Notes under the pieces: generated by a model
The model's input: the letters and a program-made list of their open reading frames with translations, nothing else
What the model was told of the DNA's origin: nothing
Databases searched by the model: none
Shown here: piece by piece, positions 1 to 64,000 of the stretch
How the letters are laid out: the number at the start of each line of letters is the position of its first letter
How positions within the stretch are numbered: the stretch's first letter is position 1
Source: a virus
Lineage: Duplodnaviria > Heunggongvirae > Uroviricota > Caudoviricetes
Virus record (IMG/VR): IMGVR_UViG_3300042889_001305
Length of the DNA: 64,000 nucleotides
Strand: one strand, 5' to 3'
Translations under genes and position numbers: made by a program

Positions 1-254
1 TTTTCATCAGATGCGTTTAGTATCATAAAATCACAATTGATTGAATTAACAATCAACTTTGCAAGAGTGGTTTTACCTGTTCCCGCTTTACCAAATAAAA
101 GTAAATGTGGGACATCTCCACTTTCAATATAATCGCGAATCTTTTGTTTTAAATGGTCATTGCCAACATAATCCTCTAATTTCTTAGGACGATATTTTTC
201 AACCCAAAGTGTGTTGGGGGTTTCTTCTTTTATATTTTCTTCGAAAAATGCCAT
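1..254 (-). CDS. Clamp loader AAA+ ATPase subunit (RFC small subunit / T4 gp44-like). Partial: the C-terminus lies beyond the window start.
   Basis: Reverse complement of 1-254 reads MAFFEENIKEETPNTLWVEKYRPKKLEDYVGNDHLKQKIRDYIESGDVPHLLLFGKAGTGKTTLAKLIVNSINCDFMILNASDE. It has the RFC box (WVEKYRP) and a Walker A (GKAGTGKTT). The ATG sits at 252-254. The ORF track omits it because it is truncated. Confidence 0.85.
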   Translation of the reverse strand, partial: MAFFEENIKEETPNTLWVEKYRPKKLEDYVGNDHLKQKIRDYIESGDVPHLLLFGKAGTGKTTLAKLIVNSINCDFMILNASDE

Positions 255-255
255 A

Positions 256-843
256 TTATTTATTTTGTGTTGTATCCGTATTATATTTTGCTAATTCCTC
301 AGGTGTTGCAAATGGTTCAGGAGGTTGTTCAGACCAAAATTGTTGCTCCAATTCAGGTGTCCAACCACCATCATCAATTGCACCAAAGAAATCATTTTCT
401 AATTCCTCTAATGATTCGCCTAATGATTTGTTTATATTTTGTATAGTTGGAGAATTTGGGCCGTGTTCCGGTTTCCATGTTGAATTAGTATAACTCATTG
501 TACTCCCACTTGGATACCCATATGCAGTTGCTGATGGAGTTGATGTTACAAATTGTGGTGTTGCGTATGTAATAGAACTTTGACCAGGTGTTGTTGTTAT
601 TGTTCCAGATGAACCACTACCACAATTTATTTGATATGGGTTATATGGGTTATATGGTTGGATAAATGGTAATGTTTGTATTGGTGCAGTATTAGGAACT
701 CCAAACGGAAATCCTATTGGTTCTTCATCCTTAACCTCTACCAATTTATCTTTTAACGCATCCCATTGTTTTGGAGTTGGTGCGTATTCGTGGCAGGCTT
801 CTACAAAACCTTTAAGCCATATAACGTATTCTTTCGATGTCAT
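256..843 (-). CDS. Hypothetical protein with a low-complexity P/N/Y/S/T-rich middle region
   Basis: 195 aa ORF with an ATG start. Its stop overlaps the clamp loader start. I see no recognisable motif. Confidence 0.45.
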   Translation of the reverse strand: MTSKEYVIWLKGFVEACHEYAPTPKQWDALKDKLVEVKDEEPIGFPFGVPNTAPIQTLPFIQPYNPYNPYQINCGSGSSGTITTTPGQSSITYATPQFVTSTPSATAYGYPSGSTMSYTNSTWKPEHGPNSPTIQNINKSLGESLEELENDFFGAIDDGGWTPELEQQFWSEQPPEPFATPEELAKYNTDTTQNK

Positions 844-864
844 TATGTATAAATATTATTTGTT

Positions 865-2217
865 TTATTTCTTAATAAGGATAAACTCTCTAAAATAATT
901 CATTTCATTATAAATCCAATCTAAAATTAATTTCTTATTATGTTTAATTTTAGGTAAATTTTCTAAATAAATTCTTTTAGCATCTTCCAGTGATATATTC
1001 CCTAATGCTTCAATTACATAATCCATTTGTTTAATCGGGTCTTCAGTTTCTAAAAATAAAGGATTGATTCCCAATTCTTTTATAAAGGTATGGCCTCCCA
1101 ATTTCTCAAATTCTCTATAAAATTTATTTGAACCTACTGAAATATATAATTTTTCAAAGAATAATCCATGATATGTTTTTTCAGACCAAAAATCAAATAA
1201 TTTATTAAATAGTATATGAGTTTCACCCACCACTTCAATATAACTTTTGTTGTAATCTTTATTGACAATATTTTCAGTTGAATATTCAAATCGTTTATGC
1301 TCTCCTAATGGGTCGTAAATCTTATCGTAGTGTGATATTGGTTTATAAAAATCACTATTCCAATACTTGTATACTTCGGATTTGATTAAATTAGTTCCAT
1401 CAGTATTTGGATTTTTAGTTCTTACCATTTCTGAATATTCTTTGAAAAAGAACTTATTCATAGTTACATATCCCTTATCAATCAACCCATTTTCTATAAT
1501 GTTATTAATAAAATATAATCTATGATAACGTGGTTTACCACCCAACATTCCAAATACTTTTTCCCTATCTTTAATTGGTTCTACCAATCTATGTAACCAA
1601 TCGTAAAACGTTTCTTCACCATTTAGGATTTGTTGCCAGTTATTTGGTGATACCTCAAATGCAAGAATATCATAAATGTAATTCCAAAGTGAATTGAATG
1701 TATTTACCTTAGTATTTTTCAATCCTTCAAATAATGGATAATCAGCCATTTTGATATAATCAAAATCGTAATCATTAATACATCCCACATAGTGGTCTGC
1801 TTCATAATCACAAGGTTCAAAATATGATAATCCAAACGCTATTCTACAATTACGTTCCTTATATACTTTTTCAAGTTGTTTTACAAACCCAATACCAAAC
1901 ACTCTAAATAGTTTAACCCATACCCCTACAAATTGCCATCTATCTAAAATGAAAGTTGCATTTTCAGGTGGGTTAATAAAAATGGAATCTTGATTAGTAG
2001 CAAAGAAATTATGATTTGTAATTTCCTGACCTCTATCATCGCGTGTCATCCACACAATATTATTTTCATCGAAATCACTAAATAACTTAATCTGAAATTC
2101 CTCACCTTCATGCGTAAGATTGAGTACTTTATACTCCGGTGTTAGTTCTAATTGTTTAAATTTAGATTTACCGAATAAGGAAAATAATTGAGGTTCTCTT
2201 GATACTATATTAATCAT
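865..2217 (-). CDS. Hypothetical protein (450 aa)
   Basis: Long ORF with an ATG start, packed between the SPPY paralog P1 and the 195 aa gene. I see no recognisable motif. Confidence 0.5.
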   Translation of the reverse strand: MINIVSREPQLFSLFGKSKFKQLELTPEYKVLNLTHEGEEFQIKLFSDFDENNIVWMTRDDRGQEITNHNFFATNQDSIFINPPENATFILDRWQFVGVWVKLFRVFGIGFVKQLEKVYKERNCRIAFGLSYFEPCDYEADHYVGCINDYDFDYIKMADYPLFEGLKNTKVNTFNSLWNYIYDILAFEVSPNNWQQILNGEETFYDWLHRLVEPIKDREKVFGMLGGKPRYHRLYFINNIIENGLIDKGYVTMNKFFFKEYSEMVRTKNPNTDGTNLIKSEVYKYWNSDFYKPISHYDKIYDPLGEHKRFEYSTENIVNKDYNKSYIEVVGETHILFNKLFDFWSEKTYHGLFFEKLYISVGSNKFYREFEKLGGHTFIKELGINPLFLETEDPIKQMDYVIEALGNISLEDAKRIYLENLPKIKHNKKLILDWIYNEMNYFREFILIKK

Positions 2218-2219
2218 AA

Positions 2220-3854
2220 TTATGGTTTGTAAAATACAAAAATGGGTTCAAACTTATACGCTTTACCATCGTGTTTAACTGCGTTTTTAATACCGGTTTT
2301 AGATGGGTCTAATCCTACCATTCGGGTCATTAACATCTTCAATCTACCTTTATACTCACAACCTAATCCGGTTAGAATATCAATAGAATCTTGTTCCAAT
2401 GCATAATAGGTATCCTTACCAATTTTAATATCGGCTATGTTCCATAGAATGTATCTATCATTTTTAAGATAATCATAAATGGTAGTTAGAGTAGGACGTA
2501 AGAAGTTTTGTCTCCAATCCTCATATTCACCATATGCTTTGAATGATTGATTCTCATCTTGTGAATATTGTTCTCTATTAAAATATGGGGGTGATGTGAA
2601 TGCTAAATCCAATTTACCTGCATACTTTTGAAACTTAGGATTATGTTGAATCAACTCCGAGCCATCTTGAAATAACTCATAAGTGTTTGATTGTTTTTGA
2701 ACCTCAAAGAACTTACCAAATGTTTCTGAGTAATCATCTACACAATTTTTGTTATAGAAATCAGCCACATACTCATAACGTGAAATACCTAATTCCGGTA
2801 TAAAGTTATCAGGGTTCGGGTCAGTTCCAATGTAATGGGTTTTCTTACGAGAACTCATTGCACCTAATATTCTGCCACCCCATCCACTTGATGAATCATA
2901 AATGTGTAGGGGGTCTGATTGTTCAATATGTGAAGTGTAATGTTCGTATAACCACTTAGCAGTTAGTGCAGGGAAATTCACTGCAGGTTGACCACAACTT
3001 AAACGAAACACTTGTAATATCTTTGGAAAGATACCAATTGTCTTATCATACCAACGAATCAGATAGAAAAACTTTTTAACCGTCCCATCTTTTAAAGTGG
3101 TAGATGGTTCAATCGTTTTAATATTAGATAATTGAGTATGTGATAACCATCCCTTATCCTTACATTCTTGTACTTGTTCAGCAGTTAGGTATAGATTACC
3201 AAATCCAATATATTGTTCATTGATAGTACCATAATTATCTAAGGTATCCTCCTTTACTTTCGCAAGAACAATACCTATGTTTTCGTACTTACCAACGAAC
3301 ACTTTACCTTCATGTACTTTTTGTATAAATTCAATTCCAGTTTCACCATCCCAAAATTCATTCTCATCTTTCTTATTCACAATAGAACGTGACCACGAAT
3401 ACATAGAATCTTTCTTAACCGCCCTCTTCATTATATGAACGAAGGTATCTTCTAATTTCGGGTCTGAGAAATGGTCATAAATAGATAATCCACCTTCTGC
3501 TGATTTACCGATTGATATTTTGGTTTTCAACATAGTTGGAAAGAATTGATTTACGGCTGATGCATCTTTATTGAAGTTTTGTAAAATACCCAATGAGTTA
3601 TCATCTCCCGTCAAATCTTTTTGAAGGAAATCACAATCATTTGTTTTTAACTTTTTGAATGAATCGATTATATCATTCTTATCTTTTCCGATAACAGGAG
3701 GAACACCATCGGTATCCCATTGTTTAGTTACTTCTATGCGTAGTAACTTTGCCCAACTAATAAACTCATCATCAGTCATTTCTAATAACCGATGATAAGT
3801 TGTATTGGATTGGAATTCAGAAAATTTAGACCTTTCGTAATAGTGTTTACTCAT
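2220..3854 (-). CDS. SAM-dependent amino-methyltransferase-like protein (SPPY motif), paralog P1. About 300 aa of unknown N-terminal domain.
   Basis: Motif I-like YDSSSGWGGRILGA precedes motif IV DLAFTSPPYFNREQY, the gamma-type order of N6A/N4C methyltransferases. The C-terminus is similar to the products of 11339-12559 and 12564-13796. Confidence 0.6.
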   Translation of the reverse strand: MSKHYYERSKFSEFQSNTTYHRLLEMTDDEFISWAKLLRIEVTKQWDTDGVPPVIGKDKNDIIDSFKKLKTNDCDFLQKDLTGDDNSLGILQNFNKDASAVNQFFPTMLKTKISIGKSAEGGLSIYDHFSDPKLEDTFVHIMKRAVKKDSMYSWSRSIVNKKDENEFWDGETGIEFIQKVHEGKVFVGKYENIGIVLAKVKEDTLDNYGTINEQYIGFGNLYLTAEQVQECKDKGWLSHTQLSNIKTIEPSTTLKDGTVKKFFYLIRWYDKTIGIFPKILQVFRLSCGQPAVNFPALTAKWLYEHYTSHIEQSDPLHIYDSSSGWGGRILGAMSSRKKTHYIGTDPNPDNFIPELGISRYEYVADFYNKNCVDDYSETFGKFFEVQKQSNTYELFQDGSELIQHNPKFQKYAGKLDLAFTSPPYFNREQYSQDENQSFKAYGEYEDWRQNFLRPTLTTIYDYLKNDRYILWNIADIKIGKDTYYALEQDSIDILTGLGCEYKGRLKMLMTRMVGLDPSKTGIKNAVKHDGKAYKFEPIFVFYKP

Positions 3855-3857
3855 ATC

Positions 3858-4571
3858 TTAGTTAGCGATTTCCACTAAATAGTAATCGGATGTATAGGCA
3901 TCTACTTCAAAATGAATGTGAGATAATCCTTGTGATGAAATTTCTAAGATAGCATCTTTAGCTTCTTTGTTTGCAACTAAGATTTCCTTTAAGTAAGTTG
4001 CTGAGAATGAGATTGGGTTAATACTACCTTCACACTCACAATCAACATCAATAGAAATTCTATTAGTGTTAATGTTTGAATGACCTAAGATAATTTGACA
4101 CTTACCATCTTTTGCAACAAATGTGAAATTGTTCTCATCTGTCAACGCCGATTTAGCACGGATGAACTTTGTAATAAAGTTTTCGTCTAACTTAATTTTA
4201 ATGTTGAAAGTTGGTAATTGTTTCAAATCAGGTACATTTGGGATAACCGAAAGGTCAGCCAACATATAATTGATTGAAGTTGAACCATCTTTAAACTTTA
4301 ATGATACCGCTTTACCATCTACATCAGAAATTTCAAAATCAATTGATTCTCCTAATACTGATAACATTTTAGTCAACTTAGATGTATCATATACACCAAA
4401 TGTTGTATCACTATAACCAAAATCTGTCATTGTTACTTTACCCAATACTGATTTGTCATCAGAAATGAATGCAGTTGTTAATGAGTTGTCTTTTGTTTCC
4501 CACTTTACAGATTCTACTAAACCTGCAAGATTGTACTTTTGTACGAAACGACCTAATTTACCTTTTTCCAT
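3858..4571 (-). CDS. Sliding clamp (T4 gp45-like), putative
   Basis: 237 aa (T4 gp45 is 228 aa). It lies immediately downstream of the DNA polymerase on the same strand, in the same operon region as the clamp loader. A host-type promoter sits upstream. I have no motif-level proof. Confidence 0.5.
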   Translation of the reverse strand: MEKGKLGRFVQKYNLAGLVESVKWETKDNSLTTAFISDDKSVLGKVTMTDFGYSDTTFGVYDTSKLTKMLSVLGESIDFEISDVDGKAVSLKFKDGSTSINYMLADLSVIPNVPDLKQLPTFNIKIKLDENFITKFIRAKSALTDENNFTFVAKDGKCQIILGHSNINTNRISIDVDCECEGSINPISFSATYLKEILVANKEAKDAILEISSQGLSHIHFEVDAYTSDYYLVEIAN

Positions 4572-4605
4572 GTTGTTTTTTTTTATTGTTTTAATTTATT
4601 GTAAG

Positions 4606-4638
4606 TGTAAAGATACGAATAATTTTTGAATTATCCAA
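4606..4638 (-). promoter_or_regulatory. Host-type promoter (TTTG-N20-TATCTTTAC) upstream of the sliding clamp gene
   Basis: The reverse complement reads TTTGGATAATTCAAAAATTATTCGTATCTTTAC. The spacer contains the palindrome ATAATT-N4-AATTAT. Confidence 0.5.
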
Positions 4639-4645
4639 ATTTATT

Positions 4646-7153
4646 TTAAAAAGAAAAGAATTTTTCTGCATTTTTTTGTTCACTCATTACTTCACCCCAA
4701 CCTAAGGCGTTATAGAAATCTTGTAACTTACCTTTTAATTCCGCTTCGAAGATTCGATTATGGTCGGTATAAGTTGTAATGAAATCAACTATTTCTTGTG
4801 GGTCATCATATCCTGTGAATCCCAATCCATCAATTCCTAATGGATTATTTTTAAGATAGACCCATTTGATTTTATCACCATCTTTCATTGGTGAATATTT
4901 GAATGGGGCTTTAAAGTGGGTTAAACAATCATTATATAGAATTGCTGCTTTAACGTGAGCAGGTGCACCTTTTTCCATATGGAATAATTGTCTTTTCTTT
5001 GGTGAATATTTTGAAAGGTTTTTAACTGCTGAGTTCTTTGCAATTTCATGTATCGGTCTACTTACCATACTCTTTTTAAACGCAAGAACAAATGCTGTTA
5101 ATTCCTCTTCAGTTTTACCTTTTAAGATATCTATTAGAACCGTCCCCATACAATCTTGAAACGCCTTAGGGAATGATGACCTTCTAACATCCAATCCCTT
5201 TACATCCAATCTATCTACGGCAACACCATTGTTTGAAATAATCCATTGTGCGTATCTCTTTTTTGCAATCCAAATACCTGCCCTAGCAACGTATTCCTTT
5301 TTAATTTCTAATCGGTGATTTTGAACATTGAAAAACTTATCTGAAAGAATATCATAAAACTTATTTAGATAATCTTGCATTTCACCTGCGATTCCATCTA
5401 CCAATACTGCAACTTCACTATCTGGCATTTCCTTCCAATTTGGATGACGGAAATCTAAAAGTGGTACTGCAGAAAAAAATACTGAATCCGTATCAATGTA
5501 AATGTTAGAATCCACATCAGTAGTACCTAACTCTTTATTGTATTTGATGTTTCCCATATTCGCAGAGTTCTTAATAACCGTCTGACCCGTAGTCGTAACT
5601 GCCTCCGCATTATCAACATCATAAAACCGAAAGGCAGGAAGACCAAGCACACCATAAAGAGAGTTAAGTAGAATTTTTTGAACCAACTGTCTTTTGCCGT
5701 AAAAGGCATATTTTTCTTTATTACCCTCCTGGCCGTACTTCTTTTCCAACTTTCTAAACTCCACCCTTTCATTGAACCAAATATCTAAAATTTCAGGAAT
5801 ACATCCTATTTTATCTTTACGATATAACACACCATTTGATGATATTGTTAAATCTGCCTCTTTAATATACTTTTCTAAATTATCACGTGAGATTTTATTA
5901 TCACCCATTTGATAGTAATCAACCTCCCTCTTCATATATTTCTGAACATCCCAATCTGCAATTTTAGCAACTTTGGTTTCAGGAGAAATGTTGATTGTCA
6001 TGATGATTGATGGATATAGAGATGTTAAATCCAAATCATATACCCAATCATACTTACCCACAATCGGGTCTTTTACATACGCACCGATAAACTTTTCTTG
6101 TTCATTATCTCTCAATGCCTGCATCATTTCCTTACGGTCTGATGGTTTATTCGGAGCAACTAATCCCTTACGTTTAAGGAAACATAACAATGCACCCTCT
6201 AAATACTTAGATGAATAAACGAAGTCCTCATAGGGAACGTGTCCTGCGTGGCAGATACCTCTACATAAATCAATGAATTGTAATTTCTTATCCAACTCCA
6301 CAACAATCTCAACATCGACTAAGTTATACTCAATGAACTTTTCAATGTCTTCATTAAATAAATCATCCAATGAACCTTGATATTCAATCTTACCCTTACC
6401 TAATTCAATCGTACCAATGGTATCTAATCGATAGTTAGGTAATTCGTTGTAGTTAAATTTCTTATAGAGTGATAGGTAATCCAAACAACTTACTCCTGCA
6501 AAGAACCATCTTTGACGATATGGAGAATAAAATGCTTGACCAATAGGTGATAACCTCTTTGCTTGAGATTCACCTAAGATGCGTTTCATTCGGTTGAATA
6601 GATACGGAATATCAAAATTATCAATGTTCCAACCAGTTAAAATATCCGGTGCAATACCTTCATAAAGTTCTAAGAACTTCATACACATATCCCTTTCATC
6701 TCTGAATGGTAGAATGATTGCCTTATCGGTTTTTCGTTCCACCATCTTACCTTTCTTATCCATAATCAATACCCAATATTGATTGGTGATATTATCTTGT
6801 AGACCAATAGCGGTAAGTTCGTTTTCAGCTTTTTCGGTATCAGGTAATCCACTTTCCATTTCCACCTCAATATCAAATGTCATTGTTACGATGGTATCTG
6901 ATGGAATATCGGAATCGGTATAAGTATCGACTAAAACACGTGTTGTTTCGGGTACATCCGATTCAAATAAATTTGGGTCATCCCCTTTGAATTTATAAAT
7001 CTTAGTTAATTTATCACCATAAATAGAACGGGCTTCACCTCTCTCTGCTCTTTCGTATGCGTATCTGGTGTATGGGAAGGTTCGGTAACCTAAATGAGAA
7101 TCCCAAAGGTGAATGAGATTTCGTTCCCTTTGATAATATATGTTTTTGTACAA
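4646..7153 (-). CDS. Family B DNA polymerase (T4 gp43-like)
   Basis: DLTSLYPSII (motif A, DxxSLYPS) and YIDTDSVFF (motif C, YGDTDS) are present. It also has exonuclease-like N-terminal blocks. 835 aa. The apparent start codon is TTG (7151-7153) with no in-frame ATG nearby. Confidence 0.9.
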   Translation of the reverse strand: MYKNIYYQRERNLIHLWDSHLGYRTFPYTRYAYERAERGEARSIYGDKLTKIYKFKGDDPNLFESDVPETTRVLVDTYTDSDIPSDTIVTMTFDIEVEMESGLPDTEKAENELTAIGLQDNITNQYWVLIMDKKGKMVERKTDKAIILPFRDERDMCMKFLELYEGIAPDILTGWNIDNFDIPYLFNRMKRILGESQAKRLSPIGQAFYSPYRQRWFFAGVSCLDYLSLYKKFNYNELPNYRLDTIGTIELGKGKIEYQGSLDDLFNEDIEKFIEYNLVDVEIVVELDKKLQFIDLCRGICHAGHVPYEDFVYSSKYLEGALLCFLKRKGLVAPNKPSDRKEMMQALRDNEQEKFIGAYVKDPIVGKYDWVYDLDLTSLYPSIIMTINISPETKVAKIADWDVQKYMKREVDYYQMGDNKISRDNLEKYIKEADLTISSNGVLYRKDKIGCIPEILDIWFNERVEFRKLEKKYGQEGNKEKYAFYGKRQLVQKILLNSLYGVLGLPAFRFYDVDNAEAVTTTGQTVIKNSANMGNIKYNKELGTTDVDSNIYIDTDSVFFSAVPLLDFRHPNWKEMPDSEVAVLVDGIAGEMQDYLNKFYDILSDKFFNVQNHRLEIKKEYVARAGIWIAKKRYAQWIISNNGVAVDRLDVKGLDVRRSSFPKAFQDCMGTVLIDILKGKTEEELTAFVLAFKKSMVSRPIHEIAKNSAVKNLSKYSPKKRQLFHMEKGAPAHVKAAILYNDCLTHFKAPFKYSPMKDGDKIKWVYLKNNPLGIDGLGFTGYDDPQEIVDFITTYTDHNRIFEAELKGKLQDFYNALGWGEVMSEQKNAEKFFSF

Positions 7154-7180
7154 ATCTGTAACTTTTTATGTGTAATTTTA

Positions 7181-7546
7181 TTATTTTATTGATTCATTAA
7201 ATCTTCTTCTCTCTTCCATTGATTTCCAATTCACACCATCAATCAAATCATCAATGGTATCAAATGATGGAGAATTTATCAGACCACCACCCATTAACAT
7301 AACAATCTTACCAGATGAGGATTTTTTAATACTACCGGTAGATATTACTTGCCAAAAGTTTCTTTTACCTTTATATTCATCAGGAACGATAAAATCAATA
7401 ATATTACCTTTACCTTTGATTATATTTAACTTTTCAGTCTTACTAATTTTTTCCAAAGATTTATTAGCAGGGATTCCTTCAGCTCCTTTAAATTGTTTTC
7501 CGCCGAATTCGGTAATTAGATTCTTTAACTTTATCATATTGGACAT
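7181..7546 (-). CDS. Hypothetical protein
   Basis: The track ORF starts at a TTG (7594). I prefer the in-frame ATG at 7544-7546 (MSNMIKLKN...), which is preceded by AAGGA. No recognisable motif. Confidence 0.4.
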   Translation of the reverse strand: MSNMIKLKNLITEFGGKQFKGAEGIPANKSLEKISKTEKLNIIKGKGNIIDFIVPDEYKGKRNFWQVISTGSIKKSSSGKIVMLMGGGLINSPSFDTIDDLIDGVNWKSMEERRRFNESIK

Positions 7547-7613
7547 CCTTGTTATTTGTTTATAAATATAAAATAAATTGGATTTAACACCCAATTTTAC
7601 ATTTTTGTTTTAA

Positions 7614-7856
7614 TTATAGTTTTTTTAATGGAACTAATTTACCATCAACTATTTTATGAGGTATCCCATCTTTAATTACAAATGGTGGTTTTTTATTTAT
7701 ATCAATTCCTTGATTAAGTAACTCTTGTTTTATTTGTTTTTTACGCAGTTCTTCCTCTCTACGATTGAACCATTTTTCAGCTTTTAAACTACCTTCTTTT
7801 GGTAAAGATATCTTATGTGGTTTAAATGAACTCTTCTTTTTTATATCACCTGCCAT
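7614..7856 (-). CDS. Hypothetical basic protein (80 aa)
   Basis: ATG start. Lys/Arg-rich. It sits in the operon between the PLP enzyme and the polymerase. Confidence 0.4.
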   Translation of the reverse strand: MAGDIKKKSSFKPHKISLPKEGSLKAEKWFNRREEELRKKQIKQELLNQGIDINKKPPFVIKDGIPHKIVDGKLVPLKKL

Positions 7857-7868
7857 TATTTTATTTTT

Positions 7869-8708
7869 TTAAAATTTGTAAATTCCACCAATATTCCAGA
7901 ATAGAATAGTTCCTTCGATTTGGTCTATGTTTTCTTCTAACCACTTCCATTGCTTTACATCCCAAAATTGGTTGCAAGGGAATGGGGTTTCGTAACCATC
8001 TAATCTATTCTCAAATAGATACTCTGATTTTCGTATATTTAGGGGAATTGGAATCCCACTCTTTTTAAGTGTTTTATTGATTGAACTAACCGATGATACA
8101 CATGTTGTCCAAATCTTCTTTTTAACTTGTGGAAAAAACTCTTTAAGTTCCTCTCTATAATATCCTCTTGCTAATCCTGCAAGAGTTACACCACTACCAG
8201 ATGATACTACTAAATTATCAAAATGGGCAAGGGGTTGAATTCTATCTGCAAGATAATCTTTATAGAAATCGTGGTCAAAAGCGTAAGGTAACATTTGCCA
8301 TCCCCTTTCTCTTGCATCTTTCTTTAACGAATTATACATAATCTGCATCATATTAGGTCTAATTGGATATAGGTTTGTTTTAGGATGCATTTCCTTAATC
8401 ATTCTCAAATATTCCTGTGATATCTTTTTAGAATCAGGGTGTGCTGCATAAAATTCAATTCCCAATTCCTCACATATTGCACTCAATGCCCATGCTGTCC
8501 AACTACCATCTACGGAAAGGTGAACCAGTGGTTTTGATTTATCAATATATTTTTTAACCAATTCAAATAATGCTGCTAATTTACCCCACGGCGGTAATAT
8601 CATACCATCGCCCATCAAGTCATCCCTCTTTACCCATACTTCTCTACCCTTAATGTGATAAAGTTCTAATGGGGTATCTTCGGTTAATCCTTTTAGTTTT
8701 AAATCCAT
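7869..8708 (-). CDS. PLP-dependent enzyme, fold type II (ACC deaminase / D-cysteine desulfhydrase family), shortened
   Basis: TPLELYHIKGREVWVKRDDLMGDGMILPPWGKLAALFEL parallels E. coli DcyD TPLEYL..GREIFIKRDD......GNKLRKLEFL, placing the PLP lysine in WGK. The glycine loop VVSSGSGVTLAGLA parallels VVASGSAGTHAGLA. It is 279 aa against about 330 for the family. Confidence 0.7.
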   Translation of the reverse strand: MDLKLKGLTEDTPLELYHIKGREVWVKRDDLMGDGMILPPWGKLAALFELVKKYIDKSKPLVHLSVDGSWTAWALSAICEELGIEFYAAHPDSKKISQEYLRMIKEMHPKTNLYPIRPNMMQIMYNSLKKDARERGWQMLPYAFDHDFYKDYLADRIQPLAHFDNLVVSSGSGVTLAGLARGYYREELKEFFPQVKKKIWTTCVSSVSSINKTLKKSGIPIPLNIRKSEYLFENRLDGYETPFPCNQFWDVKQWKWLEENIDQIEGTILFWNIGGIYKF

Positions 8709-10204
8709 TGATATATTCCTCCTGAGTTTGACGTTAATTCTCCTTTCATTTTTCTATGAGAGAACCCGTGTATTTTTTCAAAGTTATCACCAATGACATG
8801 AATCATATTTTTTCTTTTCTTAAAATTAATAGATTCATCTTTTAAAATGATTTCTTCGATGTATTGTTTAAAATTTGTTCCTTTTTGAAATGCTCTTTTT
8901 TCCTGGTCTAAAATCTCATCAGGCAGTTTACCTCTGAATGCATTAGCAAGTGGTAATTTCCATTGACCTCCTTTAGATAAGTATTCATCGGTTAAATTAG
9001 TAGTATAGTTTAAAAATTCGGTATCAAAGAATGGGCATCTTAATTCGATTGTTCCATAATTCATAAAGATAGTATTACCTCTTAATAGGTTACCATAGTA
9101 TTGTTTTTCAAATAACTTTTTACGAACATCACTCCAATCTGGTTTCTTACTGAACATACGGAATGTACCATACGAACCATAGGATTCATCAGAACCCTCA
9201 CCACTAAATGCTACCTTAATACCATCTCTTGCCATTTGTTCTGCAATAAAGGATTGTAGGATACCCACTTCCATTTGAACGGTCGATGGATATTCGATTA
9301 CTCTAATTGAATCTAAAAATCTTTGTTTAATTATTTCTTCATCTTTAGGAACAAATACTTCAACTAACTCCACTCCTAAATACTCCGCACATACTCTTGC
9401 CTTTTGTAAATCCTTTGAGGTTTCATCAAATGCAATTGTGTATGCTTTTAGGTTTGGTATACGTTGTGATAGTAGGTAGGTAATGATTGCAGAATCAATC
9501 CCACCACTTAGTGATGTAGCAATTGGTACATCTGATAATAATCTTTTATCTACTGCAGTTTCTAATAACTTAAATGTAGTTTCACCAACTTCTTCATGTG
9601 ATGCCGGTATAGTAGGTTCGTTTGAGAATTGAAAATAATAATCTTTATGAACTACAATCGTATCAGTATTTAAATCAATTTCTACCAATGAATTCTTAGG
9701 TACAAACTTAATATCTGAACTCTTTACCTGTGTTGTAATGGATTTCAATTCACTAGCGATGATATAGTTGTTTGTATTGTGAATATAAAGGGGCAATTTA
9801 CCCACCCAGTCCCTCGATAGTATCAACTTATCATTATCGTATATAATGAATGAGAACATACCCTCTAATCTCTTTAATTCACCTTCCTTGTAAAGATATA
9901 GAATAATTTCTGAATCTGAATTAGATTTAAAGTGATACCCCCTTCCTTCGTATTCTTTACGCAATTGAGGATAGTTCCAAATCTCACCATTGACTACCAA
10001 TTCAACTCCATCCCATTCCATAGGTTGATTACCCAATGGTGAAGTATCGTTGATTGATAATCGGTTATGTCCTAAGATAATATGTTTATCGTTATATTGG
10101 AATTCTTTAATACCACGATTATCTCTACCACGATGCTCAATTGCTTCGAGCATTACATTCACATCATCTCTTTTATATCCAATCGTTGCTACAATTCCAC
10201 ACAT
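8699..10204 (-). CDS. Asparagine synthetase (glutamine-hydrolysing)-like amidotransferase
   Basis: The N-terminal MCGI carries the Cys2 nucleophile of class II glutamine amidotransferases. The PP-loop SLSGGIDSAIITYL is an ATP pyrophosphatase motif. 501 aa. Its stop overlaps the start of the PLP enzyme gene. Confidence 0.85.
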   Translation of the reverse strand: MCGIVATIGYKRDDVNVMLEAIEHRGRDNRGIKEFQYNDKHIILGHNRLSINDTSPLGNQPMEWDGVELVVNGEIWNYPQLRKEYEGRGYHFKSNSDSEIILYLYKEGELKRLEGMFSFIIYDNDKLILSRDWVGKLPLYIHNTNNYIIASELKSITTQVKSSDIKFVPKNSLVEIDLNTDTIVVHKDYYFQFSNEPTIPASHEEVGETTFKLLETAVDKRLLSDVPIATSLSGGIDSAIITYLLSQRIPNLKAYTIAFDETSKDLQKARVCAEYLGVELVEVFVPKDEEIIKQRFLDSIRVIEYPSTVQMEVGILQSFIAEQMARDGIKVAFSGEGSDESYGSYGTFRMFSKKPDWSDVRKKLFEKQYYGNLLRGNTIFMNYGTIELRCPFFDTEFLNYTTNLTDEYLSKGGQWKLPLANAFRGKLPDEILDQEKRAFQKGTNFKQYIEEIILKDESINFKKRKNMIHVIGDNFEKIHGFSHRKMKGELTSNSGGIYQWI

Positions 10205-10209
10205 ATTAT

Positions 10210-10632
10210 TTATTTTATATCAGCTTCTACGTCTTTTAAATTCATTTCTATCATTTTCAACTCATCATTTAACCAATCATATTTTCCAAATGCTATATCC
10301 TTTATCTTTGCATTGATTTCCCAACGTTGAATAATATCTCCTACTACATTTAATTCTAATAATTGAAACGAAATTGTATTAGTTTGTTTAGATTTATTTT
10401 CTGCTAATCCCTTGCAAATAATTGAAGCAATTGGAATTTCTGAAGTTTCATACATCTCAATTGTTAAATCACCCCAATTTACCCACCCATCATCATAAAC
10501 ACAAACTACTTTTAATTCACTCATTTTATGGACCGCATATGTTGGGATAACAAATGGGGAATTAAATTCAATTAAAAATCTATTTACTTTTTGTGGTTCA
10601 AATGCTACGAACTCTTGTTGTTCTTTTTTCAT
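10210..10632 (-). CDS. Hypothetical protein (140 aa)
   Basis: ATG start that overlaps the stop of the TS-like gene (translational coupling). No recognisable motif. Confidence 0.45.
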   Translation of the reverse strand: MKKEQQEFVAFEPQKVNRFLIEFNSPFVIPTYAVHKMSELKVVCVYDDGWVNWGDLTIEMYETSEIPIASIICKGLAENKSKQTNTISFQLLELNVVGDIIQRWEINAKIKDIAFGKYDWLNDELKMIEMNLKDVEADIK

Positions 10633-10633
10633 A

Positions 10634-11332
10634 TTATTTATTTAATACTTCTAATAACTTATGAGTCTTTTTCGTTTCATCATTCATTTTACCGATATGA
10701 CAAGAACAAGCTAAAACTGAAACTTTCCCTAACTCCATACCACTTTCTCTCGCTAAGAACTTACCCATCTCAACCAATGCAGTGTAATCTGCGTAACCTG
10801 ATTTGGATACTCTATTTGAACGAATGATTGATGTTAGGTAGATTTTACCACCACGAGGTTTAATATCAATCCCTAACATACAAGGTTGTGAGTATGGATT
10901 CCTAGCATCTCTGCTCGGGTCAAAGATAATCAATTCACATCTCTTAACTGCTTTACCAGTTTTAAGGATTTTAATTACATTTTCTACTTGATTAAATGTT
11001 CCTTGCCATGCAATCATTCTACCCCAATATGAATCATGCCAGTGGTCTTTAATGAATTTGTATTCCAATCCCTCTTCGGCTACAAAGAATGGGTTATCCG
11101 ATACCTTTGGTTGTGGTTCTAAGAAGGTTACGGTCTTTGCGTAATCAATTCTATCATCTCCCATAATTTCTCTAAAATGTGGGTCGAACCATTCATCAGA
11201 TTTAAATTCGGTGATTTCTGTCATTACGTTTAACTCTTCGGTTAAATCGCCTACCTTTACGCCATTGGCAATAAGGTGTTTAGATACCTTTACCCATGCA
11301 TCTCCCGGAGATGTTGCTTCTATAACTGTCAT
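10634..11332 (-). CDS. Thymidylate synthase-family enzyme (dNMP 5-hydroxymethylase/methylase-like), short form
   Basis: SQPCMLGIDIK carries the Pro-Cys nucleophile. KIYLTSIIRSNRVSKSGYADYTALVEM parallels TS [27 protein letters not shown], and VSVLACSCHI parallels the TS C-terminal block. It is 232 aa, shorter than ThyA and closer in size to phage dCMP/dUMP hydroxymethylases. Confidence 0.75.
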   Translation of the reverse strand: MTVIEATSPGDAWVKVSKHLIANGVKVGDLTEELNVMTEITEFKSDEWFDPHFREIMGDDRIDYAKTVTFLEPQPKVSDNPFFVAEEGLEYKFIKDHWHDSYWGRMIAWQGTFNQVENVIKILKTGKAVKRCELIIFDPSRDARNPYSQPCMLGIDIKPRGGKIYLTSIIRSNRVSKSGYADYTALVEMGKFLARESGMELGKVSVLACSCHIGKMNDETKKTHKLLEVLNK

Positions 11333-11338
11333 ATTATT

Positions 11339-12559
11339 TTATTTTATTTTTTTCCAAATCCAAATGGGTTCACCAAATGCATTATTTTTATTGAGTTCTG
11401 TTTTTTCTTTGAGTTCTTCTGCAAAATATTCAGATTTAGCATTTCCTGCACCGCCGGAATTAAACCTTTTTGTCATTTCCATTCCAATACAACCCATATA
11501 TTCTAATCCCTCTGATTTAATAAAGTCATTCATAGCATTTACAATATCAACATACCCCTTATCTGGTGCTGAAAATACATCTGCAATATTAACTGCTAAT
11601 AACCCACCCTTCTTTAAGGTAGGGATTATTTTTTTAATTGTTTTATGTAGGAAATTGGTATTCCAATCATCTATCTTTTTATAGCGTAAATAACTTTGAG
11701 TATCATGTGTGGAATACTTTTCAGTATTGAAGTATGGAGGTGAAGTGAAGATTGTATCAAAAAAGTTTTCATATTTGGAATAATCCACATCTTCTGCCGG
11801 TAACTTTATCAGTTCCACAGTTTTAGGATTCTCAAAAAACGTTTTGTGTTTCTGATAAAATTCTATTTGGTTTTCATAATTTGGGTGATTATCTAAATTA
11901 GGGTCTATACCAACATAATGTTTACCCGTTTCACTTGCAAAGAATCCACATAATCTATCTCCCCAACCTGCTGAAAAATCTAATATATTCTCACTTTGGA
12001 ATCTATCATAAAATGCTTTAGCAATTACAGGTTTGAATTGTGATGCCACATACTTTCGTAATGTAGTTGCCATCTTTAGTGTTTCCTTATTTACATCAGT
12101 TAGGACTTGTTCTAATGTGAAGAATGCCCGAACTATGGTTTTTATACCATTAACTGTCTGCCATGTCTTCCAACCTGATGGTGTTCTTGACCAATCTACC
12201 TTCCATCGATTTTCTATATGGAATGGGTTGGATGCGTTATTACCAACATTCGTTCTTTTAAAGTAATAATTACTACTATCAAATGTAAGTGGATATGCAG
12301 ATTCCCTTTCATTACGCGGAAACCATTCTCCCTCCACTAAAATATCCGGCCACCAAGTACCCTTTAACTTTTTATATGCATCAATCGTTTCTTGTTCTGT
12401 AATAATAGGAATAGGTGGTGGATAAGTATGTAATACTTCTGATAATGTTTCTACTATCTCTTCCTTTTCAAATGTATTTAGTATATGTTTCCACTCCTCC
12501 TTATCAATATTGATATAGGGGGTCATTCCATAAAACTTTTTGAAATATTCTTTTATCAT
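11339..12559 (-). CDS. SAM-dependent amino-methyltransferase-like protein (SPPY motif), paralog P2
   Basis: LDFSAGWGDRLCGFFA (motif I) and FTSPPYFNTEKY (motif IV). The N-terminus MIKEYFKKFYGMTPY matches the P3 N-terminus MYIEYFDKFYGMTPY. I therefore take the ATG at 12557-12559 rather than the track's TTG at 12667. AGGAAAA lies 12 nt upstream. Confidence 0.6.
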   Translation of the reverse strand: MIKEYFKKFYGMTPYINIDKEEWKHILNTFEKEEIVETLSEVLHTYPPPIPIITEQETIDAYKKLKGTWWPDILVEGEWFPRNERESAYPLTFDSSNYYFKRTNVGNNASNPFHIENRWKVDWSRTPSGWKTWQTVNGIKTIVRAFFTLEQVLTDVNKETLKMATTLRKYVASQFKPVIAKAFYDRFQSENILDFSAGWGDRLCGFFASETGKHYVGIDPNLDNHPNYENQIEFYQKHKTFFENPKTVELIKLPAEDVDYSKYENFFDTIFTSPPYFNTEKYSTHDTQSYLRYKKIDDWNTNFLHKTIKKIIPTLKKGGLLAVNIADVFSAPDKGYVDIVNAMNDFIKSEGLEYMGCIGMEMTKRFNSGGAGNAKSEYFAEELKEKTELNKNNAFGEPIWIWKKIK

Positions 12560-12563
12560 TAAA

Positions 12564-13796
12564 TTACATTTTCCTAAATACCCATACCGGTTCGCAGAAA
12601 GTTTTACCGGCATTTTCAATTGCCTTTTGCTTTTCTTCTTCGGAATATCGGTCTTCATCTCCCTCAATCATTGCACCTGCTCCAATTGAACCTGGCCTCT
12701 TAGCCATTTCCATACCTAAACATCCTTGATACTCTGCACCTTCTAATGTGGAAATAAAATCGTTCATTGGGTTAGTGATTTCCTGTTGACCTTTGCCATC
12801 ACCCTTTGAGGATGCATATACATCTGCGATATTAACTGCTAGATACCCACCCTTACGGATAGTAGGCCATACTTTTTCAATCGTTGCATGTAAGAATAAT
12901 TTATTCCATGCATCAATATTTTTATATCGAATCCAACTTTGAGTATCATCATATGAATATCTCTCTACGTTGAAATATGGTGGCGAACTGAATACAATAT
13001 CAAAGTAATCGGTATACTCACTATAATCCATATCCTCTGCGGGAGAACAATGAAAGGTTGCCCTCTTATCAGTTTCAAAAAAACCATTATTCTTTTTATA
13101 GAATTCGGCTTGTTTTTCGTATATTGGATGATTTTCTTTACGCGGGTCAATACCTACATAATGCTCACCATATTCTGATGCGAAAAATCCACATAATCTA
13201 TCACCCCATCCAGCAGAAATATCTAATACATTCTTTGCTTGAACGAAATCATAAAGTGCCTTTGCTACGTTTGGTTTGAACTGAGAACAAATATACTTTC
13301 TTAAAGATAGACAAGTTCTTAGGGTATTTTTACTAACCTCATCAAATTTTAGGGTATACATTCCACCGATTAGTGAAAACATAAAATCAGGGTTATTCCA
13401 AGTACGGAATGGGCCAGGCGATACTGTCCCATCTACGCTCCATCTATTTGCTTGTTGAAAATGATTCGATGCCCCATTACCAGTATTCAGCCTTCTTACA
13501 TATTGTTGTTTACCTTGAAATCCTAATGGATAACGGGTTTCAGATGCCTTACGAGGAAACCACTCACCTTCGGTTAGAAGTTCGTGATAACGAGTTCCTT
13601 TTAATTTAAGATACTCTTTTCTTGCATCCTCTTCAGAAATATCTGCATATGGTAATTCATATGTCATACATACTTTGGCAAGAGATTCCTTAACGTCTTC
13701 TCTTTGGTATGTTTTTTTAATGTGAGACCACTCTTCCTTACCGATATAAAGATATGGTGTCATACCATAAAATTTATCAAAATACTCTATATACAT
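12564..13796 (-). CDS. SAM-dependent amino-methyltransferase-like protein (SPPY motif), paralog P3
   Basis: LDISAGWGDRLCGFFA and FSSPPYFNVERY. It sits in tandem with P2 and is collinear with it over the whole length. ATG start, with a host-type promoter 36 nt upstream. Confidence 0.6.
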   Translation of the reverse strand: MYIEYFDKFYGMTPYLYIGKEEWSHIKKTYQREDVKESLAKVCMTYELPYADISEEDARKEYLKLKGTRYHELLTEGEWFPRKASETRYPLGFQGKQQYVRRLNTGNGASNHFQQANRWSVDGTVSPGPFRTWNNPDFMFSLIGGMYTLKFDEVSKNTLRTCLSLRKYICSQFKPNVAKALYDFVQAKNVLDISAGWGDRLCGFFASEYGEHYVGIDPRKENHPIYEKQAEFYKKNNGFFETDKRATFHCSPAEDMDYSEYTDYFDIVFSSPPYFNVERYSYDDTQSWIRYKNIDAWNKLFLHATIEKVWPTIRKGGYLAVNIADVYASSKGDGKGQQEITNPMNDFISTLEGAEYQGCLGMEMAKRPGSIGAGAMIEGDEDRYSEEEKQKAIENAGKTFCEPVWVFRKM

Positions 13797-13831
13797 AACC
13801 TTTTATTATTTTATTCAGTTTATATTTTATC

Positions 13832-13863
13832 AAAGATACGAAAAATATTCCGTATTTCCAAAT
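13832..13863 (-). promoter_or_regulatory. Bacteroidetes sigma-A-type promoter (minus strand TTTG-N20-TATCTTTG) heading the modification operon
   Basis: The reverse complement reads TTTGGAAATACGGAATATTTTTCGTATCTTTG, which is -33 TTTG, a 20 nt spacer and -7 TAnnTTTG. The spacer contains the inverted repeat ATACG-N10-CGTAT. Confidence 0.6.
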
Positions 13864-14048
13864 CAAATGTGTGTCCACGTTTGACGTTTTACAATTTCTG
13901 AAATATTCCACTTACTAACTTTAAAGTTTCTTGCTATAACATTAACTGAAAACCCTTTCTTAAAAAGGTCTCTTATTGATATAACTTGCTCGTTTGTTAG
14001 TTTAGCCTTAGGATGATTTTCCCCTCGTCTATTATTGGATACATTCAT
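13863..14048 (-). CDS. Small helix-turn-helix protein
   Basis: GENHPKAKLTNEQVISIRDLFKKGFSVNVIARNFKVSKWNISEIVKRQTWTHI resembles the C-terminal DNA-binding module that I recall from phage HNH/GIY homing endonucleases. It is freestanding at 61 aa and overlaps the thioredoxin stop. Confidence 0.4.
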   Translation of the reverse strand: MNVSNNRRGENHPKAKLTNEQVISIRDLFKKGFSVNVIARNFKVSKWNISEIVKRQTWTHI

Positions 14049-14295
14049 TTATTGCGTTTATATATGCCATCTTCGAAGACATTCCAGTAAAGCGATTTAT
14101 TTCTTTACCATCTTTTTCAATGATTACGGTCGGTACTGAACGAATTCCGTACTTTGTTGCCTCATCATATGCGATATCTACATCGTAATCTTCAAATTTA
14201 ACATTTGAAAATTGATTTTTTATTTCATTAATAACCGGAGCTAATGCTCTACAAGGGCCACACCACACTGCTGAAAATTTCTTAACTGTTACCAT
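14032..14295 (-). CDS. Thioredoxin/glutaredoxin-like protein, likely the RNR reductant
   Basis: WCGPC active site. The track start is GTG at 14325. I prefer the ATG at 14293-14295 (MVTVKKFSAVWCGPC). It lies immediately downstream of nrdA. Confidence 0.8.
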   Translation of the reverse strand: MVTVKKFSAVWCGPCRALAPVINEIKNQFSNVKFEDYDVDIAYDEATKYGIRSVPTVIIEKDGKEINRFTGMSSKMAYINAINECIQ

Positions 14296-14314
14296 TTTGT
14301 TTTTTCCTTTTTGT

Positions 14315-16096
14315 TTATCCTTCACAACTTACACATTCAGGGTCCATTGCCTTTGTAGCAATATCGCCTCTTAATACGGATTCCGTTCTCATGTAGTACA
14401 ATGTCTTAACTCCTTGTTTCCAAGCCTCCATTGTTACCTGATTAATCCATTTAGGTTCTGCAATTGCAGGGAATGCTAAGTTTAGTGAAACTGATTGGTC
14501 TATATATTGTTGTCTAATACCCGCCTGTCTTACTAAATCTAATTGGTTAATTTCTTTGAATGTTTTAAATACATCCTTAACATTAAATGTTTTATGTTTG
14601 TCTTCAGGTAATACCTCTTCACAAAGAATTGCTTTACCATTTACAAAACACCAATTATCTAATTCTGCTATATCTTGAATAGAACCACCATCTTCTAAAA
14701 TCTTATCCCAAATTTCTTTGGTATTGATTCCCACTTTTTTAAGTAGTTTTTCTAATTCAGAATTTCTACGAATGAATGTTCCTTTTGAAGTTTGTTCCGT
14801 AAATACATTTGCTGCCCACGGCTCAATACCAGAACTTACATCTCCACTCAATTTAGAGTTAGAAACTGTTGGTGCGATTGCACGTAAGTGAGTATTACGG
14901 AAACCACTATCTCTACACCAAAGTGGTTCACCATATTCAGATGCCATATCTCTACTTGCTCTTTCAGATTCAATTTTCATTTGAGAAAATATCTTACGAG
15001 TTTCAAATTGAGCAGGCATTCCTTCAAATGGAATTCCTCTTTGTTGTAGGTAAGTATGCCATCCTAATACACCTAACCCCAATGCTCTACCTTTTTCTGC
15101 TGAACGAACTGCATTTTCAAATCCTTTCATATTCTTAGCCTTTTGTATGAATTCTGAAAGAACTCCATCTAAGAAATAAGTTGATGTGTAAATCAAATCC
15201 GTATCCTTCCACTCATCATATTTTGCTAAGTTTAAAGAACTTAGGCAACAAACGAATGAATGTGATTCATCGGTATGTAATACAATTTCAGAACAGATAT
15301 TAGTCATAAAAACTTTCAATCCATTTTGTTTGTACATAGATGGGTTTTGCTTATTAACATTACCCTTAAATAAGATATAAGGTTCACCTGTTGCTTTTCT
15401 TTTCTGAAGTAGTTTACTCCATTTTCTTCTAGCCTCAGATTCTCCATCTTGTAGTTTTCTCATAAACTTATCACCCACAACTGCACATTGATGAAGATTT
15501 AAACATTGACGATTAACATCACCCTTCGGTTCTCTAATCTCCAACCAATCTTCAAAATCTTTATGTTCGATGTTTAAGTTTACTGATGCTGCACCTCTTC
15601 TTACCGAACCTTGATTCGTTGCAAGAATAGTTGAGTCATATATTTTAGCAAATGGAACTACTCCATCAGATGTACCATTACCGGTAATCTTTGCACCTGC
15701 TGGTCTGATTTGGTTTATACCAATACCAACTCCACCACCATGCTTTGCTAATAGCATTAATTCTAAATTCTTTGAACCTATATCAAAAATGGAATCTGCT
15801 ACATCTATACCAAAACAACTAATAGGTAATCCCCTATCAGTACCTGTGTTTGATAATACCGGTGTAGCTAAACATAACCATCCTCTCCATATATAATCGA
15901 AAAATTTAGATGCTAGTTGCGGTTGGCCTAATCTCTGTGCTACTTTTGTAGACACTCTCCAATACGCATCTTTCGGTGTTTCTCCCTCAATCAAGTAACC
16001 CTTTGATATGGTTTTAACATATACTTCGGTATTACCCCACTCCGGAAAATCGACACCAAGTTCCCATCCAAATTCTTCACCTTGATTTTTTGCCAT
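14315..16096 (-). CDS. nrdA: Ribonucleoside-diphosphate reductase alpha subunit (class I, no ATP cone)
   Basis: NICSEI (NxCSEI active site), LAKHGGGVG, and the C-terminal pair of Cys CVSCEG. 593 aa. Confidence 0.9.
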   Translation of the reverse strand: MAKNQGEEFGWELGVDFPEWGNTEVYVKTISKGYLIEGETPKDAYWRVSTKVAQRLGQPQLASKFFDYIWRGWLCLATPVLSNTGTDRGLPISCFGIDVADSIFDIGSKNLELMLLAKHGGGVGIGINQIRPAGAKITGNGTSDGVVPFAKIYDSTILATNQGSVRRGAASVNLNIEHKDFEDWLEIREPKGDVNRQCLNLHQCAVVGDKFMRKLQDGESEARRKWSKLLQKRKATGEPYILFKGNVNKQNPSMYKQNGLKVFMTNICSEIVLHTDESHSFVCCLSSLNLAKYDEWKDTDLIYTSTYFLDGVLSEFIQKAKNMKGFENAVRSAEKGRALGLGVLGWHTYLQQRGIPFEGMPAQFETRKIFSQMKIESERASRDMASEYGEPLWCRDSGFRNTHLRAIAPTVSNSKLSGDVSSGIEPWAANVFTEQTSKGTFIRRNSELEKLLKKVGINTKEIWDKILEDGGSIQDIAELDNWCFVNGKAILCEEVLPEDKHKTFNVKDVFKTFKEINQLDLVRQAGIRQQYIDQSVSLNLAFPAIAEPKWINQVTMEAWKQGVKTLYYMRTESVLRGDIATKAMDPECVSCEG

Positions 16097-16109
16097 AATA
16101 TTGTTTTAT

Positions 16110-17123
16110 TTAAAATAAGTCATCCCAATTCTCACCCTCACCTGCTTTTGAATAATCAGTAGGTCTCATTGCGAAGAAATCCGTATGAGTTAAACCTCCA
16201 GTTAGGTGATAGAACCAATCCAATTCAGCTGCTTTCTTTTTATTGAATTCAAAATAATCATCACCGCCAGGCATTGGATTGTATCCTAACTCTGCAAGTT
16301 TCTCATTAATTCGTTTAATAATAAAGTGTTTTAGGTCATCTTTTTTCATATTCTCTAAATCACCCTGTTCAAACATCTTATCAATAAATCTATGTTCTAA
16401 TTCCATTATTAGTTTTGCTGCTTCATAAATTGATACTTTAGCATCTTCTAATAATTCTGGAAATTCATCACACATATGTCTGAATAATTGACATCCCATT
16501 CTACTATGTAGGGATTCATCTCTTACACTCCACTTCATTTGTTGTCCAATTCCTTTTAATTTATTTCTCATTTGGAATGAGTAAAGAACTGCAAATGATG
16601 AATAAAGGGATACACCCTCTGAAAATGCTGAGAATATTGCTAAACTTCTACCAACTTCTTTTCTTGCAATTGGGTTTGTTGCCAAATCCTCATGTGTCCA
16701 ATCCGAAGTAGTTTTTGTTAATAATTCAAACTTTTCTGCAATTGCAGGTTCGTGTAAAAATGCTTCAAAATCATCTAATCCTAAAGTTTCATTTAGATAC
16801 GAATATGCAATTGCGTGAATTGTTTCTTGAGAACCAAACATCATTGCCATCTGACGGATTTCATGTTTTGGAAACCATTGGGTAACCATATTAGTCCAAT
16901 AATCAGATACGGCACACTCAGTCTGAGCAAATCCTAAAAGGATGTTACCTACTAAATTCTTTTCAGAATCAGTTAGAGTTTCATTCCAATCCTTAATATC
17001 ACCTTGCATTGGGATTTCGGTATGTAACCAAAATGCCTGTGCTTGTTTTAACCATCCCTCAGTATAATATATCGGAAATTCAAAAGGTTTGAATGGAATT
17101 CTTTCAGTAAATAGTTTGCTCAT
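16110..17123 (-). CDS. nrdB: Ribonucleotide reductase beta subunit
   Basis: QETIHAIAYSY matches the ExxH iron ligands with the tyrosyl radical region. 337 aa. Adjacent to nrdA. Confidence 0.85.
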   Translation of the reverse strand: MSKLFTERIPFKPFEFPIYYTEGWLKQAQAFWLHTEIPMQGDIKDWNETLTDSEKNLVGNILLGFAQTECAVSDYWTNMVTQWFPKHEIRQMAMMFGSQETIHAIAYSYLNETLGLDDFEAFLHEPAIAEKFELLTKTTSDWTHEDLATNPIARKEVGRSLAIFSAFSEGVSLYSSFAVLYSFQMRNKLKGIGQQMKWSVRDESLHSRMGCQLFRHMCDEFPELLEDAKVSIYEAAKLIMELEHRFIDKMFEQGDLENMKKDDLKHFIIKRINEKLAELGYNPMPGGDDYFEFNKKKAAELDWFYHLTGGLTHTDFFAMRPTDYSKAGEGENWDDLF

Positions 17124-17136
17124 TTTGTAACTTTTT

Positions 17137-17307
17137 TTATTTGTTCTCTTCTACTGATAATTTTCTATAATCTGTAATAAGTTTTTTTAATTCTCCAATC
17201 GCTTTTCTTGCTCTTGATTTGGATGCTTTAGTTGCTCCGTTGTGTTCTGCTTCGAATTGAGTAAATAAATCCTTCATTTGTTCGAATAATTCAGTTGATG
17301 TTGCCAT
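17137..17307 (-). CDS. Small Lys/Arg-rich DNA-binding (histone H1/HU-like) protein, 56 aa
   Basis: Not in the ORF track because it is under 60 aa. The reverse complement translates to MATSTELFEQMKDLFTQFEAEHNGATKASKSRARKAIGELKKLITDYRKLSVEENK. The ATG is at 17305-17307 and the stop TAA at 17137-17139. Confidence 0.4.
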   Translation of the reverse strand: MATSTELFEQMKDLFTQFEAEHNGATKASKSRARKAIGELKKLITDYRKLSVEENK

Positions 17308-17460
17308 AAATTGTTTGTTTGTTAAATTGTTAAAAATTACTCCAACAAAATATCTTGTTGGTGAGTATAACTATTGTATATATGAAAAAAAGAAATGATT
17401 TTTTTTAATATTTTTTTTCTTTTTTATTATCCCATACTAACAAAAAGCTAACCCCTTTAT

Positions 17461-17505
17461 TATAATAGGGTTACCCCATATTTTCTACATACTTTTTATG
17501 CAGAA
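17461..17505. repeat. Direct repeat copy A (about 44 bp), just downstream of the DNA methyltransferase gene
   Basis: ttaccccatattttctacatactttttatgcagaagttgtttttt matches 18624-18667 with a single mismatch. Confidence 0.85.
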
Positions 17506-17513
17506 GTTGTTTT

Positions 17514-18620
17514 TTACTCAAAAAATTGATTTATTTTTTCTTTCACTTCCGGTTTCACTTCTACACGGTTTCCTTTTATTGGTTTGCTAACCGGTCTGTT
17601 TTTTTCATATTCAATTCTTGTTTTCGAAATTTCAAAGTATTCTTTTTCTCTTTCAATACCAATAAAATCAAAACCACCTCTAATTGCTGCTTTACCAGTA
17701 CTTCCACTTCCCATAAACGGGTCTAATATCGTTCCATCGTTTTTAGTAACCAAACGAATAAGGTATAGCATCAAATCCGTTGGTTTGACAGTCGGGTGTG
17801 TGTTATTACTTCCTTCGTTTCTATCACTCTTTGATGTTTTAGGACAGTAGAAAAATCTACTAGCACCACCAACATCTCCCAATCCACCTAAATTTGCAGC
17901 TTTAACATCTAATGCATAGTTTCCATATTTACCGTTTTTGCCCAATTCTCCCATTGATTTATCCCCACTACCTCCTGGTGATTTTGATACTCCACTTTGT
18001 TCATCCAATAACCTACCTGCTTCTTCATCAAAGATTACATTTGCTGGAAATCTGCCTATTGTATCTGCTATGTTAGCGTTACTACTATCATAACCATCAT
18101 CTAATCCTGTCAATGAGGGTCTACCATTTGCTTTTGATTTATAATCACCATTAAGTTCAATCCTGCAACCATCTATGTTTATCCCACCAGTTCCCCATTC
18201 TAAAACATTCTCTGCTACTGTGCTTTCACTCAAAGGTTTTCTTGCCATTACAATAGGTTCATGTGCCGGTTTAAGAGCAGTTCCCCAACCTTGCCATTCT
18301 TCTAACTTATGTCCTATGTTATGTGATTTAGGAAACCCTGAACCATATATCCACATAATCTGGTCTCTAATCTCAAACCCTGCATCTTCAATTCTTACAG
18401 CCATTCTGTGATAAGTTCTACTACCCGCGAATGAAAGGATATGACCTCCTGGTTTTAGAACACGAAGGCATTCTTCCCATATCTGCTGTGATGGAACATC
18501 ATAATCCCAGTGTTTGCCCATAAATGCAAGTCCATATGGCGGGTCAGTAACAATACTATCCACCGAATTATCATCTAATTCTTTAAGTTTATCTAAACAA
18601 TCTCCTAGTAATAATTTCAT
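17514..18620 (-). CDS. DNA methyltransferase (N6-adenine or N4-cytosine, DPPY type)
   Basis: SIVTDPPYGLAF (motif IV) near the N-terminus, and DPFMGSGSTGKAA (motif I) near the C-terminus. This is the beta-class order of the N6_N4_Mtase family. 368 aa. Confidence 0.85.
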   Translation of the reverse strand: MKLLLGDCLDKLKELDDNSVDSIVTDPPYGLAFMGKHWDYDVPSQQIWEECLRVLKPGGHILSFAGSRTYHRMAVRIEDAGFEIRDQIMWIYGSGFPKSHNIGHKLEEWQGWGTALKPAHEPIVMARKPLSESTVAENVLEWGTGGINIDGCRIELNGDYKSKANGRPSLTGLDDGYDSSNANIADTIGRFPANVIFDEEAGRLLDEQSGVSKSPGGSGDKSMGELGKNGKYGNYALDVKAANLGGLGDVGGASRFFYCPKTSKSDRNEGSNNTHPTVKPTDLMLYLIRLVTKNDGTILDPFMGSGSTGKAAIRGGFDFIGIEREKEYFEISKTRIEYEKNRPVSKPIKGNRVEVKPEVKEKINQFFE

Positions 18621-18623
18621 AAC

Positions 18624-18667
18624 TTATCCCATATTTTCTACATACTTTTTATGCAGAAGTTGTTTTT
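18624..18667. repeat. Direct repeat copy B, between the helicase stop and the methyltransferase start
   Basis: ttatcccatattttctacatactttttatgcagaagttgttttt. It overlaps the helicase stop codon (18624-18626) and ends 3 nt before the methyltransferase ATG. Confidence 0.85.
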
Positions 18668-19985
18668 GAACCATTTGTCCATTGTTAGATTCCTTTGAAG
18701 CAATGATTCCATCAGCGGAAGCTGCATCATATACTTCAATAAATCCTGTGTTTGTATCCATCTTACAAGGAAATGTAATTCCATCTGGTCCGAATCGGTT
18801 TTTCATAATGTGAGCCCTTGCAGTGTTATTCAATTTGTCTTTTGATTTTCTACTCCAACTCATAATGAAATCCGCATTCATAACCTTTGCATATGAATCT
18901 GCAATCTTATCTGCTTCAATTACATCTGAATCTATCGCAGAACGATTTGTTTGAGAAGCAGTCCATATTGGAATTCTCAATTCACCACCCATACCTCTAA
19001 GGTCAATGTAAACACCACCTTGTTCGGCATAAGTTGAATCCGTTTTATTTGAATGGGAAAGAAGTAAATCTGCGTAATCCACAATAATCAGGTCAGGTCG
19101 GTTTCCGGCTGCAATCATTTTTTCAATATGCATTTGCAACTTCTTAACACTTACCCCCTTCGGTGGATAATATTTAATAAGTAATTTTCCTTTTAATCCT
19201 TTGATTTTTGCTTTAACATCCTCTTTTCTATCTCTCAAATCTGCAGATGGGATATGAGTAAAGACTGTATCGTATCTTGCACCTACATAGTGTTCTGATA
19301 ACTCCATTGTATAATGAACTACACTTAATCCTGCTTTAACTGCCGATGCACCTAATGCGGTTAAAATCCATGTCTTACCAACACCAGATGGTGCAACTAC
19401 TACTCCTAATTCTCCTGGTCCTAATCCTCCATCCATTAAATCAGTAATGGGTTTCCAATCAGTTGGGACGGTATCTCTCTTTTCATCAGTTGAACGTGCA
19501 TCAAAATCTAAAACATAATCATGTCCTAAATCGTTTTCAACTCCAACCTTCATTGCCCTATCTACGAGGTCTTTGATTTTATCGTAACTTCCTGCCTTTA
19601 ATAAATCTACTGATTGTAGAATTACTTGTTTTAAGTTTTGATTTTTACAAAAGGATGTAAATTCCGTTTTAATGTAGGCTAAATCAGTTACGTTACCTAC
19701 TTGTGTGTAGATATGGCGTAATTGTTCTACAATCGTTGTTTGTAATCCTTTGTTATCTAATTTCGATAAACTTACTTTGAAAGCATCCATTGTGGGTGCT
19801 TGTCTATATTCAGTATGATAGTTAACAATTTCACTAACTATCCATTTGTTCGCATCCGATTCAAAAAATTTGGGTGTAACAATTTCTGATATTTGGTCTA
19901 AGAATTTATTATCGGTTAATAATGCAGATACAACTTTAGATTGGAAAGACTGTCCGTATTTCGATAAGTTGTCTATATCTTGCAT
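18624..19985 (-). CDS. Replicative DNA helicase (DnaB / T4 gp41-like)
   Basis: DnaB-like N-terminal domain. Walker A VVAPSGVGKTWILT. RecA-fold C-terminal region. 453 aa. Confidence 0.8.
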   Translation of the reverse strand: MQDIDNLSKYGQSFQSKVVSALLTDNKFLDQISEIVTPKFFESDANKWIVSEIVNYHTEYRQAPTMDAFKVSLSKLDNKGLQTTIVEQLRHIYTQVGNVTDLAYIKTEFTSFCKNQNLKQVILQSVDLLKAGSYDKIKDLVDRAMKVGVENDLGHDYVLDFDARSTDEKRDTVPTDWKPITDLMDGGLGPGELGVVVAPSGVGKTWILTALGASAVKAGLSVVHYTMELSEHYVGARYDTVFTHIPSADLRDRKEDVKAKIKGLKGKLLIKYYPPKGVSVKKLQMHIEKMIAAGNRPDLIIVDYADLLLSHSNKTDSTYAEQGGVYIDLRGMGGELRIPIWTASQTNRSAIDSDVIEADKIADSYAKVMNADFIMSWSRKSKDKLNNTARAHIMKNRFGPDGITFPCKMDTNTGFIEVYDAASADGIIASKESNNGQMVQKQLLHKKYVENMG

Positions 19986-20215
19986 TATTTATTTTTTTCC
20001 TTCTTTGTTTTTGTTTTAATTTCTTCAACTTGAGTTTCGACTTCTTCGGTAATCACTTCGGTCTTACTCTTTCCTTTGGATGATTTCCATTCGCTCTTTG
20101 GAACAAATTTCCAATGCCCACCTTTTACTCTCTCATCTGCCTCGATATCAGTCACTCTTTTAATTTCTCCTAACGTATAGGATTTTCCTTCCTTAATTGT
20201 TTTAATACACTTCAT
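19985..20215 (-). CDS. Hypothetical small protein with a Lys/Glu-rich tail
   Basis: 76 aa ORF with an ATG start, between the RNase H and helicase genes. Confidence 0.4.
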   Translation of the reverse strand: MKCIKTIKEGKSYTLGEIKRVTDIEADERVKGGHWKFVPKSEWKSSKGKSKTEVITEEVETQVEEIKTKTKKEKNK

Positions 20216-20237
20216 AGTTTTCCTCCATGTTTAATTG

Positions 20238-21281
20238 TTATTTTGTAATAATATTTCCAAATGTTGTTTTTAACCAATCATTGATATCACCAAAGTTGTT
20301 TACCGCTTTATACTTTAAACATACCTTCATAAAATCTAATTTATTTAATTGGTCGTTTGGTTCGTTAAATTTACTCAATATATTCATTTTTATAATACCT
20401 GATATATCGGGGTCATCTAATTGCATCAATTCTCTATTCATAAGAATCTGCTCTCTTGCAGAAAGGATATCATCGTATATCTTAATCTTACCTCTCTTTT
20501 CTTCACATAGGCGGAATAAGTCATCAACAGATAATTTAACATCCTCAGTCAGTTCTGGAAACCTCTTTACGAGGGTTTTTACACCACATCCATTAACTCC
20601 TGGTATGTTATCCGATTTATCACCATCCAATACCCTATATAAAAGTAGATTCTTTGATTCGATACCGAATTCTTCCTTAACAACGTTCCTATTATAGATT
20701 TTCTTTTTGGTGGGTGACCAAACGATGGTTTTTTCGTTAACCAATTGAAGGAAATCCTTATCAGTTGACATAACCACCGCTTGTTCATCCTCTTTAAGTA
20801 GTTGTGTAGTGATATAGGCCATAACATCATCTGCCTCTACACCATCATATATCATGTTGGTTACAGGTAGATAATTTAGCATTTCGTTCAACCAAACAAA
20901 TTGTCTTTTCATTGATTCGCGTTCATCCTCGATATTCATCATACCGGCATATTGACGATTCACTCTAAGTTTGTTTGGGTCTCTATCTGCCTTATAACCC
21001 GAAAATCTCTTTTTTCTACTTTGGGAGCCACCTTTACCATCGAAAACTACAATAACACGAGTCGGTTGAACCTGACGGATTGCGTAACCTATTGATTTTA
21101 AGACACCCGTTACACCACCTAAATGGTCGCCATCATCATTCATTGTGGGAATGGATGACCAGCAACGGATGAATGTATTTAATCCATCAATTATCAGAAC
21201 TCTAGAATTTCTAGTTTTAATAGAATTGCTAGTGTGTTCTTTTTCTACCGATTCTAAAATGTTTTTGTATATTGCTTTCAA
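20238..21281 (-). CDS. 5'-3' exonuclease / flap endonuclease (T4 RNase H-like)
   Basis: VLIIDGLNTFIR. Acidic clusters VVFDGKGG and EADDVMA are typical of FEN/53EXO metal sites. 347 aa. The apparent start is TTG. Confidence 0.8.
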   Translation of the reverse strand: MKAIYKNILESVEKEHTSNSIKTRNSRVLIIDGLNTFIRCWSSIPTMNDDGDHLGGVTGVLKSIGYAIRQVQPTRVIVVFDGKGGSQSRKKRFSGYKADRDPNKLRVNRQYAGMMNIEDERESMKRQFVWLNEMLNYLPVTNMIYDGVEADDVMAYITTQLLKEDEQAVVMSTDKDFLQLVNEKTIVWSPTKKKIYNRNVVKEEFGIESKNLLLYRVLDGDKSDNIPGVNGCGVKTLVKRFPELTEDVKLSVDDLFRLCEEKRGKIKIYDDILSAREQILMNRELMQLDDPDISGIIKMNILSKFNEPNDQLNKLDFMKVCLKYKAVNNFGDINDWLKTTFGNIITK

Positions 21282-21296
21282 TGTGTTGTTTTTAAA

Positions 21297-22418
21297 TTAA
21301 TCATCCATTCCTGCACCTGATTCATCGATTTCCATATTTTCGATATCTAATGTATCTGATTTGTATTGTAATATCGTAGATTCACAAATCTTTTTATATA
21401 TTTGTTCTCTAACGTCAACCCTACTTTCCATCAAAGTAATGAAATCTTTAGATTGGAATTTAATAACTTCGCCACTTTCAGTATCAGTATATTCATACCA
21501 AGCACCTGCTTGTTTAACGATTTTATTATCTTTCATTACAACTAACCACGAACCATAGTTATCGATTCCTCTATCAAAGAAGATATCAAAATCGGCACAT
21601 CTTAATGGTGGGCCCATTCTATTCTTAACGACTTGAGCTCTTACTTTCATACCAACGATTTTATCGTTACCATTTACCTTCATCTTAATCTGTCCCATTC
21701 CTTTCAAACGTAATCTAACCGAAGCATGGAATGCTAAGGCTTTACCACCGGATGTAGTCCACGGGTCACCGAACGGCATTGCGTTCATTTTCTGACGAAG
21801 TTGGTTTGTATATACTAATAAGATTTTTTGTCTACCAATCATATTGGTAATCTTTCTCATCGCCTTTGAGATGATGATTGCTTTGTCAGTTGCATAGCCA
21901 TCTTTACCATAATCAGAAGCCAACTCCGTTTTAGTGGATGCTGCTGCTACTGAATCGGTTACAATTACTACTAACCTGTCTTTGTCTGTCTGTCTAACTT
22001 TCTCAATAATAGTTTCAGTAAAATCAAAAATTTGTTCAACTGAGTCTGCTGATACATAAAGTAATTTCTTTACATCCACACCGATTGCTTCAAGAAATTC
22101 TCTACTCACTGCAGTTTCAGTATCTATTAACACTGCAACACCACCTTGCTTTTGTGTTTCAGCAAGGATGTGTGCAGATACTAATGATTTTCCACTTTGT
22201 TCTAATCCTGTTATCTCAACAATTCTACCAACAGGCAATCCACCATAAGGACGATTTGAAATCGCAACATCTAATGTAGCACATCCGGTTGATACCCAAC
22301 CCTCTACGTTTGTAGGAGTCGCATCATCATCTAAGAAGAATGCTACTTTTTGGTCTTTAGATTGTTTATTTAGCTCACTCGCTAGAATATCGGCTAAATC
22401 CAATTCCTGTTTTGCCAT
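21297..22418 (-). CDS. RecA/UvsX-family recombinase
   Basis: Walker A GLEQSGKS within VGRIVEITGLEQSGKSLVSAHILAE. 373 aa. Lies beside the SSB gene. Confidence 0.85.
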   Translation of the reverse strand: MAKQELDLADILASELNKQSKDQKVAFFLDDDATPTNVEGWVSTGCATLDVAISNRPYGGLPVGRIVEITGLEQSGKSLVSAHILAETQKQGGVAVLIDTETAVSREFLEAIGVDVKKLLYVSADSVEQIFDFTETIIEKVRQTDKDRLVVIVTDSVAAASTKTELASDYGKDGYATDKAIIISKAMRKITNMIGRQKILLVYTNQLRQKMNAMPFGDPWTTSGGKALAFHASVRLRLKGMGQIKMKVNGNDKIVGMKVRAQVVKNRMGPPLRCADFDIFFDRGIDNYGSWLVVMKDNKIVKQAGAWYEYTDTESGEVIKFQSKDFITLMESRVDVREQIYKKICESTILQYKSDTLDIENMEIDESGAGMDD

Positions 22419-22430
22419 AAAATTTGGTTA

Positions 22431-23267
22431 TTAATTGTTAAATAAATCATCGAATGCTGCAGCTACATCATCAGTCTTTTTAGAAACTGGTGGTTGTGAT
22501 GGAGTTTCGATTGAACCGCCTAAATCATGTGATACACTTGGTGTAGCCTTAGATGTAGTGTTGGTTGAAAGGGTTTCCTCTACTACTGAAGTTGTATCAT
22601 CATCTTCCGATGTTGCAGATGGATTTAACCATCCTTCTAATACATTCTTTAATTCAGCGTAAGAAAGTTCGGAATACAATTCAGTAATCTCAGTTTGATT
22701 ATCTAAGAATTTCTGAAGGTCTCCACCTTCTGCCAATGGTGTTTGATTTGGTTTAACACGCAGTGTAGTCGTAGGATACGATGTACCTGCATCTTCCGCA
22801 GAAATGTAATCAACTGTTAAATCTCTACCGGCATTTGGGTCAGTAATATCTCCGTAATCGGGGTCAGCAATGTAACCCAAAATTTCTTGATAAACTGTCT
22901 TGCCAAATCCCCAAAATTTAACTCCTTCACTTTCTTGACCGCGAACAATAACAGGAACGAAGGTTCTCAACTTAGGCTCCATTGCCTTTGCTGCTTTCCA
23001 ATCTTCCTTATCACCCATTCTTTTAAGTTTGTCTGCAAACTCAACAATAGGGTCAGGTCTACCAAATGAAATTGGAGATAGATAAGTTTTGTTATTTACG
23101 TTGTAGTGAAAATAAAGTTCGATAAAAGGATTATCTTTGTTGAACTTGTAAGGGACGATACGGACTTGGGATTTGCCAGGTGTTGGTTTCCACAATGCAT
23201 CCGTTTTCTTTTGTGTGTTTTGTAGTTTGTTTAGTCTACCTCTAATTGCGTTAATGTCTAATGCCAT
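22431..23267 (-). CDS. Single-stranded DNA-binding protein (gp32-like), putative
   Basis: The N-terminal block KPTPGKSQVRIVPYKFNKDNPFIELYFHY resembles the gp32 core. The acidic C-terminal tail DDVAAAFDDLFNN is typical of SSBs. It sits upstream of uvsX. Confidence 0.55.
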   Translation of the reverse strand: MALDINAIRGRLNKLQNTQKKTDALWKPTPGKSQVRIVPYKFNKDNPFIELYFHYNVNNKTYLSPISFGRPDPIVEFADKLKRMGDKEDWKAAKAMEPKLRTFVPVIVRGQESEGVKFWGFGKTVYQEILGYIADPDYGDITDPNAGRDLTVDYISAEDAGTSYPTTTLRVKPNQTPLAEGGDLQKFLDNQTEITELYSELSYAELKNVLEGWLNPSATSEDDDTTSVVEETLSTNTTSKATPSVSHDLGGSIETPSQPPVSKKTDDVAAAFDDLFNN

Positions 23268-23352
23268 TTTTTCTCCGTTTAAGTGTTTAAAATTAAGTTG
23301 TTTTATGGTTTTATTTACGAGTCTTTCCTACTCGCGGTGTGTGTATATAAAT

Positions 23353-23375
23353 ATACGAATTTCCGATTTTCGTAT
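23353..23375. promoter_or_regulatory. Inverted repeat ATACGAA-N9-TTCGTAT upstream of the SSB gene, with the TATATAAATATA motif adjacent (23344-23355)
   Basis: atacgaatttccgattttcgtat. The same TACGAA/TTCGTA half-sites lie inside the promoter spacers at 25587-25618 and 13832-13863. Confidence 0.45.
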
Positions 23376-23394
23376 ATAATTAATCAAAGAATTT

Positions 23395-25017
23395 TTATAA
23401 TTTATTCAACGATTCAATTGCAAATTCAACGTTATTAACATATGTTTGTCTGAATTCTTGTATAGCTAATTCCCACATTTCATTATTAGCCGGAATATCT
23501 ACAAAGAATGAATTAGCTTCAATTGCATTTATCTTTTCTTCATCCGATAATGTTTGATAGTATTCAGAAAAATCATAATTATATTGCTCTTTCAACGATT
23601 TCTGATTAAGTACATTTATTCGAACCAACCGACCTATTAATTGTCTTGCGAATTCAGTAAGTGATAGCCCGTCACCATCATCTTTATCAGTTCTCTTTAA
23701 AACCATTACTCCACTCATAGTAGGAATATTCATTCCCATAGTTCCTTTATGAACGACAAGAATTACGGATAAAGGGTCTTCGTTATTATTTAATTTTCGT
23801 TTTAATGAAGTTTCATTTTCTTGTTCAATACTTCCATCGGGAGAGTAAGATTCATTTCTACCACTTGTCATAACACATGTTTTAAAATCACCTTCCATTC
23901 CCAAATCTAAATAAATTTGATTTACCCTTTCCAATACGGAATCTACTTCATATGGATTATCATATCCACTAATAGCACATGATAACAAAAGTGTTTTCTT
24001 AACTCCTGTAATTAATTTTGAGTTTTCAATTTCAATAATTCTTTCTTTTACTTTATCAAATGTTTCTTCTACCTTTTCTAAATTCAAATATCCATGTTCT
24101 TTAATCCATGCCTGTTTTGGTAGTAAAAGTTGCACAGGACAACTTTTATTTATAATTTGAAAAGTAGTTTTTGAATTATTGATTGCTACTTTTCCAGTTT
24201 GTTCACCATTTGGTGTTGCGGTTAAACCAAATACATATGGATTGTAACGTGTAATTTCAGATAATAAATTATAGAGGCATGCAGAATAACCATCGGTATT
24301 CCAACCTACTACCTTTTTATAAACTTCTGGATTAGTACATAACCACGTGTGGGCCTCATCGATAATTATCGCATGTTTTACGTTACTTTTCTTACAATAT
24401 TTTATAAGATTCTTTCCATTCTTACTTACCAATCCTTTGTGAGTTGAAATATGGATTACACGATGACCATCTTCTAAAAGTTCAAGTGTACGTTGAGGGT
24501 TATCTGAAAAAAACCATTTATTTGTTTGTGCACATAATAAAAAATCAATTTCATCTAAAATACCACATTGTGGTGCCGATACTATCACTAATTGAAGATT
24601 ATGTTTTGGTTTTGACCATTCTGGTATCATATATTTAGTAATCGTAAATGTTTTACCTTGACCAGTTTTACCAACAATAATACCAATATTATTTGTTATT
24701 TTTGGAAATAGAGGTGAATTACAATATGCAATCCAATCTTTCCATATAAAATCGATAGGGTCTATCCAACTACTACCTTCTACTTTTTTTAAGTTTCTAC
24801 CCGGTGTCTGCCAATCTTGATATAAATTTGTCTTGTATTGTGCACAATTACCACATAATGTTAAAAGATTATCTGATAAATTATTATTAGGATTACCATC
24901 CCAGTGTTCAATTGTTAAAATACCTTTTGAATTGTTATCAATTGGTAAGGTATAGGTACATTCATAACCTAATATAGCGTTACAATTTTCACAATATTCT
25001 TTTTTACTATACTTCAT
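23395..25017 (-). CDS. HNH endonuclease domain fused to an SF2 (DEAH) helicase/ATPase
   Basis: The N-terminus has CENC...EHWDGNPNNNLSDNLLTLCGNCAQ (His-Me finger with Zn-binding cysteine pairs). Walker A VGKTGQGKTFT and Walker B IIIDEAHTW follow. 540 aa. Confidence 0.7.
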   Translation of the reverse strand: MKYSKKEYCENCNAILGYECTYTLPIDNNSKGILTIEHWDGNPNNNLSDNLLTLCGNCAQYKTNLYQDWQTPGRNLKKVEGSSWIDPIDFIWKDWIAYCNSPLFPKITNNIGIIVGKTGQGKTFTITKYMIPEWSKPKHNLQLVIVSAPQCGILDEIDFLLCAQTNKWFFSDNPQRTLELLEDGHRVIHISTHKGLVSKNGKNLIKYCKKSNVKHAIIIDEAHTWLCTNPEVYKKVVGWNTDGYSACLYNLLSEITRYNPYVFGLTATPNGEQTGKVAINNSKTTFQIINKSCPVQLLLPKQAWIKEHGYLNLEKVEETFDKVKERIIEIENSKLITGVKKTLLLSCAISGYDNPYEVDSVLERVNQIYLDLGMEGDFKTCVMTSGRNESYSPDGSIEQENETSLKRKLNNNEDPLSVILVVHKGTMGMNIPTMSGVMVLKRTDKDDGDGLSLTEFARQLIGRLVRINVLNQKSLKEQYNYDFSEYYQTLSDEEKINAIEANSFFVDIPANNEMWELAIQEFRQTYVNNVEFAIESLNKL

Positions 25018-25045
25018 ATTTTAAGTTTTATGTTTTATTATTAAG

Positions 25046-25077
25046 CTAAGATACGATTATTATCTGATATATCCAAA
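25046..25077 (-). promoter_or_regulatory. Host-type promoter (TTTG-N20-TATCTTAG) for the HNH-helicase gene
   Basis: The reverse complement reads TTTGGATATATCAGATAATAATCGTATCTTAG, which has one mismatch to the -7 consensus TAnnTTTG. Confidence 0.45.
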
Positions 25078-25088
25078 TATTCTATCGT

Positions 25089-25559
25089 TTATTTTGCCCA
25101 TTTACCATTAGAAACTATTTGTGCAATAATTCCATATACTGATAGGTCTTGAAAGGTATCTTCTATTGATTCCCCAACTGAATCCTCTTTACTTAGGACT
25201 ACCAATTGTTTTAATCTTTGGATTTTATCGTTCATTCTAAACCATAATCCCGTTAGTGATAATTTCTTATCCTCAGCAGTTTCTAATTTAGTACCAACCG
25301 AAATATTGTTTGGGCCGTAGTTTGATTGTTTTAGACAAAACAATTCGTATTGAGTAAACATAAGTCGTTTAAACTCATCCGTCATTTCTGGATATTCTTT
25401 TTCGACCTGTTCTATGATTTTGGGATTATCATATTTGATAAATGCAACCTCATCATCTTTAGTCTCCAATTTAGGAGCGATGTTCATTTGAAGTTGATTC
25501 TTCACCTGTTGGCCTATAATCTTAGGGCCACTTGATTGTGGGGGTGTGTTTTTTGCCAT
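25089..25559 (-). CDS. Hypothetical protein (156 aa)
   Basis: ATG start. A host-type promoter lies 28 nt upstream. Confidence 0.45.
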   Translation of the reverse strand: MAKNTPPQSSGPKIIGQQVKNQLQMNIAPKLETKDDEVAFIKYDNPKIIEQVEKEYPEMTDEFKRLMFTQYELFCLKQSNYGPNNISVGTKLETAEDKKLSLTGLWFRMNDKIQRLKQLVVLSKEDSVGESIEDTFQDLSVYGIIAQIVSNGKWAK

Positions 25560-25586
25560 TATAACCTTTATTTATTTTTATTAATT

Positions 25587-25618
25587 CAAAGATACGAATA
25601 ATATTTCGTATTACCAAA
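25587..25618 (-). promoter_or_regulatory. Host-type promoter (TTTG-N20-TATCTTTG) with an embedded palindrome TACGAA-N6-TTCGTA
   Basis: The reverse complement reads TTTGGTAATACGAAATATTATTCGTATCTTTG. Confidence 0.6.
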
Positions 25619-25619
25619 T

Positions 25620-26030
25620 TTATTGAGGAGTATTTTCAGAAGTTTCTATCACTTCAAAAATTCTTGTACTAAGTTTCTTAGTTCCTTCGGTATTTGTCAC
25701 TATAATAGTGTTTCTAAATTTTTCCCAATCTATCTCAAAACTCTTATCTAATTTACCACCATTTTCCTCTTTAACTAATTCATTTAGGGCGTTGATTGTA
25801 TATAAGGTATTAGATTGTTTTTTTCTATGTACTAAAATAGTATCTTTTAGTGGAGTAGATGGTTTATATTGAGTATCTATATTGTATGTAATATATAATT
25901 CATCTAAGTTAGATTTATTCTGAAGCACGTATATGTAATTATAAACAATTGTATATGTTTGTCTAATTTTTTCTAGTATGGTTTGTAACTCATCTCTTTT
26001 TGTAAAGGTACACAATAATTGTGTTTGCAT
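25620..26030 (-). CDS. Hypothetical protein (136 aa)
   Basis: ATG start preceded by AGGAGAGA. Confidence 0.45.
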   Translation of the reverse strand: MQTQLLCTFTKRDELQTILEKIRQTYTIVYNYIYVLQNKSNLDELYITYNIDTQYKPSTPLKDTILVHRKKQSNTLYTINALNELVKEENGGKLDKSFEIDWEKFRNTIIVTNTEGTKKLSTRIFEVIETSENTPQ

Positions 26031-26103
26031 CGATTCTCTCCTATTTTTTTATACTCTCTACAATAAGTATAAAAAACGAAATCGAAAGACTTATTTACTG
26101 ATA

Positions 26104-28347
26104 CTAGTCATCTAAATCATCACCACTTTCGGTATCGTATGCAGTATTTTCATTATCTACCATTGTATCTGGAACTTTCCCATCACCTGTGAATGAATAT
26201 TGTGGCCCACCTCCTGCTCTACCTGCAGTTCTTCTAGTTCTATATGTAATCGAATAATCATTAGGTTCATTTGTACCTTTATCAGTTACAAAATGTGGTT
26301 CACCATTATCATCATAATATTGTTTATTATGTTCTAATCCGTATCCATCTGAAGTTCTAATACTATTCGCATCGTTAATCATACAAAGTGCAACTTCAAC
26401 AGGTACTTCTCCTTTTTTATTACGAGCATTACCTACATTATTTTTACCTATTAATTTTTCAATTTTTTCTTCGGTCATTATTTTACCCATCCTAGTCGCA
26501 TATTCCTTATCGATTCCAGCCAACCTTTTACCAAACTCTTCCCAATATTTATCTTTACTAGGAAATGAAGTTGATGCCATTTCCTGTTTTATTTTTTCAA
26601 TTTCAGATGTGTATTCTGCTATAATAGTAGCATATTCATTTAATTCTTTTTCATCGAATACCCCTGTTAATCCAATTTCACCTAATGAATTTATTACGAA
26701 TTTTTTAGTTTTATCGATAGTTTCCTCTTTAGTATCTCCTCTATATAGTTCATCATTTAATACTAATAAATGACCACCTTCTCCTAAATACTGACCAGTC
26801 ATTTCTCTTTTGTTTGGGTCTGGATGTACCGATTGAATAGCTTTTGCATTTGCAGGGCAACCATACGTTCTACCTGATTTACCAAACTTACAACTAATCA
26901 ATGAAACCATACCACTACCATCTTTCATAATAACATCTCCTGCTGGGAAATTACCCTTAGATGGTAAGTACACTTCTTCTCCTCTTGCCAATAGGGTTTC
27001 ATATAAACGATTTTCAGCTAATTGTTTCATTACCGCAGAAGCAGCATCTGCATCTGCCTCGTGTAAATCAACCATCATTTGATTATAAGACTCATCAATT
27101 GCTGTAGCTAATTCTTCAGATGGTGATTCGTATTTATCTAATAGACTTTGTAATCTATTTTTATGATTTTGTAACGCAGAAACAAATTTTTCATCAATTT
27201 CACCATTCTTAGACATGTCAGTTGCGACTTGAATTGTTCTATCTAATGCCGGATTTTTAAAACTTTGTTCCAAATATTCTTTTGAGTATTTATTACTCGG
27301 CATTTTAGGATTTCCACTCTCATCCATAACTGAAAAGAATCCCCATAATGATTCATTTACTCTACTTAAAATTGGATTACTTTGGAAAAATTCCTTTACT
27401 TGTTTATATTTTTTTGGATTTGCTTCGTTTTCTTTACCTAAATCCGGTTTAGCTGCGGATGATAATTTATCCTTAATACCCTTTTGATTATGTTCTCTTA
27501 CTTCCGCGTGTTGTTTTACTCTATTAACTAATTCTGCTGCTGATGCAGTTCCTGCTTTTCCTGAAATGATTTTTCGATTTCCACCCAATGCATTAAAATA
27601 TGCTTTAGTTCCGTTATCATTGGTAGAGAATTTCATATTATCCACTAACCATTGTGCACTCTCTTTTTTTAATTCATCTGATGAATTCTCATCATAAAGA
27701 TTTTCAATTCTACTTAATGCTTCATTTACTAATTCCTGTTGTTGTGCATTTAGAAATTGGGTATTTTCACCAATTCTTCTTTGAAAATCATTTATAGCAG
27801 ATTGGTCTTTTTTAGAATATTTTCGATTGGATTCTCTAGCTGCTTTCTCCGATGCTTCTTTCTCTTTCTTAAATCGTTCTTGAGATTGAGGGTCTTGTAA
27901 TGAAGTTCCCTTTTCCGGTTCTGCAGGTGGTTGTTCACCCCCTACCGCTTGACCTTCTTCCCCGTTACCTTTTTCCTGTGGTTTAGCGTTTGGATTGTTA
28001 GTTGGTCCGCCCTCTTCACCAGCTTTATTTTTTTGTTTTTCATATTCATCATCACTTACCGGTGAATATTTTCCATTATCATCTTTTTTAAATTTCTGTG
28101 CACCTTCTTTACCTTCATCACTTACTTTTACATAGAATCCCTGTCCAACGTGTTTGTATTGAGCATCTTCTTCTCCACCTTCGGTTAAATTTTGGATTAG
28201 TTCCGATTCCATTGAACTCAAACCCCATTCTGATAGAATATCTGATATTAGGTCTTGATGTTCTTTTTTAGCGAGTATAGGATACCCTTCGGTACTCCTA
28301 TAAGAAAGTTCACGTAATAATTTATTGAAAAATTGATTTGAAGTCAT
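26104..28347 (-). CDS. Large hypothetical protein with an acidic/Lys-rich, probably disordered region (residues about 50-200)
   Basis: 747 aa. The low-complexity segment is EGGEEDAQ...KGNGEEGQAVGGEQPPAEPEKG. The C-terminus is acidic (ESGDDLDD). No catalytic motif recognised. Confidence 0.5.
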   Translation of the reverse strand: MTSNQFFNKLLRELSYRSTEGYPILAKKEHQDLISDILSEWGLSSMESELIQNLTEGGEEDAQYKHVGQGFYVKVSDEGKEGAQKFKKDDNGKYSPVSDDEYEKQKNKAGEEGGPTNNPNAKPQEKGNGEEGQAVGGEQPPAEPEKGTSLQDPQSQERFKKEKEASEKAARESNRKYSKKDQSAINDFQRRIGENTQFLNAQQQELVNEALSRIENLYDENSSDELKKESAQWLVDNMKFSTNDNGTKAYFNALGGNRKIISGKAGTASAAELVNRVKQHAEVREHNQKGIKDKLSSAAKPDLGKENEANPKKYKQVKEFFQSNPILSRVNESLWGFFSVMDESGNPKMPSNKYSKEYLEQSFKNPALDRTIQVATDMSKNGEIDEKFVSALQNHKNRLQSLLDKYESPSEELATAIDESYNQMMVDLHEADADAASAVMKQLAENRLYETLLARGEEVYLPSKGNFPAGDVIMKDGSGMVSLISCKFGKSGRTYGCPANAKAIQSVHPDPNKREMTGQYLGEGGHLLVLNDELYRGDTKEETIDKTKKFVINSLGEIGLTGVFDEKELNEYATIIAEYTSEIEKIKQEMASTSFPSKDKYWEEFGKRLAGIDKEYATRMGKIMTEEKIEKLIGKNNVGNARNKKGEVPVEVALCMINDANSIRTSDGYGLEHNKQYYDDNGEPHFVTDKGTNEPNDYSITYRTRRTAGRAGGGPQYSFTGDGKVPDTMVDNENTAYDTESGDDLDD

Positions 28348-28464
28348 TTTTATTTTTTTTACCCATTACAAATATACAAAAAATATTTCGGTTTTCCTAA
28401 TTTATCTTTGCTTATTTATATAAATATCCATATTCCGAATTATATCCCGTAAGTTGTTTTTATG

Positions 28465-29082
28465 TTAAGATACATTTAGTTGTACATAATCAACCCATGG
28501 GCCGTGATTACCATTCCAGTTTCCTACATCTTGTCCGGTTATTCGAACTTCTACGGATGCTATTGTATCAAATGTTGCCGGAATTTCACTTCTATCTAAA
28601 GTCAATGTTACATCGGTATAGTTCAAAGGAGCGATACTTTGATTTGTTGTTTTTGTTACAAGGGTTGTTCCACCGGAGTTTTTAAATAATAATGTAAAAT
28701 TATAAGTATCATTATTATTTGGGCCGTTGTTCTCACGTTTAATATTAACAATTCCAGTAAAAGAATTTGCAGTAGAAACATAACTACTAACATTTACAGA
28801 TTGACTAACTGTTCTACTTACATATGTGAAGTACAATACTCCATTTAAAACTGCAGCTTGATTTGATGAATAAAAATCCCATGTTCCAAATCCACCACTT
28901 GCTGTCCATCCCGTTGTTCCGGAACTAAAGTCAGAATTGGTTAATAATTGTGTTGTAGTTGGTGATGATACTACCGAACCTGATATAATTGCTTTACCAA
29001 CAAAATCACCAAATGCTAAATTCTTACCACTTGTAGATGTTTTTAATTCAGTTATTATTCCGTTTGTTAATACTATTGCCAT
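28465..29082 (-). CDS. Hypothetical beta-rich protein, possibly carbohydrate-binding or structural
   Basis: 205 aa. S/T/N/G-rich. No motif recognised. Confidence 0.4.
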   Translation of the reverse strand: MAIVLTNGIITELKTSTSGKNLAFGDFVGKAIISGSVVSSPTTTQLLTNSDFSSGTTGWTASGGFGTWDFYSSNQAAVLNGVLYFTYVSRTVSQSVNVSSYVSTANSFTGIVNIKRENNGPNNNDTYNFTLLFKNSGGTTLVTKTTNQSIAPLNYTDVTLTLDRSEIPATFDTIASVEVRITGQDVGNWNGNHGPWVDYVQLNVS

Positions 29083-29093
29083 TTTGTTTTTCC

Positions 29094-29759
29094 TTATTTT
29101 TGTTTGAATTTAAACCCTGTTAGTTTTTCAATATCCGAAACCTCTACTTTATTATTATTTATACCATCTGGTTTAGATAAGTCGTTCTCAAATAAAAACG
29201 CAAACCATTCTTTATTTCTAACTACATAAAAAACTTTCCAACATTGTGTCGGTACGGAAATCTTTCCTATCTTTTTTAACTCACCCACATTTCCTGCCCA
29301 CACATGAACGGAATCTGATATTAGAGCAACATCTCTTGTTAGGGTTTCTAAGGATTTCCAATCTCCCGCATTTAATCTATGGTATTGTGCTACCATATTT
29401 GAATAATAGAAACTTTCATCTTGTATCGCCGGAGTTTGACATTGATTTGATTTTGCCGGCATTAGATGACCTCTATCAAATCCACTTCCTACATAATCGT
29501 TTCCAATATTGGTTTCGTTTGGTAAAAGGGGGTCGGGTTTAAAATTATCTTTACGTGGAATTGGATTTGGACAACCAATTTTTGCTTTGGTTTCCCACCA
29601 TTCTACTAAGACAGGATATCTTTTTGATTTACTAAAGTGTGAGGTGTAATTTGTGTGTTTTAAAACCACTACATCTTGTGCGAATGTTACAATTGTAACG
29701 AATGATAGCATCAACGTCATTAACGTAATCCCCACTATTGTTCCTAAATTTTTTCTCAT
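29094..29759 (-). CDS. Exported non-specific DNA/RNA endonuclease (beta-beta-alpha-Me, Serratia/EndoG family)
   Basis: N-terminal signal peptide MRKNLGTIVGITLMTLMLSFVTIVTFAQD. It carries the DRGH motif as GSGFDRGHLMPA. 221 aa. Confidence 0.75.
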   Translation of the reverse strand: MRKNLGTIVGITLMTLMLSFVTIVTFAQDVVVLKHTNYTSHFSKSKRYPVLVEWWETKAKIGCPNPIPRKDNFKPDPLLPNETNIGNDYVGSGFDRGHLMPAKSNQCQTPAIQDESFYYSNMVAQYHRLNAGDWKSLETLTRDVALISDSVHVWAGNVGELKKIGKISVPTQCWKVFYVVRNKEWFAFLFENDLSKPDGINNNKVEVSDIEKLTGFKFKQK

Positions 29760-29790
29760 ATACTAACTTTTCTCGTTTAGTATATAAATA

Positions 29791-31053
29791 TTAAATTTTA
29801 GAGTAATCCATGCCCCAACTCGCCTTAATTGGGAAGCCAAAACTTTCGAGCACGATTTTAATCCCCTTTGCAGACTCCATCCCCCAATTCAGAGGATACT
29901 CAAAGAGGAATGAATCATAGAGATATAGAACCGGTAGTGGAAGGTCGGATGCTTTTAATTTGTGGATGACTTCCATATTAAATTCCGTTTCGGTTGCTTG
30001 AAGGAGATAATTGAATGCCTTTTGTGGGGTTAGCCCTTCAATCCATTCGATAGGGATTTTACGCCCCTTTCCGGTTTGTATCCATCCTCTCTCCAATGAA
30101 CCGATATGGAGTTTTTGAATGAACTCATCAACCTTTTGGAAAAATGGGATACTCCTATCCTCCTCACTCACTCCACCATAAAGAATCCTAAAGGTTCGAG
30201 CCTTTGAGTCCTCATAGGAACAACCATATTGGTCTGCCAACCATTGGTGGACGGAAGTGGTTGGAAGGTCATACCCAATCAACTTGCCAATAATTCGAAC
30301 GTGATACGCATCGTAATCCATCCCTAAAAACATCGTTCCATCACGGGGAATAAAAACTTCTCTCGAACCATCCTTCTTATTCAATGCACCGAAATTGATG
30401 CCACCATGTCGATTGGAGGGACGGGAGGTTAGGGTATAGGGATTGTATTCTGTCCAAATGATTTCATTATGGAGGTGTTTAGTATTGGAAGGCCATCTAT
30501 CAATAAATTTTTTGTAGTCGACGTGGAGTCCCATTCGTTCAATATCTGAAAGGATAGGAATCATCGTATCATCAATCCACAAATCGTTTGTTGTATAAGG
30601 GATATCTTTACTAATAAGGTTTAATACCTCTACCCACTTCATTATAGGGAAACTTTTACCCAAATCATCTCTTATACCCAAACGAGTATAAAAGTTCAGG
30701 GCAGGTTCTAAAAGGGTGTTATATGGGATTGTTTTATTATGGAGGAAAAAGGATTCAGTTTCCAAATCATATAGGGATTGAATACCCAAATTCGTTTGTA
30801 GCAATCCCTTCTTATTCCACACTTTTTTAGGTTGTGTAGATTCACTAAGGTCAATTGTAATCGGTTCACAATCGGTATGGTCAAATGGAATTACCCATTC
30901 TCCCTTTGTTTCGAATCGGACATAGAGAAACGATATATAGGTATTCATTGGATGCTTTTCCAAATCAGCCCATATAGGAAAAACTATTGAGGTATGATTA
31001 CCCCAATAGTTTAAAAACTCTTGAACTTCTTGTTCGGTTTCTACTATAATCAT
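29791..31053 (-). CDS. Family A DNA polymerase-like protein (palm/fingers only, no exonuclease domain)
   Basis: FLGMDYDAYHVRIIGKL parallels motif A DYSQIELRI. KARTFRILYGG parallels motif B O-helix K-xxx-F-xxx-YG. VLYLYDSFLFE parallels motif C VHDELVFE. All three occur in canonical order within 420 aa. Confidence 0.5.
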   Translation of the reverse strand: MIIVETEQEVQEFLNYWGNHTSIVFPIWADLEKHPMNTYISFLYVRFETKGEWVIPFDHTDCEPITIDLSESTQPKKVWNKKGLLQTNLGIQSLYDLETESFFLHNKTIPYNTLLEPALNFYTRLGIRDDLGKSFPIMKWVEVLNLISKDIPYTTNDLWIDDTMIPILSDIERMGLHVDYKKFIDRWPSNTKHLHNEIIWTEYNPYTLTSRPSNRHGGINFGALNKKDGSREVFIPRDGTMFLGMDYDAYHVRIIGKLIGYDLPTTSVHQWLADQYGCSYEDSKARTFRILYGGVSEEDRSIPFFQKVDEFIQKLHIGSLERGWIQTGKGRKIPIEWIEGLTPQKAFNYLLQATETEFNMEVIHKLKASDLPLPVLYLYDSFLFEYPLNWGMESAKGIKIVLESFGFPIKASWGMDYSKI

Positions 31054-31057
31054 TTTA

Positions 31058-31089
31058 CAAAGATACGAAAAATTAGTTAGATTTCCAAA
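31058..31089 (-). promoter_or_regulatory. Host-type promoter (TTTG-N20-TATCTTTG) ending 4 nt before the ATG of the PolA-like gene
   Basis: The reverse complement reads TTTGGAAATCTAACTAATTTTTCGTATCTTTG. This implies a leaderless or near-leaderless transcript. Confidence 0.55.
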
Positions 31090-31399
31090 ATTGATACCAT
31101 TTTTTATTTTTTACATCCGGTTTTGCAAATGGTTGGGTGTTATCCCAAACATTTACTATACCCCCATACCTTACACTCATCATTTGACAAAAGATTTGAT
31201 GATATTCAGGTGGTATTCCTTCAAAATCTGCTTTGATTGATACATCTAATGATATACGGTCATCATCACCAACTATTAACCTCAAATGGTCTCTCATTTC
31301 AATAATGGTGCTCGTTTTCATTGTCAGATAACTCGCATCTCCAATATAAAATTCACTTTTCTTTTCGTTACTACTCACTTGTTTCTGTTTTTTCTTCAA
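31073..31399 (-). CDS. Hypothetical protein
   Basis: 108 aa. The track start is TTG, and the true start is uncertain. Confidence 0.35.
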   Translation of the reverse strand: MKKKQKQVSSNEKKSEFYIGDASYLTMKTSTIIEMRDHLRLIVGDDDRISLDVSIKADFEGIPPEYHQIFCQMMSVRYGGIVNVWDNTQPFAKPDVKNKKWYQFWKSN

Positions 31400-31528
31400 T
31401 GACCAAATATTTCTTATCCTTATGTTCTTTGATTATACCTGTTTGGATTAATTTATCTACCATTTTTGGATTTTGTTGTACCAATAACATAATGGTTTGT
31501 TCCATATAGATTATTTTCATATCTAATT

Positions 31529-32440
31529 TTATTGGATATTTTTAAACATTTGTGGAACTTGCCCATAGACCGGTAATTTACCATCCCATTTGTTAATATA
31601 TTCCAATTGTAACAACAATGGTGTTAGAGTTACTTGCTTCATTCGATTTGATTCCGCTTCTGCCTTTGCAGAGGTTAACATTGCCTGTGCATTACCTTCC
31701 GCAGTTGCTACTTTAATCTTCGCTTGTGCTTCAGCAGTTTTCACTTCGTTCTCTGCTCTTAATGCTGCTTGAACTGCGTTGTTCTTAGCTTCGATTGAAC
31801 GTTTGAATGTTTCTGGATAAATCAAATTCGATGTGAACTGATTAATTGTAAATCCCTCTTTTAATAATTGTCCATCTAATAACCTACGAACTTCAATTTC
31901 AAATATTGCTCTATTTGAGATTAACTCATCTGCGGTATATTTGTTAGTTGCTAATCTGAATGCATCATACACTGCTGTTTTTAAAAAGCCTTCCTCAATA
32001 TCTTCCAAAGGTCTACGATACTTAGAAAATATTGCCGGAACTTTATCCCTCTGAACTGAATAGTTCATAATCGGAGATACGTTAAATTCAGAACCATCCT
32101 TACTATTTACAATGAATGAATTTTCACCTTTGTATTCCTTATGTTGAATGAATGTAGGGAACTCATAAATCTTAGTTGTAATTGGATTATAGAATACCAT
32201 ACCGGTAACTGCTACTACATCATCCACCCCTTTGTTATCACCATATTGGTTTACTTTAACACCAACATATCCTGCATCAATTCTTTCACATGAATTGAAT
32301 AATACTACTAATAGGATAAATCCTAATACACCTGCACTAATTGCTTTAATCATTTTTTTGATTTTTAATTGTTTGTTTAATTTATATTCTTCAATCTCTT
32401 TTTGTCTTAGAGCTTGATAATCCGTATCATATACTGCCAT
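31529..32440 (-). CDS. SPFH / band-7 (stomatin/prohibitin/HflC-like) membrane protein
   Basis: One N-terminal TM helix (ISAGVLGFILLVVLF), then an SPFH-like core and an Ala/Glu/Lys-rich coiled-coil (AVQAALRAENEVKTAEAQAKIKVATAEGNAQAML). Confidence 0.7.
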   Translation of the reverse strand: MAVYDTDYQALRQKEIEEYKLNKQLKIKKMIKAISAGVLGFILLVVLFNSCERIDAGYVGVKVNQYGDNKGVDDVVAVTGMVFYNPITTKIYEFPTFIQHKEYKGENSFIVNSKDGSEFNVSPIMNYSVQRDKVPAIFSKYRRPLEDIEEGFLKTAVYDAFRLATNKYTADELISNRAIFEIEVRRLLDGQLLKEGFTINQFTSNLIYPETFKRSIEAKNNAVQAALRAENEVKTAEAQAKIKVATAEGNAQAMLTSAKAEAESNRMKQVTLTPLLLQLEYINKWDGKLPVYGQVPQMFKNIQ

Positions 32441-32441
32441 A

Positions 32442-32702
32442 TTATTTTGTTTTAGGTTTACGTTTTGGTTTTACATTTGTAGGTTCAATTGGTTTAACTT
32501 CGTCTACTGATTCATCAGGACTCCAAACCCAATCATATAATGCTAAACCACCCCAAATAAGTAATAGTAAAAGGGCAATACCACCTACTATATTAGCGAA
32601 AGTATCTGCCATTGTTAGACTAGGATACACTCCAAATTGTAATAACAACCATATTGTTATGAAAGTGAAGATTTGTTTTTTGTACTTTTTAATTTTATCC
32701 AT
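32442..32702 (-). CDS. Small membrane protein with two predicted TM helices
   Basis: FTFITIWLLLQFGVY and GGIALLLLLIWGGLALY, followed by a basic tail. It overlaps the start of the SPFH gene. Confidence 0.5.
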   Translation of the reverse strand: MDKIKKYKKQIFTFITIWLLLQFGVYPSLTMADTFANIVGGIALLLLLIWGGLALYDWVWSPDESVDEVKPIEPTNVKPKRKPKTK

Positions 32703-32715
32703 TTATTTTATTTAT

Positions 32716-33201
32716 TTACCATATTTGAAATCCTCCACAATTGCGAAGAAAGTTAATCCATTCTTTTAATCTACCTAACGATACACTATGTGATGGTTCA
32801 ACTAATGACCCATCTAATGCTACAACTGAGGTAAATAGAATATCACCATATTCGTATTGGTCATCCAATCCTTCGGTAACTTCGTTTGGTATAAATTTAC
32901 CCGTACCTGCTTCACACCACATACCCATACAAACATATAATCGGTCTTCATCTTCCGTAAGATGTTCACCATATTTTTCAGATATCAATAATTCTATTGC
33001 ATCTGCTAACTTATTACACTCACGTTGATTCTTTAAACCTTTACCATCATTTGAACCCCAATTTGTGGTATCAAACCCCAATCCCTTTAATTCGATTGCA
33101 GTTTCAGAAAGTGCTTGGATTGGTCTCCATCCCCACCAATTAGCACCGAAATAATCACCTGTTTCTATTTTGGGCTTTCTGCCCGATACATCTACTCCCA
33201 T
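32716..33201 (-). CDS. Hypothetical protein (161 aa)
   Basis: ATG start. No motif recognised. Confidence 0.4.
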   Translation of the reverse strand: MGVDVSGRKPKIETGDYFGANWWGWRPIQALSETAIELKGLGFDTTNWGSNDGKGLKNQRECNKLADAIELLISEKYGEHLTEDEDRLYVCMGMWCEAGTGKFIPNEVTEGLDDQYEYGDILFTSVVALDGSLVEPSHSVSLGRLKEWINFLRNCGGFQIW

Positions 33202-33219
33202 AATTTTATATTTTAAATT

Positions 33220-33435
33220 TTATCTATATAATGTTACAAACGAACCGAAGTTTTTATCAAACACATTTACTGCGTTTTCATAATCACTACTCATCATTTC
33301 TTTTTTGATTGCTGCAGCATCTAATCCCAATTGTTTGGCTAGATTACCGGCAGTTCCGATTAAGAAAAATACATTACCTTGTGGACCTGTAAGGTCAATC
33401 TCAATACCTTTGTTTTCTTTTTTACTTTTTATCAT
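33220..33435 (-). CDS. Hypothetical small protein
   Basis: 71 aa, ATG start. Confidence 0.35.
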   Translation of the reverse strand: MIKSKKENKGIEIDLTGPQGNVFFLIGTAGNLAKQLGLDAAAIKKEMMSSDYENAVNVFDKNFGSFVTLYR

Positions 33436-33439
33436 TGTT

Positions 33440-33787
33440 TTAATTTTTAAGTTTTAAATTTATTATATGTTTACAATCCTTACCTCTACCAAATCCATGT
33501 GCCGGACAACTACATGTCCATCTACCATTCTCACTTACCACCTCATAAATCTTACCTTTACTACCTTCAACTGAGAAAGTTTGTTTTTTTACTATTTTTG
33601 GTAGTATTACTACTGATTTTATATCATTTGTAAACTGTCGTTTAGTCCACATCTTTTCTAACTCACTCCATTCATATTTTCTATCTACCTCCACCCAACC
33701 CAATTTCGGGTCAGTCGTTACAATATACCATTGACCTGATATAATAGATTGAAACGATACTGGTGGTAAAAGTGATTCTATTTTCAT
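33440..33787 (-). CDS. SWIM zinc finger protein
   Basis: C-terminal CxC-Xn-CxH in GRWTCSCPAHGFGRGKDCKHI. Confidence 0.55.
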   Translation of the reverse strand: MKIESLLPPVSFQSIISGQWYIVTTDPKLGWVEVDRKYEWSELEKMWTKRQFTNDIKSVVILPKIVKKQTFSVEGSKGKIYEVVSENGRWTCSCPAHGFGRGKDCKHIINLKLKN

Positions 33788-33789
33788 AA

Positions 33790-34161
33790 TTATACCATTG
33801 AAAATCCAGCTACGGAATTTGTTGTTGAACGAAAGGGTTTTGATGCTTGAGCAAATCTACCCAAACTTTGAACTGAATTAGATGGTTGACCGATAGTATC
33901 CCACGGCGATTCCCATTTATCAGGTAATGTACCATCCTTCATTCGAAGTAAATGAACTGCCGGTAAAAAATCCTTTATATCACCATATTTTACCTTAAAG
34001 AAGGTATTTACCCTATTTTCTTTATCAACTAAAATAAAGAGAACTGAGCGGGATTTAACCTTACATAATTTAAGATTTCGGGTCTTAACCTTACCATTAA
34101 GGGAAACGGTCACATCAATAAATTGACCAGCGGGGGTGTTGTCAAAAATAGAAGAGTTCAT
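33790..34161 (-). CDS. Hypothetical protein
   Basis: 123 aa. A host-type promoter lies 31 nt upstream. Confidence 0.4.
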   Translation of the reverse strand: MNSSIFDNTPAGQFIDVTVSLNGKVKTRNLKLCKVKSRSVLFILVDKENRVNTFFKVKYGDIKDFLPAVHLLRMKDGTLPDKWESPWDTIGQPSNSVQSLGRFAQASKPFRSTTNSVAGFSMV

Positions 34162-34191
34162 ATTGTTTATAGTTTAATCATTTATTACAAA

Positions 34192-34224
34192 GCTAATATA
34201 CGAAGAATAGCTGAGATTTCCAAA
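34192..34224 (-). promoter_or_regulatory. Host-type promoter (TTTG-N20-TATATTAG)
   Basis: The reverse complement reads TTTGGAAATCTCAGCTATTCTTCGTATATTAG. It contains the TTCGTAT half-site. Confidence 0.45.
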
Positions 34225-34225
34225 T

Positions 34226-34447
34226 TTATTTTAATGAATAACAAAATTGATATCCACAATCCTCATCATAATCATCCTTTTCTTCAACCGATTGACCTAC
34301 TATTTCCTGTAACTTTTTCACATCAACTCTATTCCAATATCCAAATCGAAGATACACCTCATTTGAACCAAAAGCCTGGTCAATATCAAAATAACCAAAC
34401 ACCTCTTCAATTTTCTTTAATACATTAATATCAATTCTATTCATCAT
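34226..34447 (-). CDS. Hypothetical small acidic protein
   Basis: 73 aa, ATG start. Confidence 0.35.
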   Translation of the reverse strand: MMNRIDINVLKKIEEVFGYFDIDQAFGSNEVYLRFGYWNRVDVKKLQEIVGQSVEEKDDYDEDCGYQFCYSLK

Positions 34448-34475
34448 AACGTTTATATTTTAAATTTTAATAATA

Positions 34476-34835
34476 TTACAATCCTTGTTCTCTACGCAAA
34501 TCGTACTCTTCCTTTTCAATCTCTGAATACTCTGCCACTTTAAGGTAGGGTTGAAACTTTGTTTCGTAATAACCTCTAAGGTTAGCCATATCAATCATTG
34601 AATCAACGAATGATTTACGAACATAAGTCATATCAGATGAACCAAACCCCTGGTCTTCCGGCCAATCTTGATAATCTTCAGCCACATCATTTAGGGCTTC
34701 ATACACTGCATCGGAGTAAGTAATTACTCTTTTAGTAAAACGACCCTCAACAGGGAAAGCGTTTCTAACTACATCGAACCCTTCGATTAAGGAGGCGGTA
34801 GCGAGAACGGAATTAAGGTTAAATGGTAGGCTCAT
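34476..34835 (-). CDS. Hypothetical protein
   Basis: The track start is TTG at 34868. I prefer the in-frame ATG (MSLPFNLNSV...) at about 34833-34835, but it is uncertain. Confidence 0.4.
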   Translation of the reverse strand: MSLPFNLNSVLATASLIEGFDVVRNAFPVEGRFTKRVITYSDAVYEALNDVAEDYQDWPEDQGFGSSDMTYVRKSFVDSMIDMANLRGYYETKFQPYLKVAEYSEIEKEEYDLRREQGL

Positions 34836-34878
34836 AATTTTATATTTTAAAGGTTTATTATCTCTCAATCTTATACAG

Positions 34879-34910
34879 CTAAACTACACATTATTTTCCA
34901 CATTTCCAAA
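34879..34910 (-). promoter_or_regulatory. Host-type promoter (TTTG-N20-TAGTTTAG)
   Basis: The reverse complement reads TTTGGAAATGTGGAAAATAATGTGTAGTTTAG. Confidence 0.4.
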
Positions 34911-34944
34911 TATTTTACCGCTTATTTTTCATTTATTTTTAGAC

Positions 34945-34975
34945 AAAAAATAACTCATTGATTTTCAATGAGTTA
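34945..34975 (-). terminator. Rho-independent terminator after gene 34998-35729
   Basis: Perfect 10 bp inverted repeat taactcattg / caatgagtta with a 5 nt loop. An A6 run on the plus strand gives a U-run on the minus transcript. Confidence 0.6.
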
Positions 34976-34997
34976 TAATATGTTGGTAATCAATTGG

Positions 34998-35729
34998 TTA
35001 TATTTGTAGGTATATATACTCTGAAAACTCCTTATTTCCATTGGGTGAAAGATGCCAATCTCCATTATTTAATTCAGAATCACAAGTCCACCCTTTATTT
35101 ATGGTTAATTCTCGTAAATTTGTTAAAGCCGGTTCAATATATTTCCTAATATTATCACCCATTAATTTATCCCATGATAATAATAATGTTGATATATTAT
35201 TTTTTTTATCATCAATACCTTTTAAAGTATAGTATGTTGATAAAATAGAATTTCGTTGTAAAAATATTTCATTTGATAATTTTTTATTGAATATATTACA
35301 AAAGGTAGTTAACTCCGCATCGTAATATGGATATTCTTCATTAAAGTTTCTATGAGGTGAAAACGGAACAATTGAATTCAGGTCATTTTTTTTTAAAATT
35401 GAATGCTGAAATGCTATTCTATTCCAATAGGTTAATTGAAAAATTATTAGTGAATCATCATATATTTCACGAGGTAATCTATCTCCATATAGTTCTATTT
35501 GCTTATCATTATTAGGATGCGGAAATTCTAATTTAGAATTTATACAATTTAAATAATATAAATTTTCAATGTTTGAACTACCATTTATTGAATAGTTGTA
35601 TACATTTTTAGCTGATATATTTAACTTATCCGCTAACAAATCTACATATGATTTGCAATTAGGGTCAATAGAATTGGTATTTAACGAATGAGAACACCCA
35701 AAAATATATAAATGTTTGTATTTATTCAC
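34998..35729 (-). CDS. Hypothetical protein, weakly SGNH/GDSL-hydrolase-like
   Basis: The N-terminal LYIFGCSHSLNT resembles GDSL block I with Asp replaced by Cys. GTG start. Low confidence. Confidence 0.35.
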   Translation of the reverse strand: MNKYKHLYIFGCSHSLNTNSIDPNCKSYVDLLADKLNISAKNVYNYSINGSSNIENLYYLNCINSKLEFPHPNNDKQIELYGDRLPREIYDDSLIIFQLTYWNRIAFQHSILKKNDLNSIVPFSPHRNFNEEYPYYDAELTTFCNIFNKKLSNEIFLQRNSILSTYYTLKGIDDKKNNISTLLLSWDKLMGDNIRKYIEPALTNLRELTINKGWTCDSELNNGDWHLSPNGNKEFSEYIYLQI

Positions 35730-36498
35730 CCCAATACTTTTGTCTTAATTCGTACATATCAATTGCCTCTCTTTTCATTTGATTTCCAGCATGAAAATAT
35801 GCACCTTCTTTAAGATAACCACCTAAGAAATTTCTTCTCATTCTATTAGGGTCTTTATTTGGTTCTGACCCATGTACTACATGTGAGTGTAAAAGTGCAA
35901 CTTGTCCTTTTTTCAAATACCCTTCTATCTTACGGAAATCATGCCCTTCTGGCATTACACAACTTTTACCTCTCTCACTTCTCCAGTTATCGGTATTTGT
36001 TGCTTTTCTTTCTTCGTTATCTTCGATTGGTAAAACCGGTAATCTATGTGAACCTTCATAGTTCCATACTGCACCATTTTCAGGGTCGTGATTATCTAAT
36101 GCCAATGCAGTGTTGATAATTTCATTGTGTCCACAACCAGTATAGAATGCATTTTGATGTTGGTCTCTACCCAATTCGCCCTTTGGTTTGTAATAACCCC
36201 AAGTTTGTAATCCAACAACTCCACCTTCCATTAGGAATTCTGCTGCTTCTAAAATTTTTGGATGTGAAAATAATTTAGCTATTTTTTCTGATTCTCTATG
36301 TGGATACATAATGGGTTCGAACTCTTGCCATTTTCCTGGTTCTTTTTCATTACGTTCTACACGTAAACGGTCTAATTCTTCGTTGATTTCATCTACTTCT
36401 GCTTCGGTTAATAATTCCAAAACTGTGAAGCCTCGGTATCTCCAATCAAATGACATTTGTTGAAGTTCTTCCGTTGTAAGGTGTTTGTATTTTTGCAT
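35722..36498 (-). CDS. Fe(II)/2-oxoglutarate-dependent dioxygenase, PhyH (phytanoyl-CoA dioxygenase) family
   Basis: HQNAFYTGCGH and ALLHSHVVHGSEPN...R fit the PhyH HxD/E...H...R arrangement. 258 aa. Confidence 0.6.
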   Translation of the reverse strand: MQKYKHLTTEELQQMSFDWRYRGFTVLELLTEAEVDEINEELDRLRVERNEKEPGKWQEFEPIMYPHRESEKIAKLFSHPKILEAAEFLMEGGVVGLQTWGYYKPKGELGRDQHQNAFYTGCGHNEIINTALALDNHDPENGAVWNYEGSHRLPVLPIEDNEERKATNTDNWRSERGKSCVMPEGHDFRKIEGYLKKGQVALLHSHVVHGSEPNKDPNRMRRNFLGGYLKEGAYFHAGNQMKREAIDMYELRQKYWGE

Positions 36499-36564
36499 AA
36501 CTTTTGTGTTTTATATAAATATATATAATTTGTAAAAACGATAATTATTTTTTTATGATTGTTA

Positions 36565-36954
36565 TCACTTATAAAATTGTAATAAATTTGGTAGGTATAA
36601 TTTTAAGGTAGGTATTTTTTCATATACCAATTTTATTGCCCTTCTATTTGATTCACTTACACTTACATCAAATACATCACCATTTTCTCTATATTGAGTT
36701 TCCTTTGGGCCAGATATTCTCCATTTCAAAGAACAACGACTGAATAAGGGGTTTGTTTGAAATCTTAAATATGTTTTTCCATTGATTTCAAATATAGGTG
36801 AATTCACATCATTTACTTTTTTTATAAAATATCTACTGATATATCCACGAGTATAATCTAATTTAGATGGCGTAGGAATATAGGTATCAAATGAATCATT
36901 TGGTAATGATGTTGTTGGGTTTATCAACTTATTATATGAATCTAATATACTCAT
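36565..36954 (-). CDS. Hypothetical protein
   Basis: 129 aa, ATG start. It is translationally coupled to the 835 aa structural gene upstream. Confidence 0.4.
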   Translation of the reverse strand: MSILDSYNKLINPTTSLPNDSFDTYIPTPSKLDYTRGYISRYFIKKVNDVNSPIFEINGKTYLRFQTNPLFSRCSLKWRISGPKETQYRENGDVFDVSVSESNRRAIKLVYEKIPTLKLYLPNLLQFYK

Positions 36955-36956
36955 TG

Positions 36957-39464
36957 TTATTTAGGTTTACTTTCTTTACCTACTATTCTTAATTTAGATT
37001 TAACATCCGTTGTCCATGTCATACCATCTAATGTGTGGTCTACTTTCACTACTTGAAATACATTTGGTTGACCGAATTTATCAGGTAATCCATCTACTTG
37101 AAATTGGTCGCCCACTTTAAATCCACTTACACCATGTACTTTGAAATCAAAATCAGCAACACCAAATGGTGGATTTTGTGTATTATTAGCAGCTTTCGTT
37201 TGTAAAGTTTGACTAACGGCTAAACCCTTATCAACTAAAAAACATTGTCTTAGGGCTGATGTGTCATTCCATGAACCTACCATTAATACATTTTCAATTG
37301 TGTTATCGTTAGCTGCACTATCAAAAAAGGTTTTAGTTATATCTAGTTTTGCCTCTCTATCTTGAATTTTAGGATATACTGCACCTGTTTTTACAAAAAA
37401 TTCAAAATTTGCTACCTTAGCCTCTAATTCTAATTCATCTGCACTTTTTCGTTTTGGTGGGTTATTTGATGTATCAGGTGGTCCTTCTTCTTCTTCCTTT
37501 TCTGCTTGTTGTATTCCTGCTAGGATAGTACCAACAAAATCTTGTCTTCTAGAAAATACAGTTCCTAAAGCCGGACGGGGATTTAATTCAGGACTATGGT
37601 CATATGTATGACCCTTATCATCTTTTAATTTATTATTCACAACCGATGACATCATTGCGGCAGGAACTTCTACTGAAAAATCACAACTAATAAATGGCGA
37701 TTTAACTCCTCTAGATTGAAATGTTACAATACCACTATTATTTGAGATATCACCTAAAAAATTTAAATCAACTACTGCTAATTCATATTTACCATCTGGA
37801 GTTGGTTCAGGTACTTCTTGTATTTGAAATTTCCAAATTGAATTACATGCAGATGACATACCATTTAACATTTCATAAAAAACATCTCTAACTACAAAAT
37901 TTGGTTTACTTATACATTCTACGAAAAAATTAAAATTTATATATAAATCTTTTAAGTATCCCCAAAATCTAGCTTTTTCTTGTACTGCTATAAATGTAGA
38001 ATCTGCTTGAGATTTTGCACTTATTCCCCTTGTATTTGGAAATGCATATGGAACTAACCTACTCTTACCATCTGATGGGTCTATTCTTGAATCTACGTGT
38101 TGTAGCCAGGGGTATGATGTTAGTTCTGCTAAAGGGTGTATATTTGAAAAATTTTTGGAATCATCTAACGCATCAAACTCAAAATAAGTTTTTATTTCTT
38201 TATCCGCGGATAGTGCATCTAAAAATTTAAAATTTGGAGTAGTTGGATTTGGTATAAATAATTTTGTAGGGTCAGTCGAAAACATATGTGGAAATCCACT
38301 AATATAAGTATTTTTAATATTAATTAGTTTACTACGAGTTTTATAACTACCACATGAACTTGGTTTACTTTTTAAATCATATACATAACTATTCATTATT
38401 TCACATGCCAATTCAAATCTAATAAATTTTTCTTCTGATAATAGCGGTAAATCTTTGGGTATAGCCACTTCTGCGCCAGAAGATGATTTTAATTCACCTG
38501 CCTCTGATAATGCATCTTTTAAAGTTTCCCCAACTACTTTATCTATGTTTACAAAATTAGCAGTATCTGACCATTGTGGATTGTTCCATAAATTATAAAC
38601 TTTAGGTGTCCTTTTTTGTCCAGGAAGTTGATTAAACATTTGCATAAAAAGTGCGGCACCTATTTTTTTATCACCTACCTGTGTTTCAATTTGTTGTGGT
38701 GAAAAAGTCTTTCCACTATCTTTTTTATTTTCATTTGTGTTATTAGCATCTCTATGCGTTTGCATATATTCAGCTACATTACCAACTGATGTTAATTTTA
38801 CTTCCAATTCATAACTTTCATTATCTCCAAATGAAATTCCACCGCCAGTTACAATACCTAAAAATGCATCATAAGTAAAATCAGATTTAATTCTTTTTTC
38901 TTTAATTGTAGACCATTGGTCGTATGCAACTAAATCACAATTTGTTACCTTTCCACCGCCTCCAACTTTTTGTGCATTTGATTTTTGAGTATTCCAACCC
39001 CACTCACATAAGGCATGAAATCCCGGTTCTAAAAAATATCCGGCTAATAAATCAGATTGTTCTTTTGTAAATGCACGAATTTTAATAGTTGCTAATCGAC
39101 TACCACCTTCAGCTTTTTCATCCATAGTCATAGATGTTATAATAGGTGGTGGTCTAAGTGCTCTACTTCTACCAGATGGTATCCATATTTCATCACCACT
39201 AAAATTTCTACCGATAGCACCAGGGCCGATGTAAGAACCACCATTTGAACCATATACCGATGTGAAATCAGTAGCGTTTGGATTTATTGATTCTAATATA
39301 CACCCATTTGGTGCCACCCCAGCTAATAATCTAATCCAAGTAGATAGACCACTAACACCGGGATTTGCTTTTACATTCCACGGGTTATTGTTACCTGCTC
39401 TATTTTTTAGAGTAGTTTCTAATTCAGGATATATATTTGATAAATTTGGAAATGAACCTGGCAT
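36957..39464 (-). CDS. Large virion/baseplate-associated protein, putative
   Basis: 835 aa. It sits in the tail module between the LysM-like protein and small genes. No catalytic motif recognised. Confidence 0.45.
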   Translation of the reverse strand: MPGSFPNLSNIYPELETTLKNRAGNNNPWNVKANPGVSGLSTWIRLLAGVAPNGCILESINPNATDFTSVYGSNGGSYIGPGAIGRNFSGDEIWIPSGRSRALRPPPIITSMTMDEKAEGGSRLATIKIRAFTKEQSDLLAGYFLEPGFHALCEWGWNTQKSNAQKVGGGGKVTNCDLVAYDQWSTIKEKRIKSDFTYDAFLGIVTGGGISFGDNESYELEVKLTSVGNVAEYMQTHRDANNTNENKKDSGKTFSPQQIETQVGDKKIGAALFMQMFNQLPGQKRTPKVYNLWNNPQWSDTANFVNIDKVVGETLKDALSEAGELKSSSGAEVAIPKDLPLLSEEKFIRFELACEIMNSYVYDLKSKPSSCGSYKTRSKLINIKNTYISGFPHMFSTDPTKLFIPNPTTPNFKFLDALSADKEIKTYFEFDALDDSKNFSNIHPLAELTSYPWLQHVDSRIDPSDGKSRLVPYAFPNTRGISAKSQADSTFIAVQEKARFWGYLKDLYINFNFFVECISKPNFVVRDVFYEMLNGMSSACNSIWKFQIQEVPEPTPDGKYELAVVDLNFLGDISNNSGIVTFQSRGVKSPFISCDFSVEVPAAMMSSVVNNKLKDDKGHTYDHSPELNPRPALGTVFSRRQDFVGTILAGIQQAEKEEEEGPPDTSNNPPKRKSADELELEAKVANFEFFVKTGAVYPKIQDREAKLDITKTFFDSAANDNTIENVLMVGSWNDTSALRQCFLVDKGLAVSQTLQTKAANNTQNPPFGVADFDFKVHGVSGFKVGDQFQVDGLPDKFGQPNVFQVVKVDHTLDGMTWTTDVKSKLRIVGKESKPK

Positions 39465-39471
39465 AATTTAT

Positions 39472-39759
39472 TTATTTTGAAAAACTATTTGAAATTTCTA
39501 AATAATTTTCTGGTATTCTTAGTATTGTTCCATCGTTTACTGCGAATGGTGCATCGTGGATATTGTTAGCAGTTGCTATAATCCACCATAAGGATGCATC
39601 TCCGTAAAACTGATGTGCAAGTGTATCCAATCGGTCACCCGTCTGGGTCACTGCGTAAATATCAGTATCTCGTAATGGTATATTTGGATATATCTTTGTT
39701 CTGAAGACTTCCCTACCATCTTTGAGTTTTTGTATTTTATTATTTGTATATCTTGACAT
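39472..39759 (-). CDS. LysM-like tail protein (phage P2 gpX-like)
   Basis: TGDRLDTLAHQFYGDASLWWIIATANNIHD..DGTILRIP parallels P2 gpX QGDTLDAICVRYYGRTEGVVETVLAANPGL..GTAVELP. Confidence 0.55.
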   Translation of the reverse strand: MSRYTNNKIQKLKDGREVFRTKIYPNIPLRDTDIYAVTQTGDRLDTLAHQFYGDASLWWIIATANNIHDAPFAVNDGTILRIPENYLEISNSFSK

Positions 39760-39804
39760 AATTTAATTTATTTTTCACCGGATAGTTTACTATATTAAGG
39801 TGGG

Positions 39805-42414
39805 TTAGATTCCTTGCTCTTTAAGTGGGTTAACTCCGTTATTAACCATTCTGAACCACGTATTGTATCTCATTGCTACGGCAACTCCGGCTTTATTTAT
39901 AAAGAAACACATATCTCTACTTGATGTTTGTCCTTTATAGGTTACCGGTGCGTAATATGCAGTTTCAGTTGCTTTTTCAATACTACCATCACTAATTTTA
40001 CTACCTAATGCTATCTCATCGGCCATTCTAGCAGCTATCAAATCTGGTATACCAAGTTCATCTTTATAGTTTGTATACGCCTCTTTTCGAAGTTCTTCTG
40101 CCCTGGTTTCCGATTTTTTAATAATTGCAGCCAATAAAGCAGGGTCAATACTTTCTTTTGGTGTTTCTGCCGGCTGTCCTGTATCTAATGATTTTGGAGT
40201 TGAATCCATCCCTAACATACCGCCACTTGTTGATTCTGTCTTTGGTGGTTCAGTTTGTGCTACCCCCACACTATTAATTGGCGGTGGTGGTGTTGTTGGT
40301 TGAACTACTTGGATTGTATTTGTTTTTGTAATTACTGAAGTACCACCGGTTTTTGGTTCTTGACTTACAGTATTTGTATTACCAGATTGTTCAGCCTTTC
40401 TCTTATTAATTACTTTAACCGCCTCTTTAGAAATTGGAGTTCCATAAAGTTTAAGTTCTGAACCAACATTTTCAACAAATTTAAATTCCATTTGGACTTC
40501 AACTATTTTTGGTAATTGATTACCATTTACAGTTTCCCATGTACCATCATCAGGGAATGTGTACGAAAGAGAGTTTATAAATGCAGTTTTTCGTTGATAC
40601 ATATTACCCAATGTAAATTCAATAAATGGTGGATTTACTAAATTACTCTTATCAATAGTTGGATATGCTTTACCTGTTAAAAATTGAATTCGTTGCCACA
40701 TTGTTGATAATTCATTAGAATTCATACAATACATTTTTAATTGCAATGATAAGGTTCTTTCTACTCCACCATATGTGTAGTAACTATATGGATTACCGAC
40801 AAATTTAGCAGAATCCCAAGTTGGTGAAACAGTTTCACTTAAACTTGTTATTAGGGTTCTAAAATATACTTTTTTAGAATCACTTACACCTGCTATTGAA
40901 AATGTTACCAAATCTTTATCATCGCCATTACCAATACCACTTACTCCATACGAACTATTAATTAAATCACCATTATTACTTGTAATTCCATATTGCGTTT
41001 CTATTGTAGTAATTTTTTGGCCTCCTGCTACTCCACTATATGTATTAGTTGGGTCATTAGGCATAACAGCACCAGTATTATTTTTTATATCTTTAAATGC
41101 ATAGGGTGATGTACCAAATACACCATTTGTACCTCTTCTATCAATTCCATATACCGGTGATACTAATTTCAAATCAATACGTTCACTTACTTTTTCGTTT
41201 GTATAATCACCTAATTTTCCACTATAAGTGGTTGGAGTTGCAGTAGTTGTTTTAGTTTTTGCTTCAACTGCTTTATCTATTTCTGGTTTTGATTCAGTAC
41301 CTTTTAATTTATCTTTTATTGATGTAGCACTTTTTCCTAACTTTTCTTTAGCCTTACCAATTTCTGCAGAATCTTTTACTGCAGTATCGGTAGATTCAGC
41401 AGTTGGCATTCTTAAATTAGTTTCTGTACTATTTGATGTTATATATGAACTATATTTTTCATTATATGGTCTAGAATTATCAGCTCTTTCTTTAGCTTTT
41501 TCCTCTATAAGTTTGTCAAGTGCAGATGGGTCTGCAGTCTTTTTTAATTTTTGTTTTAGAGATGCAGTTGCATTTGCAGATGCCTCTCCTAATTTTTTCT
41601 TAGCATCAAGTTGTAATTGAGTTACTTTTTTGGTAATATCAGTTGCAGCTTTATCTACTTTACTTACTGATTTTGAATTAAATTTAACATTATCAATTTG
41701 TTTTGAATATGGTAGTTTTGAACTATATTCGTATTTATCAGTTGCACCTGCAGTATTAGTACCTAATGAGTTTGGATTACCAAATAGGGTAGTTCTCAAT
41801 TTATCTTTTACTAATGAGATACCTTGTCCTATTATTTGTTTGCCAATTGTTTTTGGATTACCACCACCAGTATTCTTTAAGAATCTACCAACGATTGTAC
41901 CCTTTGCATCATTTTTGATTTTTGAAAGAGTAATCATTGTATCTGGCTCTAATCCTGCTTGTAATTCTCCTGTATTATTTACATAAGTTGGTATCACATT
42001 TTGTGGAATACCTAAACGAGAATTTATACCATCTCTTGCTTGGTTTAGGGATGTTACTTTACCACCAAAAACAAATTTACCAAACTTACCACCGGTAATT
42101 GCACCTAATCCTTTACCAATCAATCCACCATCTCCTGCACTTCCACCCGTTGCCTGTTTCATTTTCTCAACCGATGATGTACTACGAGTTGCTATACGAA
42201 TTGCTTCGTTACCATATATTAATGGATTATTTAATTCTACCTTAGTTTTTATACGAATACCACTAAGTTCTTGTTCTATTAAAGTTAGTTTATCTGGTTT
42301 TACACTTTTTTCTTGTGTAGAACCTGCAAATAATTCTTGCACGGGAGTTAAGTCCAATATTTTTGGAGTTATATCTTTATTCGAACCTTTAAATAATTCT
42401 AATATTGTTGGCAT
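39805..42414 (-). CDS. Large tail/baseplate protein with a Lys-rich coiled-coil and Pro/Thr linkers
   Basis: 869 aa. It is downstream of the tape measure gene. It contains a TTPPPPINS linker. Confidence 0.45.
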   Translation of the reverse strand: MPTILELFKGSNKDITPKILDLTPVQELFAGSTQEKSVKPDKLTLIEQELSGIRIKTKVELNNPLIYGNEAIRIATRSTSSVEKMKQATGGSAGDGGLIGKGLGAITGGKFGKFVFGGKVTSLNQARDGINSRLGIPQNVIPTYVNNTGELQAGLEPDTMITLSKIKNDAKGTIVGRFLKNTGGGNPKTIGKQIIGQGISLVKDKLRTTLFGNPNSLGTNTAGATDKYEYSSKLPYSKQIDNVKFNSKSVSKVDKAATDITKKVTQLQLDAKKKLGEASANATASLKQKLKKTADPSALDKLIEEKAKERADNSRPYNEKYSSYITSNSTETNLRMPTAESTDTAVKDSAEIGKAKEKLGKSATSIKDKLKGTESKPEIDKAVEAKTKTTTATPTTYSGKLGDYTNEKVSERIDLKLVSPVYGIDRRGTNGVFGTSPYAFKDIKNNTGAVMPNDPTNTYSGVAGGQKITTIETQYGITSNNGDLINSSYGVSGIGNGDDKDLVTFSIAGVSDSKKVYFRTLITSLSETVSPTWDSAKFVGNPYSYYTYGGVERTLSLQLKMYCMNSNELSTMWQRIQFLTGKAYPTIDKSNLVNPPFIEFTLGNMYQRKTAFINSLSYTFPDDGTWETVNGNQLPKIVEVQMEFKFVENVGSELKLYGTPISKEAVKVINKRKAEQSGNTNTVSQEPKTGGTSVITKTNTIQVVQPTTPPPPINSVGVAQTEPPKTESTSGGMLGMDSTPKSLDTGQPAETPKESIDPALLAAIIKKSETRAEELRKEAYTNYKDELGIPDLIAARMADEIALGSKISDGSIEKATETAYYAPVTYKGQTSSRDMCFFINKAGVAVAMRYNTWFRMVNNGVNPLKEQGI

Positions 42415-42416
42415 AA

Positions 42417-44975
42417 TTAAGCTCCCATTAATCCAAATCGGTTTTCACCACTTTTTTCGTTTGTTTTCACTACTGCTGATGAAACTTTTTCTTTATCCAT
42501 ATAGACATCTCTATTAGAATATACCGCTGAGATTAATTCATCTAATTTAGCAACAACTGCAGTGTTATCTTGTCCTCCACCCATCATACCACCCAATAAT
42601 CCACCAATACCAGTTCCTAAGCCTGTAGCAATTGTTTCCAATAAACTAGCAGGGTCTTTAGTTGCTAATAAAACATCCGCTGGATTTGTTCCTATTACTT
42701 TACCATCTTGAACCACACCATCGTTAATACTTGAAGTTGTTGCGGTACTTCCATCAGTTTTTGCTTCATCACTTATTCCTAAGAATGAACCTATCGAACT
42801 AAATACACTCCCTATTCCGTTTACTGCCCACATAATCGGGTCTACTATATATTTAGAAATTGTATCTCCTATAAAACTAATTACATCATATATCAATCCA
42901 AATCCTTTTACTAAGAAATCTACAAAAAATCCAATTGCTCCACCTACTAATGAACCAAATATTTTACCAATACTACTAATAACTCCAATTATTGGTTGTG
43001 CAAATTTCATCATTACTTCTTTGAATTCACCTATTTTTAAAAACAATGGTTCTAATGCATCAAACGCAGCTTCAAATGGAGTAAGTAATGCATTTGTTAT
43101 TGCAGAACCGATTGCTACTAATGGCATGACAATTGCAGATATAACATCATAAACTGCTTTAAGTGGTTTGAATACCATTTTAAACGCCAATCCTATAACT
43201 CTAAATATCGGTAATAGAACTGCGTTTAATATTGTAAATAAATCATTTAATACTGGCATTACAAATGCTGCTATTGGTTCGAACATATCACTAAATCCAG
43301 TTTTAAGAGCAGATGAACTATTTGCAAGGTTATCCATTACTCCTTGCATATCCTTTTGAGATGATAATCGTTTAGTTTGTAAATCTAAATCCTCTTTTGA
43401 TAATGAAGTGATATCTCTACCAGAATCCATTAAGGACATTGCCGATGCTAATTGTTCTGAATTTAATTTACCAAATTGTTCTCTAATTCTTTGTTGATTT
43501 ATTAAATCACCCATTTGCATACCAGTTGCTTTAGTAAGAGCATCTTGTTCAAATTTATTTAATTTTGTTAAATCACCTAAACTCGATACTTGGTCTAATA
43601 CAGCCTGTTGTGCACCCAATATGTCATTATTAGCTGCTAGATATCTTGCTTGAGAAAGATTTAGGTTTGTTCCTAATATTGCACTTGCTTCTAATTCTGA
43701 GGTAATACTACTTTCAAAATCCAAAAGATTATCTGCAACTGCACCTGCTTCTTTAATCGATGTTCCTAATTTTGCTGCTTGAACTGCTGCTTTAGCTAAT
43801 TCTTTTGGAGAACCATTAAAATAACGATATGCATATTCAGAACTCTCCGCCATATCTGCTATTACCTTTGAAGGTGCAACCCCAGCCATCTTTGCCATTT
43901 CAGCAGTTTGACCGATTAGTGCTTGTGATTGTGCGGCAGTTAATCCACCTATATTTTGAAATACTTTATTTAATTCGGCACCTTGTTCTACCCCAACACC
44001 AAAGTTTTTATTCAACATAACCATAGAACCCAACACTTCTCTTGAAGGTTGCTCTAGCCCGCCAAATGTTTGTGTAAACGCGGTTGCAGATTTACCTACA
44101 TCTTCTGCACTTACACCTAATCCTGCGAATTCAGTTGATACTGCTTTTATGTTACCTTGTAAAGTTCTAGTTTGAGAATTTAATAATCCGGTTTCCTCTC
44201 TAAAAGATTTTGCTGCTGCTTCTATTTCTTTAAATCTCTCCAACCCTACTTCAAATGCTTTGTATAAAGCATATGCAATTAATGCAACTGCTGCAACTAC
44301 TGCGACAACGGATAATATTGCTATCCCTTGAGGTCCTAACAATCCCATTATCATATTTTTAGCAGAACCAAATCCTCTACTTAATCCGGAAGTAAATGAT
44401 TCCATCATATTAGAACCCTTATTAGTTGCTTGAGTAAATCCCGTTTTGAACTGAGTCATAAAACGTTTTTTTACTGCATCTATACTTCCTTTTGCTTTAT
44501 CTGAGAAGGGTGTCCAAAATCTATTAAATAGTGTTTCCCCTATTATGGGTATACCTTTTATTTTTTCACCAATGGAATCTAATGATTTTACAAATTTATT
44601 TTGTAAATTATCTGCAATTCGTTGGGTTTCATTTATTATTTTTAATCTAGCTAATTCCTTTTTTACAATAGCATCTGCTGCATCTAATTGTGCTAGATAC
44701 GTTGATTTCATTTTTTCATTAACACCAAAATTTGATTGTAGGACTTGTCCTTTTTGGGCCGATAATTTAATTAGAGCCTCTTCGTAGGATTTTTCATCCT
44801 TTAATGAGTTTAACACTTTTTTAGTTAAACTTATTTCTTCAAATATTTTTTTATTGCGCAAATCAGAAGCTTCAGCAGTTTCTTCAATAGCCCTCTTCAT
44901 ATCACCTATGATAGATGAGGTATATTTGACTGCATCTTGATATTCTTTTTCTTCTGCTGTTTTATTTTTTGCCAT
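42417..44975 (-). CDS. Tail tape measure protein
   Basis: 852 aa. Coiled-coil N-terminal region. Hydrophobic and Gly-rich segments (IAILSVVAVVAAVALIAYALY, GLGTGIGGLLGGMMGGG). It sits in the expected position after the tube and chaperone genes. Confidence 0.7.
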   Translation of the reverse strand: MAKNKTAEEKEYQDAVKYTSSIIGDMKRAIEETAEASDLRNKKIFEEISLTKKVLNSLKDEKSYEEALIKLSAQKGQVLQSNFGVNEKMKSTYLAQLDAADAIVKKELARLKIINETQRIADNLQNKFVKSLDSIGEKIKGIPIIGETLFNRFWTPFSDKAKGSIDAVKKRFMTQFKTGFTQATNKGSNMMESFTSGLSRGFGSAKNMIMGLLGPQGIAILSVVAVVAAVALIAYALYKAFEVGLERFKEIEAAAKSFREETGLLNSQTRTLQGNIKAVSTEFAGLGVSAEDVGKSATAFTQTFGGLEQPSREVLGSMVMLNKNFGVGVEQGAELNKVFQNIGGLTAAQSQALIGQTAEMAKMAGVAPSKVIADMAESSEYAYRYFNGSPKELAKAAVQAAKLGTSIKEAGAVADNLLDFESSITSELEASAILGTNLNLSQARYLAANNDILGAQQAVLDQVSSLGDLTKLNKFEQDALTKATGMQMGDLINQQRIREQFGKLNSEQLASAMSLMDSGRDITSLSKEDLDLQTKRLSSQKDMQGVMDNLANSSSALKTGFSDMFEPIAAFVMPVLNDLFTILNAVLLPIFRVIGLAFKMVFKPLKAVYDVISAIVMPLVAIGSAITNALLTPFEAAFDALEPLFLKIGEFKEVMMKFAQPIIGVISSIGKIFGSLVGGAIGFFVDFLVKGFGLIYDVISFIGDTISKYIVDPIMWAVNGIGSVFSSIGSFLGISDEAKTDGSTATTSSINDGVVQDGKVIGTNPADVLLATKDPASLLETIATGLGTGIGGLLGGMMGGGQDNTAVVAKLDELISAVYSNRDVYMDKEKVSSAVVKTNEKSGENRFGLMGA

Positions 44976-44977
44976 AA

Positions 44978-45244
44978 TTAGTAATCAAATCCTAAATATT
45001 TTCTAACTGATTGAGGTATTGCCTTTTTAACTGCTTCTTTATCGCCACCGAATCGTTTTTCAATAGTTTCACGAGCAGTTTCGATTGATTCGTCTGCATC
45101 TTTTATTGCTTTAGCTATATTTTTATCACTTTTTAAATTACGACTTAATATAGATAAAAATAAATTACTAATAAATCCTTCTTTCAATTTATGTTTAGTA
45201 TAAATTTCTTTAAAAAGTTGTCTATCTTCTTTTGTTAATTTCAT
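44978..45244 (-). CDS. Hypothetical small protein
   Basis: 88 aa. ATG with AGGAGAA 7 nt upstream. It lies between the frameshift region and the tape measure gene. Confidence 0.4.
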   Translation of the reverse strand: MKLTKEDRQLFKEIYTKHKLKEGFISNLFLSILSRNLKSDKNIAKAIKDADESIETARETIEKRFGGDKEAVKKAIPQSVRKYLGFDY

Positions 45245-45280
45245 AAGGTTCTCCTATTATACTCCTATAAATATAAGACA

Positions 45281-45310
45281 TAAAAAAAGTGAGGAATTTA
45301 TTTCCTCACT
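45281..45310 (-). terminator. Rho-independent terminator overlapping the last codons of ORF 45298-45537
   Basis: Perfect 9 bp stem agtgaggaa / ttcctcact with a 5 nt loop. An A7 run on the plus strand immediately follows in the minus-strand direction, giving a U7 run. Confidence 0.55.
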
Positions 45311-45537
45311 CTTACACCTGGTCCTTTTGATGGTTGGTTATTTTTTTGTGCTTTATTTGCATTATCACTTTCTCGTTTCTTTGTATCTACCAATTCTTTG
45401 TAATAAAAATTTCTTAAATGAACTGGTAATCTATATACATCCGATTGAATGAACCCATTTCCATGATAACATAATTCAAAAATTTGTCTATGTAATAGGA
45501 TAGAATAATTACTCGGTAGGCCAAAAAAAGCTAACAC
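45298..45537 (-). CDS. +1-frame extension ORF with no ATG of its own, candidate frameshift product of gene 45509-46264
   Basis: Its nominal start is a GTG lying inside the upstream gene's ATG-GGT-GTT. It overlaps that gene by 29 nt across a T7 run (AGC TTT TTT TGG in frame 0, GCT TTT TTT GGC in frame +1). Confidence 0.3.
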   Translation of the reverse strand: MLAFFGLPSNYSILLHRQIFELCYHGNGFIQSDVYRLPVHLRNFYYKELVDTKKRESDNANKAQKNNQPSKGPGVRVRK

Positions 45538-46264
45538 CCATTGTAATAGGTCTTACCTCCATTTCTCCTGTTTCAGGGTTTTCGTAATCAAATTCCATTT
45601 TGATATCCGGTTGTAAATTTTTTACATGTTCTCTAAATCCTTTAGTATCTCTAGCAAGGAATTTATTATTAATAAAATCAGTTATAGATTTGGTGTCTTC
45701 TTTACCATCTACCGATTGTATCATATAACGATAACGGGTGGTTAATTCACTCCCCATTGAATCTTTGTTCAATCTTTTTAAAGCGTTAACATCAGCATCA
45801 ATTCGTTTTTCATCACCATGTGTTAATAGTTTAAAAACTAATACATTTCCAGTTGATGTTGTAAATTGATAACGATTTTCAGTATTTAACTTTGAATAAT
45901 CAATATCTTTTGTTTGAACTTTACCTAAATCAACAGTAATTTGTTGTTTGGTATCATTATCATCTAATATTTCAATCTTATATTCTGGTCCATATCCTAA
46001 GATACGAGTTGCTAACATAATAGCGTTTTTATCACCCAAAAGAATATCATCTGGATTTACTTTCTTATCTACTATAATTGCTTCGAATAATTTATCTAAT
46101 ACTACACCTTTTTTAATCAAACTTTGAGATGAAAGAATTTCTTCCTCTCTTGCCGTCATATATTTTAATTCGATGTTACCACTTGATAATGGATTTGTTT
46201 CTGGATAGCATTTACCTTGAGATGGTAATCCAACTATTTCCGTTGAGAATTCGTATTGTGACAT
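45509..46264 (-). CDS. Tail assembly protein / chaperone candidate (251 aa)
   Basis: It sits between the tail tube and tape measure genes. It ends ...GVSFFWPTE* across the T7 run. Confidence 0.45.
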   Translation of the reverse strand: MSQYEFSTEIVGLPSQGKCYPETNPLSSGNIELKYMTAREEEILSSQSLIKKGVVLDKLFEAIIVDKKVNPDDILLGDKNAIMLATRILGYGPEYKIEILDDNDTKQQITVDLGKVQTKDIDYSKLNTENRYQFTTSTGNVLVFKLLTHGDEKRIDADVNALKRLNKDSMGSELTTRYRYMIQSVDGKEDTKSITDFINNKFLARDTKGFREHVKNLQPDIKMEFDYENPETGEMEVRPITMGVSFFWPTE

Positions 46265-46312
46265 ATTTTACCTTTATTTTGTTATTGTATATAAATATAT
46301 AAATAAAAAAAA

Positions 46313-46346
46313 AATTGAAAAAAAAGGAGATATTTCTATCTCCTTT
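46313..46346 (-). terminator. Rho-independent terminator downstream of the tail tube gene
   Basis: 9 bp stem aaggagata / tatctcctt with loop tttc. An A8-9 run precedes it on the plus strand, giving a U-run after the hairpin on the minus transcript. Confidence 0.65.
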
Positions 46347-46369
46347 CTTAATTTTATATTTTAATTCTA

Positions 46370-46858
46370 TTAGAATTCAAGTATTGCATAATCGTAAGCT
46401 AACGTTAATGTAATCTCTGCAGGGTCATTTGATGTCCAATCTAATTCACCAAATTGTGCGTTTAAGATAAATGCACCTTTAAGTTTCCAGTTTTCAATTT
46501 TATCACCTACTGGTCCTAACATATAGATATCAATATCTTTTTTGTAGAAATCTGCATATCCATCACGTCCTGTTAGGGATTCATGTGAAGTTCTAACCCA
46601 CTCCATTACTGCCTGTGCACCTGATGGTACGATTGGGTCATATAATGTGATTTCTAAATCTTGCCATTCACCTTTACCTTTCAACTTTCTTTTTAAGTTG
46701 ATGTGTTCTAATGTTACAGCTTCAAACTGAATGTTTGGTCTGTTACCTGCTTTGATAAGATATGAAGGGATACCAGCGATTTCCATGATGAAACGATTTT
46801 TCATCTTTGGTTCAAAGTTGGTATAGAACATTTCGTTAAACTCTAATATTTCTGCCAT
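46370..46858 (-). CDS. Tail tube protein, putative
   Basis: 162 aa, immediately downstream of the sheath gene. AGGAGAAAATAAAA precedes the ATG. Confidence 0.55.
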   Translation of the reverse strand: MAEILEFNEMFYTNFEPKMKNRFIMEIAGIPSYLIKAGNRPNIQFEAVTLEHINLKRKLKGKGEWQDLEITLYDPIVPSGAQAVMEWVRTSHESLTGRDGYADFYKKDIDIYMLGPVGDKIENWKLKGAFILNAQFGELDWTSNDPAEITLTLAYDYAILEF

Positions 46859-46912
46859 TTTTATTTTCTCCTATTATATTAATAAATATAAGGTTTCTCT
46901 TTTTTTTAAAAT

Positions 46913-49312
46913 TTATGCTGAGAACGATGCTCCAGTCGGTAAGATGTTGAAATCTAACACGATGAATTCAGCGGTTTTTGTTGGTTGTAAGAAAATCTGT
47001 CCAGCCAATATATTTCTATCAATTACATCAGGAGTGTTATTACTCTCATCCATTACTACTCTAAATGCATATAAACCTTGTCTTTGTTGAATTGCTTCTA
47101 AATAAGGATTAACTGTATTTAAGAATCTTGAACGAGTGGTAGAAGTATTTTGTTCGAATACTAAGTATCTTGATGTAGAAGCGATATACTTCTTAACTTT
47201 GATAAGTAATCTTCTAACATTGATTCTATCTAACGCTGATGATTTTTCTTGTAATGTTTTCTGTCCAAATGCCACGATACCCTCGCCAGGGAAAGATGCG
47301 ATAGGATTTATTTTTCCTTCGTATAATGTATCTCTCTCTGCGTGTGTTAATCTATTCAATACTGAAACTGCTCCTACGATTCCACCACGATTTAAACCAG
47401 CTGGTGCGAACCATTCTGCTGCAACCGCATCATTTGCTGCGTAAATACCTGGCATCAATACTGATGGTGGTACTGCAGTTAATTTGTTAGTGTTTCTATC
47501 GATTGTCTTAACCCACGGGTAATAAGTACCTACATAGTTAGAATCTACTGCTGCACCTTGTGCAACTGCTTCATCAATTGTATCATTACCACCATCACAA
47601 CCAACTACATCACCAATGAAGAATACATCTTCACGATTCTCACACATTTCACTTATGTAATCAAATACATATGAGTGATGTCTACGAACTATACCTGGTG
47701 CTGCGATTAAGTTGATATCAAAATCATCAGGGTTAGATACTGCGTTGATTGCTTTTACATATGCAACCGAACCACTTGCAATTGATGTTGCTAAGTTAAA
47801 TCCTTGTGAATTACCTGCTGATATATCCACACCTTTGTTAATTGTTTTTGCTGGCGTTGTACCATCAAATCCACCTTGAAACGCTAAAGTAAATTGTCTT
47901 TTAGCAATTGTTTCGGCCGAATCATCAGTTGATAATGAATAACCAAAATTATATGTTCCAACCGAACCACTTACAATAGCAGTAATATCTGCATCAAATG
48001 TAAAATCAGTATTTCTACCAGTACTAAATTCAGTTCCCGGTAATGGTTTTAAATATTGTGTATTATTTATTTTTACTGCAGTAGTTTCTAAATCAATACC
48101 AGAGTATCTATATGCAGATGATGCTGTATTATTAACAGAACCCGTTGAATATATAACTGCAGGAACGATTGTTTCTATCGTTGCATCGATTGGATTGATG
48201 TATGCACCATGTCCAAAAGGTGCTGCTATGATAGGGAATGAACCTTCAGCTGCAACTTTTACTCTAACTAATTTAGAACGATTTGCGTAATCACCAGTTT
48301 CAGTTTGTTTACCATTTGCATCAATTGTTAATGTTCTATCACCAATTACTTTAGCAATATAGTTTGGAGATGCAGGGTCTAAGTTAACGTTATTATATGT
48401 TTCTTTTACTGATTTTTTTCTATCAGTATCACTAAATCCACGAACTACTATTGAGAATGTAGCGTAATCAGTTGCACCAGATACTCCTGCTGCTTTGACG
48501 TTAAAAATACTTATTTTATATTCGGTATTGTATGGATTACCATCACCTAATGTTTCAAATTTAAATAAATCGTGGCGTTGACCGCTAATTAATTGAGATT
48601 TAACCATTGGTGTTTCTGCGTATGTAATACCATTAGTATCAGCTCCAAATACTTGAGTTGGTAATTGAACTAATGAAATAGAACCAGAACCTGCAGATAA
48701 GTATGCACTTAAATCAGTAGCTGTTTTTTCAAAGTATGTATACACATATGCTTTTTTAGTTCCAAATGGAGATTCTCCAAATACATCACCAATATCATTT
48801 CCTTCTGAAGGGTCAATTGATGCTGAACCATTATATGCAATATTACTTCCACTAATTGTAAAATAACTATCAGTTGATGTCCCGTTTGCAAATACTATTG
48901 AACCAGTAGCAAATCCGGTTGATTCACTACCACTTAATGTAGCGTGTAATGTACCGATGATATGTTCACTACCACTTGCATATGTTCCTGTAGCAGAACC
49001 AGATTCTAATGTTACTTTAATACCAATTGGTGCTACTTGTGAATAACCACCTAAGTGACCAACACGAACAATTGTAACTGTTCCTGCTTCTCTTAGATAG
49101 TTTTGTACTGCGTACCCTGTATAGTATGTTCCATCAGGTGTACCGAATATTTCTTCAAATTCTGATTGTGTATTTACGATAGTTGGTAAGAATGCTGGTC
49201 CTTTACTAAAAGGTCCTACTATTGCTGCTCCAATTTCTCCGATACCCTGTGATAAAAATGATAAATCATTCTCTCTTGTGAATACACCAGGTGATACAAT
49301 TTTTTCTGCCAT
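46913..49312 (-). CDS. Contractile tail sheath protein
   Basis: The N-terminus MAEKIVSPGVFTRENDLSF is the typical sheath ...SPGVY/F.E.D.S start. I take the ATG at 49310-49312, which is preceded by AGGAGTAAATAAA. The track's GTG at 49348 adds 12 residues of doubtful coding. Confidence 0.8.
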   Translation of the reverse strand: MAEKIVSPGVFTRENDLSFLSQGIGEIGAAIVGPFSKGPAFLPTIVNTQSEFEEIFGTPDGTYYTGYAVQNYLREAGTVTIVRVGHLGGYSQVAPIGIKVTLESGSATGTYASGSEHIIGTLHATLSGSESTGFATGSIVFANGTSTDSYFTISGSNIAYNGSASIDPSEGNDIGDVFGESPFGTKKAYVYTYFEKTATDLSAYLSAGSGSISLVQLPTQVFGADTNGITYAETPMVKSQLISGQRHDLFKFETLGDGNPYNTEYKISIFNVKAAGVSGATDYATFSIVVRGFSDTDRKKSVKETYNNVNLDPASPNYIAKVIGDRTLTIDANGKQTETGDYANRSKLVRVKVAAEGSFPIIAAPFGHGAYINPIDATIETIVPAVIYSTGSVNNTASSAYRYSGIDLETTAVKINNTQYLKPLPGTEFSTGRNTDFTFDADITAIVSGSVGTYNFGYSLSTDDSAETIAKRQFTLAFQGGFDGTTPAKTINKGVDISAGNSQGFNLATSIASGSVAYVKAINAVSNPDDFDINLIAAPGIVRRHHSYVFDYISEMCENREDVFFIGDVVGCDGGNDTIDEAVAQGAAVDSNYVGTYYPWVKTIDRNTNKLTAVPPSVLMPGIYAANDAVAAEWFAPAGLNRGGIVGAVSVLNRLTHAERDTLYEGKINPIASFPGEGIVAFGQKTLQEKSSALDRINVRRLLIKVKKYIASTSRYLVFEQNTSTTRSRFLNTVNPYLEAIQQRQGLYAFRVVMDESNNTPDVIDRNILAGQIFLQPTKTAEFIVLDFNILPTGASFSA

Positions 49313-49404
49313 TTTATTTACTCCTATTAAGTTTGTGTAATGATACACATATAAGTATTAGATACTTTTTCTAAAATATTATTTTATATATGCGTAACGT
49401 AGTA

Positions 49405-49674
49405 TTATTCTGCGATTGGTGTGAATTCTCCCGTTGTAGGGTTGTAATCACCATCTCCGTATTTTTCATTTAATCCTTTAAATAAGGTTTCTTCCGTTAT
49501 AACTAAATCCGAATGTTGTTTAGTTAATTCTGCTTCTCTTTCTTCTAATTCTGACAATCTTCTTCTTTTTTCAATATGAATTTGTCCTAATTCAGTAAAA
49601 ACAGCCCCAACATCAATTCGTAATTTGTTAATTTGTGCGACTTCGTCTTCCGTAAACTTAATTTTTTCTGCCAT
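49405..49674 (-). CDS. Hypothetical small coiled-coil protein
   Basis: 89 aa, ATG start. Confidence 0.4.
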   Translation of the reverse strand: MAEKIKFTEDEVAQINKLRIDVGAVFTELGQIHIEKRRRLSELEEREAELTKQHSDLVITEETLFKGLNEKYGDGDYNPTTGEFTPIAE

Positions 49675-49743
49675 TTTGATATATTTTGTTTATTAATTAG
49701 TTATATATATAAATATATAGATTTTCACCAAACGATAAAAAAA

Positions 49744-51021
49744 TTATCTAACAAATGAATAAGCAGATGTCCAAGCACCTTTAAGACCTTGGTCAATTGC
49801 TCTAACTCTAGCATACCACGTACCTGCAGTTAATAGGGTATTAACTTCAATAGTTGTAGTACTCCATTCCGTATTATCTACTATATTTGTAGCAAATGTA
49901 TTTCCAGATGATATTTGTATATCATATGCAGTAATACCAGCTGTTCCAACTGCAGTAGGTGCTACCCAACTTAAACTTGGAGATGCATATGCTAATGAGG
50001 TTGGTGCACCAGGAGCTCCTAAATCCGTAAATGCGTTACCACCTTTATTATGGGTAATATATCCATTTACTAAATAGGTATCTTCTGCTTCCACATCTAA
50101 TGATACGATTTCAGATGTTTCTTCATCAATTGTTATTGATGTTATATCTATTTCTTGTGTATTACCATTTTCAAATTTAATTAATTTATCATTAAGATTT
50201 AAATTAAACATTTGTTTAAATCTATATAAATTATCAGTAGAATCTTTAACTAATAATGGATGTTCTGATGTAGCAGTGATTTCACCATTATTAACATTGT
50301 AATATTTACCAGTAAATGAATATATTACATTCACAACTGTTACTTCTTTTTCAGTTTTATTTAATTCAGATGTAGACCAATCATAGAATGTGCCATCTGA
50401 ATCGATTGATAATCCACTTAAAGAAAATCCTTTTAATTTATCACCTTCTTCAATTTGGCCAACTTCCTTAATAGAACCATCAGCCATTGTTATTGGTGAA
50501 TCAGATGTTAAACATAATGCAACGGAGTTACCATCATAAGAATCTACGGAATAAACCGTCTTATCTCTAGAAGTATTATACCCAGTTGCGTGTGTATTAT
50601 ATCCATCTGCAAATATTGCTCTAATAGTATGAGTTTGAATTGTTTGTAGTACAGTCTGTGCACCTACCCCTTGTGGGTTCATTGATGATATACTAAAACT
50701 AGCGGTTGTACCACTATTTGTTCCTAATGTTATGAATGACCCAGCAGGAACACTCCATGTGAAGTTTGCTGCTCTACTACTAATTCTATCAAAATTTGCA
50801 CCAGCACCACTAAACCCTAATGTATAAGTTTCACTTGTAGATTCAACTCCGTATGTATAACCAGTTACTGAACCTACCGAATCAATTGCAAATGATGACA
50901 TTGAAATAGGACCGGTTGAATTTCCCTTTGCTGCTGATAATGCTCTTGGTCCTGCTGCAACACCTGTTGCTGCACCTAATGAATTTAAACTTTTGGTTTG
51001 TCCTGATGTTAATGTTGCCAT
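49744..51021 (-). CDS. Virion-associated protein with an internal Hint (intein/BIL-like) domain and a C-terminal fibronectin type III domain
   Basis: Residues about 170-325 read CLTSDSPITMADGSIKEVGQIEEGDKL (Hint block A), ATSEHPLLV (TxxH block B), and EIVSLDVEAEDTYLVNGYITHN (C-terminal HN). The C-terminal about 90 aa (PGAPTSL...TWYARVRAIDQGLKGAWTSAYSF) looks like FN3. Confidence 0.6.
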   Translation of the reverse strand: MATLTSGQTKSLNSLGAATGVAAGPRALSAAKGNSTGPISMSSFAIDSVGSVTGYTYGVESTSETYTLGFSGAGANFDRISSRAANFTWSVPAGSFITLGTNSGTTASFSISSMNPQGVGAQTVLQTIQTHTIRAIFADGYNTHATGYNTSRDKTVYSVDSYDGNSVALCLTSDSPITMADGSIKEVGQIEEGDKLKGFSLSGLSIDSDGTFYDWSTSELNKTEKEVTVVNVIYSFTGKYYNVNNGEITATSEHPLLVKDSTDNLYRFKQMFNLNLNDKLIKFENGNTQEIDITSITIDEETSEIVSLDVEAEDTYLVNGYITHNKGGNAFTDLGAPGAPTSLAYASPSLSWVAPTAVGTAGITAYDIQISSGNTFATNIVDNTEWSTTTIEVNTLLTAGTWYARVRAIDQGLKGAWTSAYSFVR

Positions 51022-51032
51022 TTATGTGTTTC

Positions 51033-52031
51033 CTATTTATTATAAATATCTAATAATGAATCAATCCACTTATTCTTATCTGTATATTTTTTAATCATAT
51101 AATTTTTTATAATATTAAACCAATATAATTTTTCAGAATAAGATAATGTAGTAATCTTTGTATAAATATCAAAAAATTCAGTTTTAGACGATGCTCGGTA
51201 TGGATATTCTAAATCTTTACACCAACTCGAATGTAGTATTGGTAATTTACCTTTATCAACCGCTTCAAATATTGAATATCCAAAGGGTTCTGATATAAAC
51301 GCAGAGTGTGATATACCCCAATCCATATCATAAAATGTATCTTTAAAATCTGGAGTATAATGATATAATTTTGATTTTGAAATATCTACTTTTACCCCAT
51401 TTTTCCAAAGTACATTAAATTCTTGAGAGTTAGTAAAAATAAGACTAGGAATTTTATCTAAATAGTGTGGATTTTTTCTACCTTCACTTCTTGCTGCAAA
51501 TCCTAACCTATTAGATTCGGATAGTGGTAAATTCCATTTAAATTCGTAAAAATTTGGTATATTAGTATTTTTATAAAGTATTTCGTATAATCCTACCCAT
51601 ATATTAGTTTCACACCAATCAGTAACCTCTTGTTCCCATTCTGAACTCATATAAGGATGATGTCCTATTGGTAAATCACTTCCAAATTGAGATTTTAGGA
51701 TGTGGTCTATTGAATTGTGTAATATATTTGAATGGATTTTATCTTTATTATCTACGATTGGTTTCATTGGAGTATAATGTCCATGTAGGATATTAATTCT
51801 TCGTGCACCTTTACATAGTTCTTCAAATTTTTGAATATCTTCACCATGCCAGTAAGTTTCTATTGGGAATTCGTAATCTTCGTGTCCTTTGGGTTTGTTT
51901 CTATGAATTAGTAGAATTGGTTTAATATCTAATTTAGGTGCTATTAATTCTATCCAAAGATTTACCCAAATATCAGAACCTGCATTGACCCACGGTCCAC
52001 CACCTGTGGTATAATAAACATCGTAAACCAT
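51033..52031 (-). CDS. GT-B fold glycosyltransferase, putative
   Basis: The C-terminal block AFISEPFGYSIFEAVDKGKLPIL matches the GT1/GT4 signature E-x-F-G-x4-E-A-x3-G-x-P-v-i. 332 aa. Confidence 0.5.
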   Translation of the reverse strand: MVYDVYYTTGGGPWVNAGSDIWVNLWIELIAPKLDIKPILLIHRNKPKGHEDYEFPIETYWHGEDIQKFEELCKGARRINILHGHYTPMKPIVDNKDKIHSNILHNSIDHILKSQFGSDLPIGHHPYMSSEWEQEVTDWCETNIWVGLYEILYKNTNIPNFYEFKWNLPLSESNRLGFAARSEGRKNPHYLDKIPSLIFTNSQEFNVLWKNGVKVDISKSKLYHYTPDFKDTFYDMDWGISHSAFISEPFGYSIFEAVDKGKLPILHSSWCKDLEYPYRASSKTEFFDIYTKITTLSYSEKLYWFNIIKNYMIKKYTDKNKWIDSLLDIYNK

Positions 52032-52036
52032 TTATA

Positions 52037-53911
52037 TTATTTTTTAATTATAATTAGTCCAGAAAATAATCCAGCAAAAGTTATAGTTAACGCATTAACT
52101 GAGGTTGATTCTATAATTGAGGGAACTTCTTGTCTTTTATTAGTAGTATTCCATGCTTGAACTATTGGATATTCTTCACCCAAACTATGAGTGATTGAAT
52201 AGGTTGAATTACCACTAACTGTTTCCTTATAGGTTGTTAATGCAGTTATTTGTGAAGACCCACTCACCAACCCACTTGGCGTTCCTGCTAAGTTATTCCA
52301 AGATGTAGAACCACTTACTATATGTCCACCTTTAGCAACTACTGCGTATCCACTTTGAGCGGATGATAATACTATTGTTGCAGTATTATTATTAGTAAGT
52401 GTTACCGATGATGGTATTATTTGTGAATCATTTGTTCCGTATACTGAAACTAATACATTTTTAGTATTAAAATTATGGGTTACCTCAATAGTTGATTGGG
52501 TATCAAACGAAGATGTGATTGTTGCAACTTCTGCAATTTCAGTTACTACGTTTGTAATACCACTACCATCCCCAACAAAGAACGATGCAGTGATTGCACC
52601 ATTTCCTAAATTAATTGATTGACTTACTAATGATGAAATGATTTGGGTAGAAGATGATACAATGTTGCTTCCACCTAATATTTGTATCGACCCGGATATT
52701 AATGTTGGTAATGAACTAATTTCACTAAAAGTAATTTGAGATGACCCTGATACAATATTATCACCACTAGCAAGTAGTATTTTAGATTCAGACCCACTTA
52801 CTCCGCTTTTCCAATAATCATTAGTCGAATCCCATAATAGAGAACCACTAATAATAGAAGCACCGGTTGAATCTTTAACTAATAAACCACCATTTGCTAC
52901 ACCACTACCATTCAATTCAATAATATTATCACCTAATTGAATTGTAGTTGAGTTTACGGAGGTGGTTGTTCCTCTAACGGTCAAATCACCTAAAACAATT
53001 ACATTCGAACCTGTCAACTCTAACGCAGTTTTAAGAGAGGATGTATATGTGTTTAAAGATGCAGTTGATTCTTGTATTCTATCTAACTCACTATCAATTG
53101 AAGCAGTATATGTTGCAAGGGTTGAGTTCTTAGTATCTTGTGATTGTGTATACGAATTTAATGAACTCAATATACTAACTATCTGAGATGAACCACTTAC
53201 TAATCCGCTTGGTTTATTTGTATGATTTGTATAATCTAAATAATATGAACCGGATTCGCCATTTAATTTATTTGAATCATCTGCAGAACCACTAACAATG
53301 TGGCCACCTTTAGCAACTACTGCATAACCACTTTGAGCGGAAGTTAATACTATTGTTGCAGTATTTAAATCCGTAAGAGTTACTGATGATGGGATTATTT
53401 GTGCATAATTAGAATCGTATACTGAAATGATTACATTTCGTGAATTAAAATTATGACTAACTGATATGTTTGAGGAATTAAAGAAAGCGTAATTAACAGT
53501 TGCTACTTGAGAGATATCGGATGCGGGTAGATTTGTTAATCCACTACCATCTCCTCCAAATGAACCAGTGAAAGAACCACTAATAGTTCCTTCACCTAAT
53601 GTATTTAAATATCTTGAATCTAATGAGGATGTTAATTGAGATGAACCGGAAACCATTCCAGTCCCACCGAAAGTTATTTGAGAACCATTTCCTATGAAAT
53701 TTGAAGCCGTTATAGCACCACCGATATTAATTGAACCAGAAATTAGGGCATCAGTAACAACTATTGATTGTATGGAAGGGACTCCGTTATCTTTTTCAAA
53801 ATACAACTTACCATCGTAAGTGTTTATCGCCAACTCTCCTAACTCAAGAGTGTCGGTTGTAGGTGATTTTCCCTGAACTGCCGTTCTTTTTAGCTTTAAT
53901 ACTTGTGCCAT
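52037..53911 (-). CDS. Tail fibre protein
   Basis: It shares an N-terminus (MAQVLKLKR...) with the other four fibre genes. Internal duplications (YAVVAKGGHIVSGS twice). It also carries the shared module IQLGDNIIELNGSG..LLVKD..SGSLLWDSTNDYWKSG. Confidence 0.7.
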   Translation of the reverse strand: MAQVLKLKRTAVQGKSPTTDTLELGELAINTYDGKLYFEKDNGVPSIQSIVVTDALISGSINIGGAITASNFIGNGSQITFGGTGMVSGSSQLTSSLDSRYLNTLGEGTISGSFTGSFGGDGSGLTNLPASDISQVATVNYAFFNSSNISVSHNFNSRNVIISVYDSNYAQIIPSSVTLTDLNTATIVLTSAQSGYAVVAKGGHIVSGSADDSNKLNGESGSYYLDYTNHTNKPSGLVSGSSQIVSILSSLNSYTQSQDTKNSTLATYTASIDSELDRIQESTASLNTYTSSLKTALELTGSNVIVLGDLTVRGTTTSVNSTTIQLGDNIIELNGSGVANGGLLVKDSTGASIISGSLLWDSTNDYWKSGVSGSESKILLASGDNIVSGSSQITFSEISSLPTLISGSIQILGGSNIVSSSTQIISSLVSQSINLGNGAITASFFVGDGSGITNVVTEIAEVATITSSFDTQSTIEVTHNFNTKNVLVSVYGTNDSQIIPSSVTLTNNNTATIVLSSAQSGYAVVAKGGHIVSGSTSWNNLAGTPSGLVSGSSQITALTTYKETVSGNSTYSITHSLGEEYPIVQAWNTTNKRQEVPSIIESTSVNALTITFAGLFSGLIIIKK

Positions 53912-53977
53912 ATGTATGACTTAATAATTTCATTATATAATTATTTAACTAGAAACTCCTTATATAAGAAGTTTTGA

Positions 53978-53999
53978 ACTATAACCCGTGTGGGTTATA
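53978..53999. repeat. Perfect 9 bp hairpin (ctataaccc-gtgt-gggttatag) at the 3' end of fibre gene 53995-55605
   Basis: The inverted repeat is visible in the sequence and overlaps the stop codon region. No clean U-run follows on the minus strand. Confidence 0.4.
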
Positions 54000-55605
54000 G
54001 TCCAGTTTCTAATTTATTAATTTTGTTTGATAAATCTTCGATTTGCTTTTGTTGTTCTTTTATACCTTCGATTAATAGAGCAACTAATTTGTCATATTTA
54101 ACCGCTTTATATCCATTATCACGAGTTACAACTAACTGTGGTAATACTTCTTCAATTTCTTGTGCGATTACACCGACATCGTTTCCTTCAAATCCATGTA
54201 TATCTTTATTTTCTGCTTTCCAATCGTATGTGTTACCACTAATCATTTTGATTTTTTCGATTGGAGATTGAATTGTTGTAATATTTTCTTTGAAACGAAT
54301 ATCTGAAGCAGAGAATGCTGTAATATCACCCGTTGCAGTTATTGCTCCGTTAATTGTTAAACCTGCGAAAGTTGGGGATGATGAAGTTAAAACTGCTTGG
54401 TTTAATACTGAACCATATCCTGTTGTAGATGATAGAGTTACTTGAGATGAACCACTAACCACACCAGTTGGTAAAATTGCAGTGACACTACCTGCGGTTA
54501 CTGTTCCTATTGTTGTAATAGAATCATCACCACTATATGTTCCACCCGCAACAGCTGCCAATGTAGCGTTATATGCTTGAACATCTGAACCGATTGCTAC
54601 TCCTAAGTTAGTTCTAGCAGTACCTGTATTTGTTAAATCTGATAAATTTGATGACTTTGATAATTTACCATCTACTAAAGTATTTAAAGTAGAATCACCA
54701 CTTGCAAGTGATGCAGAAATTTCTAATAAAGTATCAAACGCTGCACTAGCACCACCGATTAAATCAGTTAATTCTTGTTGAACGTATGCAGTAGTAGCAA
54801 TTTGAGTTGAATTTGTATTTACTGCAGCAGTTGGTGCTATTGGAGTACCTGTAAATTCAGGAGAAGTAAACATTGTTGCTTTACTTTCATTTGTTACGTT
54901 TCCTAAACTAACATGAGTAGCAGTTACACCACTAACAGTTCCAGTAAATGTAGGAGAAGTAAACATTGTTGCTTTACTTTCATTTGTTACGTTTCCTAAT
55001 GATAAGAAAGTTTTAACATTTGAAGCCGAACCACTTACTACTGCTAATGAATTGTTATATGCTAAAACATTTTCATCAAAATTAGTAATCGAATCTGCGT
55101 TTACTTGTGAACTACCACTAACAACGCCAGTTGGTAATGTTGAAGTAAGTTGTGCAGAACCAGAGATTACACCGGTTGGTAACAATTCAGTTACTTGAGT
55201 AGAACCACTTACAATTCCAGCTGGGATTGAAGAGATACTAGCATAAGTTATTTGAGATGACCCACTAACCAATCCTCTACCCTTTGTTTCATAAGATGAA
55301 GTTGCAGAGTTTAAGTTTGAAAGTTGTGTATCAACTGATGCGGTATAAACTGCAAGAGTTGAGTTCTTAGTTTCTAACGATGATGTATACGATTCAATTA
55401 AATCTAATCTAGCATCTTGAGAGCCAGTATCAATATTTAATTGTTGAATTTTAGTTTCTAATGATGCAGAAAAAGTCTTAGGGTCTCCCAAACCTGCAAC
55501 TGAACCACTAAACGAACCACTATATATACCATTATCTGGTAAGGTGAATGTTGCACCATTTGCAAAGGTTAGTGAACCTGAAATTATGGGACTATGTATT
55601 ATCAT
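53995..55605 (-). CDS. Tail fibre protein with a C-terminal intramolecular chaperone (peptidase S74-like) domain
   Basis: The C-terminus SASDIRFKENITTIQSPIEKI...YDWK...GVIAQEIEEVLPQLV...YKAVKYDKLVALLIEGIKEQQKQIEDL carries the SDxRxKxNI autocleavage motif. The N-terminus is repeat-rich (S/T/G). Confidence 0.7.
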   Translation of the reverse strand: MIIHSPIISGSLTFANGATFTLPDNGIYSGSFSGSVAGLGDPKTFSASLETKIQQLNIDTGSQDARLDLIESYTSSLETKNSTLAVYTASVDTQLSNLNSATSSYETKGRGLVSGSSQITYASISSIPAGIVSGSTQVTELLPTGVISGSAQLTSTLPTGVVSGSSQVNADSITNFDENVLAYNNSLAVVSGSASNVKTFLSLGNVTNESKATMFTSPTFTGTVSGVTATHVSLGNVTNESKATMFTSPEFTGTPIAPTAAVNTNSTQIATTAYVQQELTDLIGGASAAFDTLLEISASLASGDSTLNTLVDGKLSKSSNLSDLTNTGTARTNLGVAIGSDVQAYNATLAAVAGGTYSGDDSITTIGTVTAGSVTAILPTGVVSGSSQVTLSSTTGYGSVLNQAVLTSSSPTFAGLTINGAITATGDITAFSASDIRFKENITTIQSPIEKIKMISGNTYDWKAENKDIHGFEGNDVGVIAQEIEEVLPQLVVTRDNGYKAVKYDKLVALLIEGIKEQQKQIEDLSNKINKLETGL

Positions 55606-55651
55606 CGCTTTTGATTTTTTTTTATTTTATTTACTAATAAATATATTTTTT

Positions 55652-56296
55652 TTAAATTGAACCGCCATCTATACTAGATATTGTTGTTGCATTTGCTGTT
55701 CCTGTCACATCTCCGCTCAATGTTATTTGAGCCGAACCACTAAATAAACCAAGTACATTTACTTGATTTGTTACTGAAGCATCAAAACCTATAATTTTAC
55801 TCGAATCAATCGAACCACTAAGAATATGACCACCTTTTGCTACAACTACATAACCACTTCTAGCGGATTCGAATGTAATTGTTATAGTATTATCGTCAGT
55901 ATGTCTTAATGTTGATGGGATTATTTGATATCCTTCTGCATCAAACACTTGTGCTATTGCATTGGGAGTATTCAAATTATGGTTAACTACCCAACTTGAT
56001 GAAGCAGTAAAAGAACGTTGAACTGTTGCTGCTTGTGCAACTGTTATATTTTCTAACCCACTACCATCACCTTTAAAAAATGATGCGGTAATTGAACCTG
56101 TTATATTAAGGTTACCAGCAATGGCAGTTGAAGTATTAGTTGTTACTAATGATTCTATCGAATCTACTGAACCTGACTTTCTAAAAAATACCTTACCATC
56201 GGTAACGTTCATTGCTATTTCACCATATTGTAGTGAACCAGTTTCAGGTATTGCTCCAGCGGTCGTTGACCTTTTGAATTTAATAATTTGTGCCAT
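55652..56296 (-). CDS. Short tail fibre protein
   Basis: It shares the N-terminus MAQIIKFKR with the other fibres. 214 aa. Its start overlaps the stop of the 1295 aa fibre by 1 nt. Confidence 0.6.
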   Translation of the reverse strand: MAQIIKFKRSTTAGAIPETGSLQYGEIAMNVTDGKVFFRKSGSVDSIESLVTTNTSTAIAGNLNITGSITASFFKGDGSGLENITVAQAATVQRSFTASSSWVVNHNLNTPNAIAQVFDAEGYQIIPSTLRHTDDNTITITFESARSGYVVVAKGGHILSGSIDSSKIIGFDASVTNQVNVLGLFSGSAQITLSGDVTGTANATTISSIDGGSI

Positions 56297-59200
56297 TAAT
56301 TTTCTATTTTGGTTTTTAAATATTCCACTTGTTTGGTTAATTCCTTAATACCTTCAATTAAAACGGATACTAATTTATCATATTTAACTGCTTTGTAACC
56401 ATTTTCTCTTGTTTGTACTAATTCTGGGAATACTTCTTCAATTTCTTGAGCGATTACTCCGTAATCTTTACCACTATAAATAGATTGCAACTCATCATTC
56501 CATTCAAACTCACAGCCATTAATTTTAGAAATCTTTTCTAATGGGGATTCGATTGGTTTGATATTATTTTTTAATCTAATATCTGATGATGCAAAAGCAA
56601 CAATATCACCACCTGCATTGATACCACCACTTACCCCTATACCACCTGTTACGATAAATGCACCAGTTGTTTTATCAGTCGATGCGGTAGCATTTGAAAT
56701 GGTAATTGCATTTGTTGTAGATGCACCGGTATCAGTTATTTGTTGTAATGTTCTTGTTACTTGTGATGAACCTGAAATTACTCCATCAACATCTAATTTA
56801 GCTTTAACGTTTGAATCAAAGTTTGTAATTGAATCAGCATCTACTTGAGATGAACCTGAAACTACTCCGCTTGGTAACAATAATATAATTTGTGAACTTC
56901 CACTAACTACTCCCGAAGGTAGTGTTGCGGTAAGTTGCGATGAACCCGATATTACTCCGTTTGTAGCGTTTATTACTCCATTAAATGAAGTTGCAATTAC
57001 ATCACCTATTGTTGTAAGTGAACCTGTTATTTGAACTGAACCTGTAAATTCATGTGTATCATTTCCAAAATCACCAAACCTATTAGAGCCACTACTGAAT
57101 ATAACCGATGCAGTTTCACTAATTGTTGTTAAATTAACAATAGTTAAATCCGTAATAGTTGTTCCACTTAATTGAGATGAACCAGAAATTATTCCGGCTG
57201 GGATTGATGAAATATCTGCGTATATTATTTGAGAACTACCACTAACAATTCCTGCTGGAATAGAACTAATGTTTGCATATGTTATTTGAGAACTTCCACT
57301 TACCAACCCACTTCCACCAAATATTTGAGAACTTCCACTAACAATTCCTCTACCATTTGTTTCGTAAGATGAAGTTGCACTATTTAAATTTGATATATGA
57401 GAATCAATCGAAGCTGTATAAATAGCAAGAGTTGAATTCTTTGTATCTTGTGAAGATGTATATGAATTTAATGAGGTTAATGGAATTAATCTAGCATCAA
57501 CACCATTTGTGAAATGTGTAGAACCAGTATTTAATGTAAGAGTTACATCACCTGATAATCCTCCTCCACCTAAACCATCACCTGCACTTACCGATAAAAT
57601 GTCTGCAACAGCTGCTGCAGCTAAAAGTTCTTCGGTTCTCCAATCTATATATTTTTTTGTTGCTCCTGCAGTGAGTAAATGATTATTTGTATAATTAATA
57701 CTTCCACTTACTAATACTACATCAACCGATGATGTTACATTATAAAATGCGGCTGAACCTAATGATACTAACGGATTTGCACCCAATAAAGTAGCAAAAG
57801 ATGCCGATGGTGCATATCTTAAATCATATGAACCAGTCAATTGTTGTGAACCACTAACTACACCAGTTGGTAATAATGATGGTATCTGTGAAGAACCACT
57901 AACTATGCCCGCCGGAATTGATGATAATGATGTGTATACTACTTGAGATGAACCACTTACTACTCCATTTGTTGCGTTGATTTCGCCGATGATTGAACCA
58001 GTAAATCCTGCTGATGCACTTACTGCACCTGTTACATTTAACGAAGAACCAACAAATACACCATTTACACCAACAATAGAAACTGTTTGTGCACTATCAT
58101 CTATTTTTAAGTAATTGGTATCGTCACCAAAGTAGTTGAAATCTGTATTACCTTTAAAGTGAATATCATTACCCGAAGGTGCAGCAGTATTATAAATTTG
58201 AAAATATCTTGCATCATTAACATCAGGTTGTAAAAATATATTTCCAATACCTTTAATTTCATTAGTTACTATTAAAGAAGAACTTATTATTTGCTCACCT
58301 TTAAATGTATTTGAACCGGTTGTTGCAAATGAACCAGTTAAATTTTGTAATGTTAAATTCTTAGTATCTAAACTTGATGTATAATTTCCTAAAGTTAAGT
58401 TCTTAGTATCTTGTGAAGATGTGTAAGAATTTAATGATGAAGTTGATTCGTGTATTCTAGCTAAATCTAAATCAATTGAAGCAGTATAATTTCCTAAAGT
58501 TGAATTCTTAGTATCTTGTGAAGATGTGTATGAATTTAATGATTTTATTCTATCATCAACTGATTGTGAATATGTTGAAAAATTAGTTACATCATTTAAA
58601 TTTATTTGAATTGATGATGATATAACACCTTCTACATTTAATCTTGTTTTAATACCACTTACATAATTTGTAGTTGATGTTAAATCAATCTGTGATGAAC
58701 CAGAAACTACACTATCACCTTCAGCTAAAAGTATTTTAGATTCAGCACCTAATTTACCACTTTTCCAATAATCATTAACCGAATCCCAAAGTAAAGAACC
58801 TGATATCGTTGATACTGCAGTTGGGTCTTTAACTAATAAACCACCATTTGCTGCTCCCGTACCATTTAATTCGATAATGTTATCACCTAATTGAATTGTA
58901 TTTGAATCTAATGTAGTTTGTGTTCCTTTAACAACTAAGTTTCCTAAAATTGTTACAGATGAACCAGTTAATTCAATTGCATTTTTTAATGATTGAGTAT
59001 ATGATAAAACTGATGCGGTTACATTTAATAATGTTTCCCATTTAGTATCAATTGAAGCAGTATAAATTGCTAAAGTTGAATTCTTAATTGATTGAGACCA
59101 TAAAGTATCATCAACCGAACTACTTTTTAGTTCTAAATTATTTAATCTACCATTAACACTTTCAGTATAAATTCCAAGTGTTGAATTCTTAGTATCTTGT

Positions 59201-60183
59201 GATTGCGTATAAGAATTTAATGAAGCCGTTGCTGATAAAATCGATGAGGTTACATTTAATAATGTTTCCCATTTCGTATCAATCGAACCAGTATAAATTG
59301 CAAGAGTACTATTTTTAGTATCTTGTGATTGTGTATAAGAATTTAATGATGATGTTGCAGATAAAATTGATGCGGTTACATTTAATAATGTTTCCCATTT
59401 AGTATCAATTGAAGCCGTATAATTTGCAAGAGTACTATTTTTAGTATCTTGTGATTGCGTATAAGAATTTAATGAAGCAGTTGCAGATAAAATTGATGCG
59501 GTTACATTTAATAATGTTTCCCATTTAGTATCAATTGAAGCCGTATAAAGTTCTAAACTTGCAGTATAATTTCCTAAAGTTGAATTTTTAGTATCTTGTG
59601 AAGATGTGTAAGAATTTAGTGATGCGGTTGCTGATAAAATCGATGAGGTTACATTTAATAATGTTTCCCATTTAGTATCAATTGAACCAGTATAATTTGC
59701 TAAAGTTAAATTTTTATCATTAATACTTCCAGTATAAGTTGCAAATGATGTATTGGATGATGATAAAATACCACTTCCTGGTACGGATATATTATCTATT
59801 GATGCAGAAACTGCATATAAATTTTTCCATTTACGAGTATCACTACCTAAATCGTATTGATTTGATGCAGAAGGTATTAATGAACCACTCACTTGTGCAG
59901 TAACGATTATATTATCACTACCACTATCACCTAAATAAATATTTCCACTTAATCTTACATCTCTTGCGGTTAAATCACCACTTAAAAGGATATTAGAAGC
60001 AGAAATATCACCAACTAAATTTATGTTACCATATGCGGGTGCACCTAATGGTAATAATGTATATGTACTTGAACCACTTCCAAATTGGATTGAACCCGAA
60101 CTTTGATGTAAATATAATTCACTCTCATCTAATGATGGAGATGCATTAGATGTACCTCTTCGTAATTGTAATATTGCAGCCAT
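56296..60183 (-). CDS. Large tail fibre protein with tandem 42-aa repeats and a C-terminal S74 intramolecular chaperone domain
   Basis: Repeats of SQDTKNSTLANYTASIDTKWETLLNVTASILSATASLNSYTQ. The shared LLVKD..SGSLLWDSVNDYWKSG module is present. The C-terminus has ASSDIRLKNNIKPIESPLEKI...GVIAQEIEEVFPELV...YKAVKYDKLVSVLIEGIKEL. Confidence 0.75.
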   Translation of the reverse strand: MAAILQLRRGTSNASPSLDESELYLHQSSGSIQFGSGSSTYTLLPLGAPAYGNINLVGDISASNILLSGDLTARDVRLSGNIYLGDSGSDNIIVTAQVSGSLIPSASNQYDLGSDTRKWKNLYAVSASIDNISVPGSGILSSSNTSFATYTGSINDKNLTLANYTGSIDTKWETLLNVTSSILSATASLNSYTSSQDTKNSTLGNYTASLELYTASIDTKWETLLNVTASILSATASLNSYTQSQDTKNSTLANYTASIDTKWETLLNVTASILSATSSLNSYTQSQDTKNSTLAIYTGSIDTKWETLLNVTSSILSATASLNSYTQSQDTKNSTLGIYTESVNGRLNNLELKSSSVDDTLWSQSIKNSTLAIYTASIDTKWETLLNVTASVLSYTQSLKNAIELTGSSVTILGNLVVKGTQTTLDSNTIQLGDNIIELNGTGAANGGLLVKDPTAVSTISGSLLWDSVNDYWKSGKLGAESKILLAEGDSVVSGSSQIDLTSTTNYVSGIKTRLNVEGVISSSIQINLNDVTNFSTYSQSVDDRIKSLNSYTSSQDTKNSTLGNYTASIDLDLARIHESTSSLNSYTSSQDTKNLTLGNYTSSLDTKNLTLQNLTGSFATTGSNTFKGEQIISSSLIVTNEIKGIGNIFLQPDVNDARYFQIYNTAAPSGNDIHFKGNTDFNYFGDDTNYLKIDDSAQTVSIVGVNGVFVGSSLNVTGAVSASAGFTGSIIGEINATNGVVSGSSQVVYTSLSSIPAGIVSGSSQIPSLLPTGVVSGSQQLTGSYDLRYAPSASFATLLGANPLVSLGSAAFYNVTSSVDVVLVSGSINYTNNHLLTAGATKKYIDWRTEELLAAAAVADILSVSAGDGLGGGGLSGDVTLTLNTGSTHFTNGVDARLIPLTSLNSYTSSQDTKNSTLAIYTASIDSHISNLNSATSSYETNGRGIVSGSSQIFGGSGLVSGSSQITYANISSIPAGIVSGSSQIIYADISSIPAGIISGSSQLSGTTITDLTIVNLTTISETASVIFSSGSNRFGDFGNDTHEFTGSVQITGSLTTIGDVIATSFNGVINATNGVISGSSQLTATLPSGVVSGSSQIILLLPSGVVSGSSQVDADSITNFDSNVKAKLDVDGVISGSSQVTRTLQQITDTGASTTNAITISNATASTDKTTGAFIVTGGIGVSGGINAGGDIVAFASSDIRLKNNIKPIESPLEKISKINGCEFEWNDELQSIYSGKDYGVIAQEIEEVFPELVQTRENGYKAVKYDKLVSVLIEGIKELTKQVEYLKTKIEN
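58960..59720. repeat. Coding tandem repeats (about 120-126 bp unit, 5-6 copies) inside the 1295 aa fibre gene
   Basis: The near-identical block tgatgcggttacatttaataatgtttcccatttagtatcaattgaag recurs at about 59011, 59251, 59372, 59492 and 59641. Confidence 0.7.
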
Positions 60184-60290
60184 TAATTGAAATTTCCTAT
60201 TTTATTTCCTATAAATATAGATATTTAATAAAATGTAAGTAAGATATAATAGTTATACCACCTATATAAGTATTGAAAAATAAAAAGATA

Positions 60291-60328
60291 AAAAAAATCC
60301 CCCACTATTGTGAGGGATTTTGATTTTT
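60291..60328 (-). terminator. Rho-independent terminator between the 1005 aa and 1295 aa fibre genes
   Basis: Stem atcccccac / gtgagggat (one mismatch) with loop tattg. An A8 run precedes it on the plus strand, giving a U8 run after the hairpin on the minus transcript. Confidence 0.6.
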
Positions 60329-60341
60329 TATTTATTCCGTA

Positions 60342-63300
60342 TTAGAAAGTTCCACCATCTAATTCGTTTGAAGCAATGAATGATGAACCATTCCATTGAA
60401 TCAAATCACCAGCGTTTGATGGAGTTACTGAGATTAACTTTTTAGAACCATTCGATACTACGAATGAGTTAGCAGTTAATCCGGTAATTACCAAATCAGT
60501 TCCAATAGTTACTTTAACAGCATCATCAGAAATTTGAGAATTTACAAATAATCCACTTGCTCCTACTACTTGAACCGAACCTGATGTTGGAGTTGCACTG
60601 AATCTAGCAAGTTCTTTTTCAGAACCTAACGCTCCAGCTTTCCAATAATCAGATGTAGAATCCCAAAGTAAAGAACCAGATGCAGTGTTTGGATTGGTAA
60701 CATCTTTTACTAATAAACCACCATTTGCTGCTCCACTTCCGTTCAATTCGATGATGTTATCACCAATTTGTACGGTCGTTGAATCAACTGTTGTAGTTGT
60801 ACCTTGAACATATAAGTTACCAGCGATTGTTACTGAATCTGCGGTTGAGTTACCTAAGAAAACATCACCATTTGCAGTAAATGAACCAGAAACCGTTACG
60901 TTATCAGGTAAACCGATAGTTACTGTCCCACCTGAACCTAAAGTTACTGAACCACCTGTGATTTCAATTTCATTAGCTGTTCCTTGTACGGTCAATGAAG
61001 TATTACCTTCTACTGCAGTACCAGATGTTGAACCATAATCCACTTTTAATGAATTATCACCACCATCTAAAGAAAGACCAGTTCCAGCAACATCAGCGTT
61101 TAAAGTTGCTGCGGTTACACCATTTGCTTTAATTGCAACGTTACCAGAAGTTACATCAAAGTTAGTAGATGAGAATGAAGCAACACCTTTTGCAGATGTA
61201 CTTGCATTATCAGCTGTAATTGTAATTGTATTACCGGTTACTGCTGCAGAGATTGAATTTGAACCCGTTACTAATAACGCTTCAGTTTTCAAATTAAGAG
61301 TATCATTACCAGTAGAACCACTAAATGCTAATGTACTTGCAATACCTGTTAAGTTACTACCATCTCCTGAGAATGTTCCAAAATGTGAACCACTAAATGA
61401 ACCACTTGCAGATACATTTGTTAATGTTGCAAGATTGATTGTAGTTGAATCCAATTGAGAAGAACCAGAAACGATTCCTGCAGGGATTGAAGATATATTT
61501 GCGTATGTAATTTGAGATGAACCCGAAACTACTGTTTCTGCATCTAATTTAGCTTTAACATTTTCATCAAAATTAGTAATTGAATCTGCATTTACTTGTG
61601 CAGAACTACTAAATAATCCACTTCCGCCTAATATTTGAGATGAACCAGAAACTATACCATTTGTAGCGTTAATTGCTCCGTATACGTTAGTTGCGTAAAC
61701 ATTAGCAAATAATCTAGTATCAGAACCTAAACTACGAACATTAGAACCAGAAGGTATAATATCTGAAGTTAAATCTGCTGCGAATGATACTGTATCAGTT
61801 GTAGCATCACCAATTGTGATATTACCACCTAAAGTTAAGTTACCATCAATTTTAGCGTTTCCTGTGATATTCAAAGATGAACCTGAAATACCAGCAAGAT
61901 TCACATTTGAACCTGATAAGTTTGCAACTACTTGTGCTGAACCACTTACAATTCCACCTGGTTTACCATTAAGGTTTTCCCATGTAGCTGCTGCGGTTGA
62001 TGCACTGATTGCTGTTGCTACTGAACTACTATAATCAGTAAATCCAGTTGTTGATGAAATTGTAATTTGAGATGAACCCGAAACTACTGAATCGCCACCT
62101 GCTAAAAGAATTTTAATTTCAGAATCTTTAACTCCAGCCTTCCAGTAATCATTTGTAGTATCCCACAATAGAGAACCAGTTGCAGTGTTTGGTGCGGTTG
62201 CATCTTTTACATATAAACCACCATTTGCTGCTGCCGAACCATTCAATTCGATAATATTATCACCGATTTGAACCGTTGTAGAATCAACAATAGTTTGTGT
62301 TCCTGCTACTGTAAAGTTACCAGGAATAGTTACATTACCACTAAATGTTACATCTGCACCACTTGCAGTAAATGCTGCTCTTAATGATGAAGTGTATGAA
62401 TTGATAGCAGAAAGACTAGTATCAACTGATGCAGTATAAGTTGCTAAAGTTGAATCTTTACTTTCTTGAGAACTACTAAATGTATTTAATGCACTTAATA
62501 TACCAACTACTTGAGATGAACCTGAAACTACTCCATCAGCATCTAATTTAGCTTTAACATTTTCATCAAAATTAGTAATTGAATCCGCATCTACTTGTGA
62601 AGAACCAGAAACGGTCCCCGTTGGTAATAATGGAATGATACCTGCTGAACCTGAAATTACTCCATCAGCATCTAATTTAGATTTAACGTTTGAATCAAAG
62701 TTAGTAATCGAATCTGCATCAATTTGAGATGAACCCGATACTAATGTTGGTAATGAACTAATTTCACTAAAAGTTACTTGAGAAGAACCACTAACAATTC
62801 CCGCTGGAATTGAAGAGATACTTACATAAGATATTTGTGAAGAACCCGATACTGTACCGGTTGGTAATAATGGGATGATACCAGCTGAACCTGAAATTAC
62901 ACCGTCAGCATCTAATTTAGCTTTAACGTTTTCATCAAAGTTAGTGATTGAATCCGCATCTACTTGTGCAGAACTTGAAATAGTTCCAGTCGGTAATAAA
63001 GCAGCAACTTGACCAGAACCTGAAACGATTCCTGTTCCGCCAGTATTTGCTGTTGCTTTTACCTCAACATTACCACCTTTATTAACGATGAATAATTTTT
63101 CAGTTGATGTGTTATAAAATGGAATACCATCTATTGAGGTATCATATGTTGCTCCTGTTAAATCAGGTGTTGCAGTTCCTTGTAAAATTTTATTTGCGGG
63201 AGTTACTGTTGAACCATCAATACCTACGAATAAGATTGAGTTACCATTAGTTGCTGTGATTCCTGCTGAACCCGTTACAACTAATAATTCACCTGCTCTT

Positions 63301-63359
63301 TTTGTAGCACTTGATACGGATTCTAACGAACCCCTCCTATGTTTAATTATTTGTGCCAT
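60342..63359 (-). CDS. Tail fibre protein (1005 aa) with repeated DADSITNFDENVKAKLDADGVISGS units and two copies of the shared LLVKD..SGSLLWD module
   Basis: The N-terminus MAQIIKHRR is shared with the other fibres. It has a repetitive S/G/T-rich beta architecture. Confidence 0.7.
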   Translation of the reverse strand: MAQIIKHRRGSLESVSSATKRAGELLVVTGSAGITATNGNSILFVGIDGSTVTPANKILQGTATPDLTGATYDTSIDGIPFYNTSTEKLFIVNKGGNVEVKATANTGGTGIVSGSGQVAALLPTGTISSSAQVDADSITNFDENVKAKLDADGVISGSAGIIPLLPTGTVSGSSQISYVSISSIPAGIVSGSSQVTFSEISSLPTLVSGSSQIDADSITNFDSNVKSKLDADGVISGSAGIIPLLPTGTVSGSSQVDADSITNFDENVKAKLDADGVVSGSSQVVGILSALNTFSSSQESKDSTLATYTASVDTSLSAINSYTSSLRAAFTASGADVTFSGNVTIPGNFTVAGTQTIVDSTTVQIGDNIIELNGSAAANGGLYVKDATAPNTATGSLLWDTTNDYWKAGVKDSEIKILLAGGDSVVSGSSQITISSTTGFTDYSSSVATAISASTAAATWENLNGKPGGIVSGSAQVVANLSGSNVNLAGISGSSLNITGNAKIDGNLTLGGNITIGDATTDTVSFAADLTSDIIPSGSNVRSLGSDTRLFANVYATNVYGAINATNGIVSGSSQILGGSGLFSSSAQVNADSITNFDENVKAKLDAETVVSGSSQITYANISSIPAGIVSGSSQLDSTTINLATLTNVSASGSFSGSHFGTFSGDGSNLTGIASTLAFSGSTGNDTLNLKTEALLVTGSNSISAAVTGNTITITADNASTSAKGVASFSSTNFDVTSGNVAIKANGVTAATLNADVAGTGLSLDGGDNSLKVDYGSTSGTAVEGNTSLTVQGTANEIEITGGSVTLGSGGTVTIGLPDNVTVSGSFTANGDVFLGNSTADSVTIAGNLYVQGTTTTVDSTTVQIGDNIIELNGSGAANGGLLVKDVTNPNTASGSLLWDSTSDYWKAGALGSEKELARFSATPTSGSVQVVGASGLFVNSQISDDAVKVTIGTDLVITGLTANSFVVSNGSKKLISVTPSNAGDLIQWNGSSFIASNELDGGTF

Positions 63360-63485
63360 TGTTTTCCTTCTTTGTTTTTTTAATTTAAATGATAACCTTT
63401 ATTTTTTTGGTTGTAAGGACATATGCCTAAATAATAAAACACTATGTAGTGTTATGAATATAAGTATGAAGATATTTTAGATTTA

Positions 63486-64000
63486 TTATATTTTACCGCA
63501 ATCAATTGTAAAAGAACCTGAAGAAATTACAGATTCTACTCCACTTTGAAAATGTAAAGAGCCAGTATCTAATGAAAATGATATTGTAGTTCCAGATACT
63601 GAGCCGGTTAATCCATTAGATGCTTCGTATGTGTTACCACCACCAAAAGTGTAAGTGTTCCAAGTAATAGAATCACTAAACGTATTCGAGAAATCTGCGT
63701 ATGTTACATCAGCCTGATATAATGTGTTGGTATCTACAACATAAACGATTTGACCATCTGTAAAATAATTTGCATAAACAGCGGTTAAATCTGCATAAGT
63801 TGGGTAGATTTGAAATGCCCCTCTATTACTTAATAGGACTTCCTCCCAACCATTAACATTCGCTACATTTGAGGTATCTTTTAATACCCATATAGTGTTT
63901 GTATCGCGTTGATAGACAAGTAAACCTTCATATATGTTTGCGGCGGATAATGCATAACGTGCCGATTGGTCTGCTAAACTAAATCTAGCATCGACTGGGT
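63486..64000 (-). CDS. C-terminal part of a structural (fibre/baseplate-like) protein. Partial: the N-terminus lies beyond the window end.
   Basis: The reverse complement is an open frame ending ...SGSFTIDCGKI*, with the stop TAA at 63486-63488. S/T/G/N-rich. The track omits it because it is truncated. Confidence 0.5.
   Translation of the reverse strand, partial: PVDARFSLADQSARYALSAANIYEGLLVYQRDTNTIWVLKDTSNVANVNGWEEVLLSNRGAFQIYPTYADLTAVYANYFTDGQIVYVVDTNTLYQADVTYADFSNTFSDSITWNTYTFGGGNTYEASNGLTGSVSGTTISFSLDTGSLHFQSGVESVISSGSFTIDCGKI

Follow-up and report, generated by a model that had tools for sequence, protein, structure and literature searches.

A putatively phage-only cassette of thymidylate-synthase-like, amide ligase, PLP and SPPY methyltransferase-fold genes as a candidate route to DNA pyrimidine hypermodification

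What chemistry might be carried out by a dense string of minus-strand genes that runs directly into a phage DNA polymerase gene? The first-pass annotation of the window, i.e. the whole stretch of 64,000 nucleotides that was analysed, took this string for an eight-gene operon, headed by a single host-type promoter, that modifies DNA or nucleotide-precursor bases. The source is an uncultured aquatic phage. The features concerned are:

2220..3854, minus strand: MT3, third SPPY paralog, 544 aa (ORF; N6_N4_Mtase 26.0 bits)
4646..7153, minus strand: polB, family-B DNA polymerase (ORF; context gene outside the conserved cassette)
7181..7594, minus strand: u137, small window-specific ORF
7614..7856, minus strand: u80, small window-specific ORF
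7869..8708, minus strand: predicted gp52-family PLP enzyme of fold-type II, 279 aa (phrog_7093, 1j0a, M6 gp52)
8699..10204, minus strand: predicted AsnB-like, glutamine-hydrolysing, ATP-dependent amide synthetase, 501 aa (Pfam, PDB, TIGR01536)
10210..10632, minus strand: u140, 140-aa ORF between the TS-like and ligase genes
10634..11332, minus strand: thymidylate-synthase-like (TS-like) enzyme, 232 aa (Pfam and PHROG matches, PDB sequence matches, AF2/Foldseek)
11339..12559, minus strand: MT2, SPPY paralog, 406 aa (ORF; Pfam N6_N4_Mtase)
12564..13796, minus strand: MT1, SPPY methyltransferase-fold protein, 410 aa (ORF; Pfam below cutoff; phrog_12517 2e-15)
13805..13833, minus strand: promoter-like TTGATA-17-AATAAT, within the 66-nt gap upstream of MT1

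The eight minus-strand ORFs are present at these coordinates in the near-gapless order proposed, with intergenic gaps, including the one into polB, of -10 to +27 nt, and are followed downstream by polB and then the clamp gene (3858-4571). The eight-gene unit itself does not stand, since u140, u80 and u137 are not conserved. The u140 product has no match in Pfam, PHROG or NCBIfam, and the ORF is confined to the two nearest relatives (L001 and L003), while elsewhere the TS-like and ligase genes abut; it is probably a strain-specific insert outside the pathway. Neither u80 nor u137 has a family match in Pfam or PHROG or a homolog in 64 related loci, and in close relatives the PLP gene leads straight into polB, without u137. 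Judged by these comparisons, all three appear to be unrelated inserts. The supposed promoter fares no better, as matches of its kind number 44 in the window against 62 expected in shuffled sequence and are thus not above chance.

When the conserved unit was redrawn by comparing about 110 related IMG/VR loci, a core emerged that consists of the TS-like protein, the asparagine-synthetase-type ligase, the PLP enzyme and the SPPY methyltransferase-fold proteins. In 89 of the 90 related loci with enough flank, the genes for the TS-like protein, the ligase and the PLP enzyme form one contiguous block, and an SPPY protein lies within the examined stretch in 83 loci of that set. This arrangement is far beyond chance, and the co-occurrence in other phages that the first-pass annotation had suggested looking for is borne out. 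Linkage of the four families survives at 34-39% TS identity, in contigs of 220-277 kb that differ in GC content and backbone, and in the divergent group the cassette is located apart from polB. In the window, the neighbouring genes include ribonucleotide reductase and thioredoxin, placing the cassette inside a replication/nucleotide module; the closest cultured relative of polB is that of Microcystis phage Mel-JY01 (51% identity). When 185,579 genomes of bacteria and archaea were scanned with two short conserved peptide patterns, the TS-like family was not found, and the cassette is in no cultured phage of GenBank, so that it appears to be restricted to viruses. Among the loci, a GNAT gene adjoins the ligase in L124, a fusion of radical-SAM and SPPY methyltransferase domains replaces the PLP gene beside the TS-like and ligase genes in L109, and four tandem MT paralogs surround the cassette in L118. 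By analogy, such modular variation is typical of hypermodification clusters.

The identity of the modified base is hinted at by the TS-like enzyme, whose assignment to the TS fold was well founded: the Pfam match has an E value of 6e-4, the AF2 model has a pLDDT of 88, and its top Foldseek matches are all TS-family proteins. The best of these are the phage dCMP hydroxylase AfhB (9iqu/9iqc, 1.3e-12) and the CMP hydroxymethylase MilA (4e-12), and the PDB sequence matches are likewise MilA (5b6d) and AfhB of phage HY126 (9iqc). The protein has the catalytic Cys151 and the phosphate-binding residues Lys130/Arg131 and Arg171/Ser172, and the mononucleotide-binding residues are conserved across the family. 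In E. coli ThyA numbering, the substrate-specificity position 177 is occupied by Asp182, which is the cytosine type; Asp at this position indicates a cytosine substrate, and an Asn-to-Asp change there moves TS from dUMP to dCMP (PMC13326640, PMC8670742). The cofactor site is atypical, with no C-terminal folate lid, Ser148 at position 143 and Arg174 at position 169, where the family has Arg or Ala, i.e. neither the folate-binding Asp nor the flavin-type Asn. Thus the protein matches none of the published diagnostic signatures (residues drawn from PMC13326640). It could be argued that the base is instead thymine or uracil, and that the cassette is a kinase-free variant of the thymidine pathways of phages M6 and ViI, where TS homologs make 5-hydroxymethyl-dUMP and where the sole characterised members of the gp52 family act on thymidine derivatives. 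We rate this as the least probable of the alternatives, considering that Asp177 is invariant in all family members examined, in alignments that are ungapped against the cytosine-specific MilA and AfhB, and considering the effect of the substitution just described.

The ligase slot provides the clearest chemical clue. Here the first-pass annotation had rightly seen an AsnB-like enzyme, with matches to GATase_7 (2e-30), Asn_synthase (2e-42) and E. coli AsnB (1ct9, 5e-39), the Cys2 nucleophile, the R-N-G-E-D glutaminase residues, the SGGIDS PP-loop and the SGEGSDE motif. Its closest homolog in a cultured phage is TurkishDelight gp124 (32% identity over 90%), the gene for which has a dcm-type C5-MTase gene on one side, a CmoA-like gene on the other and ParB genes in the vicinity. 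The enzyme is closest to the ligase of a CmoX/CmoA-type cluster, and PMC12783734 predicted a class of glutaminase-bearing ligases to which the TurkishDelight-type arrangement corresponds. In 10 variant loci the slot is filled by a ligase-only homolog without the glutaminase domain. Those of L123, L124, L118 and L106 were compared pairwise with SpCmoY, a demonstrated DNA 5-carboxymethylcytosine:glycine amide ligase; E values are 1e-24 to 1e-25 for L123/L124 (1e-25 for L124), whereas L118/L106 give 8e-9 to 1e-10. The cassette ligase belongs to the radiation that contains CmoY.

The PLP protein had been called a fold-type II enzyme, and this is upheld by a weak PALP match (21.8 against a cutoff of 35) and by ACC deaminase 1j0a (E 0.008), where Lys42 is aligned with the lysine that forms the Schiff base with PLP. 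Its stronger matches lie with phage proteins: phrog_7093 (1e-23) and, in tblastn, 64 phage records, M6, YuA and Bordetella phages among them. Against M6 gp52 it is 25% identical end to end (E 1e-23); the two are colinear and of similar length, Lys42 stands opposite Lys36 of gp52, and they have the C-terminal family motif PFPCNQFWDVKQWKWL...FWNIG in common. The protein is a full-length homolog of M6 gp52. The latter uses PLP to decarboxylate C-alpha-glycinyl-thymine in DNA (PMC8989533), and both gp52 and ViI gp226 have been proven to decarboxylate conjugates of amino acid and nucleobase in DNA.

These assignments bear on a more mundane explanation, that the genes are unlinked metabolic genes boosting host metabolism, i.e. 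a divergent TS, a true asparagine synthetase, a threonine-dehydratase/ACC-deaminase-like enzyme and orphan methyltransferases. The AsnB-like protein does exceed the NCBI asparagine-synthase equivalog cutoff (TIGR01536, 282.6 against 267.1 bits), the database names read 'thymidylate synthase' and 'threonine dehydratase', and ribonucleotide reductase and thioredoxin genes are nearby. However, the TS-like enzyme has Asp rather than Asn at 177 and lacks both Asp169 and the folate lid, the PLP protein is far under the metabolic-family cutoffs (ACC_deam_rel, 26 against 289) and yet matches gp52 throughout, the AsnB slot is exchangeable with CmoY-like ligases that have no glutaminase domain, and synteny is strict among very divergent phages. 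We find this explanation quite improbable. As judged from its sequence, every core enzyme has a closest characterised relative that modifies nucleobases.

Considering these findings, the interpretation that we favour, with a probability of roughly 0.6, is that the cassette is a phage-only one that hypermodifies a pyrimidine base of the phage's own DNA, cytosine being the most likely one and C5 the most likely position. The original prediction of base hypermodification is thereby strengthened, as a prediction, by the gp52 family, the CmoY radiation, the cytosine-type Asp and the conserved linkage. A route combining TS-like, ligase, PLP and SPPY enzymes has not yet been described, and a full-text literature search found no account of the combination, as the first-pass annotation had supposed. 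It had also reported that kinase and aGPT-Pplase components were missing, and a scan of 49 of the 50 minus-strand ORFs with 90 aa or more gave no match to these families; the 64 kb as a whole yielded no recognisable dNMP kinase or dCTPase.

The residues suggest how such a route could begin. Cys151 of the TS-fold enzyme would attack C6 of dCMP, with Asp182 reading the N3/N4 edge of cytosine and the Lys and Arg residues gripping the phosphate, and a handle, most likely hydroxymethyl or hydroxyl, would be added at C5 before replication. After phosphorylation, the modified nucleotide would be built into DNA by the phage polymerase. On DNA, the handle might be elaborated into a side chain that has a carboxylate and, probably, also an alpha-amino group, a stage at which MT3, MT1 and MT2 would likely act as sequence-context-specific, base-flipping, SAM-binding enzymes. 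The gp52-family enzyme may bind the amino-acid-like side chain and either decarboxylate it, as its relatives do, or form it via beta-replacement. In what is the best-supported step, the AsnB-type enzyme would adenylate the side-chain carboxylate and, using ammonia released from glutamine, turn it into a carboxamide, and in the variant phages the CmoY-like ligase would presumably couple a different amine. The end product could be a cytosine that carries either a neutral amide or a positively charged amine. Should the side chain be a simple alpha-amino acid, decarboxylase and amidotransferase would compete for one carboxylate, which implies that at least one of the assigned roles is incomplete.

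The part played by the SPPY proteins is the most debatable. Two paralogs had been noted, and MT1 and MT2 are indeed 51% identical, both with the SPPY motif, but the third, MT3, had been missed, and the start of MT2 is most likely ATG 12559, not the TTG 12667 of the longest ORF. Pfam N6_N4_Mtase scores are 26.8, 17.1 and 26.0 bits for MT2, MT1 and MT3 (cutoff 26.7). MT1 has motif I LDISAGWGDR and motif IV FSSPPYF in the gamma-type order, and its N-terminus is extended by about 170 aa; full-length orthologs of it (31-37% identity) lie beside the cassette in L118, L123 and L124. MT3, just after the clamp gene, is the best-conserved and most constant MT-type partner, with a distinct and highly conserved N-terminal part of about 300 aa (AF2 model poor, pLDDT 58). 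In public data it is found in 2181 protein clusters, the best 120 of the 2181 being at 78-99% identity, and in the divergent low-GC group it is directly upstream of the TS-like gene (e.g., L053, 70% identity).

The SPPY proteins could also be ordinary methyltransferases. The pathway would then be limited to the TS-like/ligase/PLP trio, with MT1-3 as orphan N4-cytosine/N6-adenine methyltransferases, all within one anti-restriction island. The proteins retain an intact SPPY motif IV and a normal SAM motif I, their Pfam and PHROG matches are DNA methyltransferases, homologs occur in cassette-free Vibrio (one gene annotated as N4-cytosine methylase), Bacteroides and Staphylococcus phages, and MT1/MT2-type copies vary between relatives in number (0 to 4) and position. 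Against this, every lineage that has the cassette, even at 34% TS identity, also has an SPPY protein with it, the SPPY domain in L109 is fused to a radical SAM enzyme next to the TS-like and ligase genes, and the L118 cassette is wrapped by four tandem paralogs. Moreover, no cassette member other than the SPPY proteins would be left to attach the side chain needed by the ligase and PLP enzymes. We regard the limitation to the trio as a real possibility that we nevertheless tend to doubt. It is compatible with hypermodification of DNA, and each MT would protect a different motif.

Restriction pressure, which orphan methyltransferases would answer, is real, as shown by strong motif avoidance. 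In the window, GATC is absent (251 expected), and there is a strong depletion of GCGC, CATG, CTAG and GTAC; GATC is likewise absent from 74 of 117 related loci. In contrast, the loci of the known hypermodified phages M6 and S-B43 show no such avoidance, and neither does that of TurkishDelight, where modification is only predicted. Because the avoidance is so extreme and restriction-site-like, it argues against a genome in which all cytosines are globally shielded. Such unshielded DNA would also suit a target other than virion DNA: either RNA, of the host or of the phage, or a product of the free (deoxy)cytidine nucleotide pool that resembles a nucleoside antibiotic or serves in signalling, for which MilA and BcmA are precedents. 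MilA, which ranks among the two best structural matches, hydroxymethylates CMP in the biosynthesis of a natural product, the residues conserved in the TS-like family bind a mononucleotide, and small molecules are the normal substrates of AsnB and fold-II PLP enzymes. Yet both the PLP enzyme and the ligase-only variants have DNA-acting proteins as their closest characterised relatives, DNA-methyltransferase-like partners accompany the cassette, it is phage-restricted and lies in a replication/nucleotide module, and the window has no tRNA genes. A target outside virion DNA therefore seems unlikely. Of the genes elsewhere in the window that had been thought to fit a phage with modified DNA, the supposed GT-B glycosyltransferase (51033-52031) gave no match by sequence in Pfam, PHROG or PDB, while the PhyH dioxygenase (35722-36498) and the non-specific nuclease (Endonuclease_NS, 29094-29759) were confirmed.

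The minus-strand genes that a first-pass annotation, made by a model from the sequence alone, had read as a base-hypermodification operon are real and tightly packed, and its domain calls for them proved correct by Pfam, PHROG, AF2/Foldseek and PDB alignments. The string and its downstream end are arranged as follows.

7181-13863, minus strand: string of eight ORFs, with spacing of -10 to +27 nt, that continues into the polymerase and clamp genes
4646-7153, minus strand: family-B DNA polymerase (polB), downstream end of the ORF string
3858-4571, minus strand: clamp, downstream end of the ORF string

Read from its upstream end, the string encodes two paralogs of SPPY methyltransferase fold, MT1 (12564-13796) and MT2 (11339-12559, its start corrected to what is probably the ATG at 12559), a thymidylate synthase-like (TS-like) protein (10634-11332), the small ORF u140 (10210-10632), an AsnB-like ligase (8699-10204), a PLP enzyme (7869-8708) and two more small ORFs, u80 (7614-7856) and u137 (7181-7594). 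Just past the clamp lies a third SPPY paralog, MT3 (2220-3854, 544 aa), that was absent from the first list, and the same-strand genes upstream encode an HTH protein, thioredoxin, ribonucleotide reductase, an N6_N4 methyltransferase and a DnaB-like helicase. The single host-type promoter that had been placed at the head of the string is not retained: a TTGATA-17-AATAAT match is found at 13833-13805, yet the region contains fewer matches of this kind than shuffled sequence (44 vs 62). The minus strand carries every window ORF of 90 aa or more that looks real, and the GC content is 33%. The replication genes are T4-like (gp32-like, RecA/UvsX-like, DnaB-like, family-B polymerase, clamp and 5'-3' exonuclease) and are joined by ribonucleotide reductase and by tail sheath, tube, baseplate and tail-fibre genes; the virus is therefore a large myovirus. 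Its polymerase shares 51% identity with its counterpart in Microcystis phage Mel-JY01 and, beyond that, ~33% with those of T4-like cyanophages, and megablast of the region against GenBank phages returned no near-identical phage. The IMG/VR contig 3300033996_001274 is essentially the window sequence. Rfam and tRNA scans of the window were empty, and the terminator scan was uninformative.

Elsewhere in the window, family searches bore out the PhyH dioxygenase and the Endonuclease_NS nuclease that had been noted, while the 'GT-B glycosyltransferase' at 51033-52031 (minus strand) is without any Pfam, PHROG or PDB sequence match. This last ORF sits between tail-fibre genes bearing Peptidase_S74 chaperone domains, and only by eye does its FEAVDKGKLPI segment look like a GT4 motif. 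Flanked by the ribonucleotide reductase genes and the gene of the DnaB-like helicase, a canonical N6_N4 DNA methyltransferase (17514-18620, minus strand; Pfam 1.4e-36) brings the amino-methyltransferase-like proteins of the window to four. Finally, the 156-aa protein at 25089-25559 (minus strand) matches Pfam DUF1599, 'Nucleotide modification associated domain 1' (E 5e-6), and phrog_1485 (5e-14), and as a candidate nucleotide-pool enzyme it could be tied to the pathway considered below.

Two IMG/VR scans, one with the AsnB-like protein as query and the other with a TS-like profile, gave ~110 distinct related loci (here numbered with the prefix L), which we compared with the window by tblastn and ORF clustering. 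The TS-like, ligase and PLP genes were adjacent and in the same order in 89 of the 90 examined loci with enough flank, a count in which some contigs entered twice, and the sole locus without the PLP gene was L109. An SPPY protein was near the cassette throughout, its type, position and copy number varying (0-4 within the examined stretch). In a divergent low-GC group, where the TS-like proteins are 43-48% identical to that of the window and polB is not nearby, MT3 (~72% identity) is directly upstream of the TS-like gene; in L118 the cassette is wrapped by four MT1-type paralogs; and in L123 and L124 (GC 42-53%, contigs of 220-277 kb) all four families are kept close together even at 34-39% TS identity. 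The small ORFs behave otherwise. Only the two nearest relatives have u140, no homolog of u80 or u137 was found among the related loci compared, and in close relatives the PLP gene abuts polB directly; all three are strain-specific inserts. The conserved entity is thus a cassette of four families and not the eight-gene string, and its variation is modular, as is typical for phage hypermodification clusters. With the eight-gene unit set aside, the proposal of base hypermodification is supported as a prediction and becomes sharper: judged from sequence, the cassette would be a pathway of phage pyrimidine hypermodification, with cytosine C5 as the likely target.

The TS-like protein (232 aa) is recognized as having the thymidylate synthase fold by Pfam (E 6e-4, the score of 19.5 lying below the cutoff of 24.3) and by the phrog 'thymidylate synthase' (1.5e-9), and its AF2 model (pLDDT 88) finds TS-family structures as best Foldseek matches (E 1e-12). 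Its best NCBIfam match is a short archaeal TS family, far under the cutoff. Cys151, Arg171 and Ser172 are invariant, which places it in the ThyA superfamily; the HMMER alignments to MilA and to 9iqc/9iqu (AfhB of HY126) are ungapped over the active-site segment, and, in E. coli ThyA numbering, Cys146, Arg166, Ser167, Lys/Arg at 126/127, Tyr94 and His207 are kept. Canonical thymidylate synthases are marked by Asn177 for uracil recognition, Asp169 for the folate pterin, a hydrophobic residue at 143 and a C-terminal folate lid (PMC13326640). At these positions the TS-like family has Asp at 177 (Asp182 in the window protein) in every member examined, Ser at 143 (Ser148) and Arg at 169 (Arg174; Ala in the L118 group), and the lid is absent because the protein stops 20 residues past the conserved His, like AfhB; it is thus not a canonical thymidylate synthase. 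The change from Asn to Asp at 177 replaces dUMP with dCMP as the substrate of thymidylate synthase (PMC13326640, PMC8670742). Position 143 is Asp or Glu in hydroxymethylases and hydroxylases and Leu in methylating synthases, and position 169 is Asp in folate users, Asn being diagnostic of flavin-dependent 5-hydroxy-dCMP synthases (PMC13326640). The T4-type dCMP hydroxymethylase signature (Asp177, acidic 143, Asp169) is therefore shared at Asp177 only, and the signature of the 5-hydroxy-dCMP synthases AfhB and RB69 gp48 (Asn169, Asp177, Glu143) is not matched at 169 or 143, despite AfhB being the top structural match by Foldseek. With T4 gp42, AfhB, RB69 gp48 and MilA the TS-like protein has in common the fold, the catalytic Cys, Arg166/Ser167 and Asp177, and with AfhB also its shortness (232 vs 234-238 aa); unlike them, it has a Gly for the Tyr of the H-x-Y motif and no adjoining glycosyltransferase, and the identity is at most 20%. 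This residue pattern points to a cytosine-nucleotide C5 enzyme whose co-substrate is unreadable from known signatures, and we consider a cytosine mononucleotide to be its probable substrate. Among cultured phages a search gave remote matches only, and in bacteria and archaea (one genome per species, 185,579 species, searched with two short peptide patterns that divergent members could escape) no relatives were found, so that the family looks phage-only.

The AsnB-like protein is complete in 501 aa, with the Cys2 nucleophile, the glutaminase residues, an SGGIDS PP-loop and SGEGSDE (E. coli AsnB, 5e-39). The alignment with 1ct9 and the Pfam matches identify it as a class II (Ntn) glutamine amidotransferase of the Asn-synthetase type, the equivalents of the Cys, Arg49, Asn74, Gly75, Glu76 and Asp98 all being found. 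It could be taken for a bona fide asparagine synthetase; it has the two-domain architecture of E. coli AsnB and all the catalytic motifs of its glutaminase and PP-loop domains, and it passes the NCBI asparagine-synthase equivalog TIGR01536 (282.6 against a cutoff of 267.1), though not PRK09431 (252 against 499). Unlike E. coli AsnB, it is ~50 aa shorter and has another genomic context, and its slot is interchangeable with CmoY-like ligases; this context and interchange argue against an asparagine synthetase. In ten examined loci the slot is occupied by a 280-321-aa SGGxDS PP-loop protein instead; all of these are without the glutaminase domain, three of the five scanned score above the Pfam Asn_synthase cutoff, and in pairwise comparison with SpCmoY, the ligase that Yang et al. 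(PMC12783734) characterized, they give E values of 1e-24 to 1e-25 (L123 and L124), 1e-10 (L106) and 8e-9 (L118), while the synthetase domain of the window protein is a weak match (E 3e-6, pairwise). The Thr322-Thr323-x-Arg325 segment of AsnB, which we take to matter for beta-aspartyl-AMP formation, aligns with V-Q-x-E in the AsnB-like protein and with A-Q-x-E in its best cultured-phage homolog, gp124 of Streptomyces phage TurkishDelight (32% identity over 90%; for the synthetase domain, 36% identity, E 4e-48). TurkishDelight gp124 is flanked by a dcm-type C5 methyltransferase and by a gene whose best NCBIfam match is CmoA, the Cx-SAM synthase, with two ParB genes upstream. Ligases with a glutaminase domain, of which TurkishDelight gp123-125 is an example, are predicted to amidate 5-carboxymethylcytosine in DNA with glutamine-derived ammonia (Yang et al., PMC12783734; a prediction only). 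The ligase slot is therefore always drawn from the family of DNA-carboxylate amide ligases, and amidation of a base-borne carboxylate seems the best-supported step of the pathway, for which the sequences make the odds somewhat better than even.

The PLP protein (279 aa) is a short fold-II enzyme, one lysine of which aligns with the lysine that binds PLP in ACC deaminase 1j0a, and it scores well under the cutoffs of metabolic families. By tblastn it matched 64 phage records, nearly all from Yuavirus-type Pseudomonas and Bordetella phages, and its match in M6, gp52 (YP_001294560), is aligned end to end (279 vs 278 aa, 25% identity, E 1e-23; phrog_7093, likewise 1e-23) with Lys42 against Lys36, the predicted PLP lysine of gp52. 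Both proteins have the motif PFPCN.F.D.K.WKWL...FWNIG (more loosely, PFPCN...W.WL...FWN(I/L)G), which is not in ordinary fold-II enzymes. In DNA, M6 gp52 turns C-alpha-glycinyl-thymine into 5-aminoethyl-uracil by PLP-dependent decarboxylation, and gp226 of ViI likewise decarboxylates O-seryl-thymine (Lee et al., PMC8989533). The full-length alignment and the PLP lysine establish homology to this gp52/gp226 family, with decarboxylation itself a prediction only. The kinase and aGPT-Pplase that co-occur with gp52 were not found when 49 of the 50 minus-strand window ORFs of at least 90 aa were scanned with Pfam, nor were CmoA and CmoX or any other C5-methyltransferase. We also considered base thiolation by a PLP desulfhydrase together with the PP-loop enzyme. 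We rejected this, since the PP-loop enzyme is of the Asn-synthetase type, usually with a glutaminase domain, and the gp52 match of the PLP protein is far better than the desulfhydrase match (E 1e-23 vs 5e-6).

By sequence, the SPPY proteins lie far from every solved structure. MT1 and MT2, 51% identical, have motif I (LD.SAGWGDR) followed by motif IV (F[ST]SPPYF), an order unlike the beta order of Pfam N6_N4_Mtase, against whose cutoff of 26.7 MT2, MT3 and MT1 score 26.8, 26.0 and 17.1. SAM motif I, an acidic motif II (HY.G.DP) and SPPYF are intact. The SPPY profile gave nothing significant against the PDB, MT3 alone matched only a designed repeat protein there, the N-terminal 300 aa of MT3 had no detectable relatives outside its family, and the AF2 model of MT3 (pLDDT 58, from an alignment of 22 sequences of 77-88% identity) was too poor for a fold search. 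These proteins could be plain methyltransferases. Other phages have family members on their own, one of which carries the annotation N4-cytosine methylase, and the surroundings of the homologs in a Vibrio phage and in SJC03, a Bacteroides phage, have no cassette and were uninformative; in the IMG/VR loci, as described, they keep company with it. The search of cultured phages with the MT proteins gave remote matches only. An assignment to CmoA was rejected, as motif IV is of the amino-group-binding kind and there is no CmoA match.

Taken together, these assignments allow a pathway to be proposed. The TS-like enzyme would functionalize dCMP at C5 before replication, the residues suggesting that the handle is probably a hydroxymethyl or hydroxyl group, and the modified nucleotide would be incorporated by the phage polymerase. 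Next, judging from what the gp52 and CmoY relatives act on, a side chain bearing a carboxylate, and probably also an alpha-amino group, would be built on the DNA, and the carboxylate would be amidated in an ATP-dependent manner with glutamine-derived ammonia. The ligase-only variants would couple a different amine, and in L124 an amine would be acetylated as well: there a GNAT acetyltransferase (L124:12619-13257; Pfam 1e-8) is next to the ligase, and in L123 an unannotated 220-aa ORF (L123:9381-10043) occupies the same position. Because the known attachment enzymes are absent from the window ORFs scanned, the SPPY proteins, the PLP enzyme or both are left as the attachment machinery. The simple scheme, in which an amino acid is attached, then decarboxylated and amidated, fails, as both enzymes need the same carboxylate; decarboxylation of a simple alpha-amino-acid side chain in the manner of gp52 would leave nothing to amidate. 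It can be hypothesized instead that the PLP enzyme uses beta-replacement, which is the ancestral chemistry of fold II, to install a 2-amino-2-carboxyethyl group derived from serine, giving the cytosine analogue of the O-seryl intermediate of ViI, and that the ligase then converts this to the amide. A second hypothesis is that an SPPY protein transfers a carboxyl-bearing group (acp or carboxymethyl) from SAM or Cx-SAM for the ligase to amidate, with the PLP enzyme acting on another part of the side chain or at another fraction of the sites, and a third that two alternative end products are made together. One form of these ideas, in which the SPPY proteins, instead of being methyltransferases, are DNA-directed transferases of acp (3-amino-3-carboxypropyl) from SAM or assist the PLP enzyme in a TrpB-like beta-replacement, hanging an amino-acid side chain on the C5 handle installed by a TS-fold enzyme that no longer uses folate, and the AsnB-type ligase then makes a diphthamide-like carboxamide on DNA cytosine, is in our view improbable. 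If it were true, it would mean a new way of attaching an amino acid to DNA, without the kinase and aGPT-Pplase chemistry.

Diphthamide is made on a protein histidine through transfer of acp from SAM by Dph2, the methyltransferase Dph5 and amidation by the PP-loop enzyme Dph6. The likeness of the cassette to this route, with SAM-dependent enzymes, ATP-dependent PP-loop amidation and, in L109, a radical SAM domain, is one of analogy and not homology, and the diphthamide route has no counterpart of the TS-like and PLP components. The radical SAM domain (CxxxCxxC; Pfam 2e-16) is fused to an SPPY N6_N4_Mtase domain (5e-13) in an 801-aa protein (L109:4486-6891, IMGVR_UViG_3300009506_000122) that adjoins the TS-like and PP-loop ligase genes in place of the PLP gene. 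The closer comparisons are with phage pathways. Synechococcus phage S-B43 converts 5-carboxymethylcytosine to the glycine amide with CmoA, CmoX and CmoY (PMC12783734), and like it the cassette has an ATP-dependent amide-forming enzyme of the Asn-synthetase family beside a Cys-nucleophile enzyme that activates cytosine C5, the ligases of L123 and L124 being full-length SpCmoY homologs. Unlike S-B43, the cassette has neither the Cx-SAM synthase CmoA nor CmoX of C5-methyltransferase fold; its own C5 enzyme is of TS fold and probably acts on dCMP before replication, and it adds the gp52-type PLP enzyme and the SPPY proteins. Pseudomonas phage M6 makes 5-aminoethyl-dU and Salmonella phage ViI 5-aminoethoxymethyl-dU (PMC5889632, PMC8989533). 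The cassette resembles these in using a TS homolog for the C5 handle, a fold-II PLP enzyme of the gp52/gp226 family, paralogous DNA-level enzymes and modular tailoring (GNAT in L124, radical SAM in L109), and differs from them in that no 5-hmdU DNA kinase (5-HMUDK) or aGPT-Pplase amino-acid:DNA transferase was found among the ORFs scanned in the 64 kb, the specificity residue points to cytosine and an adenylating amidotransferase is added. Thus it belongs to neither pathway type. We found no description of the combination of TS-like, Asn-synthetase-like, gp52-like and SPPY proteins in the full-text literature; Lee et al. mention unexplained 'amidoligase and glutaminotransferase' genes in contigs that contain the kinase and Pplase (PMC8989533).

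The cassette is present on ~110 IMG/VR contigs, some of 170-375 kb and some, with their TS-like sequences, derived from Tara Oceans data, and the MT3 family comprises 2181 protein clusters; DNA of aquatic viruses might often carry the modification, which might then bias methods that rely on sequencing or restriction. Hypermodification of DNA is a main counter-defence of phages against restriction and CRISPR and a source of DNA-labelling enzymes. To our knowledge, all characterized amino-acid-type pyrimidine hypermodifications begin at hydroxymethyl-uracil and need the DNA kinase and aGPT-Pplase, and the only carboxylate-handle pathway that we know of is the one using Cx-SAM and a C5-methyltransferase. 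Finding pieces of both around a cytosine-type TS-fold enzyme whose cofactor site is unusual, with no known attachment enzymes, implies that the product should be a new modified cytosine made with at least one new attachment chemistry, and we give a modest chance to that chemistry being wholly new. Abundant, modular and testable by heterologous expression, the cassette should be of high interest to specialists in phage DNA modification.

Selection against short palindromes is extreme in this genome. GATC is absent from the 64-kb window, where 251 were expected (z -19.5), and other palindromes are depleted as well: GCGC (2 against 19 expected), CATG (72 against 213), CTAG (52 against 146), GTAC (97 against 213) and GGAACC/GGTTCC (0 against 37). 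Among the related loci GATC is missing from 74 of 117, and their 1.68 Mb contain 845 copies where 6801 were expected, mostly in a few lineages; the higher-GC carriers of the cassette keep GATC and lack GCGC. No comparable avoidance was seen in short loci of M6 and S-B43, both hypermodified, and of TurkishDelight, for which modification is only predicted. With a bulky group on every cytosine such avoidance should be unnecessary, which makes us less confident of a global replacement of the T4 style and leaves our confidence in the cassette as a route of base modification undiminished. Perhaps the modification is partial or limited to certain motifs, or perhaps it serves another end, such as letting the phage's own nuclease tell host DNA from self. 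Alternatively, GATC may have been removed for a separate reason, such as host restriction, a phage GATC nuclease, DpnI-type enzymes or nicking of the Dam/MutH type. What these phages evade by lacking GATC is a testable question of its own.

The gene junctions of the cassette also deserve mention. Insertions are concentrated at the TS/ligase, PLP/polB and polB/clamp junctions (in the window and in L004, L005, L010, L025 and L048), the inserts being the small unique ORFs of the window (7181-7856 and 10210-10632) or ORFs of ~545 aa in some relatives, and in L010 up to 5.7 kb separates polB from the clamp. A 710-aa ORF (L032:9353-11485) joins the TS-like and AsnB-like proteins in frame, with ~16 N-terminal aa of the latter lost, including Cys2; genuine fusion, gene decay, a deletion or misassembly may account for it, and we have set it aside as evidence. 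Directly after the PLP gene, 23 loci of the divergent low-GC group have a conserved ~255-aa protein with HD-like motifs (HHDLGK ... HQAD; e.g. L053:12306-13064), for which there was no Pfam or NCBIfam match and no homolog in the window. A ~330-357-aa protein with an HExxH motif (L123:10088-11068 and L124:10684-11757) likewise matched no family. In L106, a gene for a GroEL-like chaperonin (9462-11084, 540 aa, by eye) lies between the PLP and MT1-type genes, and after the MT gene there is a 442-aa protein (12413-13741) with, by eye, a ParB-like DGGHR and a C-terminal HNH-like motif.

Follow-up and report, generated by a model that had tools for sequence, protein, structure and literature searches.

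An AsnB-like gene in the window, the whole 64-kb stretch of viral DNA analysed here, probably encodes a glutamine-dependent tailoring amidotransferase of a phage DNA hypermodification island, and not a housekeeping asparagine synthetase. The gene is a genuine one that is kept under selection, and the hypermodification pathway to which it probably belongs, one not described before, is often met in uncultured phages of aquatic origin. A preliminary description of this DNA had preferred amidation of a carboxyl-bearing modified base or nucleotide over that of free aspartate. This preference is supported by the residue signature of the protein, the synteny, a natural cassette swap and the absence of close relatives from cellular genomes, the substrate being the part that we infer.

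The open reading frame call bears out the exact span given to the gene in the preliminary description and places it on the minus strand, which had been left unstated (Table 1). The plus-strand translation of the same interval is riddled with stops. In the 501-residue protein, Pfam identifies Asn_synthase (1.8e-42), GATase_7 (2.2e-30) and GATase_6 (9e-27) domains. The proposed fusion of a Cys2 glutaminase with an SGGIDS PP-loop domain is confirmed by Pfam and residue mapping, with both motifs present and the glutaminase residues intact.

Table 1. Features of the modification island and their positions in the window
Feature	Position	Strand	Remarks
AsnB-like glutamine-dependent amidotransferase, predicted	8699..10204	minus	501 aa, ATG start, MCGIV...; ORF and Pfam
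Class II (Ntn) glutaminase domain, N-terminal	9620..10204	minus	residues ~1-195; GATase_7 covers residues 46-157
Catalytic Cys2	nt 10199-10201	minus	glutaminase domain
PP-loop adenylating (synthetase) domain	8855..9571	minus	residues ~212-450
SGGIDS	nt 9491-9508	minus	residues 233-238, PP-loop domain
VQMEVG replacing TTIRAS	nt 9263-9280	minus	PP-loop domain of AsnB-like protein
SGEGSDE	nt 9185-9205	minus	residues 334-340
Asn372 replacing Asp384	nt 9089-9091	minus	PP-loop domain of AsnB-like protein
Fold-type II PLP enzyme	7869..8708	minus	279 aa; full-length homologue of Pseudomonas phage M6 gp52
Predicted Schiff-base residue Lys43	nt 8580-8582	minus	PLP enzyme
ORF with no assigned family	10210..10632	minus	140 aa; between TS-like and AsnB-like genes; strain-specific
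Divergent thymidylate-synthase (TS)-superfamily enzyme	10634..11332	minus	232 aa; cytosine type indicated
Catalytic Cys151	nt 10880-10882	minus	TS-like enzyme
SPPY methyltransferase-like paralogue	12564..13796	minus	410 aa; motif I SAGWGDR, motif IV SSPPYF
Second SPPY methyltransferase-like paralogue, tandem	11339..12667	minus	listed start TTG
Third SPPY methyltransferase-like paralogue	2220..3854	minus	544 aa; long N-terminal extension

The AsnB-like protein shares its fold and catalytic machinery with E. coli AsnB and human ASNS and can be aligned with both over nearly its full length; the alignment with E. coli AsnB (1CT9) spans residues 21-446 (E 5e-39). Residues C2, R48, N72, G73, E74 and D97 of the glutaminase domain correspond to C1, R49, N74, G75, E76 and D98 of E. 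coli AsnB, all of which are conserved. In the synthetase domain, K416 and K436 are the equivalents of K429 and K449 of AsnB, and Y357 and R387 (AsnB numbering) are also conserved. Because this machinery is conserved, the protein very likely adenylates a carboxylate, which is then attacked by ammonia. It differs from E. coli AsnB and ASNS in being ~50 residues shorter, in its restriction to viruses and in its location within a modification cassette. At the family level, it narrowly passes the NCBIfam model TIGR01536 (282.6 bits, cutoff 267.1), an 'equivalog' model for glutamine-hydrolysing asparagine synthase, and it falls well below the cutoff of NF006949, the model for AsnB proper (252.2 bits, cutoff 499).

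The Arg of the TTxRAS motif is a conserved feature of bona fide AsnB and ASNS. In the columns of TTIRAS and Asp384 of E. coli AsnB, the AsnB-like protein has VQMEVG and Asn. Asp384 (Asp-400 in the human enzyme) is part of the amino-group pocket (PMC6748925). The TTxRAS Arg is thereby lost. Of the aspartate-binding residues, which the preliminary description had proposed as a check, Asp384 is replaced, while E336, D339 and E340 are retained; these are the equivalents of E348, D351 and E352, which in ASNS form the acidic pocket for the amino group of aspartate. K376 is not used to discriminate, since HMMER and MAFFT place it one position apart and the true AsnB representatives vary there too.

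The signature Q322, E324, G326 and N384 is common to the AsnB-like protein and to phage amidotransferases linked to CmoX and CmoA. The pattern AQ[VI/T]EI[GA] with Asn was found at 31 IMG/VR loci (L134-L164), 29 of them with an alignable ORF (one reads SQIEIA). A CmoX-like C5-methyltransferase and a CmoA-like protein flank 28 of the 31; two truncated loci show one of the two, and a single 4.2-kb contig shows neither. By comparison, T[TS][VI]RAS with Asp occurs at 40 IMG/VR loci, none of which has such neighbours, bar one weak opposite-strand match to a C5-methyltransferase (L176). The Q322/N384 subfamily also includes cellular members without Cmo neighbours, such as P0128, and for this reason the signature alone is insufficient to prove a DNA substrate.

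Phylogeny, the other comparison suggested at the outset, separates the protein from true AsnB and groups it with an AsnB-like tailoring enzyme. In a neighbour-joining tree, the AsnB-like clade falls within a 58-sequence clade that includes gp124 of Streptomyces phage TurkishDelight (bootstrap 94). This protein is the best match in a cultured phage, with 32% identity over 90% of the length. It belongs to the same subfamily, likewise combines a glutaminase with an Asn_synthase domain and has a neighbour with a DNA-methyltransferase fold. These observations suggest a residue rule for viral annotation, in which TTxRAS with Asp384 marks a true asparagine synthetase and QxE with Asn384 a DNA-modification amidotransferase. 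Most source annotations label such amidotransferase genes 'asparagine synthase'; true AsnB genes are also present in viral contigs, especially in giant-virus MAGs.

The AsnB-like protein has more than 3000 metagenomic homologues, including Tara (marine) records, and copies with 62-100% identity were located at 64 IMG/VR loci. No close relatives of the clade were found in 185,579 representative cellular species genomes, and the clade, judged from these sequence comparisons, is confined to viruses. When 50,697 phage records were searched by megablast with the 7-kb island, no match appeared, and Mel-JY01, the nearest cultured phage by PolB, is without the whole island.

The replication and modification operon in which the preliminary description had set the gene is accurately named. 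Genes for a ribonucleotide reductase (RNR), thioredoxin, two methyltransferase-like proteins, the TS-like enzyme, the 140-aa ORF, the AsnB-like protein, the PLP enzyme, PolB, a clamp-like protein and the third methyltransferase-like protein are tightly packed on the same strand. A scan for promoters and terminators yielded nothing above chance. The AsnB-like gene has the same two partners, a TS-like gene upstream and a gp52-like PLP gene downstream, in over 100 related contigs of viruses. The long contigs of the group measure 170-290 kb, IMGVR_UViG_3300012347_000377 among them. The former is directly upstream in 52 of the 53 loci with enough flank, and the latter directly downstream in all 59 of 59. 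The ORFs of this trio usually overlap, by 10 nt in the case of the PLP and AsnB-like genes of the window. The 140-aa ORF lies outside the conserved core, with homologues in just two of the 64 loci and no match in Pfam, PHROG or NCBIfam; where it is missing, a few bases are shared by the TS-like and AsnB-like ORFs.

In the TS-like enzyme, Cys151 and Arg171, the counterparts of Cys146 and the phosphate-binding Arg166, are invariant. Alignments with MilA and M6 gp58 place Asp182 at the base-specificity position 177, and this indicates a cytosine type; hhalign against E. coli ThyA places the gap differently, with low probability. The position of the folate-binding Asp169 is occupied by Arg174 (Ala in the L120-L125 clade). 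Asp169 is characteristic of folate-dependent methylases and hydroxymethylases, and Asn169 of flavin-dependent 5-hydroxy-dCMP synthases (PMC13326640); the TS-like enzyme has neither residue. Its best PDB profile match is the CMP hydroxymethylase MilA. The top Foldseek matches of its AF2 model (pLDDT 85.5), built like that of the PLP enzyme from an alignment of database homologues, are the dCMP hydroxylase AfhB and MilA.

The PLP enzyme aligns with M6 gp52 over its whole length (BLASTP, residues 8-274, 25% identity, E 1e-23), with K43 matched to K36 and the GSGVT phosphate-binding loop kept. Its AF2 model (pLDDT 80.7) resembles fold-type II enzymes at a Foldseek TM of ~0.67, the top matches being D-cysteine desulfhydrase and an ACC-deaminase homologue. 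Purified M6 gp52 decarboxylates C-alpha-glycinylthymidine in DNA (PMC8989533). A gp52-like decarboxylase and the amidotransferase would both need the one carboxylate of the adduct, and hence compete, unless it carries a second one or the PLP chemistry differs.

The 410-aa SPPY paralogue is a candidate DNA transferase of the island, and in every cassette variant examined a gene of its type lies beside the ligase slot. The listed TTG start of the second paralogue overlaps the upstream gene, and the real start is therefore probably an internal ATG near 12553. An orthologue of the third paralogue is found directly upstream of the TS-like gene in a divergent clade. A profile of the methyltransferase-like family found nothing significant among PDB sequences, and by tblastn its core matches just ordinary phage N4-C or DNA methyltransferases.

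Two sister loci (L095 and L028) reveal a natural exchange in the ligase slot. Their TS-like, PLP, methyltransferase-like, PolB and RNR genes are 90-95% identical (~93% in the flanking genes), and the same slot holds a gene for a 308-aa PP-loop protein in L095 and the 501-aa AsnB-like gene in L028. The 308-aa protein is without a glutaminase domain and matches the CmoY-like protein of Staphylococcus phage vB-SscS-F1 (E 4e-16) and SpCmoY (E 6e-10). The CmoY-like ligase of the sister phages would give a different amide, and the slot would in this way diversify the final base. If the ligase is indeed exchangeable between AsnB-like and CmoY-like forms, phages that are ~93% identical would therefore carry chemically different DNA.

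Other variants are without the TS-like gene. One locus (L165) combines the AsnB-like gene with methyltransferase-like, PLP, 2-hydroxyacid dehydrogenase and Asp/Asn-hydroxylase-like genes, and others (L166-L172) combine it with HD-like, GNAT acetyltransferase and methyltransferase-like genes. The motif of the AsnB-like protein differs in these variants (TQISPA or QN[IV]GSA). ORFs of ~220-240 aa upstream of the AsnB-like gene in L166 and L172 were considered as hidden TS-like genes and rejected (hhalign probability <1%).

The preliminary description knew of no AsnB-like enzymes in described hypermodification pathways. This statement is out of date: CmoY, a homologue of AsnB synthetase, ligates glycine to 5-carboxymethylcytosine (5cxmC) in DNA. 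The same paper predicted, without an assay, a glutamine-dependent class of such ligases, whose enzyme was insoluble (PMC12783734, Nat Commun 2025). From gene order, TurkishDelight gp124 appears to belong with the A0A7T0Q3R0 cluster of that study (PMC12783734); neither A0A7T0Q3R0 nor TurkishDelight is in the supplement listing of Yang et al. SpCmoY from Synechococcus phage S-B43, a demonstrated ATP-dependent 5cxmC-glycine ligase (PMC12783734), is also a PP-loop adenylating enzyme that acts on the carboxyl group of a modified base in DNA. Where the AsnB-like protein should deliver ammonia, SpCmoY uses glycine and lacks a glutaminase domain. The similarity is remote: the AsnB-like protein matches the CmoY-like protein of vB-SscS-F1 at E ~1e-4 and gives no match to SpCmoY.

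The gene context differs from that of the known systems. TurkishDelight-type systems contain the Cx-SAM synthase CmoA, an SPPC-type C5-carboxymethyltransferase CmoX and ParB, none of which was found around the AsnB-like gene; its neighbours are instead the TS-like enzyme, the gp52-like PLP enzyme and SPPY methyltransferase-like paralogues of the exocyclic-amine type. Searches with phmmer (three queries each) detected no CmoA or CmoX in the 64-kb window or in the 10-kb flanks of ~120 related loci, and no homologues of ParB or of M6 gp51, gp53, gp54 and gp58 were found in the window or related loci. Pseudomonas phage M6 and Salmonella phage ViI likewise have a fold-type II PLP enzyme (gp52 and, in ViI, gp226) and a TS-superfamily enzyme (PMC8989533). 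Their pathways are also a stepwise tailoring of an amino-acid-like adduct, but contain no adenylating ligase. They have a 5-hmU DNA kinase, an aGPT-Pplase/AADT (amino-acid:DNA transferase) and a radical SAM isomerase, none of which was found in the window or ~120 related loci. The TS-like enzyme here also differs from theirs in being of the cytosine type and without the folate-binding Asp. Uncharacterised 'amidoligase and glutaminotransferase' genes have been noted in metavirome clusters (PMC8989533). A 7-deazaguanine pathway was rejected: none of the window ORFs scanned with Pfam gave a Que or DpdA match. In Achromobacter phage Motura, an AsnB-like gene is located among queC, tgt and queE, but this parallel was discarded, since only the glutaminase half of that protein matches the AsnB-like protein of the window.

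We propose that the substrate would be a modified cytosine whose side chain bears a carboxyl group, chemically near the 5-carboxymethylcytosine handled by CmoY-type ligases and most likely part of the phage DNA by then. The pathway would probably start with the TS-like enzyme, making a C5-modified dCMP, and the SPPY methyltransferase-like paralogues are candidates to install or extend the handle on DNA. The gp52-like PLP enzyme would probably remodel the amino-acid-like part of the same adduct. Following the chemistry of its family, the Cys2 domain would hydrolyse glutamine and pass the ammonia to the PP-loop domain, which would adenylate the carboxyl group using ATP; displacement of AMP by ammonia would then give a primary carboxamide. 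A tentative extension is that one widespread group among the uncultured aquatic T4-like phages makes a so far undescribed amide-bearing cytosine without CmoA/CmoX, a 5-hmU kinase or an amino-acid:DNA transferase. A TS of a new cofactor class (Arg/Ala169), SPPY enzymes or both may produce the carboxylated adduct, which the PLP enzyme and the exchangeable ligase may finish.

No genes accompany the ligase slot more constantly than the SPPY genes, both in TS-X-PLP cassettes and in the TS-less L165 and L166-L172. This counts towards a different substrate, in which these paralogues would have attached an amino-acid or carboxyalkyl group, such as 3-amino-3-carboxypropyl or carboxymethyl, to N4 of cytosine or N6 of adenine, with the TS-like enzyme as an accessory only. 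The variable partners (PLP enzyme, GNAT, 2-hydroxyacid dehydrogenase and beta-hydroxylase-like dioxygenase) all act on alpha-amino or alpha-hydroxy acids. Furthermore, in diphthamide synthesis a PP-loop ligase amidates a SAM-derived aminocarboxypropyl group. We nevertheless consider such a substrate unlikely. The divergent AsnB-like proteins of the TS-less loci may have another substrate, the Q-x-E-x-G motif is common to the AsnB-like protein and the 5cxmC-linked enzymes, and the methyltransferase-like core resembles ordinary methyltransferases alone. In addition, no carboxymethyl-SAM synthase was found in the window or related loci, and Yang et al. saw no link between CmoA and carboxymethyltransferases of the N4/N6 type (PMC12783734).

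Amidation could also precede polymerisation, with the TS-like enzyme, the amidotransferase and the PLP enzyme forming a small-molecule pathway for a free modified dNMP or dNTP and the polymerase incorporating the base. Enzymes of the TS superfamily act on mononucleotides, and the TS-like protein, with Arg171 and Cys151 in place, most resembles dCMP/CMP enzymes. The translational coupling of the three ORFs, the presence of a DUF1599 protein and the lack of a DNA kinase or amino-acid:DNA transferase in the window and related loci point in the same direction. This order of events is distinctly improbable in our estimate, as the characterised relatives act on DNA (SpCmoY on 5cxmC DNA, M6 gp52 on C-alpha-GlyT in DNA) and several DNA-methyltransferase-like paralogues flank the cassette, suggesting sequence-specific chemistry after replication.

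That the gene is an ordinary asparagine synthetase, an auxiliary metabolic gene that raises asparagine during infection and has nucleotide genes as neighbours by chance, would accord with the TIGR01536 score, the near-full-length alignment with the E. coli and human enzymes, the conserved E348, D351, E352, Y357, R387, K429 and K449 and the occurrence of true AsnB genes in viral contigs, but is very hard to reconcile with the NF006949 score, the replaced TTxRAS Arg and Asp384 (both kept by viral AsnB outside this gene context), the near-invariant and often overlapping TS-like and gp52-like neighbours, the lack of close cellular relatives and a CmoY-like replacement without a glutaminase domain in ~93%-identical genomes, a swap that would be senseless if the gene served asparagine supply.

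AsnB-family ligases have been known as DNA hypermodification enzymes only since late 2025. With a tailoring amidotransferase as the preferred reading, the glutamine-dependent class gains a second, independent and very abundant genomic setting and new candidates for expression. The trio of TS-like enzyme, gp52-like PLP enzyme and amide ligase does not occur together in the pathways compared, and it predicts a new modified cytosine. The natural swap between AsnB-like and CmoY-like ligases suggests that DNA chemistry has diversified via one exchanged tailoring gene, which bears on the evasion of restriction and type IV systems. Two further genes of the window, one for a non-specific endonuclease and the other for a protein with a DUF1599 'nucleotide modification associated domain', are in keeping with modified phage DNA.

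The preliminary description's domain reading is borne out: the AsnB-like gene at 8699-10204 is a real open reading frame on the minus strand, and its product fuses a Cys2 glutaminase (Pfam GATase_6/7, residues 37-157) to a PP-loop domain (Asn_synthase from residue 212, E 1.8e-42) with SGGIDS at residues 233-238. All E. coli AsnB glutaminase residues (C1, R49, N74, G75, E76, D98) are kept, as are the synthetase residues SGEGSDE, Y357, R387, K429, and K449. Enzymes of this family hydrolyze glutamine, activate a carboxylate by adenylation, and convert it to a carboxamide. With these residues conserved, the phage enzyme should do the same, consistent with the carboxylate-to-carboxamide reaction proposed earlier.

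These catalytic residues are common to E. coli AsnB and the window protein, whereas TTIRAS and Asp384 (E. coli numbering) belong to the former only. We aligned 149 sequences, comprising E. coli AsnB, phage proteins, and cluster representatives drawn from a scan of 1.84 billion (~15 billion proteins). True AsnB carries TTIRAS and Asp384, and the window clade VQMEVG and Asn. In a neighbor-joining tree, this clade is nested (bootstrap 94) in a 58-sequence clade that includes gp124 of Streptomyces phage TurkishDelight, the best match among cultured phages (32% identity); Gln322 and Asn384 are found in 46 of the 52 other members. The window protein scores 252 bits against the NCBIfam AsnB model (cutoff 499) and narrowly exceeds the cutoff of the broad TIGR01536 model. 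In human ASNS, the aspartate amino group is held by Glu-364 along with Asp-367 and Glu-368 (PMC6748925). The window protein keeps the three equivalents but has lost the fourth residue of this acidic pocket, Asp-400 (E. coli Asp384), and the comparison of aspartate-binding residues is therefore mixed, leaning against aspartate. Judged from its sequence, the protein is not an ordinary AsnB.

A precedent for such an enzyme is the 5-carboxymethylcytosine (5cxmC) pathway, in which CmoA produces carboxy-SAM, CmoX adds a carboxymethyl group to C5 of cytosine in DNA, and CmoY, an AsnB-synthetase homolog, ligates glycine to the resulting carboxyl group (Yang et al., PMC12783734). A second ligase cluster, glutaminase-bearing and ammonia-using, was predicted in the same study, where soluble enzyme was not obtained. 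The earlier remark that no AsnB-like enzyme was known in described hypermodification pathways therefore no longer holds. The TurkishDelight gene order is ParB, ParB, SPPC C5-methyltransferase, gp124, and CmoA-like; the window instead combines its ligase with a thymidylate synthase (TS)-like and a PLP gene.

Scanning IMG/VR with a TurkishDelight-type alignment yielded 80 loci. Among the 31 closest relatives (L134-L164), the 29 with an ORF of alignable length carry AQ[VI/T]EI[GA] (SQIEIA in one) and Asn384. CmoX-like C5-methyltransferase and CmoA-like genes both flank the ligase in 28 of the 31, usually with ParB; two truncated loci have one of the two genes, and a 4.2-kb contig has neither. Forty loci, many of them giant-virus MAGs, carry T[TS][VI]RAS and Asp384, and in these no Cmo-type neighbors were found save a weak opposite-strand C5-methyltransferase match in one (L176). 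The Gln322/Asn384-type signature is suggestive of a DNA substrate, not proof of one: P0128, a cellular member of the window protein's subfamily, has no Cmo neighbors.

The TS-like gene (232 aa) lies directly upstream of the AsnB-like gene in 52 of the 53 loci whose upstream sequence is long enough, and the PLP gene (279 aa) directly downstream in all 59 of 59 whose downstream sequence is long enough, usually with overlapping ORFs. The sole exception is an in-frame deletion in L032 that fuses the TS-like and AsnB-like ORFs, removing the catalytic Cys and ~14 N-terminal residues of the latter; this is a natural variant with a dead glutaminase or else an artifact of assembly. Three small ORFs without family matches have counterparts in hardly any related locus and look like strain-specific insertions into the island. 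The PLP protein is a full-length homolog of Pseudomonas phage M6 gp52 (25% identity, E 1e-23), sharing a C-terminal PFPCN..W.WL..FWNIG motif and aligning K43 with the proposed Schiff-base K36. In purified form, gp52 removes the carboxyl group of C-alpha-glycinylthymidine in DNA (PMC8989533). The AF2 model (pLDDT 80.7) has a fold-type II PLP fold, closest in structure comparison to D-cysteine desulfhydrase, an ACC-deaminase homolog, and threonine deaminases.

A scan with the TS-like family revealed nine loci in which the ligase slot holds, in place of the AsnB-like gene, a stand-alone PP-loop protein of ~305 aa (SLSFS[AG]GIDSS). Its homologs include the CmoY-like gene product of Staphylococcus phage vB-SscS-F1 (E 4e-16), encoded between CmoA-like and C5-methyltransferase genes, and SpCmoY of Synechococcus phage S-B43 (E 6e-10). 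Between one short-ligase locus (L095) and one AsnB-like locus (L028), the TS-like, PLP, methyltransferase-like, PolB, and RNR proteins are 90-95% identical. The same slot therefore houses either class of 5cxmC-system ligase. Such a swap in near-identical phages fits poorly with asparagine supply. It favors an adenylating step that forms an amide on a carboxyl group carried by a base, the amine donor being variable.

Signature, cassette context, and ligase swap support, in its main direction, the proposal of a carboxyl-bearing modified base or nucleotide over free aspartate. We consider it likely that the gene serves a cytosine hypermodification pathway, its product being the tailoring enzyme that forms a carboxamide in a glutamine-dependent step. 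The locus represents a kind of system that was described recently, and it is a good experimental lead. The analogy to SpCmoY and gp52 suggests action at the DNA level, and the shared Q-x-E-x-G and Asn signature a substrate resembling 5cxmC.

The carboxyl group could come from the product of the TS-like enzyme, which would supply C5-modified dCMP. The catalytic Cys and phosphate-binding Arg are retained in this protein, and Asp at the base-specificity position indicates a cytosine type; its AF2 model (pLDDT 85.5) most resembles phage HY126 dCMP hydroxylase and MilA CMP hydroxymethylase. At position 169, folate-dependent enzymes have Asp, and flavin-dependent 5-hydroxy-dCMP synthases have Asn (PMC13326640); the residue here is Arg, or Ala in a distant clade. 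Alternatively, the carboxyl could belong to a carboxyalkyl or aminocarboxypropyl group attached by the three SPPY methyltransferase-like paralogs flanking the cassette (motif I S[SA]GWG[GD]R, motif IV SPPYF), the longest with a conserved N-terminal region of ~290 aa (NQFFPTMLKTKIS, QPAVNFP.LTAK). Distant jumbo-phage contigs (L120-L125) have three or four copies around the cassette.

With phmmer, no homolog of CmoA, CmoX, or M6 gp51 (amino-acid:DNA transferase), gp53 (radical SAM), gp54 (5-hmU DNA kinase), or gp58 was found in the window and ~120 related loci. Related contigs (L165, L166-L172) carry alternative partner sets, which makes this region a modification island of combinatorial type. 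The L165, L166, and L172 variants have no TS-like gene, and their AsnB-like proteins show other motifs at the TTIRAS position (TQISPA, QN[IV]GSA). The most constant pair is a methyltransferase-fold gene and an adenylating ligase; the variable members are all enzymes whose substrates are alpha-amino or alpha-hydroxy acids.

The window represents a T4-like region for replication and structure, with PolB, clamp-like, RNR, thioredoxin, DnaB-like helicase, UvsX/RecA-like, gp32-like, baseplate, and tail-tube genes. A DNA-level search of phage records gave no match. The closest cultured relative by PolB, Microcystis phage Mel-JY01 (51% identity), has none of the island that lies between thioredoxin and PolB. 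The AsnB-like protein has >3000 metagenomic homologs, copies at 62-100% identity in 64 IMG/VR loci (contigs up to 288 kb), and no close relative in 185,579 representative cellular genomes. The window's non-specific endonuclease would suit a phage whose own DNA is protected while it degrades unmodified DNA of the host.

Features of the window and of related loci
Feature	Sequence	Position	Strand	Remarks
SPPY methyltransferase-like	window	2220-3854	-	544 aa
ORF	window	7181-7594	-	137 aa; between PLP and PolB
ORF	window	7614-7856	-	80 aa; between PLP and PolB
PLP gene	window	7869-8708		
AsnB-like	window	8699-10204	-	501 aa; begins MCGIV
ORF	window	10210-10632	-	140 aa; between TS-like and AsnB-like
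TS-like	window	10634-11332		
Two SPPY methyltransferase-like	window	11339-13796	-	
DUF1599 (Nucleotide modification associated domain 1)	window	25089-25559	-	156 aa; Pfam 27.3, gathering score 25
DNA/RNA non-specific endonuclease	window	29094-29759	-	Endonuclease_NS, E 4e-36
PhyH-family Fe(II)/2-oxoglutarate dioxygenase	window	35722-36498	-	E 5e-15
PP-loop slot gene	L092, L095, L105, L108, L110	about 6696-7619		
PP-loop slot gene	L120, L123, L124, L125	about 6650-7600		
Fused ORF	L032	9314-11482		
Island variant	L165	1682-7169		PolB, methyltransferase-like, PLP, D-2-hydroxyacid dehydrogenase, AsnB-like, Asp/Asn beta-hydroxylase-like dioxygenase, RecA
Island variant	L166-L172	L166:5274-11446; L172:5340-10854		RNR, HD-like, AsnB-like, GNAT acetyltransferase, homing endonuclease (HNH or GIY-YIG; in L166 and L172, where sequenced), methyltransferase-like
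P0124 group	L070	4462-10630		
Motura AsnB-like and its neighbors	L067	5395-8699		AsnB-like 426 aa, truncated

Several ORFs without family match adjoin the PhyH-family dioxygenase. A non-viral-looking metagenome contig (L070) encodes P0124, 41% identical to the AsnB-like protein, beside MazG-like, guanylate-kinase-like, HhH-GPD glycosylase, radical SAM, and methyltransferase genes, possibly a further cluster for nucleotide or DNA modification. In Achromobacter phage Motura, the AsnB-like gene lies between queC and a tRNA-guanine transglycosylase homolog, in a 7-deazaguanine cluster, a further case of a DNA-modification pathway that uses an amidotransferase.

What the first reader, a model, noticed from the sequence alone, without database searches (positions are those of the whole stretch)
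7869..8708. Shortened ACC-deaminase / D-cysteine-desulfhydrase-type PLP enzyme in a phage
The match to fold-type-II PLP enzymes is strong at the motif level (TPLE...GRE..VKRDDL...GK and the SSGSGVT glycine loop), but the protein is about 50 aa shorter than the family norm. Fold-II enzymes catalyse beta-elimination and beta-replacement through aminoacrylate. One possibility is grafting an amino-acid-derived side chain onto a nucleophile, such as a base hydroxymethyl group or a ring nitrogen. That route would differ from the fold-I PLP enzymes known in thymidine hypermodification.
Basis: partly seen in the sequence, partly recalled or inferred. Interest (0 to 1): 0.7.

Follow-up and report, generated by a model that had tools for sequence, protein, structure and literature searches.

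The report
Phage DNA-hypermodification PLP enzyme, new context
The gene encodes a vitamin-B6 (PLP) enzyme of the small phage family that trims amino acids attached to viral DNA bases, but here it sits with methyltransferase-like and asparagine-synthetase-like partners instead of the known ones, which points to an undescribed way of decorating phage DNA.

Summary
ORF 7869-8708 (-) encodes a 279-aa fold-type-II PLP enzyme in a T4-like myovirus, with every quoted motif present, an invariant Schiff-base lysine (K43) and dN/dS of 0.05-0.11. The interpretation needs correcting. The protein is not a shortened ACC deaminase. It is a full-length member of a small, apparently virus-restricted family (typically about 255-300 aa). 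That family contains Pseudomonas phage M6 gp52 and, more remotely, Salmonella phage ViI gp226. What is new is the clade and its context. The window and 80 related viral contigs show no 5-hmdU DNA kinase, amino-acid:DNA transferase or radical-SAM isomerase. Instead the gene is coupled to a Gln-dependent AsnB-like amidotransferase (70 of 83 loci) and to SPPY-motif SAM-methyltransferase-like paralogues (61 of 83 loci). It also comes with either a cytosine-type TS-like enzyme or a 2-hydroxyacid dehydrogenase, and these two never co-occur. MT-like+PLP fusion proteins exist elsewhere. I read it as a DNA-hypermodification enzyme, probably a decarboxylase, in an undescribed pathway. SAM may supply the amino-acid moiety, but the chemistry is inferred, not shown.

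The parts
7869..8708 (-). 279-aa fold-type-II PLP enzyme, a divergent clade of the M6 gp52 / ViI gp226 family of phage DNA-amino-acid decarboxylases
   Evidence: phrog_7093 E 1e-23, 4-278 of 279; M6 gp52 E 1e-20, residues 2-277
8580..8582 (-). codon of K43, the predicted Schiff-base lysine (WGK)
   Evidence: It aligns with the PLP lysine region of 1j0a, is invariant in 76-79 sequences and its coordinates were checked.
8184..8204 (-). SSGSGVT glycine loop (predicted PLP phosphate binding)
   Evidence: It aligns with the GSGGT loop of 1j0a. Conservation is shown and the coordinates.
7938..7985 (-). family-specific C-terminal motif PFPCNQFWDVKQWKWL, followed by LFWNIGG at 7884-7904
   Evidence: a recognisable counterpart is present in ViI gp226
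8699..10204 (-). 501-aa glutamine-dependent AsnB-like amidotransferase whose stop overlaps the PLP start by 10 nt (ATGGATTTAA)
   Evidence: Pfam GATase_7 plus Asn_synthase; TIGR01536 at 282.6 bits against a cut-off of 267.1; E. coli AsnB 1ct9 at E 5e-39; next to the PLP gene in 70 of 83 loci; overlap shown
10634..11332 (-). 232-aa thymidylate-synthase-like enzyme with the catalytic Cys and an Asp at the position of E. coli TS Asn177 (cytosine-type), a candidate (d)CMP C5-hydroxymethylase or methylase
   Evidence: the best PDB hit is MilA CMP hydroxymethylase at E 4.6e-4 with the alignment shown; present in 40 of 83 loci and never together with the 2-hydroxyacid dehydrogenase
10210..10632 (-). 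140-aa ORF between the TS-like and AsnB-like genes, with no family match, probably not a core part
   Evidence: found in only one related locus (L006)
12564..13796 (-). MT-like paralogue (410 aa): class-I SAM-methyltransferase fold with motif I DISAGWGDR, motif IV SSPPYF and a conserved N-terminal domain of unknown fold
   Evidence: (invariant D192, G196, R200, D217, D266, S271-P-P)
11339..12559 (-). MT-like paralogue, 51% identical to the previous one (the mechanical ORF runs to 12667, but the likely start is the ATG at 12559)
2220..3854 (-). third MT-like paralogue (544 aa), homologous over almost its whole length to the N-terminal 500 aa of the MT-like+PLP fusion protein P0219
   Evidence: E 3e-39

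Best explanation
The ORF encodes a PLP enzyme of the phage-specific fold-type-II family typified by M6 gp52 and, more remotely, ViI gp226. I infer that it works after replication on the phage's own DNA. K43 would hold PLP as an internal aldimine, and the free alpha-amino group of an amino-acid moiety already tethered to a base would displace it. The enzyme would then most probably remove the alpha-carboxylate as CO2, leaving a cationic primary-amine side chain that shields the DNA from host nucleases. In this phage lineage the tethered amino acid does not come from the known kinase / amino-acid:DNA-transferase route. The enzyme belongs to a conserved module with two to three SPPY-motif SAM-methyltransferase-like proteins and a Gln-dependent AsnB-like amidotransferase. 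The MT-like proteins are the best candidates for supplying or further processing the side chain. The simplest chemistry is transfer of the 3-amino-3-carboxypropyl part of SAM to a base amino group, followed by decarboxylation to aminopropyl. The AsnB-like enzyme would amidate a carboxylate. Shown: fold, family membership, conserved catalytic residues, selection, gene linkage and fusions. Inferred: DNA as substrate, decarboxylation as the reaction, SAM as donor, and the target base.
For: The protein is a full-length homologue of M6 gp52 (tblastn E 1e-20; phrog_7093 E 1e-23). M6 gp52 and ViI gp226 were shown in vitro to bind PLP and to decarboxylate Calpha-GlyT and O-SerT in DNA (PMC8989533). 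ViI gp226 matches the family profile (hhalign 97.2%, E 2.8e-11) with its K92 on K43. R28, D30 and K43 are invariant, and the family-only C-terminal motif is shared. Both clades share the altered S-x-x-G-W loop in place of the Ser-Asn-His of DcyD/1j0a. The family is small: 344 representatives among 1.84 billion. A motif scan of 185,579 bacterial and archaeal genomes found no member of the window clade. Linkage is strong. Of 45 loci with at least 4 kb on both sides, 44 carry MT-like genes and 40 an AsnB-like gene, across PLP identities of 43-97% and two different genome backbones. There are Rosetta-stone fusions of MT-like and PLP domains: P0192, P0204 and P0219. P0219 sits alone among small unannotated ORFs on an 8.2-kb contig. 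In a third lineage the order is MT-like551, then PP-loop+PLP, then a GNAT acyltransferase, which fits an amine product that is then acylated, as in PaMx11. The SAM-binding residues of the MT-like proteins are invariant. An AsnB homologue acting on a DNA-borne carboxylate has a precedent in CmoY (PMC12783734).
Against: No biochemical or DNA-composition data exist for any member of this clade, and no cultured phage carries the module. Identity to M6 gp52 is only about 25%, and clade-specific pocket changes (W41, W/Y70, Y142, W249, loss of R45) allow a different reaction or substrate. The AsnB-like protein keeps the motifs of a genuine asparagine synthetase in the alignment with 1ct9, so it could act on free aspartate. 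The roles of the TS-like and 2-hydroxyacid dehydrogenase partners are unexplained. (D/N/S)PPY methyltransferases normally transfer methyl, not aminocarboxypropyl, and Foldseek gave only generic class-I methyltransferase matches. Six short loci show only a dehydrogenase+PLP pair with no MT-like gene within 7 kb.
Confidence: 0.5

Rival explanations
1. The enzyme is the installer, not the trimmer. It forms a PLP-aminoacrylate from serine, O-acetyl-serine or O-phospho-serine, and a nucleophile on a DNA base adds to it, giving an alanyl-base adduct by beta-replacement. The AsnB-like enzyme then amidates that adduct.
For: The fold and nearest solved structures are beta-eliminating or beta-replacing enzymes (DcyD, ACC deaminase, OASS). 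No known installer (AADT, kinase) is in the window or in related loci. In 33 loci a 2-hydroxyacid dehydrogenase of the glyoxylate-reductase / phosphoglycerate-dehydrogenase type lies beside the PLP gene, which could feed a phosphoserine-type donor. The clade's pocket residues differ from those of the decarboxylase clade.
Against: The only characterised family members are decarboxylases. The Ser-Asn-His loop seen in DcyD/1j0a is replaced in this clade exactly as in the M6 clade. This reading does not explain the MT-like+PLP fusions.
Confidence: 0.15
2. The PLP enzyme acts on free SAM, which is itself an alpha-amino acid carrying a nucleoside. It decarboxylates SAM to dcSAM, and the MT-like proteins then act as aminopropyl transferases on DNA or on a polyamine.
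For: The MT-like+PLP fusions and overlapping gene pairs fit cofactor channelling. P0219 has no other annotated partner on its contig. Spermidine synthases are class-I methyltransferase folds that use dcSAM (established knowledge).
Against: The invariant Arg200 next to motif I of the MT-like proteins would suit a carboxylate-bearing cofactor (inference). The characterised relatives act on DNA-borne substrates. Known SAM decarboxylases are pyruvoyl enzymes. This reading gives no role to the AsnB-like enzyme.
Confidence: 0.12
3. It is an auxiliary metabolic gene. Together with the AsnB-like and dehydrogenase genes it rewires host amino-acid metabolism, for example through a deaminase or desulfhydrase type reaction that gives a 2-oxo acid. 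It has nothing to do with DNA.
For: Automatic annotations read 'threonine dehydratase' or 'ACC deaminase'. The AsnB-like protein passes the asparagine-synthase equivalog cut-off and keeps the AsnB motifs. A 2-hydroxyacid dehydrogenase could reduce a 2-oxo-acid product.
Against: It fails the curated ACC-deaminase/DcyD model by a wide margin. The family is small and was not found in cellular genomes. Its closest characterised members act on DNA. It is fused to DNA-methylase-like domains. The genes sit among replication genes such as PolB, clamp, RNR and helicase.
Confidence: 0.1

Closest known systems
Pseudomonas phage M6 gp52 (YP_001294560), PLP-dependent decarboxylase converting Calpha-glycinylthymidine in DNA to 5-(2-aminoethyl)-dU
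   Same: The length is the same (278 against 279 aa). The alignment runs end to end (E 1e-20). Both have the VKR(E/D)DL motif, the Schiff-base lysine, the glycine loop, the S-x-x-G-W loop, and the PFPCN..D.K.WKWL and FWNIG C-terminal motifs.
   Different: Identity is only about 25%. The window clade lacks the K-x-R-G arginine and has W41, W70, Y142 and W249. M6-type genes sit with a radical-SAM isomerase (77 of 80 loci), AADT and 5-HMUDK. The window clade never does, and sits with MT-like and AsnB-like genes instead.
Salmonella phage ViI gp226 (YP_004327553), PLP-dependent decarboxylase of O-serinylthymidine in DNA
   Same: It is a remote homologue of the same family profile (hhalign 97.2%, E 2.8e-11). 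Its K92 aligns with K43, and a C-terminal ...LFWIVG motif is present. It is fold-type-II-like, as its authors modelled it on 1j0a.
   Different: It is 424 aa long with large insertions and about 15% identity. It works with two kinases and a serine:DNA transferase, none of which were detected in the window.
D-cysteine desulfhydrase / ACC deaminase (PDB 4d8t, 1j0a, 1f2d; TIGR01275)
   Same: They share fold type II and are the nearest solved structures (Foldseek E about 1e-12, TM 0.70-0.72; profile E 3.7e-14). The lysine and glycine loop are conserved.
   Different: The window protein is 40-60 aa shorter and 16-20% identical, and scores 25.9 bits against a cut-off of 289.4. The Ser-Asn-His loop is replaced, and the C-terminal third is family-specific and does not align.
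CmoY of Synechococcus phage S-B43 and its Gln-amidase-containing relatives (AsnB homologues acting on 5-carboxymethylcytosine in DNA)
   Same: This is a precedent for the partner gene: an asparagine-synthetase homologue that activates a DNA-borne carboxylate. One described cluster carries the glutamine-hydrolysing domain, as here (PMC12783734).
   Different: Those systems use CmoA plus a C5-methyltransferase homologue (SPPC motif). No CmoA or C5-methyltransferase was found in the window, the MT-like proteins here have SPPY, and no PLP enzyme is part of the CmoX/Y system.

Membership tests
Fold-type-II PLP enzymes (tryptophan-synthase-beta superfamily, Pfam PALP PF00291) | Schiff-base lysine in the N-terminal part, aligned with the catalytic lysine of solved members | tested here: met
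   K43 aligns with the NK lysine of 1j0a and is invariant in 76-79 sequences.
Fold-type-II PLP enzymes (tryptophan-synthase-beta superfamily, Pfam PALP PF00291) | Glycine-rich phosphate-binding loop and the overall two-domain alpha/beta fold | tested here: met
   SSGSGVT aligns with the GSGGT of 1j0a. The AF2 model (pLDDT 96.3) matches DcyD, ACC deaminase and OASS by Foldseek at E 1e-12 to 1e-8.
Fold-type-II PLP enzymes (tryptophan-synthase-beta superfamily, Pfam PALP PF00291) | Pfam gathering score for PALP | tested here: not met
   The score is 21.8 bits against a cut-off of 35. More distant family members do pass (P0171, P0204 and others), so this reflects divergence rather than exclusion.
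Fold-type-II PLP enzymes (tryptophan-synthase-beta superfamily, Pfam PALP PF00291) | Binds PLP (absorbance at 410-425 nm) | not testable with these tools
   This was shown only for M6 gp52 and ViI gp226 (PMC8989533).
ACC deaminase / D-cysteine desulfhydrase family (TIGR01275) | Curated whole-protein score | tested here: not met
   The score is 25.9 bits against a cut-off of 289.4, and only residues 160-215 match.
ACC deaminase / D-cysteine desulfhydrase family (TIGR01275) | Ser-Asn-His loop after the first domain strand, as seen in 1j0a | tested here: not met
   The profile alignment puts S-K-A (window S69-W70-T71) against the S-N-H of 1j0a.
ACC deaminase / D-cysteine desulfhydrase family (TIGR01275) | C-terminal catalytic Tyr/Glu (ACC deaminase) or Tyr/Thr (DcyD) pair | tested here: inconclusive
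Phage DNA-amino-acid PLP decarboxylases (M6 gp52 / ViI gp226; phrog_7093) | Full-length homology to a characterised member | tested here: met
   M6 gp52 residues 2-277 match at E 1e-20. phrog_7093 positions 4-278 of 279 match at E 1e-23. ViI gp226 against the family profile gives 97.2% probability.
Phage DNA-amino-acid PLP decarboxylases (M6 gp52 / ViI gp226; phrog_7093) | Family-specific motifs: VKR(E/D)DL, S-x-x-G-W loop, PFPCN..D.K.W.W, LFWNIG | tested here: met
   All are present, at coordinates checked. Conservation is shown.
Phage DNA-amino-acid PLP decarboxylases (M6 gp52 / ViI gp226; phrog_7093) | K-x-R-G arginine two residues after the lysine (58 of 65 non-window-clade members) | tested here: not met
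   The window has K-L-A-A, and the window clade is variable (E/K/A) at this position.
Phage DNA-amino-acid PLP decarboxylases (M6 gp52 / ViI gp226; phrog_7093) | Genomic association with 5-hmdU DNA kinase, aGPT-Pplase2 amino-acid:DNA transferase and (M6 type) a radical-SAM isomerase | tested here: not met
   The M6 gp51, gp53 and gp54 queries gave no tblastn hit in the window or in the 82 window-clade loci. The ViI gp243/gp247 queries were run only against the M6-type loci. Pfam scans of window ORFs of at least 100 aa found none. M6-type loci do show these genes.
Phage DNA-amino-acid PLP decarboxylases (M6 gp52 / ViI gp226; phrog_7093) | Decarboxylation of a base-tethered alpha-amino acid in DNA | not testable with these tools
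   This needs enzyme assays or nucleoside LC-MS.

The most novel reading that the evidence does not exclude
Abundant uncultured aquatic myoviruses carry a DNA hypermodification pathway of a new type. In it, an amino-methyltransferase-like enzyme uses SAM as an alpha-amino-acid (3-amino-3-carboxypropyl) donor rather than a methyl donor, onto a base amino group that is plausibly cytosine. The fold-II PLP enzyme decarboxylates the adduct to an aminopropyl side chain. An AsnB-like enzyme amidates the carboxylate on another fraction or site. This logic resembles diphthamide or acp3U biosynthesis but would act on DNA, and it is independent of 5-hydroxymethylpyrimidine, the DNA kinase and the amino-acid:DNA transferase.
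Probability: 0.25. Interest if true: 0.85.

Novelty: new variant of a known kind. Interest (0 to 1): 0.62.

Why it matters
All characterised amino-acid-derived DNA hypermodifications start from 5-hydroxymethyl-dU, a DNA kinase and an amino-acid:DNA transferase. The metagenome survey in PMC8989533 was anchored on that kinase, so it would have missed this module. Here the same PLP family is wired to different partners in hundreds of metagenomic contigs from at least three phage backbones. If the module modifies DNA, it adds a new entry route to cationic DNA side chains and a new set of enzymes for DNA engineering. It would also be a new obstacle for restriction, for CRISPR and for sequencing-based detection in environmental viromes. 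It corrects the widespread automatic annotation of these genes as 'threonine dehydratase' or 'ACC deaminase'.

Tried and rejected
Several searches led nowhere.

- Megablast of the 8-kb module against 50,697 phage records gave no match.
- Single-protein locus scans with P0219 and P0124 found nothing.
- The 76-sequence alignment A1 was too diverse for locus scanning.
- Foldseek of the MT-like model gave only generic class-I methyltransferases (GidB, Trm61, NSun6, CmoB), with no match for the N-terminal domain, so it could not separate methyl, carboxymethyl and aminocarboxypropyl transfer.
- The contigs of the fusion proteins P0219, P0204 and P0192 were short and uninformative.
- Literature searches for aminocarboxypropyl or aminopropyl DNA modification in phages, and for this gene combination, returned nothing relevant.

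Three ideas were considered and rejected.

- A CmoA/CmoX/CmoY-type carboxymethylcytosine system: there is no CmoA or C5-methyltransferase, and the motif is SPPY, not SPPC.
- A truncated or pseudogenised ACC deaminase: dN/dS is about 0.1 and the family length is normal.
- The TS-like gene as an obligatory core part: it is absent from 43 of 83 loci and often sits next to RNR genes.

The isoelectric point (8.2; family median about 9) is compatible with nucleic-acid binding but too weak to use.
Full report
**What is there.** ORF 7869-8708 on the minus strand runs from ATG to stop and encodes 279 aa. The window is a 33% G+C stretch of a T4-like myovirus, with almost all genes on the minus strand. 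It carries PolB, a sliding clamp, class I RNR, a DnaB-like helicase, a RecA/UvsX-like protein, gp32, tail sheath, tail tube and baseplate genes. The closest cultured relative by PolB is Microcystis phage Mel-JY01 at 51%, and no nucleotide-level match exists among 50,697 phage records. The gene is abundant in metagenomes: 505 proteins at E <= 1e-3, many of them 70-96% identical and some from marine samples. It evolves under strong purifying selection, with dN/dS 0.05-0.11 against seven relatives. It is a real, functional gene.

**Fold.** Single-sequence matches are weak: Pfam PALP at E 1.4e-4, below the cut-off, and PDB 1j0a at E 0.008. A profile of 76 family members gives a clear answer. It hits the Pyrococcus ACC-deaminase homologue 1j0a at E 3.7e-14, then ACC deaminases, D-cysteine desulfhydrase, serine and threonine dehydratases, cysteine synthases and tryptophan synthase beta. 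An AlphaFold2 model built on a 79-sequence alignment is very confident (pLDDT 96.3, pTM 0.93). Its best Foldseek matches are Salmonella D-cysteine desulfhydrase (E about 1e-12, TM 0.70-0.72, 19% identity), 1j0a and ACC deaminase. K43 aligns with the PLP lysine and SSGSGVT with the phosphate loop. R28, D30 and K43 are invariant across the family.

**Which family it belongs to.** It is not an ACC deaminase or DcyD. It scores 25.9 bits against a curated cut-off of 289.4. The Ser-Asn-His loop of 1j0a is replaced by S69-W-T-A-W73, and the C-terminal third does not align. PHROGs places it end to end in phrog_7093 (E 1e-23, positions 4-278 of 279). A tblastn search of phage genomes finds only Yuavirus-like phages (M6, YuA, PAE1, Bordetella FP1 and others) at about 25% identity over 96% of the length. 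The M6 hit is gp52, which lies between gp51 and gp53/gp54, and the pairwise match is E 1e-20 over gp52 residues 2-277.

Lee et al. (PMC8989533) purified M6 gp52 and ViI gp226. They saw the 410-425 nm PLP band. They showed that gp52 decarboxylates Calpha-glycinylthymidine in DNA to 5-(2-aminoethyl)-dU, and that gp226 decarboxylates O-serinylthymidine to 5-(2-aminoethoxy)methyl-dU. They named K36 and K92 as the likely aldimine lysines, and gp226 was modelled on 1j0a. I fetched ViI gp226 and compared it with the family profile. The result was hhalign probability 97.2% and E 2.8e-11, with K92 on K43 and a recognisable C-terminal ...LFWIVG.

An exhaustive search of 1.84 billion cluster representatives finds only 344 relatives at E <= 1e-3, and 104 of the 150 listed are 250-320 aa long. 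So 279 aa is the family norm, and the 'shortening' is an old property of a specialised family.

**A distinct clade.** About 17 representatives match at E <= 1e-30 (roughly 35-50% identity); the rest are 22-31% identical. Column counts show systematic differences at positions near the lysine and in the pocket-forming loops. The window clade has W41, W/Y70, Y142 and W249, and has no arginine at position 45. The other members have F/L41, K/M/R70, L/F142 and Y249, and R45 in 58 of 65 sequences. Both clades share the S-x-x-G-W loop, the glycine loop and the PFPCN..D.K.W.W / LFWNIG motifs. I read this as the same catalytic scaffold with a different substrate pocket.

**Context in the window.** The PLP start overlaps by 10 nt the stop of a 501-aa AsnB-like protein. 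That protein has a class-II glutamine amidotransferase domain and an Asn_synthase domain. It just passes the TIGR01536 cut-off. It aligns with E. coli AsnB at E 5e-39, with SGGIDS, SGEGSDE and the following R-x-N and E-x-R-x-PF-D stretches conserved.

Upstream lie a 140-aa orphan ORF and a 232-aa thymidylate-synthase-like protein. The latter's best solved relative is the CMP hydroxymethylase MilA (E 4.6e-4). It keeps the nucleophilic Cys and the R-S pair. At the position of E. coli TS Asn177 it has Asp, the residue that marks cytosine-specific members; this comes from the alignment plus established knowledge of TS N177D and T4 gp42. Further upstream are two paralogous MT-like proteins that are 51% identical. 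A third MT-like protein lies beyond PolB and the clamp. All three have motif I D-x-S-x-G-W-G-x-R and motif IV (T/S)-S-P-P-Y-F, the form typical of exocyclic-amine (N4-C / N6-A) methyltransferases. They also share a conserved N-terminal domain. D192, G196, R200, D217, D266 and S-P-P are invariant in a 38-sequence alignment.

The AF2 model of MT410 (pLDDT 87.5) matches only generic class-I methyltransferases. No cultured phage has a full-length homologue. Neither the window nor its relatives contain a detectable 5-hmdU DNA kinase, aGPT-Pplase-type transferase, radical-SAM enzyme, CmoA or C5-methyltransferase. For the window, this rests on tblastn with the M6 proteins and Pfam scans of essentially all ORFs of at least 100 aa.

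**Context elsewhere.** Eighty IMG/VR loci carry window-clade PLP genes at 43-97% identity. Among the 45 loci with at least 4 kb on both sides, 44 have MT-like genes, 40 an AsnB-like gene and 26 the TS-like gene. None has M6 gp51, gp53 or gp54 homologues. Clustering all same-strand ORFs within 7 kb, over 83 loci that include truncated ones, gives these counts:

| Neighbour | Loci (of 83) |
|---|---|
| AsnB-like | 70 |
| MT-like | 61 (90 genes) |
| TS-like | 40 |
| D-2-hydroxyacid-dehydrogenase-like | 33 |
| TS-like and dehydrogenase together | 0 |
| Neither of the two | 10 |

In a T4-like backbone (L060) the order is clamp loader, MT-like, PLP (overlapping), 2-Hacid_dh, MT-like, a 348-aa unknown, AsnB-like, and a bona fide N6_N4 methylase. 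In L069 only 2-Hacid_dh and PLP are seen, followed by ThyX and gp59. The dehydrogenase is closest to glyoxylate reductases and phosphoglycerate dehydrogenase, but only weakly.

The M6-type clade behaves differently. Of 80 loci, 77 carry radical-SAM neighbours, 28 AADT and 19 the kinase by tblastn, and only 3 carry an MT-like gene. A motif scan of 185,579 bacterial and archaeal genomes found no window-clade member; this used a single motif, so it is suggestive only.

**Fusions.** Several family representatives are multi-domain.
- P0219 (816 aa) is an MT544-like protein (E 3e-39 over residues 29-501) fused to the PLP domain.
- P0204 (1385 aa) is MT410-like, plus PLP, plus a GNAT / LPG_synthase_C-like domain.
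- P0192 is N6_N4_Mtase plus PLP.
- P0171 is a PP-loop (SSGKDS) domain plus PLP.

P0219 is the only gene with a Pfam hit on its 8.2-kb contig. P0171 lies in the order ThiF-like, MT-like551, P0171 (overlapping), GNAT499, HU, Sua5, ThrRS-like. MT-like551 matches MT410 at E 2.5e-35 and P0204 at E 1e-99, and GNAT499 matches the C-terminus of P0204 at 45% identity. The MT-like/PLP pair is therefore linked by adjacency in at least three backbones and by three independent fusion architectures.

**How it most likely works.** Shown: fold, conserved catalytic residues, family membership, selection and linkage. Inferred: the enzyme acts on phage DNA after replication. It would form an external aldimine with the free alpha-amino group of a base-tethered amino-acid moiety and decarboxylate it to a primary amine, as its two characterised relatives do.

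The tethered amino acid cannot come from the known route, so a partner must provide it. The only alpha-amino acid that a class-I methyltransferase fold binds is SAM. The apparently self-sufficient MT-like+PLP fusion makes SAM-derived 3-amino-3-carboxypropyl transfer, followed by decarboxylation to aminopropyl, the most economical scheme. Decarboxylation of SAM first, followed by aminopropyl transfer, is a variant of it. The SPPY motif and the cytosine-type TS-like enzyme hint at cytosine as the target. The GNAT in the third lineage fits acylation of an amine product, as in PaMx11. The AsnB-like enzyme would amidate a carboxylate, with CmoY as a precedent for an AsnB homologue working on DNA. 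Its AsnB-like substrate motifs, however, leave open that it simply makes asparagine. The roles of the TS-like and dehydrogenase alternatives are not explained. I put about 0.5 on 'DNA-hypermodification enzyme acting on a tethered amino acid, probably as a decarboxylase', and about 0.25 on the specific SAM-donor scheme.

**Rivals.** It gains some support from the absence of any known installer and from the neighbouring dehydrogenase, which could feed a phosphoserine donor. It explains neither the fusions nor the loop shared with the decarboxylases. The second is SAM decarboxylase plus aminopropyl transferases. The third is a purely metabolic auxiliary gene. That reading fits the automatic names and the orthodox AsnB. 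It does not fit the failure of the curated DcyD model, the small and apparently virus-only family, the methylase fusions or the replication-gene neighbourhood.

**Novelty.** The protein family and its general role are known (PMC8989533). The clade, its altered pocket and above all its partner set are not described in the searchable literature. The published metagenome survey was anchored on the DNA kinase and would have missed it. I therefore rate it a new variant of a known kind, with a realistic chance that the pathway as a whole is a new type of DNA hypermodification.

Noticed in passing
window 25089-25559 (-): A 156-aa ORF matches Pfam DUF1599, 'Nucleotide modification associated domain 1' (E 4.7e-6, just above the cut-off). 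It may be a further nucleotide-modification gene outside the module.
   Followed up: no
window 35722-36498 (-): A 258-aa PhyH-type 2OG-Fe(II) dioxygenase (E 5e-15) is present. Its substrate is unknown, and it was not tested for relatedness to TET/JBP base hydroxylases.
   Followed up: no
window 17514-18620 (-); L060 15440-16540: A bona fide N6_N4 DNA methylase (E 1e-36) lies a few kb from the module in the window and directly after the AsnB-like gene in the T4-like locus L060. It may be a recurrent neighbour of the module.
   Followed up: partly
83 related loci (L002-L083 plus the window): The TS-like gene (40 loci) and a D-2-hydroxyacid-dehydrogenase-like gene (33 loci) are mutually exclusive neighbours of the PLP gene. 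This is unexplained. Either they play alternative roles in the pathway, or they merely mark two phage backbones.
   Followed up: partly
L167 4737-13989 (also L168, L169): A third lineage carries a large candidate modification island: ThiF-like, MT-like, a PP-loop+PLP fusion, a GNAT/FemX-like protein (499 aa), HU, Sua5/TsaC (threonylcarbamoyl-AMP synthase) and a ThrRS-like protein. This hints at aminoacyl- or threonylcarbamoyl-type chemistry on DNA.
   Followed up: partly
L085-L111 (M6-type PLP loci): In many M6-type loci the PLP gene is flanked by two members of the ORF cluster that holds the M6 gp53 radical-SAM protein (about 350 and about 470 aa), in a conserved order with five further unannotated clusters. 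tblastn detects no AADT or kinase there, so this may be another uncharacterised variant.
   Followed up: no
window 11339-12667 (-): The mechanical ORF starts at a TTG that overlaps the upstream paralogue by 104 nt. Alignment with the paralogue suggests the real start is the ATG at 12559 (MIKEYF...).
   Followed up: yes
window 29094-29759 (-) and 31529-32440 (-): The window encodes a DNA/RNA non-specific endonuclease (E 4e-36), a possible host-DNA degradation function that would fit a phage with modified DNA, and an SPFH/Band-7 protein.
   Followed up: no
P0221, P0235 (family representatives): These are GIY-YIG endonuclease domains fused N-terminally to PLP domains, probably homing-endonuclease insertions or gene-call fusions rather than functional coupling.
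   Followed up: no
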